NCBI RefSeq assembly: GCF_009914755.1
Contig: NC_060925.1
Strand: one strand, 5' to 3'
Length of the DNA: 64,000 nt
Origin: the human T2T-CHM13v2.0 reference genome, Homo sapiens
In this document: piece after piece, positions 1 to 64,000 of the stretch
Layout of the letters: every line of letters begins with the position of its first letter
How positions within the stretch are numbered: the first letter of the stretch is position 1
The notes under the pieces: model-generated
The model's database searches: none
What the model was told of the DNA's origin: nothing
Seen by the model: only the letters and a program-made list of their open reading frames with translations
Translations under genes and position numbers: made by a program

Positions 1-3000
1 TCCATTCCATTCTACTCGGGTTGTTTCGATCCCATTCCATTCTTTCCATTCCATTCTATTTCACTCGGGTTGATTCCATTCCATTCCATTCCATTCCATT
101 CCCCTCGGTTTCGTTCCATTCCATTCCATTCCATTCCATTCCATTCCATTAAAGTTGATTCCATTCAGTTCCATTCCATTCCATTCCCTCCGGTTATTTC
201 CATACCTTTCCATTCTTTCCATTCCAATACATTCCATTCCATTCCATTCCATTCCTTTCCATTCGATTCCATTCTAATCCATTCCATTGCATTCTATTCC
301 ATTCCCTTCTATTCCATTGCATTCCATTCCATTCCATTCCATTCCGTTCCTATGCATTCCATTCCATTCCCTTCCATTGCATTCCATTCCATTCCATGCC
401 ATTCCATTTCATTGCATTCCATTCCATTTGACTCGGGTTCATTCCATTCGATTTCATTCCATTGCATTCCTTTCCATTCCATTCCCTTCCTCTCGTCTTG
501 ATTGCATTCAATTCCATTCCGTTCCATTCCATTATATTCCATTCCATTCCATTCCATTCCATTCCATTCCATTCCATTCCATTCCATTCCATTCCTCTCG
601 GGTGGATTCCATGCCATTCCATTCCATTCCATTCCATTCCATTCCATTCCATTCCATTCCATTCCATTCTGTTCCATTCCATTCCATTCCACTCTGGTTT
701 ATTCCATTTCATTCATTTCGATTCCATTCCATTCCATTCCACTCGGGTTGATTCCATTCTATTCCATTCCATTCCATTCCATTCCATTCCACTCGGGTTG
801 ATTCCATTCCTTTCCATTCCATTCCATTACATTGCATTCCATTGCATTCCATTCGATTCCATTCCATTCCGCTCGGGTTGATTCCGATCCGTTGCATTGC
901 ATTCCATTCCATACTATAAAATTCCACTCGCGTTATTTCCATCCCATTCTATTCATTCCATTCCACTACATTCCATTCCATTCCATCCCATTCTATTCCA
1001 TTCCACTCAGTTGACTCCATTCCATTCCATCCCATTCCATTCCACTCAGGTTGATTCCATTCCTTTCTATTCCATTCCTTTCCATTCCATTCTAGTTGAT
1101 TCCATTCCGTTCCATTCCATTCCATTCTATTCCATTCCATTCCATTCCATTCGGGTTGATTCCATTCCATTCCAATCCATTCCATTCCATTCGATTGCAT
1201 TCCATTCTATTCCATTCCATTCCATTCCATTCCATTCTCTTCCTCTCGGGTTGTTTCCAATCCATTCCCTTCCATTCCATTCCATTCCACTACATTACGT
1301 TATATTCCACTCGGGTTATTTTGATCCGAAACCATTCATTCCCTTCCATTCCATTCCATTCCACTCCCATTCCATTCCACTCGCGTTGATTCTATTGCAG
1401 TCCATTCCATTCCATTCTATCCCATTCCGTTCCATTCCCCTCGGGTTGATCCCATTCCATTCCATTCCATTCCACTCGGTTTGATTGCATTCCATTCCAA
1501 TCCATTCCATTCCATTCCATTCCATTCCATTCCATTCCGTTCCATTTCACTCATTTTGTGCTGATTCCTTTCTATTCCATTCCATTCCATTCACTATCAT
1601 TCCATTCCATTCCATTCCACTCGGGTTATTTTCATCCCATTCCATTCATTCCATTCCATTCCATTCTTTTCCATTCCATTGCATTCCACTTGTGTTGATT
1701 CCACTCCATTCGATTCGATTCGATTCCATTCCATTTCATTCCATTCCATTCCATTCCATTCCATTCCATTCCATTCAGTATTATTTGATTACATTCTATT
1801 TTATTCCATTCCATCCCATTCCATTTCCCCCGGGGTTCATTCCATTCCTTTGAATTTCATTCCATTCCATTCTATTCCATTCCTTTCCATTTCTTTCCAC
1901 TCGCCTCGGGTTGACTCCATTCGATTCCATTCCACTCCAATCCATTTCATTCTATTCAATTCCATTCCATTTCTTTCCATTCCAGTTGTTTCCATTCCAT
2001 TCCATTCCATTCCATTCCACTCGGCTTGATTTAATTCCATTCCAATCCATTCCATTTCATTGCATTCCATTCCATTCCATTCCATTCCATTCCATTCCAT
2101 ACCATTCCTCTCGGATTGATTCCAATCCGTTCCCTTGTATTCCATTCCTTTCCATTGCCTTCCATTCCTTTCCACTCGGTTTATTTTGAGCACATTACAT
2201 TCACTCAGTTCCACTCCATTCCACTCGGGTTGATTCCATTCCATTCCATTCCATTCCATTCCATTCCATTCTATTCCATTCCATTCTATTCCATTCCATT
2301 CCATTGTACTCCTGTTGATTCCATTCCATTCCATTCCATTCCATTCCATTCCAATTGTGTTGATTCCATTCCATTCCATTCTTTCCATTTCCATTCCATT
2401 CCATTCCAATCCATTCCATTCCATTCCATTCCATTCCGTTCCCTTCCTTTTCATTCCCTTCCACTCGTGTTGATTCCATAGCATTCCATTCCATTGCATT
2501 CCATTCCATTCCATTTCATTCTATTCAAATCGGGTTGATTCCATTCCATTCCATTCCATTCTATTCCATTCCATGCCACTCGGGATGATTCCATTCCATT
2601 GCATTCCATTCCATTCCTTTCCTTTCAAATCCATTCTATTCCGTTCCGTTTCACTCGGGTTTATTGCATTCCATTCCCTTCCATTCCATTCCATTCCATT
2701 CCATACCATTCCATTCCATTCCACTGCATTCCATTCCATTCCAGTCTGGTAGATTCCATTCCATTCCACCCTTGTAGATTCCATTCCATTCCATTCCATT
2801 CCATTCCATTCCATTCCATTCCATTCCATTTCCCTCGGGTTCATTCAATTCTATTCCATTCCATTCTATTCCATTCCATTCCATTCCCTTGCATTCCATT
2901 CCATTCTATTCCATTCCCTTCCATTCTATTCCATTCTACTCGGGTTGATTCCACTCCATTCCATTCCATTCCATTGCATTCCATTCCATTCCATTCCATT

Positions 3001-6000
3001 CTATTCCATTCCAGTCTATTCCATTCCATTCCATTGTACTCCTGTTGATTCCATTCTATTCTATTCCATTCCATTCCATTCCATTCCATTCCAATTGTGT
3101 TGATTCCATTCCATTCCATTCCATTCCATTCCATTCTTTCCATTTCCATTCCATTCCATTCCAATCCATTCCATTCCATTCCATTCCATTCCGTTCCCTT
3201 CCTTTTCATTCCCTTCCACTCGTGTTGATTCCATAGCATTCCATTCCATTGCATTCCATTCCATTCCATTTCATTCTATTCCAATCGGGTTGATTCCATT
3301 CCATTCTATTCCATTCTATTCCATTCCATGCCACTCGGGATGATTCCATTCCTTTGCATTCCATTCCATTCCTTTCCTTTCAAATCCATTCCATTCCATT
3401 CCATTTCACTCGGGTTTATTGCATTCCATTCCCTTCCATTCCATTCCATTCCATTCCATACCTTTCCATTCCATTCCACTGCATTCCATTCCATTCCAAT
3501 CTGGTAGATTCCATTCCACCCTGGTAGATTCAATTCCATTCCATTCCATTCCATTTCTCTCGGATTCATTCAATTCTATTCCATTCCATTCTATTCCATT
3601 CCATTCCATTCCATTCCATTCCATTCCATTCCATTCCACTTGGGTTGACTCCATTCCATTCCTTAACATTCCATTAAATTCAATTGCATTAAATTCCATT
3701 CCCTTCCATTCTTTTCCATTCCATTCCATTCGGGATGATTCAGTTCCTTTCCTTTCCATTTCCATTCCACTCCATTCCTCTCCATTCCCTTGCACTCGGG
3801 TTGATTCCATTCCATCCCTTTCCATTCCATTCCATTCCATTCAGTTCCATTCCACTCCGGTTGATTCCATTCAAATCCATTCCATTCCATTCCATTCCAC
3901 TCGGGTTGATTCCATTCCTTTCCACTCCAATCCATTCCATTCCCATCCATTCCACTCAGGTTGATTCCTTTCGATTCCATTGCATTCTATTCCAATCCAT
4001 TCCATTCCATTGCATTCCATTCCTTTCGGGTGGCTTCCATTCCATTCCATTCCATTCCATTCCATTCCATTCCATTCCATTCCAATTGATTCCATTTCAT
4101 TCCATTCCATTCCACTGGGGTTGATTCCATTCCATTCCATTCTATTCCATTCCATTCCATTCATTACATTCCTCTAGGTTTTATTCCTTTCTATTCCATT
4201 CCATTCCATTCCATTTCATTCCATTCCATTTCATTTCATTCTATTGCTTTCCACACGCTTTGAATCCATTCCATTCCACTCCAATCCATTTCATTCCATT
4301 CCATTTCATTCCATTCCATTCCAATCCGGTTGATTGCATTCCATTCCATTCCATTCCATTCCATTCCATTCCATTCCATACCATTCCGCTCGGGTTGATT
4401 CCATTCTATTCCATTCCATTCCATTCCATTCCGTTCCATTCCATTCCATTTCATTACATTACATTCCTCTCAGGTTGATTCCTTTCTATTCCATTCCATT
4501 ACATTACATTTCATTCCGTTCCTTTCCACTCCAGTTGATTCCATTCCATTCCATTCCTTTCCATTCCATTCCATTTCCCTCGGGTTGATTCCATTCCACT
4601 CCATTCCATTCCAATCCATTCCATTCCATTCCATTCCAGTTGACTCCATTCTATTCCATTCCATTCCATTTCATTCGACTCAGTTTGATTCCGTTCCATT
4701 CCATTCCATTCCATTCCATTCCATTCCATTCCATTCCTCTCAGGTAGATTCCATTCCATTCCATTCCATTCCATTCCATTCCATTCCATTCCATTCTACT
4801 CAGTTTGATTCCCTTCCATTCCATTCCATTCCATTCCATTCCTCTCGGGTAGATTCCATTCCATTCCATTCCATTCCATTCCATTCCATTCCATTTCGTT
4901 GCATTCCATTCCATTCCATTTCTTTCCATTCCAGTCCACACGCGTTGAATTCATTCCATTCCACTCCATTCCATTGCATTCCATTCCACTGCATTCCATT
5001 TCATTCCATTCCGTTTCATTCCATTCCATTCCAATGTGGTTGATTGCATTCCATTCCACTGCATTCCATTCCATTCCATTCCATTGCATTCCATTCCATT
5101 CCATTCCATACCATTCCGCTCGGTTTGATTCCATTATATTCCATTCCATTCCATTCCTTTCCATTTTATTACATTACATTCTTCTCGGGTTGATTCCTTT
5201 CTCTTCCATTCCATTCCTTTTCATTTCATTCCATTCCCTTCCACACGCATTGAATCCATTCCATTCCACTCCATTGCATTCCATTAATTTCCATTCCATT
5301 TCATTCCTTTCCACTCCTGTTGATTCCATTCCATTTCATTGCATTCCATTCCATTCCATTCCATTCCATTCCATTACATTTCCCTCGTGTTGATTCCATT
5401 CCACTCCATTCCATTCCATTCCATTCCGTTCCAGTTGATTCCATTCGATTCCATTCCATTTAATTCCATTCCATTCCAATCTGGTTGATTGCATTCCATT
5501 CCGTTCCCTTCCTTTCCATTCCATTCCATTCCATTCCATACCATTCCATTCCATTCCATTCCATTCCATTCCATTCCATTCCATTCCATTCCTGTCCATA
5601 CCATTCCACTAGGGTTGATTCCTTTCTATTCCGTTCCATTCTATTCCATTCCATTCCATTCCATTGTATTCTATTCCCTTCGACTCGTTTTGATTGCATT
5701 CCATTCCATTGCATTCCATTCCATTCCATTCCACTCGGGTAGATTCCATTCCGTTCCATTCCATTCCATTCCATTCCCTTCCATTCCATTCCATTCCATT
5801 GCCTTCCATTTCATTCCCCTTGGGTTTATTCCAATCTGTGCCATTCAATTCCTTTCCATTCCATTCCATTCCACTCGTGTTATTTCGATCCCATTCCATT
5901 CATTCCATTCCATTCCATTCCTTTCCATTCCATTCAGCTCGGGTTGATACCATTCTATTCCAGTTTATTCCATTCCATTCCTTTCCATTCCATTCCATTC

Positions 6001-6612
6001 CATTACTTTCCATCCCACTCGGGTTATTTTGATCATATTCCATTCATTCCATTCCATTCCATTGCATTCCATTCCATTCCATTCCTTTCCATTCCATTCA
6101 GCTCGGATTGATTCCATTCCACTCTAGTTTATTCCTTTCCATTCCATTCCATTCCATTCCATTCCATTCCATTCCATTCCATTCCTTTCCATTCCATTCA
6201 GCTCGGATTGATTCCATTCCACTCTAGTTTATTCCATTCCATTCCATTCCATTCCAGTCAGGTTGATTCCATTCTATTCCATTCCATTCCATTCCATTCA
6301 TTCCATTCCATTCCACTCGGGTTGATTCCATTTTATTCCATTCCATTTCATTCCATTCCGTTCTATTCCATTCCATTATTTTCCATTCAACTCGTGTTGA
6401 TTTCATTCCATACCGTTCCATTCCATTCTATTCCATTCCATTCCATTCCATTCCATTCCATTCCATTGCATTCCATTGCATTCCATTCCATTCCATTGCG
6501 TTCCATTCCCCTCGGATAGATTCCATTCCATTCCATTCCCCTCGCGTTCATTCCATTCCATTCCACTCCATTCCATTCCATTCCATTCCAGTTGATTCCA
6601 TTCCATTCCATT

Positions 6613-6613
<1 letters not shown>
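1..6613 (+). repeat. Human satellite III (HSat3), diverged (CATTC)n array with interspersed CACTCGGGTTGATTC-type motifs
   Basis: Continuous CATTC pentamers with recurring ACTCGGGTTG variants. The array ends abruptly at ...TTCCATTC|GCCAGGGAGGGC. Confidence 0.97.
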
Positions 6614-8467
<1,854 letters not shown>

Positions 8468-11400
8468 ACACGTCTCTGAACTGATAAACAAAGTGATGTA
8501 ACTCTTGTCTAGGCTCTGCCTTGAGGGGCTTTGTGACATATCTCTGCACTGGTCAACCAGGTGATGGGAATTTTGTCTAGGCTCTGCCTATGGGGGTATT
8601 GTGACATATCTCTACACTGATCACCTAGGTGATGTAACTCTTGTGTTGGATCTGCCTATGGGGCATTTTGACATATTTCTGCACTGATCACCCAGGTGAT
8701 GGGACTCTAATCTAGGCTCTGTGTATGAGGGCTTTGTGACATATGTCTGCATTGATCACCGACGTGATGTAACGCTTGACTAGGCTCTACCTAAGGGGCA
8801 TCGTGACATATCACTGCATTGATCACCGAGGTGATGTAACTCTTGTCCAGGCTCTGCCTATAGGGGGCCTTGTGAAATATCCCTGCACTGATCATCTAGG
8901 TGATGTAACTCTTCCTTATGCTCTGCCTGCAGGGTCATTGTGAAATATCTCTGCACTGATCACCCAGGTGTTGGGACTCTTCTCTAGGCTCTGCCTCCGG
9001 GGTCATTGTCACATATGTCTGCGCTGATCGCCCAGGTGACGGAATCTTGCCTTGGATTTGCCTATGGGGGCATTGTGACATATATCTGCACTGATCACCC
9101 AGGTGATGTAACTCTGGTCTAAGCTCTGCCTAAAGGGGCATTGTGACAGATCTCTGCACTGATCATTCAGGTGATGTAACTATTGTCTAGGCTCTGCTTA
9201 AAGGGGCCTTGTCAAATATCTCTGCACTGATCACCCAGGTGATGTAAATCTTGTCTAGGCTCTGCTTACAGGGGGTATTGTGACATATCTTTGCACTGAT
9301 CACCTAAGTGATGTAACACTTGTGTAGGCTCTGCCTACAAGGGCATAATAATAATGTATCTGCACTGTTAACCGAGGTGATGTAACTCTTGTCTGGGCTG
9401 TGCCCACAGGGAGATTGAGACATGTCTCTGCACTGATCCCGAGATGATCCAACTCTTGCCTGGTCTCTGCCTACTAGGGACATTGTGACATATCTCTGCA
9501 CTTATCTTCCAGGTGCTGTAACATTAGTCTAGGCTCTGGCTACACGGGATTGTGACATGTCACTGCACTGATCGCCCAGGAGATATAACTCTTCTCTAGG
9601 CTCTGCTTACAGGGCTTGTGACATATCTCTGCACTGATCACCCAGGTGATATAACTCTTCTCTAGAATCTGCCTACAGGGAGCTTTGTGACATATCCAAG
9701 CAATGATCACCCAGGTGATGTACCACTTGTCAAGGATATGCCTACAGGGACATTGCGCTGTATCTCTGCACTGATAACCTAGGTCATGTAACTCTTGTCT
9801 AGGCTCTGCCTGCATTTGCATTGTGACATAACTCTGCACTGATCATCCAAGTGATGCAACACTTGTATAGGATCTGCCTAAAGGGACTTTGTGACATAAC
9901 TCTGCACTGATCATCCAGGTGATGGGGCTTTTGTTTAGTCTCTGCATAAGGGGGCATTGTGACATATTTCTGCACAGATCACCCAGGTGACAGACTCTTG
10001 TCCTGGATCTCCCTATGGGGGCATTGTGTCATGTCTCTGCACTGATCACCCAGGTGATGTAACTGTTGTATAAGCTTTGCCGACAGGGGAATTGTGAGAG
10101 ATCTCGCCAATGATCACTCAAGTGACGTAACTATTGTCTAGGATTTGCCTACAGGGGGCTTTGTGACATACCATTGCACTTATCACCCAGGTGATGTAAC
10201 TGTTGTATAAGCTTTGCCGACAGGGGAATTGTGAGAGATCTCGCCAATGATCACTCAAGTGACGTAACTATTGTCTAGGATTTGCCTACAGGGGGCTTTG
10301 TGACATACCATTGCACTTATCACCCAGGTGATGTAACTCATCTAAGTTCTGCCTAAAGGAGCTTTGTGACATATCTCCGCACTGATCACTTAGGTGATGT
10401 AACAATTTTATAAGCACTGCCTACAGGGAATATTGACAAATCTCTGCACTGATCACCTAGGTGATGTAACTCTTTTCTAGGATCTGCACACAGGGTGCTT
10501 TGTGACATTTCCCTGCAATGATCACGCAGGTGATGTACCACTTGTCAAGGCTCTGCCTGCAGGGGCATTGTGATGTATCTCTGCACTGATCACCTAGGTT
10601 AGGTAACTCTTGTCTAGGCTCTGCCTACAGTGGCATTGTGACATATCTCTGCACTGATCACGCAGGTGATTCAACTCTTTTCTAGGATCTGCCTACAGGG
10701 GGTATTGTGAAATATCACTGCACCAATCAACTAGGTGGTGTAACTCTTGTCTAGGCTCTACCTACAGGGGCGTTTTCACATATCCCTGAACTGATCACAA
10801 AGGTGTTGTAACTCTTGCCTAGGCCTTGCCTACAGGGGACATTGTGACATATCTCTGCACTGATCTCCCAGGTGATGCAACTCTTCTCTATGCTCTGCCT
10901 ACAGGGGACACTGTGACATATCTCTGCACTGATCACCCAAGTGATGCAACTCTTCTCTATTCTGTGCCTACAGGGGGCATTGTGACATATCTCTGCCCTA
11001 ATCACCCAGGTGATGTAACTCTTTTCTAGTCTCTGCCTGCAGAGGGCGTTGTGACATCACTCTGCACGGATCACCCAGGTTATGTAACTCTTGTCTAGGC
11101 TCTGCCTATGGGGGCATTGTGACTTATCTCTGCACTGATCACCCAGGAGATGTGACTCTTTTCTAAGCTCTGCCTAGAGGGACATTGGGACATATCTCTG
11201 CACTGATCACTGAGGTGATGTAAAACTTGTCTAGGCTCTGCTTACAGTGGGTATTGTGAGATATCTCTGCACTGATCACCCAGGTGATGTAACTCTTGTC
11301 TAGTCTCTGCCTACAGGGGCATTTTCACATATCACTGCACTGATCACCAAGATGATGTAACTCTTGTATAGGCTTCGCCGGCAGGGGGCATTGAGACATA

Positions 11401-13774
11401 TCTATGCACTGATCACCGACGTGACACAACTCTTTTCTGGGATCTGCTTACAAGGGGCATTGTGACATATTTCTGCCCTGATCACCCAGTTGATGTAACT
11501 CTTGTCTAGGCTCTGCCTACTGGAGACATTGTGACATATCTCAGCACTGATCACCCAGGTGATGTCACTTTTGTCAAGGATATGCCTACAGGGACATTGT
11601 TGCATGTCACTGCACTGATCACACAGCTGATGTAACTGTTGTCTAGGCTCTGGCTACAGGGGGCTTGTGACACATCTCTGCACTGATCACCCAGGTGATG
11701 TAAACTTTGTCTACTCTGCCAAAAAGGGGCATTGTGACATAACTCTGCACTGATCACCCAGGTGATGGGACTCTTGTCTAGGCTCTGCCTACAGCGGCAT
11801 TGTGACATATCTCTGCAGTGATCACGCAGGTGATGTAACTCTTCTCTATATCTGCCTACTGGTGGCATTGTGGCATATTTCTACACTGATCACCCAGGTG
11901 ATGGACTCTTGTCTTGGATCTGCCTATGTGGTCATAGTGACATATCTCTGCACTGATCACTCATGTGATGTAACCCTTGTCTAAGCTGTGACTAAAGTTG
12001 AATTGTGACAGATGTCTCCAGTGATCACCGAGGTGATGTAACAGTTTCCTGGGATTTGTCTACACGGGGCTTTGTGACATATCTTTGCACTGATCACCCA
12101 GGAGATATAACTCTTGTCTAGGCTCGGCCTACTTGGCATTTGTGACATATTTCTGAACTGATCACCTAGGTGACGTAACTCTTGTCTAGGCTCCACCTAC
12201 AGGGGTATTGTGACGTATCTCTGCACTGATCTCCCAGGTGATGTAACATTTATCTAGGCTCTGCCTACTGGGGCGTTTTGACATAGCTCTGCACAGAGCA
12301 CCTAGGTTATGTAACTCTTTTCCACTGTCTGCCTACAGGGGGCATTGTGAAATATCTCTGCACTGATCACCCAGGTGATGGGACTCTTCTCTATGCTCTG
12401 CCTAGAGAGGGATTTGTGACATATCTCTGCACTTATCACCCAGGTGATGGAAGTGTTGTCTAGGCTCTGTCTATGGGGGCGTTGTGTCAAATATCTGCAC
12501 TGATCACCCAGGTGATGTAACTCTTGTCTAGGCTCTGTCTACAGGGATTTTTGTGACATATCACTGCACTGTTCACCTAGGTGATGTAAGCCTTGTACGG
12601 GCTTTGCCTACAGAAGGCTTTGTGATATATCTATGCACTGATATCTGAGGTGATGCAACTCTTGTCTAGGCACTGCCTACAGGGGACATTGGTACATCTC
12701 TCTGCACTGATCACTGAGATGATGGGCTCTTCTCTTAAATCTGCCTACATGGACATTGTGACACATCTCTGAACTGATCAACCAAGTGATGAAACTCTTG
12801 TCTAGGCTCTGCCTACAGGGGCTTTGTGACACATCTCTGCACTGTTCAACCTGGGGAGAGAACTCTTGTCTACGCTCAGCCTACAGGAGACTTTATGACT
12901 TATACCTCCACTGATAACCTAGGTGATGTAACACTTGTCTAGGCTCTGCCTACACGGAAATTCTCACGTATATCTGCACTGATCACCCAGGTGATGTAAC
13001 TCCTGTCTAGGTTCAGCTTACAGGAGCGTTTTGACATATCTCTGCACTGATCTCCCAGGTGATGTAACCCTTGTCTAAGCTCTGCCTACAGGGGCATTGT
13101 GACAGATCTCTCCACTGCTCACCCAGGTTATGTAACAATTGTCTTGCTTTGCCTACAGGGGGCTTTGTGATATAGATTTCCACTGATCCAACAGGTGATG
13201 TAACCCTTGTCAAGGTTCTGCTTTCAGCGGCTTTGTGACATATCTCTGCACTGATCACCCCAGGGAGGAAACACTTGTCTACACTCTGCCTACAGGAGGC
13301 TTTACGTCTTAACACTGCACTGATCACTAGGTGATGTAACACTTGTGTAGGCTCTGTCTACAGGGGAATTTTCCAATATCTCTACACTGATCACCTGAAT
13401 GATGTAACCCTTGTCTAGGTTCAGCTTACTGGGGATTTCTGACATATCTATGCATTGATCACTAGGTGATGTAACACTTGTGTAGGTTCTGTCTACACGG
13501 GAATTTTCCAATATCTCTACACTGATCACCTGAATGATGTAACCCTTGTCTAGGTTCAGCTTACTGGGGATTTCTGACATACCTATGCACTGATCACCGA
13601 GGTGATGTAAATCATTTCCAGGCTTTTTGTACAGGAGACATTGTGAAGTATCTCTGCACTGATCACCCAAATGATGCAAATCTTCTCTAGGCTCCGCAGG
13701 GAGGGGCATTGTGACATGTTTCTGAACTGATCATCCAGGAGATGTAACCATTCTCCAGGCTTTGAAGAAAGAGT
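8468..13774 (-). repeat. Beta satellite (68-bp Sau3A family) block 1
   Basis: Tandem 68/69-bp monomers reading TGATCACCCAGGTGATGTAACTCTTGTCTAGGCTCTGCCTACAGGGGCATTGTGACATATCTCTGCAC on the + strand. Strand is given relative to DUX orientation. Confidence 0.96.
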
Positions 13775-13883
13775 GTCGGAAGGTGTTGGGAGAACCTCAG
13801 CCAGAATTTCACGGATGGAAAAGGACACAGAGAGGCCAGCGGGCTCCCTTGCACGTCAGCCGGGGTGCGCCATGAGTGCAGGT
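13690..13883 (-). other. DUX4 exon 3/pLAM-like element of copy B, without a poly(A) signal
   Basis: GGCTAG|ACCTGC acceptor at 13883, then CCGGCTGACGTGCAAGGGAG...CACCTTCCGAC running into beta satellite GTTACATCTCCTGGATGATCAGTTCAG. The PAS-equivalent hexamer is GTCACA (13710-13715). Confidence 0.85.
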
Positions 13884-14355
13884 CTAGCCAGGAGACCGGC
13901 AAAGAGAGCTAGAGGTGTGCGTTCTGCTGCGAAGATCTCCATGGTGGCAGCTGGGAGGCGGCAGGGGCATGGGCGGGCCAGCGACAGTGGCGCGGAGCCA
14001 GAGAGGAGGGGAGCCACCAGAGTTGTGTCAGGCCTGGACGCTGTGCGGCCCGGTGTTTCACTGGACAGGGGTCTCCACCCAGCTCTGGGGAGGACCCATT
14101 TTCCGGGGGGGGGTGTGTTTGTGGGGAGGGGTGGTCACGCAGGGGTGGGGTGGTGGAAAGGCATGAGAGATCTGCCTGGGCTGCTCCCACATCCCAAGCA
14201 GCTGCCCAAAAACATGTGCATGCGTAGTAGGCAGCCACCTGCTATTACCTGGGCCGGCTCTGGGATCCCCGGGAGGCCCAGGAAAGAATGGCAGTTCTCT
14301 GCTGTGTGGAGTCTCTCACCGGACCAAGAACTAGAAGGCAGGAATCCCAGGCCGG

Positions 14356-15950
<1,595 letters not shown>

Positions 15951-16914
15951 GGAAGGGTCCCAGGACGTCGAGGCCTGCGGCCGGGGGGTGTTGTGTGGGG
16001 GGGGGAAGGCGTGGTGATTTTGCTGGTCAGGCTGGAGAGACGAAGAGGAAGGGGGAGAGGGGGAAGGGGTGAGCGGGGCGCGTTTCGTGGGCTGGTTTTC
16101 CAGGACTCTCCAGGAATCCCGTGGGAACTGGAAGCCGCTCTCTGGGCTCCCACGCGTCTTCAGCAGGGAGAAACACGCCTGGGAGGGTGGAGGGGAGTGT
16201 GGAACTGAACCTCCATGGGAGTCTTGAGTGTTCCTGGCCCTCTCTCCGTGAAGGAGGCAGTGCCTGTGGGTGTCGCCGTTGCCGGGACAGTCTCACACAC
16301 ACAGGCGTGTGGCTCTCGTTCATTTCCACATGGTAGACCAGAGCGAGACCCCAGAGAGAAGATGCCTCCCCGGCCCGATGGCCTGACGATGGATTCCCGT
16401 GTGTGGCAACATGGGGTGTCTGCAGTGTGGCTGGTTTGGAAACTGGCAAGGAGAGCAAAGGCACCATGCCGGTCTTCCACCATTCCCTGCATGTTTCCGG
16501 GTGCCCGCAGAGCTCCGATAGAAAACAGTCAGCATGGCCAGCCTTTCTAGGGCCAGAGAGACTTGAGCAACAGGCCGCATTGCAGAGGGCAGAGCCACGC
16601 GGAAACCAAAATCACGCCTCCGTCGTCCCGAGTGAGGCTCCTCCGTGGTCAGGGCTGTCGGCCTTGTGCTGCGTTGCAGGACTCAGCCTGGGGACGTGCG
16701 GTCTGTGAACCATGTGGGTGAAAACCTGACGGCAACCCGAGTCCAGGTCTTTGTCTCCGAGGAAACCGCCCATTCCCTGCGCCACGGAATCGGGGCGAAT
16801 GAGTGCCCCGCCGGCCCACGCAGCGGCTGTGGGCTGAGCCCTCACCAGGCGCCGGACACTTACAATTTTCCCGGAGGGCGGGGGTCCCGTTCCTCCCGGA
16901 GGCCGAAGACCGCT

Positions 16915-17105
16915 TTCCCTCTCTGCCTTCCTCCCTGTATCCCCGACTCCCTCCCTCCTGCCCCCAGTCCCTGTGTCACTCTGTCTTTCCCTCCATTCCT
17001 CCCTGCTTCCCTCCCTCCCTCCCTCCCTGATAACATCCCTCCACCCATCCTTCCACCCTTCTAGGTCTCCCGTTCCTCTCTCCATCTCTGCCCTCCTTCC
17101 CTACT
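16915..17105. repeat. Polypyrimidine (CCCT/CCTT)-rich low-complexity tract internal to D4Z4
   Basis: CCCTCCCTCCCT-type runs; present only in the B-C dimer, which retains the middle of the unit. Confidence 0.8.
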
Positions 17106-17450
17106 GCCTGGATCGCTCAGCATCCCTGTTAAGCGCTGGGCCTGGGGTCTGCGTTCCGCCGCCAGGCATTCCATGGTGGCAGCTGGGAGGCTGCAGAAGC
17201 ACGGGCTGGCAGGCGACGATGGCGCGGAGGCAGAGAGGAGGTGAGCAGCCGCAGCGGTGTCAGGCCTGGACGCTGCGTGGGCCCGGTGTTTCATGGGACG
17301 GGCGTCTCAACCCAGCCCAGGGGAGGACGCATTTTCTGGGGTTGGGGGCTGTGGGTGCGGCGGGGGTGGTCAGGCTGGGGTGGGGTGGTAGAAAGGCATG
17401 AGAGCTCTGCCTGGGCTGCTCCCACAGCCCAGGCGGCTGCCCGCAAACAC

Positions 17451-26759
<9,309 letters not shown>

Positions 26760-27803
26760 GTCGCAAGTTGTTGGGAGAGCCTCAGCTGGAATTTCACGGA
26801 TGGACAAGGGCACAGAGAGGCCAGCGGGCTCCCTTGCACGTTAACCGGGGTGGGCAATGAGTGCAGATCTAACCAGGAGGTCAGCAAAGAGAGCTAGATG
26901 TCTGCTTTCTGCCATCAGGCGCTCCATGGTGGTAGCTGGGAGGCTGCAGGGGCACGGGCGGCCCAGCGACGCTGTCGCGGAGGCGAGGAGGGGGCGAGCT
27001 GCTGGAGTGTCAGGCCTGGACGCTGCACGGGCCTGCTGTTTCACGGGACGGCGGTCTCCACCCAGCCCAGGGGAGGACGAATTTTCCGGGGGTGGGGGGT
27101 GGGGGTGGGGTGGGGATGGTCAGGTGGGGGTGGGGCGGTAGGAAGCCATGAGAGCTCTGCCCAGGCTGCTCCGACAGCACAGGCGGTGGCCCGCAAACAC
27201 GCACGTGCACAGTAGGCGGCCCAATTGCTTTTACCTGGGCCGGCTGTGGGATCCCTGGGATGCCCAGGAAAAAATGCAGTTCTTCGCTGGGTGGAGTCTC
27301 TCACTGGGCCTAGACCTAGAAGGCAGGAATCCTAGGCCAGTCAGCCCAGTGATGGGGGTGGAGGGAAGACACGCCCCTCCATAGTCAGCCAGGTGTTCCC
27401 TGAGAAAGAGAGGCCACCGCCCTGCCCCGACCCAACCCGTCCCAACCCCGCGTCCTAAAGCTCCTTCAGCAGAGCCCGGTAATCTTCCTCGCTGGGGGGT
27501 GCTTCCATCGAGGCGGCCTCTTCCAAGGCCTCCAGCTCCCCTGGTGCCTCCGTTTCTAGGACAGGTTGCAACTGCTGCAAAATCTCTGGGCTCACCAGGA
27601 GCTCATCCAGCAGCAGGCCGGAGGGGAGTCTAGACGAGCTCCCAGGCTCCTGGAGCACCTGTGACGGGGCCGGGATGCATTGCATCTGCCCCTGCCATGT
27701 GGAGGCCTCCGGGGGCACAGGATGGCGAGGTGGAGATGCCCCGGCTTGGGGTTCCCCCGCCACCTCTGCGACCTGGGGAACCTGGAACCATCCCCACTAC
27801 GGA
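26760..27803 (-). pseudogene. DUX4L: DUX4-like fragment D: C-terminal domain, exon 2, intron 2 and exon 3/pLAM only (homeoboxes lost)
   Basis: ORF 27455..27763 ends LLLDELL...[11 protein letters not shown]. Homology is cut at ~27803 by the inversion breakpoint. Confidence 0.9.
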
Positions 27804-27844
27804 TGCCCAGGAAAGAATGGCAGTTCTCCACTGCCTAGAAAACT

Positions 27845-28572
27845 CAGCCTAGACAACAGTTACATCACCTCGTTTAACATGCAGAGATATGTCAAAATGG
27901 CCCTGTTGGCAGAGCCTACACAAGTGTTACATCACTTAGGTGATCAGTGCAGAGATATGTCACAATACCCCCTGTAAGCAGAGCCAAGATAAAAGTTATA
28001 TCACCTGGGTGATCAGTGCAGAGATATATGACAAGGCCACTTTAAGCAGAGCCTAGACAATAGTTACATCACCTGAGTGATCAGTGCAGAGATCTGTCAC
28101 AATGCCCCTTTAGGCAGAGCTTAGACCAGAGTTACATCACCTGGGTGATCAGTGCAGAGATATGTCAAAATGCCCCCATAGGCAAATCCAAGACAAGAGT
28201 CCGCCACCTGGGTGATCAGTGCAGAAATATGTGACAATGCCCCCACGAGACAGAGCCTAGAGAAGTGTCCCATCACAGGGGTGATCATTGCAGAGATATG
28301 TCACAAAGCCCCCATACACAGAGCATAGACAAGTGTCCCATCACCTGGGTGATCAGTGCAGATATATGTCACAATGCCCCCATAGGCAGATCCAACACAA
28401 GAGTTACATCACCTGGGTGATCAGTGTAGAGATATGTCACAATGTCCCATAGGCAGAGCCTATACAAAAGTCCGATCCCCTCGGTGATCAGTGCAGAGAT
28501 ATGTCACAAAGCCCCTGTAGGCAGAGCCTAGAAAAGAGTTACATCACTTTGTTGATCAGCTCAGAGATGTGT
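27845..28572 (+). repeat. Beta satellite block 3 (inverted orientation)
   Basis: Monomers read GATCAGTGCAGAGATATGTCACAATGCCCC on the + strand. Confidence 0.95.
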
Positions 28573-31316
<2,744 letters not shown>

Positions 31317-34300
31317 TCTCTTTAGTCAAAGCCTGGAGAACAGTTACATCTCCTGGATTATCAGTTCAGAAACATGTCACAATGTCCCCTCACTGTGGAG
31401 CCTAGAGAAGATTTGCATCATTTGGGTGATCAGTGCAGAGATAGATATATCACAATGTCCCCTGTACAAAAAGCCTGGAAATGATTTAAATCACCTCGGT
31501 GATCAGAGCATAGGTATGTCAGAAATCCCCAGTAGGCTGAACCTAGACAAGGGTTACATCACTTAGGTGATCAGTGTAGAGATATGTGAAAATTCCCATG
31601 TAGACAGAGCCTAGACAAGTGTTACATCATCTAGTGATCAGTGCAGGGATAAGTCGTAAAGCCTCCTATAGGCAGAGGGTAGTCAAGTGTTTCCTCCCTG
31701 GGGTGAACAGTTCAGAGATATGTCACAAAGCCCCTGTAAGCAGAACCTTGACAAGGGTTACATGACCTGTTTGATCAGTGGAAATGTATACCACAAAGCC
31801 CCCTGTAGGCAAAGCCCAGACAATTGTTACATCACCTGGGTGAGGAGTGGAGAGATCTGTCAGAATGCCCCTGTAGGCAAGCTTAGACAAGGGTTACATC
31901 ACCTGGGTGATCCGTGCAGAGATATGTCAAAACGCTCCTGTAGGCTGAACCAAGACAGGAGTTCCATCACCCGGGTGATCAGTGCAGAGATATGTGAGAA
32001 TCCCCGTGTAGGCAGAGTCTAGACAAGTGTTACATCAGCTAGGTTAGCAATGCAGGTATAAGTCATAAAGCGTCCTGTAGGCTGAGCTTAGACAAGAGTT
32101 CCCTCCCGAGGGTGATCAGTGCAGAGATGTGTCACAAAGCCCCTGTAGGCAGAGCCTAGACAAGAGTTTCATCACTTGGTTGATCAGTTCAGAGATGTGT
32201 CACAATGTCCACGTAGGCAGATCTAAGACAAGAGTCCATCACCTAGGTGATCAGTGCAGAGATATGTACCAATGTTCCCTGTAGGCAGTGCCTAGACAAG
32301 AGTTGCATCACCTCAGAAATCAGTGCATAGATATGTCACAAAGCCTTCTGTAGGCCAAGCCCATCCAAGGCTTACATCACTTAGGTGATCAGTGCAGTGA
32401 TATGTCACAAAAATCCCTGTAGACAGAGCCTAGAAAAGAGTTACATCACCTGAGTGATCAGTACAGATATTTGACACAATGTCCCCATAGACAGAGCCTA
32501 GACAAGATTTCCATCACCTGGGTGATCAGTGCAGAGATATTTCACAATGCTCCCTGTAGGCAGGGAGTGGACAAGAGTTACATAACCTAGGTGATCTGTG
32601 CAGAGCTATGTCAAAACGACCCTGCAGGCAGAGCCTAGATAAATGCTACATCACCTAGGTGATCAGTGCAGAGATACGTCACGATACTCCCTGTAGGTGG
32701 AGAATAGACAAGAGTTACATCACCTGGGTGATCAGTGCAGAGATATGTCACAAAGAACCCTGTAGGCAGAGCATAGACAAGAGTTACACCACCTGTGTGA
32801 TCAGTGCAGAAATATGTCACAAAGCCCCTGTAGGCAGAGCCTAGACAAGAGTTACATCTCCTGGGTTATCAGTGCAAAGACATTTCACAAAGCCCCCTGT
32901 AGACAAATCCCAGAAAATTGTTACATCATCTGGGTGATCAGTGGAGATATCTGTAACACTTCCCCTGTAGACGCAGTGTAGACAAGCGTTATATCACATG
33001 AGTGATCAGTGCAGAGATATGTCACTATGCCCTATAGGCAGATCCAACAGAAGAGCCCATAACCTGGGTGATCAGTGCAGAAATATGCCACAATGCCACC
33101 AGTAGGCAGATATAGACAAGAGTTACATCACCTGCGTGATCACTGCAGAGTTATGTAACAATGCCCCTGTAGGCAGATCCTAGACAAGAGTCCCATTACC
33201 TGGGTGATCAGTGCAGGGTTATGTCACAATGCCCCCTTTTGGCAGAGCCTAGACAAGGATTATATCACGTGGGTGATCAGTGAAGAGATGTGTCACAAGC
33301 CCCCTGTAGCCAGAGCCCTGACAAATTTTACATCAGCTGTGTGATCAGTGCAGTGACATGTCACAATGTCCCTGTAGCCATATCCTTGAAAAAGACATCA
33401 CCTGGGTGATCAGTGCAGAGAGTTGTCACAATGTCTCCAGTAGGCAGAGCCTAGACAAGAGTTACATCACCTGGGTGACCAGGTCAGAGATATGCCACAA
33501 TGCCCCCTGTAAGCAGATCCCAGACAAGTGTTGCATAACCTCGGTGATCAGTGCAGAGATATGTCTCAATGCCCCCTGTCGCGAAGCCTATACAAGAGTT
33601 AAATCGTCTCGGTGATCAGTGCAGTGATACGTTAAAATGCCCCAGTAGGCAGAGCCTGTACAAGAGTTCCATCACCGGGGTGATCAGTGCAGAGATATGT
33701 CATAAATCCCACTGTAGGCACAGCCTAGACATGTTTTACATCACCTCAGCGATCAGTGTAGAGATATGTCCCAATGTCCGTCTAGGCAGAGCTTAGACAA
33801 GAGTCACATCTCCTGGGTGATCAGTACAGAGATAAGTCACAATGCCCCCATAGGCAGAGCCTAGACAAGTGTTACATAACCCACGAGATTCATGCAGACT
33901 GATGTCACAACTCCCTCTGTAGGCAGAGACTAGAAAAGAGTTACATCACCTGGGTGATCAGTGCAGATTTATGTCACAATGCCCCCTGCAGGCAGAGCAT
34001 AGAGAAGAGTTGCATCACCTGGGTGATCAGTGTAGAGATATGTCACAATGTCCCCTGTAGGCAGAGCTTAGAGAAGAGTTGCATCACCTGGGTGATCAGT
34101 GCAGAGATATGTCACAATGTCCCCTGTATGCAAAGCCTAGGTAAGAGTTACATCACCTTTGTAATCAGTTCAGGGATCTGTGAAAACGCACATGTAGGCA
34201 GAGCCTACACAAGAGTTACATCACCTATTTGATCAGTGCAGAGATATCTCACAATACCCACTGTAAGCAGAGCCTAGACAAGAGTTACATCACCTGGGTG

Positions 34301-37042
34301 ATCAGTGAAGAGATATGTAATAAATCCCACTGTAGGCAAAGCCTAGACAAGTTTTACATCAACTCATCGACCAGTGCAGAGATATATCCCAATGTCCCTC
34401 TAGGCAGAGTTTAGACAAGAGACACATCTCCTGCGTGATCAATGCAGGGCTAAGTCACAATGCCCCCATAGACAGAGCCTAGATGAGAGTTACATAACCC
34501 GGGTGATCCGTGCAGAGTTATGTCACAACGCCCTCTGTGGGCAGAGACTAGAAAATAGTTACATTACCTGGGTGATCTGTGCAGAGATATGTCACAATTA
34601 CCCCTGTAAGCAGAGCATAGAGAAGAGTTGCATCACCTGGGTGATCAGTGCAGAGATATGTCACAATGTCCCCTGTAGGCAGAGCATAGAGAAGAGTTGC
34701 ATCACCTGGGAGATCAGTGCAGAGATATGTCACAATGTCCTCTGTAGGGAAAGCCTAGGCAAGAGTTACATCACCTTTGTCATCAGTTCACGGATATGTG
34801 AAAACGCCCCTGTAGGCAGAGCCTAGACAAGAGTTACATCCCCTAGTTGATCATTGCAGAGATATTTCACTATACCGCCTGTAGGCAGATCCTAGACAAG
34901 AGTTGAGTCACCTGAGTGATCAGTGCAGAGATATTTCACAATGCCCCCTTTGGGCAGAGGGTAGACAACAGTTACATCACCTAGGTGATCAGTGCAGAGA
35001 TTTGTCAAAATTCCCTGTAGGCAGTGCTTATAAAACTGTTACATCACCCAAGTGAACAATGCAGAGATATGTCACAAAGCTCCTGTAGGCAGAACTTAGA
35101 TGAGTTACATCACCTGCATGATCAGGGCAAATGTATGTCACAAAGCCCCTTGTAGGCAAAGCCTAGACAATAGTTACTTTACTTGGGTGATCAGTGGCGA
35201 GTTCTCTCACAGTTCCCCTGTAGGCAGAGCTTATACAACAGTTACATCACCTGGGTGATCAGTGCAGAGATGTGTCACAATGCCCCCATAGGCAGATCCA
35301 TGACAAGAGTCCGTCACCTGGGTGATCAGTGCAGAAATATTTCACAATGCTACCTTAGGCAGAGCTTAGACAAAAGCCCCTTCACCTGGATGATCAGTGC
35401 AGAGTTATGTCACAGAGTCCCTTTATGCAGATCCTAGACAAGAGTTACATCACTTGGATGATCAGTGCAGGGATATGTCACAATGCCACTGTAGGCAGAG
35501 CCTAGACAAGAGTTACACGACTTACGTGATCAGTGCAGAGATACATCGCAATGTCCCTGTAGGCAGAGCCTTGAGAAGTGGTACATCACCTGGGTGATCA
35601 TTGCAGGGATATGTCACACAGCACCCTGTAGGCAGATCCTAGAAAAGAGTTACATCACCTGTGTGATCCGTGCAGAGATATGTCACAATGCCACTGTAGG
35701 CAGAGACTAGAGAAGAGTTACATGACCTAGGTGATCAGTGCAGATACATCGCAATGTACCTGTAGGCAGAGCCTTGACAATTCCTATATCACCTGGGTGA
35801 TCATTGCAGTGATATGTCACAAAGCACCCTCTAAGCAGATCCTAGAGAAGAGTTATATCACCTGGGTGATCACTGCAGACTTATGTCACATGACCCCTGT
35901 AGGCAGAGCCTAGATAAGAGTTTTATCACCTGGGTGGTCAGTGCAGTGCTTTGTCACAATGCCGTGTAGCCAGAGACTATACTAAATTTACAGCACCTGG
36001 GAGATCAGTGCAGAGATATGTCACAATGTCCCCAGTAGGCAGAGACCCGGCCAGAGTTGGATCACCTCGGGATCAGTGCAGAGATATGTCTCAATCCCCC
36101 TGTGGGCACAGCCTAGACAGCAGTTACATCACAGTGGTTACCAGTGCAGAGTTATGTCAAAATGCCCCTGTAGGCAGAGCCTACACAAGTGTTATATCAC
36201 TTAGGTGATCAGTGCAGTGATATGTCACAATACCCCCTGTAAGCAGAGCCCAGACAAGTGTTACGTCACCTGGGTGTTCAGTGCAGAAATATGTGACAAT
36301 GCCCCCTTAAGCAGAGCCTAGATGATAGTTACATCACCTTAGTGATTAGTGCAGATATCTGTCACAATGCCCCTTTAGGCAGAGCTTAGACCAGAGTTAC
36401 ATCACCTGGGTGATCAGTGCAGAGATATGTCACAATGCCCCCATAGGCAAATCCAAGGCAAGAGTCCGTCACCTGGGTGATCAGTGCAGATATATGTGAC
36501 AATGCCCCCAGTAGGCAGAGCCTAGAGAAGAGTCCCATCACCTGGGTGATCAGTGCAGAGATATTTCACAATGCCCCTGCAGGCAGAGCGTAAGCAATAG
36601 TTACATCACCTAAATTATCAGTGCAGAAATATGTCACAAGGCCCCCTATATGCAGAGCCTGGACAACAGATACATCACCTCGGTGATCAATGCAGTGATA
36701 TGTCACTATGCCCCGTAGGCAGAGCCTAGTCAAGCGTTACATCACCTGGGTGACCAGTGCAGAGATATGTCACAAAGCCCCCATACACAGAGCCTAGACA
36801 AGAGTCCCATCACCTGGGTGATCAGTGCAGAAATATGTCACAATGCCCCCATAGGCAGATCCAACGCAATAGTTACATCACCTGGGTGATCAGTGTAGAG
36901 ATATGTCACAATGCCCCCATAGGCAAAGCCTGGACAAAAGTCCCATCAGCAGGGTAATCAGTGCAGAGATATGTCACAAAGCCCCTGTAGGCAGAGCCTA
37001 GACAAGAGTTACATCACTTTGTTGATCAGTTTAGAGATGTGT
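31317..37042 (+). repeat. Beta satellite block 4
   Basis: 68-bp monomers in + orientation. Confidence 0.96.
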
Positions 37043-39808
<2,766 letters not shown>

Positions 39809-42800
39809 CCTCCTTAGTCAAAGCCTGGAGAATAGTTACATCTCCTGGATGATCAGTTCAGAAACATGTCACAATGTCCCCTCCCTGTGGAGCCTAGAGA
39901 AGATTTGCATCATTTGGGTGATCAGTGCAGAGATATATCACAATGTCCCCTGTACAAAAAGCCTGGAAATGATTTACATCACCTAGGTGATCAGTGCATA
40001 GGTATGTTGGAAATCCCCAGTAGGCTGAACCTAGACAAGGGTTACATCACTTAGGTGATCAGTGTAGAGACATGTGAAAATTCCCGTGTAGACACAGACT
40101 ATACAAGTGTTACATCACCTAGTGATCAGTGCAGGGATAAGTCGTAAAGCCTCCTGTAGGCAGAGTGTAGACAACTGTTTCTTCCCTGGGGTGATCAGTG
40201 CAGGGCTATGTCACAAAGACCCTGTAAGCAGAAACTTGACAAGGGTTGCATCACCTGTTTGATCAGTGGAAATGTATATCACAAAGAACCCTTTAGGCAA
40301 AGCCCAGACAATTGATACATCACCTGGGTGAGCAGTGGAGAGATCTGTCAAAATGCCCCTATAGGCAGAGCTTAGACAAGGGTTACATCACCTGGGTGAT
40401 CAGTGCAGAGATTTGTCAAAACGCTCCTGTAGGCTGAACCCACAAAGGAGTAACATCACCTGGGTGATCAGTGCAGAGATATGTGACAATTCCCGCGTAG
40501 GCAGAGCCCAGACAAGTGTTACATCACCTAGGTTATCAGTGCAGGTATAAGTCATAAAGCCTCCTGTACGCAGAGCGTAGACAGGAGTTCCCTCCCCAGG
40601 TTGAACAGTGCAGAGATGTATCACAAAGCACCTGTAGGCAGAGCCTAGACAAGAGTTTCATCACTCAGTTGATCAGTTCAGAGATGTGTCACAATGTCCA
40701 TGTAGGCAGATCTAAGATGAGAGTCCATCACCTGGGTGATCAATGAAGAGATATGTACCAATGTCCACTGTAGGCAGCGCCTAGGCAAGAGTTGCATCAC
40801 CTCAGAGGTCACTGCATAGATATGTCTCAAAGCCTTCTGTAGGCAAAGCCCATACAAGGCTTACATCACCTAGGTGATCAGTGCAGTGATATGTCACAAA
40901 AATCCCTGTAGACAGAGCCTAGAAAAGAGTTACATCACCTGGGTGATCAGTGCAGATATTTGACACAATGTCCCCATAGACAGAGCCTAGACAAGACTTC
41001 CATCACCTGGGTGATCAGTGAAGAGATATGTCACAAATCCCCCTTTAGGCAGAGCATAGAGAAGAGTCCCATCACCTGGGTGATCAGTGCAGAGATATTT
41101 CACAATGCCCCCTGTAGACAGAGAGTGGACAAGAGTTACATAACCTAGGTGCTCTATGCAGAGCTATGTCAAAACGCCCCAGTAGGCAGAGCCTAGATAA
41201 ATGTTACATCACCTGGGAGATCAGTGCAGAGATACGTCACAATACACCCTGTACGTGGAGCCTAGACAAGAGTTACATCACCTGGGTGATCAGTGCAGTG
41301 ACACGTCAAAGTAACCCCTGTAGTCAGAGCCAAAACAAGAGTTACATCTCCTGGGTGATCAGTGCAAACATAAGTCACAAAGCCCCTGGTAGACAAATCC
41401 CAAAAAATTGTTACATCACCTGGGTGATCAGTGCAGAGATATGTCACAATGCCCCTTGTAGGCAGAGCATACAGAAGAGTTGTATCACCTGGGTGATCAG
41501 TGCAGAGATATGTCACAATGTCCCCTATAGGCAGAGCATTGAGAAGAGTTGCATCACCTGGGTGATCAGTGCAGAGATATGTCACAATGGCCCCTGTAGG
41601 CAGAGCATAGAGAAGAGTTGCATCACCTGGGTGATCAGTGCAGAGATATATCACAATGTCCCCTGTAAGCAAAGCCTAGGCAAGAGTTACATCACCTTTG
41701 TCATCAGTTCAGGGATATGTGAAAACGCCCCTGTAGGGAGAGCCTAGACAAGAGTTACATCACCTAGTTGATCAGTGCAGAGATATATCACAATACCCAC
41801 TGTAGGCAGATCCTAGACAAGAGTTGAATCACCTGGGTGATCATTGCACAGATATTTCACAATGCTCCCTTTGGGCAGAGGGTAGACAAGAGTTACATCA
41901 CCTAGGTGATCAGTGCAGAGATTTGTCAAAATCCCTGTAGGCAGTGCTTATAAAAGTGTCACATCACCGAAGTGATCAGTGCGGAGATATGTCACAAAGC
42001 TCCTGTAGGCAGAACTTAGATGAGTTACGTCACCTGGGTGATCAGTGCAAAGGTATGTCACAAAGCCCCCTGTAGGCAAAGCCGAGACAATAGGTACATC
42101 ACTTGGGTGATCAGTGGCGAGATCTCTCACAATTCCCCTGATTGCAGAGCTTATACAACAGTGACATCACCTGGGTGATCAGTGCAGAGATATGTCACAA
42201 TGCCCCCATAGGCAGATCCAAGACAAGAGTCCGTCACCTGGGTGATCAGTGCAGAAATATGTCACAATGCCCCCTTAGGCAGAGCCTAGACAAAAGCCCC
42301 ATCACCGGGATGATCTGTGCAGAGTTATGTCACAAAGTACCTTTAGGCAGATCCTAGACAAGTGTTACATCACTTGGATGATCAGTGCAGAGATATGTCA
42401 CAATGCCACTGTAGGCAGAGCCTAGACAAGAGTTACATGACCTAGGTGATCAGTGCAGAGACACAACACAATGTCACTGTAGGCAGAGCCTTGACAAGTG
42501 GTACATCACCTGGGTGATCATTGCTGGTATATGTCACAAAGCACCCTGTAGGCAGATCCTAGAAAAGAGTTACAACACCTGGGTGATCAGTGCAGAGTTA
42601 TGTCACAATGCCACTGTAGGCAGAGACTAGACAATAGTTACATGACCTAGGTGATCAGTGCAGAGATACATCGCAATGCCCCGGTAGGTAGAGCCTTGAC
42701 AAGTGTTATATCACCAGGGTGATCATTGCAGGAATATGTCACAAAGCACCCTGTAGGCAGATCCTAGAAAAGAGTTATATCACCTGGGTGATCAGTGCAG

Positions 42801-45598
42801 AGATATGTCACAAGCCCCCTGTAGGGAGAGCCTAGACAAGAGTTATATCACCTAGGTGATCAGTGCAGTGATATGTCACAATGCCGTGGAGCCAGAGCCT
42901 AGACATAAATTACAGAACCTGGGAGATCTGTGCAGAGATATGGTACAATGTCCCCAGTAGGCAGAGACCAGGCAAGAGTTGGATCACCTCGGGATCAGTG
43001 CAGAGATATGTCTCAATCCCCCTGTGGGCACAGCCTAGACAAGAGTTACATCACCTCAGTTAACAGTGCAGAGATATTTCAAAATGCCCCTGTAGGCATA
43101 ACCTACACAAGTGTTACATCACTTAGGGGATCAGTGCAGAGATAAGAAACAATACCCTCTGTAAGCAGAGCCTAGACAATGTTTACATCACCTGGGTGAT
43201 CAGTGCAGAGATATGTCATAAATCCCACTGAAGGCGAAGCCTAGACATGTTTTACATCACCTCAGCGATCAGTGCAGAGATATGTCCCAATGTCCCTCTA
43301 GGCAGAGCTTAGACAATAGTCACATCTCCTGAGTGATCAGTGCAGAGATAAGTCAGAATGCCCCCATAGGCAGAGTCTAGAGAAGAGTTACATAACCCAT
43401 GTGATCTCTGCAGAGTGATGTCACAAAGTCCTCTGTAGGCAGAGATTAGAAAAGAGTTACATCACCTGGGTGATCATTGCAGAGATTTGTCACAATGCCC
43501 TTTGTAGGCAGAGCATAGAGAAGAGTTGTGTCACCTGGGTGATCAGTGCAGAGATATGTCACAATGTCCCCCGTAGGCAAAGCCTAGGCAAGAGATACAT
43601 CACCTTTGACATCAGTTCACGGATATGTGAAACCGCCCCTGTAGGCAGAGCCTAGACAAGAGTTACATCACCTAGTTGATCAGTGTAGAGATATTTCACA
43701 ATGCTCCCTTTGGGCAGATGGTAGACAAGAGTTACATCACCAAGGTGATCCGTGCAGAGATTTGTCAAAATTCCCTGTAGGCAGTGCTTATAAAAGTGTT
43801 ACATCACCTAAGTGATCAGTGCAGAGATATGTCACAAAGCTCCTGTAGGCAGAACTTAGATGAGCTACATCACCTGGGTGATCAGTGCAATGGTATGTCA
43901 CAAAGCCCCCTGTAGGCAAACCCCAGACAATAGTTACATCCCTTGGGTGATCAGTGGCGAGATCTCTCTCAATTCCCCTGTAGGCAGAGGTTATACAACA
44001 GTTACATCACCTCGGTTATCAGTGCAGAGATATGTCACAATGCCCCCATAGGCAGATCCAAGACAAGAGTCCATCACCTGGGTGATCAGTGCAGAAATAT
44101 GTCACAATGCCCCGTTAGGCAGAGCCTAGACAAAAAACCCATCACCTGGATGATCAGTGCAGAGTTATGTCACAAAGTCCCTTTAGGCAGTTCCTAGACA
44201 AGAGTTACATCATTTGGATTATCACTGCAGATATATGTCATAATGCCACTATAGGCAGAGCCTAGACAAGAGTTACATGACCTAGGTGATCAGTGCAGAG
44301 ATACATCGCAATGCCCCTGTAGGTAGAGCCTTGACAAGTGGTATATCACCTGGGTGATCATCTCAGGGATATGTCACAAAGCACCCTGTAGGCACATCGT
44401 AGAGAAGAGTTATATCACCTGGGTGATCAGTGCAGAGATATGTCACAAGCCCCCTGCAGGCAGTGCCTAGACAAGAGTTATATAACCTGGGTGATCAGTG
44501 CAGTGATATGTTACAATGCCATGTAGCCAGAGCGTAGGCTAAAGTTACAACACCTGGGAGATCAGTGCAGAGATATGTCACAATGTCCCCAGTAGGCAGA
44601 GACCAGGCAAGAGTTAGGTCACCTCGGGATCCGTGCAGAGATATGTCTCAATCCCCCTGTGGGCACAGCCTAGAGAAGGGTTACATCACCTCGGTTAACA
44701 GTGCAGAGATATGTCAAAATGTCCCTGTAGGCAGAGCCTACACAATGTTACATCACCTGTGTGATCGGTGCAGAGATATGTCACAATACCCCCTGTAAGC
44801 AGAGCCTAGAAAAGAGTTACATCACCTGGGTGTTCAGTGCTGAGATATGTGACAAGGCCCCTTTAAGCAGAGCCTAGACAATAGTTACATCATCTGAGTG
44901 ATCAGTGCAGAGATCTGTCACAATGCCCCTTTAGGCAGAGTTTAGTCCAGAGTTACATCACCAGGGTGATCAGTGCAGAGATATGTCACAATGCCCCCAT
45001 AGGCAAATCCAAGACAAGAGTCCGTCACCTGCGTGATCAGTGCAGAAATATGTGACAATGCCCCCAGTATGCAGAGCCTAGAGAAGAGTCCCATCAGCTG
45101 GGTGATCAGTGCAGAGATATTTCAAAATGCCCCTGCAGGCAGAGCATAAGCAAGAGTTACATCCCCTAGATGATCAGTGCAGAGATATGTCACAAGCTCC
45201 CCTATAGGCAGAGCCTGGACAAGAGTTACATCACCTCAGTGATCAATGCAGTGATATGTCACTATGCCCTGTAGGCAGAGCCTAGTCAAGCGTTACATCA
45301 CCTGGGTGATCAGTGCAGAGATATGTCACAAAGCCCCAATACACAGAGCCCAGACGAGGGTCCCATCACCTGGGTGATCAGTGCAGAAATATGTCACAAC
45401 GCCCCCATAGGCAGATCCAACACAATAGTTATATCACCTGGGTGATCAGTGTAGAGATATGTCACAATGCCCCCATAGGCAGAGCCTAGACAAAGGTCCC
45501 ATCAGCTGGGTGATCAGTGCAGAGATATGTCACAAAGCCCCTGTAGGCAGAGCCTAGACAAAAGTTACATCACTTTGTTGATCAGTTCAGAGATGTGT
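39809..45598 (+). repeat. Beta satellite block 5
   Basis: 68-bp monomers in + orientation. Confidence 0.96.
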
Positions 45599-46215
45599 CA
45601 TGCTGACTGTTTGCTCCCGGACCTCTGTGCGCACCTGAAAACATGCAGGGAAGGGTGGAAGACCCGCATGGTGCCTTCGCTCTCCTTGCCAGTTTCCAAA
45701 CCGGCCACACTGCAGACACCCTATGTTGCCGCACACGGGAATCCATCGTCAGGCCATAGCACTTGGGAGGCATCTTCTCTCTGGGGTCTCGCTCTGGTCT
45801 CCTACGTGAAAATGAACGAGAGCCACACGCTTGCATGTGTGAGACAGTCCCGGCAATGGCAACACCCACAGGCATTGCCTACTTCATGGAGAGAGGGCCT
45901 GGAACAGTCCAGACTCTCACGGAGGTTCAGTTCCCCACTCCCCTCCACCCTCCCAGGCTGGTTTCTCCCTGCTGAAGTAACGTGGGAGCCCAGAGAGCGG
46001 CTTTCAGTTCCCACGGGATTCCTGGAGAGGTCCGGAGAGCCAGCCTGCGAAACGGGCCCCCCTCACACCTTCCCCCTTGCCCCCTTCCTCTTCTTCTCTC
46101 CGGTCAAACCACCGCCATCACCCCGCCCTCCGCCCCCAACCCACCACAAAACGACCGCAGGCCTCGACGCCCTGGGACCCTTCGAGGGTGGGGTGGGCTC
46201 TCCCAGGGCTCACCC

Positions 46216-46242
46216 CCATTCATGAAGGGGTGGAGCCTGCCT
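46216..46242 (+). promoter_or_regulatory. D4Z4-binding element (DBE) 27-mer of copy G
   Basis: CCATTCATGAAGGGGTGGAGCCTGCCT, identical to the element in copy B. The TATA box downstream is mutated (TTTAAAAG). Confidence 0.75.
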
Positions 46243-46375
46243 GCCTGCTGGCCTTTAAAAGAGCCGCTGGCTGGCTGTCCGGGCAGGCCTCCTGGCTGCA
46301 CCTGCCGCAGTGCACAGGCCGGCTGAGGTGCACGGGAGCCCGCCAGCCTCTCTCTGCCTGTGTCCATCCGTGTAA

Positions 46376-47665
<1,290 letters not shown>

Positions 47666-48270
47666 GACGCGGGGTTGGGACGGGGTCAGGTCGGGGCAGG
47701 GCGGTGGTCTCTCTTTAACGGGGAACACTTGGCTGGCTATGGAGGGGCGTGTCCTCACACCGACCCCTCCACCGGTCTGACTGGCCTGGGATTCCTGCCA
47801 TCTAGGTCTAGGCCCGGTGAGAGGCTCCACACAGCGCAGAACTGCCATTCTTCCCTGGGCTTTCCAGGGATCCCAGAGCCGGCACAGGTACCACCAGGTG
47901 GGCCGCCTACTGGGCACGCGCGGGTTTGCCGGCAGCCGCCTGGGCTGTGGGAACAGCCCGGGTAGAGCTCTCATGCCTTTCCAGCACCCCACCCCCGCCT
48001 GACCACCGCATCCCCACTCCCACCCCCACCCCCGGAAAATGCATCCTCCCCTGGGCTGGGTGGAGACCCCCATCCCGCAAAACACCGGACACGCACGGCG
48101 TCCAGGCCTGACACCCCTCTGGCGGCTCGCCTCTTCTGCGCCTCCGCACCACAGTCGCCGGACCTCCCATGCACCTGCAACCTCCCAACTGTCACCATGT
48201 AGCGCCTGGCGGCGGAACGCAGTCATCTAGCTCTCTTTGCCGGCCTCCTGACTAGACCTGCGCTCATTGC

Positions 48271-51200
48271 AGGATCTGCCTACAGGATGCTTTGTGACAT
48301 ATCCCTGCAATGATCACCCAGGTGATGTACTACTTGTCAAGGCTCTGCCTACAGGGACATTGTGACGTATCTCTACAATGATCACCTAGGTCATGTAACT
48401 CTTGTCTAGGCTCTCCCTAAAGTGGCATTGTGACATATCTCCGCACTGATCATCCAAGTGATGTAACACTTGTCTAGGATCTGCCTAAAGGGATTTTGTG
48501 ACATAACTCTGCACTGATCATCCCAGTTTTGGGGCTTTTGTCTAGGCTCTGCCTAAGGGGGCATTGTGACATATCTCTGCACTGATCACACAGGTGATGT
48601 AACCGTTGTATAAGCTCTGCATACTGGGGAATTGTGAGAGATATCGCCACTGATCACCCAAGTGATGTAACTATTGTCTAGGCTTTGCCTAAAGGGGGTT
48701 TTGTGACATACCTTTGCACTAATCACCCAGGTGATGTAACTCATCTAAGTTCTGCCTACAGAAGTTTTGTGACATATCTCTGCACTGATCACTTAGGTGA
48801 TGTAACACTTTTATAAGCACTGCCTACAGGGAATTTTGACAAATCTCTGTACTGATCACCTAGGTGATGTAACTCTTGTCTACCATCTGCCCAAAGGGGG
48901 CATTGTGAAATATCTCTGCACTAATCACCCAGGTGATTCAACTCCTGTCTAGGATCTGCCTACAGCGGCGTTTTCACATATCCCTGAATTGATGACAAAG
49001 GTGATGTAACTCTTGCCTAGGCTTTGCCTACAGGGGACATTGTGACATATGTCTGCAATGATCACCCAGGTGAGGCAACTCTTCTCTATGCTCTGCCTAC
49101 AGGGGACATTGTGACATATCTCTTCACTGATCACCCAGGTGATGCAGCTCTTCTGTATGCTCTGCCTCCAGGGGGCATTGTGACATATCTCTGCACTGAT
49201 GACCTAAGTGATGTAACACTTGTGTAGGCTCTGCCTACAGGGGAATTTTGACATATCTCCGCACTGTTAACCGAGGTGATGTAACTCTTGTCTAGGCTGT
49301 GCCCACATGGGGATGGAGAACTATCTCTGCCCTGATCCCGAGGTGATCCAACTCTTGCCTAGTCTATGCCTACTGGGGACATTGTGACATATCTCTGCAC
49401 TGATCTCCCAGGTGAGTAACTTTAGTCTAGGCTCTGGATACACGGCATTATGATATATCACTGCACTGATCACCCAGGTGTTATAACTCTTGTCTAGGCT
49501 CTGCCTAAAGGGTTCTTGTGACATATCTCTTCACTGATCACCCTGGTGATTTAACTCTTCTCTAGGATCTGCCTACATGGTGCTCTGTGACATATACCTG
49601 CAGTGATCACCAAGGTGATATACCCCTTGTCAAGGCTGTGCCTACAGGGGCATTGCGATGTATCTCTGCACTGATCACCTAGGTCATGTAACTCTTGTCT
49701 AGGCTCTGCCTACAGTGGCATTGTGACATATCTCTTCACTGATCATCCAGGTGATGTAACTCTTTTCTAGGATCTGCCTACAGGTTGCTTTGTGACATAT
49801 CCCTGCAATGATCACCCAGGTGATGTACCTCTTGTCAAGTCTCTGCCTACAGGGACATTGCGATGTATCTCTGCACTGATCACCTAGATCATGTAAATCT
49901 TGTCTACGCTCTGCCTACAGTGGCATTGTGACATATCTCTGCACTGATCATCTAAGTGATGTAACTCTTGTCTAGGATATGCCTAAAGGGATTTTGTGAC
50001 ATAACTCTGCACTGATCATCCCGGTTTTGGGGATTTTGTCTAGGCTCTGCCTAAGGGGGCATTGTGACATATTTCTGCACTGATCACCCAGGTGACAGAC
50101 TCTTATCTTGGATCTGCCTATGGGGGCATTGTGACATATCTCTGCACTGATCACCCAGGTGATGTAACTGTTGTATAAGCCCTGCTTACAGGGGAATTGT
50201 GAGAGATATCGACCCTTATCACCCAGGTGATGTAAGTATTGTCTAGGCTTTTCCTGCAGGGGGCTTTGTGACATACTTTGCACTGATCACCCAGGTGATG
50301 TAACTCATCTAAGTTCTGCCTACAGGAGCTTTGTGACATATCTCTGCACTGATCACATGGGCGATGTAACACTTTTATAAGCACTGCTTACAGGGAATTT
50401 TGACAAATCCCTGCACTGATCACCTTGGTGATGTAACTCTTGTCTACCCTCTGCCCAAAGGGGGCATTGTGAAATGTCTCTGCACTTATCACCCAGGTGA
50501 TTCAACCCTTGTCTAGGATTTGCCTACAGCGGCGTTTTCACATATCCCTGAACTGGTGACAAAAGTGATGTAACTCTTGCCTTGGCTTTGCCTACAAGGG
50601 ACATTGTGACATATCTCTGCACTGATCACCCAGCTGATGCAACTCTTCCCTATGCTCTGCCTACAGGGGACATTGTGACATATCTCCGCACTGATCACCC
50701 AGGTGATGCAGCTCTTCTGTATGCTCTGCCTCCAGGGGGCATTGTGACATATCTCTGCACTGGTCACCCACGTGATGTAACTCGTCTAGGCTCCGCTTTC
50801 AGGGGGAATTGTCACATATCTCTGCACTGATCACCTAAATGATGTAACACTTGTGTAGGCTCTGCCTACAGGGGCATTGCGATGTATCTCTGCACTGATC
50901 ACCGAGGTCATGTAACACTTGTCTAGGCTCTGCCTACAGTGGCAATGTGACATATCTCTGCACTGATCACCCAGGTGATGTAACTCTTTTCTAGGATCTG
51001 CCTATAGGGACTTTGTGACATAACCCTGCACTGATCATCCAGGTGATGGGGTTTTTGTCTAGGCTCTGCCTAAGGAGGCATTGTGACATATTTCTGCACT
51101 AATCACCCAGGTGACAGACTCCTGTCTTGGATTTGCCATTTGGGGCATTGTGACATATCTCTGCACTGATCACCCAGTTGATGTAACTCTGGTCTAAGCT

Positions 51201-54200
51201 CTGCCTAAAGGGGCATTGTGACATATCTCTGCACTGATCACCCAGGTGATGTAACTGTTGTATAAGCTCTGCCTAAAGGGGAATTGTGAGAGATCATGCC
51301 ACTGATCACCCAAGTGATGTAACTATTGTCTAGGATTTTCCTACAGAGGGCTTTGTGACATACCTTTGCACTGATCACCCAGGTGACGTTACTCATCTAA
51401 GCTCTGCCTACAGGAGCTTTGTGACATATCTCTTCACTGATCACATAGGTGATGTAACACTTTTATAAGCACTACCTACAGGGAATTTTGAAAAATCTCT
51501 GCACTGATCACCTAGGTGATGTAACTCTTGTATACCCTCTGCCCAATGGGGGCATTGTGGAATATCTCTGCACTGATCACCCAGGTGATTCAACTCTTGT
51601 CTAGGATATGCCTACAGGGGGTATTGTGAGATATATCTGCACTGATCAACTAGGTGATGTAAACAGTGTCTAGGCTCTGCCTCCAGGGGCGTTTTCACAT
51701 ATCACTAAACTGATGACAAAGGTGATGTAACTCTTGCCTAGGCTTTACCTACAAGGGACATTGTGACATACCTCTGCACTGATTACCCAGGTGATGCAAC
51801 TCTTCTCTATGCTCTGCCTACAGGGACATTGTGACATATATCTGCACTGATCACCCAGGTGATGCAACTCTTCTCTATGCTCTGCCTACAGGGCGCATTG
51901 TGACGTATCTCTGCACTGATCACCGAGGTGATGCAACTCTTGTCTGGGATCTGCTTACAGGGGGCAGTGTGACATATCTCTGCCCTGATCACCCAGGTGA
52001 TGTAACTCTTGTCTAGGCTCTGCCTACTGGAGACATTGTGACATATCTCCGCAATGATCACCCAGGTGATGTCACTTTTGTCAAGGATGTGGCTACAGGG
52101 ATATTGTGACATGTCACTGTACTGATCACACAGCTGATGTAACTCTTGTCTAGGCTCTGGCTACAGGGGGCTTGTGACACATCTCTGCACTGATCACCCA
52201 GGTGATGTAACCCTTGTCTAGGCTCTTCCAAAAGGGGTCCTTGTGACATAACTCTTCACTGATCACCCAGGTGATGGGACTCTTGTCTAGGCTCTGCCAA
52301 CAGGGACATTGTGACATATCTCTGCAGTGATCACGCAGGTGATATAGCTCTTGTCTATATCTGCCTACTAGCGGCATTGTGGCATGTTTCTGCACTGATC
52401 ACCCAGGTGATGGACTCTTGTCTTGGATCTACCTATGGGAGCATAGTTACATATCTCTGCACTGATGATCACCCGGGTTATGTAACTCTTTTCTAGGCTC
52501 TGCCTATGGGGGCATTGTGACTTATCTATGCACTGATCACCTAGGAGTTGTAACTCTTGTCTAAGCTCTGCCTATAGGGACATTGGGACATATTTCTGCA
52601 CTGATTGCTGAGGTGATGTAAAATTTGTCTAGGCTTTGCCTACAGTGGAATTTATGACATATCTCGGCACTGATCACCCAGGTGATGGAACTCTTGTCTA
52701 GGCTCTACTTACAGGTGGTATTGTGAGATATCTCTGCACTGATCACCCAGGGGATGTAACTCTTGTCTAGGCACTGCCTACAGTTGCATTTTCACATATC
52801 ACTGCACTAATCACCGAGATGATGTAACTCTTGTATAGGCTTCGCCGACAGGGGGCATTGAGACATATTTGTGCACTGATCACCGAGGTGATGCAACTCT
52901 TGACTGGGATCTGCTTACAGGGGACATTGTGACGTATCACTGCCCTGATCACCCAGGTGATGTAACTCTTGTCTAGGCTCTGCCTACTGGAGACATTGTG
53001 ACATATCTCCGCACTGATCACCCAGGTGATGTCACTTTTGTCAGGGATATGGCTACAGGGACATTGTGACATGTCACTGCACTAATCACACAGCTGATGT
53101 AACACTTGTCTAGGCTCTGGCTACAGGGGGCTTGTGACACATCTCTGCACTGATCACCCAGGTGATGTAACCCTTTTCTAGGCTCTACCAAAAGGGGCAT
53201 TGTGACATAACTTTTCACTGATCACCCAGGTGATGGGACACTTGTCTAGTCTCTGCCTACAGGGGCATTGTGACATATCTCTGCAGTGATCACACACGTG
53301 ATGTAACTCTTGTGTATATCTGCCTACTGGCGGCATTGTGGCATATTTATGCACTGATCACCCAGGTGATGGACTCTTGTCTTGGATCTGACTGTGGGGG
53401 CATAGTGACATATCTCGGAACTGATCACTCACGTGATGTAACACTTGTCTAAGCTGGGCCTAAAGGGGAATTGTGACAGATGTCTCCAGTGATCACGGAG
53501 GTTATGTAACAATTTTCTGGGATTTGTCTACAGGGGTCTTTGTGACATATCTTTGCAATTATCACCCAGGAGATGTAACTCATGTCTAGGCTCGGCCTAC
53601 AGGGTCTTTGTGACATATTTCTGCACTGATCACCGAGGAGATGTAACACTTGTTTAGGATCTGCCTACAGGGTCTTTGTGACATATTTCTGTACTGATCA
53701 CCCAGGTGATGTAACTCTTGTTTAGACTCTGCCTAAAGGGGCTTTGTGACATATTTCTGTACTGATCACCCAGGTGATGTAACTCTTGTCTAGGCTCCAC
53801 CTACAGGGTGTATTGTGACTTTTCTCTGCACTGATCACCCAGGTGATGTAACTCTTGTCTAGGCTCCACCTACAGGGTGTATTGTGAGGTATCTCTGCAC
53901 GGATCACCCAGGTGATGTAACATTTATCTAGGCTCTGCCTACAGGGGCGTTTTGACATGGCTCTGCACAGATCACCTATGTTATGTAACTCTTGTCCACT
54001 CTCTGCCTACAGGGAGCATTGTGAAATATCTCTGCACTGATCACCCAGGTGATGGGACTCTTCTCTATAGTCTGCCTAGAGGGGGAATTGTGCCACATCT
54101 CTCCACTGATCACCCAGGTGATGGAAGTCTTGTCTGGGCTCTTTCTATGGGGGCATTGTGTCAAATATCTGCACTGATCACACAGGTGATGTAACTCTTT

Positions 54201-55249
54201 TCTAGACTCTGTCTACAGGGATTTTTGTGATATATCACTGCACTGATCACCTAGGTGATATAACCCTTGTATCGGCTTTGCCTACAGAAGGCTTTGTGAC
54301 ATATCTATGCACTGATCTCTGAGGTGATGCAACTCTTGTCTAGGCACTGCCTGCAGGAGACATTGGTACATATCTCTGCACTGATCACACAGGTGATGGA
54401 CTCTTGTCTTAGATCTGCCTGCATGGACATTGTGACACATCTCTGAACTGATCAACCAAGTGATGAATCTCTGGTCTAGGCTTTGCCTACAGGGGCTTTG
54501 TGACACATCTCTGCACTGATCACCCTGGGGAGGAACTCTTGTCTACGCTCTGCCTACAGGAGGCTTTATGTCTTATACCTGCACTGATAAGCTAGGTGAC
54601 GTAACTATTGTCTAGGCTCTGCCTACACGGGAATTCTCACATATCTCTGCACGGATCACCCAGGTGATGTAACCCTTCACTAAGCTCTGCCTACAGGGGC
54701 ATTGTGACAGATCTCTCCACTGCTCACCCAGGTGATGTAACAATTGTCTGGGCTTTGCCTACAGGGGGCTTTGTGATATACATTTCCACTGATCAAACAA
54801 GTGATGTAACCCTTGTCAAGGTTCTGCTTACAGGGCTTTGTGACATAACTCTGCACTGATCACCCCAGGGAGGAAACACTTGTCTACACTCTGTGTACAG
54901 GAGGCTTTATGACTTACTTATCCCTGCACTGATCACTAGGTAATGTAACACTTGTCTAGGCTCTGTCTACACGGGAATTTTCACATATCTCTACACTGAT
55001 CACCTAAGTGATGTAACCCTTGTCTAGGTTCAGCCTACTGGGGATTTCTGACATACCTATGCACTGATCACCGAGGTGATGTAAATCATTTCCAGGCTTT
55101 TTGTACAGGGGACATTGTGATATATCTCTGCACTGATCTCCCAAATGATGTAAATCTTCTCTAGGCTCCGCAGGGAGGGAGCATTTTGACATATTTCTGA
55201 ACTGATCATCCAGGAGATGTAACTATTCTCCAGGCTTTGACTAAAGAGC
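48271..55249 (-). repeat. Beta satellite block 6
   Basis: 68-bp monomers; orientation reverts to that of blocks 1 and 2. Confidence 0.96.
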
Positions 55250-58004
<2,755 letters not shown>

Positions 58005-61000
58005 ACTCATTTCTGAACTGATCAGCAATGTGATATAACCCTTGTCTAGGCTCTGCCTATAGAGGCATTGTGTCATACCTCTACACTGATCACCCAGGTG
58101 ATGTAACTCTTGTGTTGGATCTGCCCATGGGGGCATTGTGACATATTTCTGCACTGATCACCCAGGTGATGGGACTCTTGACTAGGCTCTGTGTATGGGG
58201 TCTTTGTGACATATCTCTGCAATGATCACCCAGGTGATGTAACCCTTGACTAGGCTCTGCCTACGGGACATAGTGACATATCACTGCATTGATCACCGAG
58301 GTGACGTAACTCTTGTCCAGGATCCGCCTATAGGGGGCCTTGTGACATATCTCTGCACTGATCATCTAGGTGATGTAACTCTTGCTTACGCTCTGCCTGC
58401 AGGGGCATTGTGACATATCTCTGCACTGATCACCCAGCTGATGGGACTCTTCTATAGGCTCTGCCTACTTGGGGCATTGTCACATATTTCTGCACTGATC
58501 ACCCAGGTGACGGACTGTTGTCTTGGATTTGCCTTTGGGGGCATTGTGACATATCTCTGCACTGATCACCCAGGTTATGTAACTCTGGTTTTAGCTCTGC
58601 CTAAAGGGGCATTGTGACAGATTTCTGCACTGATCACTCAGGTGATGGAACTATTGTCTAGGCTCTGCTTAAAGGGGCCTTGTCACATATCTCTGCACTG
58701 AACACCCAGGTGATGTAACTCTTGTCTAGGCTCTGCTTACAGGGGGTATTGTGACATATCTCTGCACTGATCACCTCGGTAATGTAAAACTTGTGTAGGC
58801 TCTGCCTACAGGGGCATTTTGACATATCTCTGCACTGTTAACCGAGGTGATGTAACTCTTGTCTGGGCTGTGCCCACAGGGGGATTGAGACGTATCTCTG
58901 CACGGATCCCGAGGTGATCCAACTCTTGCCTGGTCTCTGCCTACTGGGGACATTGTGACATATCTCTGCACTGATCTCCCAGGTGCTGTAACTTTAATCT
59001 AGGCTCTGGCTACACGGCATTGTGACATAACACTGCACTGATCACCCAGATGATATAACTCTTGTCTAGGCTGTGCCTATACGGGGCTTGTGACATATCT
59101 CTGCACTGATCACCCAGGTGATATAACTCTTCTCTGGGATCTGCTTACAGGGTTCTTTGTGACATATCCCTGCATTGATCACCCAGGTGATATACCACTT
59201 GTCAAGGCTCTGCCTACAGGGGCATTGTGACAGAACTCTGTACTGATCACCCAGGTGATGGGACTCTTGTCTAGGCTCTGCCAACAGTGGCATTGTAACA
59301 TATCCCTGCACTGATCACCCAGGTGATGTAAATCTTTTCTAGGATCTGCCTAAGGTTGCTTTGTGACATATCCCTGCAAAGATCACCCAGGTAATATACC
59401 ACTTGTCAAGGCTCTGACTAAAGGGACATTGCGATGTATCTCTGCACTGATCACCTAGGTCATGTGACTCTAGTCTATGTTCTTCCTACAGTGGCTTTGT
59501 GACATATCTCTGCACTGATCATCCAAGTTATGTAACAATTGTCTAGGATCTGCCTAAAAGGACTTTGTGACATAACTCTGCACTGATCACCCAGGTGTTG
59601 GGGCTTTTTTCTAGGCTCTGCCTAAGGAGGCTTTGTGACATTTTTCTGCACTGATCACCCAGGTGACGGACTCTTGTCTTGGATCTGCCTATGGGGGCAT
59701 TGTGACATATCTCTACACTGATCACCCAGGTGATGTAACTGTTGTATAACCTCTGCCTACAGGGGAATTGTGAGAGATCTCACCACTCATCACCCAAGTG
59801 ATGTAACTATGGTCTAGGCTTTGCCTATAGGGGTCTTTGTGACATACCTTTTCAGTGATCACACAGGTGATATAACTCATCTAAGTTCTGCCTACAGGAG
59901 CTTTGTGGCATATCTCTGCACTGATCTCTTAGGTGATGTAACACTTTTATAAGCACTGCCTACAGGGAATTTTGAAAAATCTCTGCCCTGATCACATAAG
60001 TGATGTAACTCTTTTCTAGGATCTGCCTACAGGGTTCTTTGTGACATATCCCTGCAATGATCACCCAGGTGATGTAGCACTTGTCAAGGCTCTGCCTACA
60101 GGGACATTGCGATGTATCTCTGCATTGATCACCTAGGTCATGTAATACTTGTCTATGCTCTGCCTACAGTGGCATTGTGTCGTATCCCTGCACTGATCAT
60201 CCAAGTGATGTAACACTTGTCTAGGATCTGCCTAAAGGGAATTTGTGACATTACTCTGCACTGATCATCCAGGTGATGGGGCTTTTGTCTATACTCTGCC
60301 TAGAGAGAGATTTGTGACATATCTCTGCACTGATCTCCCAGGTGATGGAAGTCTTGTCTAGGCTCTGTCTATGGGGGCATTTTTTCAAATATCTCCACTG
60401 ATCACCCGGGTGATGTAACTCTTTTCTAGGCTCTGTCTACAGGGATTTTTGTGACATATCACTGCACTGATCACCTAGGTGATGTAAGCCTTGTATGGGC
60501 TTTGCTTACCGAAGGCTTTGTGACATATCTCTGCACTGATCTCTGAGGTGATGCAACTCTTGTCTAGGCACTGCCTACAGGGGACATTGGTATATATCTT
60601 TGCACTGATCCCCCAGGTGATGGACTCCTGTCTTAGATCTGCCTACATGGACATTGTGACACATCTCTGAACTGATCAACCACGTGATGAAACTCTTGTC
60701 TAGGCTCTGCCTACAGGGGCTTTGTGACACATCTCTGCACTGATCACCCTGGGGAGGGAACTCTTGTCTACGCTCTGCCTACAGGAGGCTTTATGACTTA
60801 TACCTGTACTGATAACCTAGGTGATGTAACACTTGTGTAGACTCTGCCTACACTGGAGTTCTCACATATCTCTGCACTGATCACCCGGGTGATGTAACTC
60901 CTGTCTTGGTTCAGCCTACAGGAGCGTTTTGACATATCTCTCAACTGATCACCCAGGTGATGTAACCCTTCACTAAGCTCTGCCTACAGGGGCATTGTGA

Positions 61001-61538
61001 CAGATCTCTCCACTGCTCACCCAGGTGATGTAACTGTTTTCTGGGCTTTGCCTACAGGGTGCTTTCTGATATATGTTTCCACTGATCAGCAGGTGATGTA
61101 ACCCTTCTCAAGGTTCTGCTTACAGGGGCTTTGTGACGTATGTCTACACTGATCACCTCAGGGAGGAAACACTTGTCTACACTCTGCCTATGGGAGGCTT
61201 TACGACTTATCCCTGCACTGATCACTATGTGATGTAACACTTGTCTAGGCTCTGTCTACAAGGGAATTTTCACATATCTCTACACTGATCACCTAAGTGA
61301 TGTAACCCTTGTCTAGGTTCAGCCTACTGGGGATTTCTGACATACCTATGCACTGATAACCGAGGTGATGTAAATCATTTCCAGGCTTTTTGTATAGGGG
61401 ACATTGTGATATATCTCTGCACTGATCACCCAAATGTTGCATATCTTCTCTAGGCTCCACAGGGAGGGGGAATTGTGACATATTTCTGAACTGATCATCC
61501 AGGAGATGTAACTATTCTCCAGGCTTTGACAAAAGAGC
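58005..61538 (-). repeat. Beta satellite block 7
   Basis: 68-bp monomers. Confidence 0.96.

Positions 61539-64000
<2,462 letters not shown>

What the first reader, a model, noticed from the sequence alone, without database searches (positions are those of the whole stretch)
55141..55260. The FSHD poly(A)-signal position is a beta-satellite hexamer, seen here as GTCACA and GTCAAA
Seen: six pLAM-to-beta-satellite junctions share GTTACATCTCCTGGATGATCAGTTCAGAAA(C/T)AT-hexamer-ATG.CCCTCCCTG with minor variation. The hexamer is GTCACA (beta-satellite consensus) at 13710-13715, 26695-26700, 31376-31381, 39868-39873 and 61474-61479, and GTCAAA at 55185-55190. Established (recalled): 4qA carries ATTAAA and 10qA carries ATCAAA at this position. 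Inference: the pathogenic signal arose by point mutation in the first beta-satellite monomer, with GTCACA ancestral. Copy H is one change from the 10qA form and two from the 4qA form. No copy here should be polyadenylated at this site.
Basis: partly seen in the sequence, partly recalled or inferred. Interest (0 to 1): 0.7.

Follow-up and report, generated by a model that had tools for sequence, protein, structure and literature searches.

The report
Satellite origin of FSHD poly(A) signal
The poly(A) signal that permits the muscle disease FSHD lies inside the first unit of a beta-satellite repeat, at a spot where most related copies (five of six in this chr1 window) read GTCACA; it was likely built by three point mutations in the human line, the last likely on chromosome 4 alone, while the GTCAAA copy here likely arose separately and is predicted to be inactive.

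Summary
Observation confirmed. All six hexamers are where stated. The 4q ATTAAA and 10q ATCAAA align without gaps to beta-satellite GTCACA, about 52 bases into the first monomer. GTCACA is ancestral: 171 of 195 anchored junctions carry it, including chr18p, the sister of 4q/10q. GTCAAA at 55185 is not an intermediate: its sister copy has GTCACA, and grouping it with 4q/10q is rejected (AU p=0.003).

(1) Parsimony makes 10q ATCAAA the older state and ATTAAA a gain on 4qA.
(2) The 4q/10q stem carries 19 substitutions in 288 bases around the signal (16 G/C>A/T, none reverse), against 21 in 1651 elsewhere. Two of them create a U/GU-rich TTTTGTGTG, found only on 4q/10q, at downstream-element distance.
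(3) A 2012 paper reports that chimpanzee 4q pLAM lacks a signal and that the region resembles human 18p, suggesting a human-line origin.

Known already: the paralogs, the chimpanzee absence, and a role for downstream beta-satellite. Register, polarity and cluster were not found in ten searches, but key papers were unreadable. Nothing functional was tested.

The parts
55185..55190 (-). GTCAAA: variant of the beta-satellite GTCACA hexamer at the position homologous to 4qA ATTAAA and 10qA ATCAAA; an independent C>A change
55175..55243 (-). First (junction) beta-satellite monomer; satellite homology starts about 52 bases before the hexamer in 4q, 10q and 18p
   Evidence: 39 of 45 columns match the monomer majority
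55138..55146 (-). Second-monomer nonamer ATTTGGGAG, at the place where 4q/10q have the U/GU-rich TTTTGTGTG
55244..55387 (-). pLAM-like segment (homolog of the 5' part of DUX4 exon 3); boundary transferred from the end of D4Z4 self-homology on 4q
55388..58004 (-). 5'-truncated divergent D4Z4-like unit (86.6% to the 4q terminal unit over 55196-58004); DUX4-like frame broken by a frameshift near 57050, no intact homeodomain ORF
48271..55243 (-). 68-bp beta-satellite array, about 102 monomers; no AATAAA or ATTAAA on the DUX4-sense strand
13710..13715 (-). GTCACA at the homologous junction position
26695..26700 (-). GTCACA at the homologous junction position
31376..31381 (+). GTCACA at the homologous junction position
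39868..39873 (+). GTCACA at the homologous junction position
61474..61479 (-). GTCACA at the homologous junction position

Best explanation
The 55185 site is one of about 200-330 copies of an old junction between a D4Z4/pLAM segment and a beta-satellite array, and the FSHD poly(A) signal on 4qA occupies the GTCACA hexamer of that junction's first satellite monomer, from which it likely arose by three point mutations (G>A and C>A likely in the common ancestor of 4q and 10q, then C>T likely on 4qA alone), while the GTCAAA at 55185 is likely a separate, predicted-inactive mutation. Shown: register, the GTCACA majority, tree positions, and a cluster of AT-ward changes on the 4q/10q stem. Inferred: a local burst of mostly neutral G/C>A/T mutations in the first three to four monomers produced ATCAAA and a U/GU-rich TTTTGTGTG 38-46 bases past the hexamer (a candidate CstF-binding downstream element). 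One later transition gave the CPSF-recognised ATTAAA, so the signal, the reported cleavage sites and the candidate downstream element of DUX4 exon 3 are all satellite-derived. Inferred from a 2012 report: this happened in the human line after the split from chimpanzee.
For: Register: (local alignment starts at -52; 38 of 45 columns match the monomer majority, ordinary monomers mean 89%). Census: 171 of 195 anchored junctions GTCACA; position 1 not G in 11 of 195; position 5 not C in 8 of 195; A[A/T]TAAA in this register found once in the genome, on 4q. Trees with the hexamer left out: 4q+10q sister to chr18p GTCACA (100/100) and 55185 sister to C22:9.64 Mb GTCACA (100/97) (same pairs on upstream flank alone); AU p=0.0027. 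Polarity of position 3: chr18p and the satellite have C, only 4q has T; crude neutral odds reversion/gain 0.04. Cluster: 19 of 288 versus 21 of 1651 columns, Fisher p=7e-7, scan p=5e-5; 19 on the stem versus 4 on 18p, p=0.003; 37 differences from the paralog majority versus at most 17 in 56 paralogs and 19 in 18p; 4q vs 18p 9.0% in the cluster, 2.7% downstream. Full TTTTGTGTG context only on 4q and 10q (2 exact of 16 matches with up to 1 mismatch). Print: chimpanzee 4q pLAM 93% to human with no poly(A) signal; that region 97.8% to human 18p11.32 and 96.2% to 10q26 (PMC3488192); cleavage 16-22 nt after the signal and downstream elements 30-60 nt after it (PMC5368697); downstream beta-satellite needed for DUX4 cleavage (Peart and Wagner 2017 as cited in PMC5983732).
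Against: One human genome only; no ape or archaic sequence was seen. The chimpanzee statement is 'not shown' in its paper, its supplements were unreadable, and a 2026 paper finds no array at the chimpanzee 4q-syntenic locus in the T2T assembly (PMC13558733), so orthology of that BAC is uncertain. 4q and 10q exchange sequence, which can blur polarity, and a C>T then T>C path costs only one extra step. The cluster's width was chosen after seeing the data. Paralogs also drift AT-ward (308:155). The stretch -400..-68 is also 6.1% divergent between 4q and 18p, though split evenly between branches (8 vs 8). The anchor misses junctions with variant anchors (2 of the 6 in the window), and the trees hold only 69 non-randomly chosen junctions. 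The downstream-element role of TTTTGTGTG is untested.
Confidence: 0.75

Rival explanations
1. ATTAAA arose on the common 4q/10q stem together with the other changes, and 10qA lost it by T>C (a loss reading of the usual statement that 10qA carries a variant that disables the signal).
For: The stem is mutation-rich here (3 C>T among 64 C sites). 4qA is regarded as the ancestral location (PMC13558733). 4q/10q exchange occurs.
Against: It needs two changes at one site instead of one; crude neutral odds 0.04. chr18p, the satellite and 10q all have C.
Confidence: 0.12
2. The substitution cluster is a gene-conversion patch from a more distant paralog that is missing from this genome (for example the D4Z4/beta-satellite copy reported on chimpanzee 3p12), not a local mutation burst.
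For: The locus is rich in exchange. Chimpanzee has a second linked array on 3p12 that humans lack (PMC3488192).
Against: A donor of normal rate would raise the changes assigned to both branches, yet the split is 19 vs 4. No donor was found among 40 scored of 2049 candidates or by exact pattern. 4q/10q keep the states they share with 18p inside the patch.
Confidence: 0.12
3. Selection for a working DUX4 3' end (germline or embryo) drove several of the changes, making this an adaptive recruitment of satellite DNA.
For: Five of the 19 changes fall on the hexamer, just after the cleavage region, or in the U/GU-rich stretch. Testis 4A transcripts are reported to prefer the exon 3 site (PMC2965761).
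Against: Most changes lie outside such elements. ATCAAA, the inferred stem state, is described as non-functional. 10qA and 4qB chromosomes are common, and chromosome 10 transcripts use a distal signal in testis.
Confidence: 0.12
4. GTCAAA at 55185 is a surviving intermediate on the path GTCACA > GTCAAA > ATCAAA > ATTAAA.
For: It shares the position-5 A with 4q/10q.
Against: Its sister copy has GTCACA, and the sister of 4q/10q has GTCACA. AU p=0.0027 and five origins of position-5 A. GTCAAA occurs in 28 of 481 ordinary monomers.
Confidence: 0.02
5. A poly(A) signal was ancestral and the dispersed copies were homogenised back to the satellite consensus.
For: A 2026 paper suggests that the pseudo-arrays came from the 4q35/10q26 arrays (PMC13558733).
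Against: The paralogs keep junction-specific variants on both sides of the hexamer. chr18p has GTCACA, and chimpanzee pLAMs are reported without a signal.
Confidence: 0.02

Closest known systems
4qA pLAM / DUX4 exon 3 poly(A) site (FSHD-permissive allele) and 10qA pLAM
   Same: Same junction, and the same first to fourth satellite monomers in register.
   Different: The window copy has GTCAAA, lacks the U/GU-rich nonamer, follows one truncated, frameshifted D4Z4-like unit rather than a tandem array, and is about 83% identical over 401 bases.
LSAU-BSAT composite / divergent D4Z4-pLAM copies (PMC9949141: 13 full and 319 5'-truncated copies in T2T-CHM13; PMC12963445 Table 1: 57 on chr1q12, none with a poly(A) signal)
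   Same: 5'-truncated unit of about 2.9 kb plus pLAM plus beta-satellite in chr1 pericentromeric DNA.
   Different: Nothing structural. In the passages I saw, these papers do not relate the hexamer to the satellite consensus or polarise it.
Chimpanzee 4q35 D4Z4/beta-satellite junction and human 18p11.32 copy (PMC3488192)
   Same: Reported lack of a poly(A) signal in chimpanzee; 18p is the nearest human relative of 4q/10q.
   Different: That paper does not give the hexamer, its satellite register, the 4q-versus-10q polarity or the substitution cluster (main text read, supplements not).
Repeat-derived poly(A) sites (Alu and L1 tails giving A[A/T]TAAA by point mutation; recalled, no call)
   Same: A processing signal arising by point mutation inside a repeat next to a gene.
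   Different: Here the repeat is a tandem satellite with no A-rich tail, and three changes were needed.

Membership tests
Beta-satellite (68-bp Sau3A family) | 68-bp tandem period | tested here: met
   period 68, 102 copies at 48271-55243
Beta-satellite (68-bp Sau3A family) | The hexamer-bearing segment is itself a monomer | tested here: met
   39 of 45 (55185), 38 of 45 (4q, 10q) and 41 of 45 (18p) columns match the majority of 320 window monomers
Beta-satellite (68-bp Sau3A family) | Match to the curated family model (Dfam/Repbase BSR) | not testable with these tools
   The family name rests on period, GATC sites, homology with the array distal to 4q pLAM and the literature
Divergent D4Z4-pLAM copy (LSAU-BSAT composite) | 5'-truncated D4Z4-like unit joined to pLAM and beta-satellite | tested here: met
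   55196-58004 aligns to 4q query 956-3828 at 86.6%; described in PMC9949141
FSHD-permissive 4qA pLAM | ATTAAA at the signal position | tested here: not met
   GTCAAA; only 4q has A[A/T]TAAA in this register
FSHD-permissive 4qA pLAM | Intact DUX4 ORF upstream | tested here: not met
   two frames, no homeodomain ORF of 80 aa or more in 55196-58004
FSHD-permissive 4qA pLAM | Tandem D4Z4 array upstream | tested here: not met
   a single truncated unit between beta-satellite arrays
Functional poly(A) site | Known signal hexamer at the site | tested here: not met
   none of 13 recalled hexamer variants at the site in any of 6 window junctions
Functional poly(A) site | U/GU-rich downstream element 30-60 nt after the signal | tested here: inconclusive
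   55185 has ATTTGGGAG where 4q/10q have TTTTGTGTG; such elements have no strict consensus
Functional poly(A) site | Cleavage and polyadenylation of a transcript | not testable with these tools
   needs 3'-end sequencing or a reporter

The most novel reading that the evidence does not exclude
A human-specific burst of AT-ward mutations turned the first monomers of a beta-satellite array into a nearly complete poly(A) site (ATCAAA plus a new U/GU-rich downstream element) on the common 4q/10q ancestor. One later C>T on 4qA switched it on and created susceptibility to FSHD, so 10qA is the pre-disease state, one transition away from permissive, not a broken signal.
Probability: 0.45. Interest if true: 0.75.

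Novelty: new variant of a known kind. Interest (0 to 1): 0.55.

Why it matters
It would recast the FSHD-permissive signal as a recent gain from satellite DNA rather than a signal that 10qA lost. That gives a dated, testable account of when FSHD susceptibility arose (ape T2T, archaic genomes, pangenome haplotypes). It names a specific candidate for the DUX4 downstream element, unique to 4q/10q among the junction copies searched, which bears on antisense design and specificity. It also predicts that a single recurrent C>T on 10qA could make a permissive allele without translocation, whereas the roughly 200 dispersed copies are mostly three steps away. The chr1 window copy itself is ordinary.

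Tried and rejected
1. GTCAAA as intermediate: rejected.
2. ATCACA copies as intermediates: 8 copies fall in 5 separate places on the tree and none is a supported sister of the 4q/10q/18p group (C21:6.08 Mb joins it at 92/81, unstarred); position-1 A needs 6 origins.
3. Conversion of 18p toward acrocentric copies as the cause of the stem excess: rejected, because 18p differs from the paralog majority at 19 columns, more than any of 56 paralogs.
4. The 6.2% downstream divergence of 4q from 18p came from a mishandled 68-bp indel; it is 2.7% (21 of 786) with the indel opened, in line. The downstream column is unreliable for other pairs with monomer indels as well and was not used.
5. The tree on 1100 upstream bases is distorted by copies with non-homologous upstream DNA and was used only for the two sister pairs.
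6. Rows left out: L006, L008 and L015 (long, rearranged); those three plus L051, L027, L028 and L029 from the majority count; duplicate loci counted once.
7. A general hotspot in the first monomers: not seen; in 15 other pairs the cluster interval is 0.3-7.6% and exceeds the upstream interval in only 2 of 15.
8. Literature: Lemmers 2010 Science, Lemmers 2010 AJHG, Clapp 2007 and van der Maarel 2011 were not held; Peart and Wagner 2017 was seen only as cited. A search for archaic data gave 0 papers.
9. No ape genome was available.

Full report
1. Observation. The window is a satellite mosaic: a CCATT array (32-6613), then 68-bp arrays alternating with GC-rich D4Z4-like units. Six junctions join a pLAM-like segment to an array. 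The unit upstream of 55185 is 5'-truncated, 86.6% identical to the terminal 4q unit, and its DUX4-like frame is broken.

2. Register. I fetched the distal ends of contigs C4 and C10 from the same genome (contig numbers read as chromosomes). After the shared motif, 4q reads GATAT-ATTAAA-ATGCCCCC and 10q GATAT-ATCAAA-ATTCCCCC, against GATAT-GTCACA-ATGCCCC in ordinary monomers, with no gap. Local alignment to the majority of 320 window monomers starts 52-53 bases before the hexamer in 4q, 10q and 18p. Over 45 columns around it, 38 match in 4q and 10q (ordinary monomers mean 89%, 5th percentile 80%). The signal therefore lies inside the first monomer. The cleavage sites reported 16-22 nt after it (PMC5368697, passages) fall at the end of that monomer. 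Reviews describe pLAM as followed by or ending in beta-satellite (PMC12376486, passages).

3. Census. An exact degenerate anchor finds 195 junctions (control 0). 171 of 195 are GTCACA. 11 of 195 lack G at position 1: eight ATCACA, one CTCACA, 4q and 10q. 8 of 195 lack C at position 5: three GTCAAA, GACAAA, GTCATA, GTCAGA, 4q and 10q. A looser pattern for any monomer with A[A/T]TAAA in this register finds only 4q. The anchor is incomplete: it misses 2 of the 6 window junctions, and PMC9949141 (passages) counts 332 copies. In ordinary window monomers GTCAAA is the commonest variant, 28 of 481, and ATCACA is 13 of 481.

4. Is 55185 an intermediate? No. Its closest relative (C22:9.64 Mb, 94%) has GTCACA. 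The closest relative of 4q/10q is on chr18p (92%, next best 84%; 40 of 2049 candidates scored) and has GTCACA. A tree of 66 junctions on 230 bases upstream and 600 downstream, hexamer removed, gives both sister pairs with full or near-full support. Adding the other three position-5-A junctions and dropping three rearranged rows, position-5 A needs 5 origins and position-1 A needs 6. Holding 55185 with 4q and 10q is rejected (p-AU 0.0027, group named beforehand). The rows are a non-random 69 of at least 195.

5. Polarity. Against 18p and 14 outgroup paralogs, G>A (position 1) and C>A (position 5) map to the common 4q/10q stem and C>T (position 3) to 4q alone. The order of the first two cannot be told, so GTCAAA or ATCACA may have existed transiently on that stem, unrelated to the copy here. 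A crude neutral calculation puts gain-then-reversion at 0.04 of the odds of a single gain. In the passages I saw, 10qA is described as carrying a variant that disables or degrades the signal (PMC12963445, passages and first part of section 9; PMC13138017, passages) and 4qA as the ancestral location (PMC13558733, passages); none polarises the base. Exchange between 4q and 10q (bioRxiv 10.64898/2026.09.03.748401, passages) and the single genome are the main cautions.

6. A substitution cluster. The 4q/10q stem carries 19 substitutions in the 288 informative columns from -68 to +220, against 21 in the other 1651 (Fisher p=7e-7; scan p=5e-5 with the width chosen after looking). The 18p branch has 4 there (p=0.003) and 14 elsewhere. 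Sixteen are G/C>A/T and none the reverse, against 9:7 outside (p=0.007) and 308:155 in paralogs generally; 9 of 19 are G>T or C>A. 4q and 10q each differ from the paralog majority at 37 columns; the maximum among 56 paralogs is 17 and 18p has 19. Pairwise, 4q vs 18p is 9.0% here, 2.7% downstream (correcting a gap artefact) and 6.1% upstream, where the changes split evenly between branches. Two of the changes turn ATTTGGGTG (56 of 66 junctions) into TTTTGTGTG, 38-46 bases after the hexamer, within the 30-60 nt range given for U/GU-rich downstream elements. The full context occurs only on 4q and 10q; each half recurs in 7 paralogs. That it acts as the downstream element is inference; sequences in the downstream beta-satellite are reported as critical for DUX4 cleavage (Peart and Wagner 2017, seen only as cited in PMC5983732, passages).

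7. Timing. PMC3488192 (main text read; supplements unreadable) reports that the chimpanzee 4q pLAM is 93% identical to the human one and has no poly(A) signal (data not shown). It also reports that the chimpanzee D4Z4/beta-satellite piece is 97.8% identical to human 18p11.32 and 96.2% to 10q26. Human 18p is 92% to 4q here, so chimpanzee 4q behaves like 18p and the cluster likely falls on the human line. Against this, PMC13558733 finds no array at the syntenic chimpanzee locus in the T2T assembly.

8. Mechanism. Most likely (0.75): an old pLAM/beta-satellite junction with GTCACA was copied widely. On the lineage leading to human 4q/10q, a local AT-ward mutation burst gave ATCAAA and a U/GU-rich stretch, and one transition on 4qA completed a signal that CPSF can use. 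The dispersed copies, including the six here, are predicted not to be cleaved at this site. They are also reported as heavily methylated in blood DNA. Rivals are loss on 10q, a conversion patch from a missing donor, and selection (about 0.12 each; the last two concern the cause of the cluster and are compatible with the register).

9. Known and new. Known: the dispersed copies and their lack of a signal on chr1, the chimpanzee absence, the role of downstream satellite. Not found in ten full-text searches or in the passages read: the satellite register of the hexamer, its polarity, the cluster. That is a weak negative. The two Lemmers 2010 papers, Clapp 2007 and van der Maarel 2011 were not held, Peart and Wagner 2017 was not read, the searches match words only, and supplements of bioRxiv preprints were closed. 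Other papers seen as passages only: PMC13419748, KaryoScope bioRxiv 10.64898/2026.05.15.725544, PMC2965761, PMC8283208. The comparison with Alu/L1-derived poly(A) sites and the list of variant hexamers are recalled.

10. Verdict. Observation confirmed; interpretation partly supported. The window copy is an ordinary paralog with a recurrent mutation, but the comparison it prompts gives a well-supported satellite origin for the FSHD signal and a testable gain-on-4qA, human-line hypothesis. Interest 0.55; new variant of a known kind (a repeat-derived poly(A) site).

Noticed in passing
window 14356-15738 (-): Open 460-aa DUX4-like ORF with two homeodomain motifs, 81% identical to 4q DUX4 over residues 1-418, upstream of the 13710 junction (GTCACA). 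PMC12963445 describes a 423-aa chr1 copy; not checked whether it is this one.
   Followed up: partly
window 34319-34324 (+): Canonical AATAAA made in an ordinary monomer (GT-AATAAA, two bases off the FSHD register), 2.9 kb downstream of the 31376 junction on the DUX4-like sense strand, whose ORF is broken. The same form occurs at 5 places in the genome: here, C14 twice, C21 and C22. A second route from the same satellite site to a poly(A) hexamer.
   Followed up: partly
window 58993-58998 (-): ATTAAA at another position of a monomer (after CCTAG), about 2.5 kb downstream of the 61474 junction, whose ORF is frameshifted.
   Followed up: no
L031/L033, about 205 bases after the hexamer: The fourth monomer of 4q and 10q reads GTTAAA where 18p and paralogs read GTGAAA: one step from a second ATTAAA.
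   Followed up: no
L037 (C18:263726-267126): The chr18p copy shows no shared differences from 4q/10q over 300 bases at -800 to -500 (D4Z4 part) but 2-9% nearer the junction: possible recent conversion or a mosaic history.
   Followed up: no
L031:7423-7535: The 'unique' part of pLAM is about 80% identical to an internal stretch of D4Z4 itself, so pLAM looks like an old D4Z4 fragment joined to satellite.
   Followed up: no
literature: HPRC2 and KaryoScope report ATTAAA in only about 46% of 4qA haplotypes (KaryoScope requires a 100% match to a pLAM query), while another preprint finds the signal displaced in 7 of 275. The low figure may be a method artefact.
   Followed up: no
window 27803-28573: Two D4Z4-like units face away from each other across a short 68-bp array (27846-28574): an inversion point within the cluster.
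   Followed up: no
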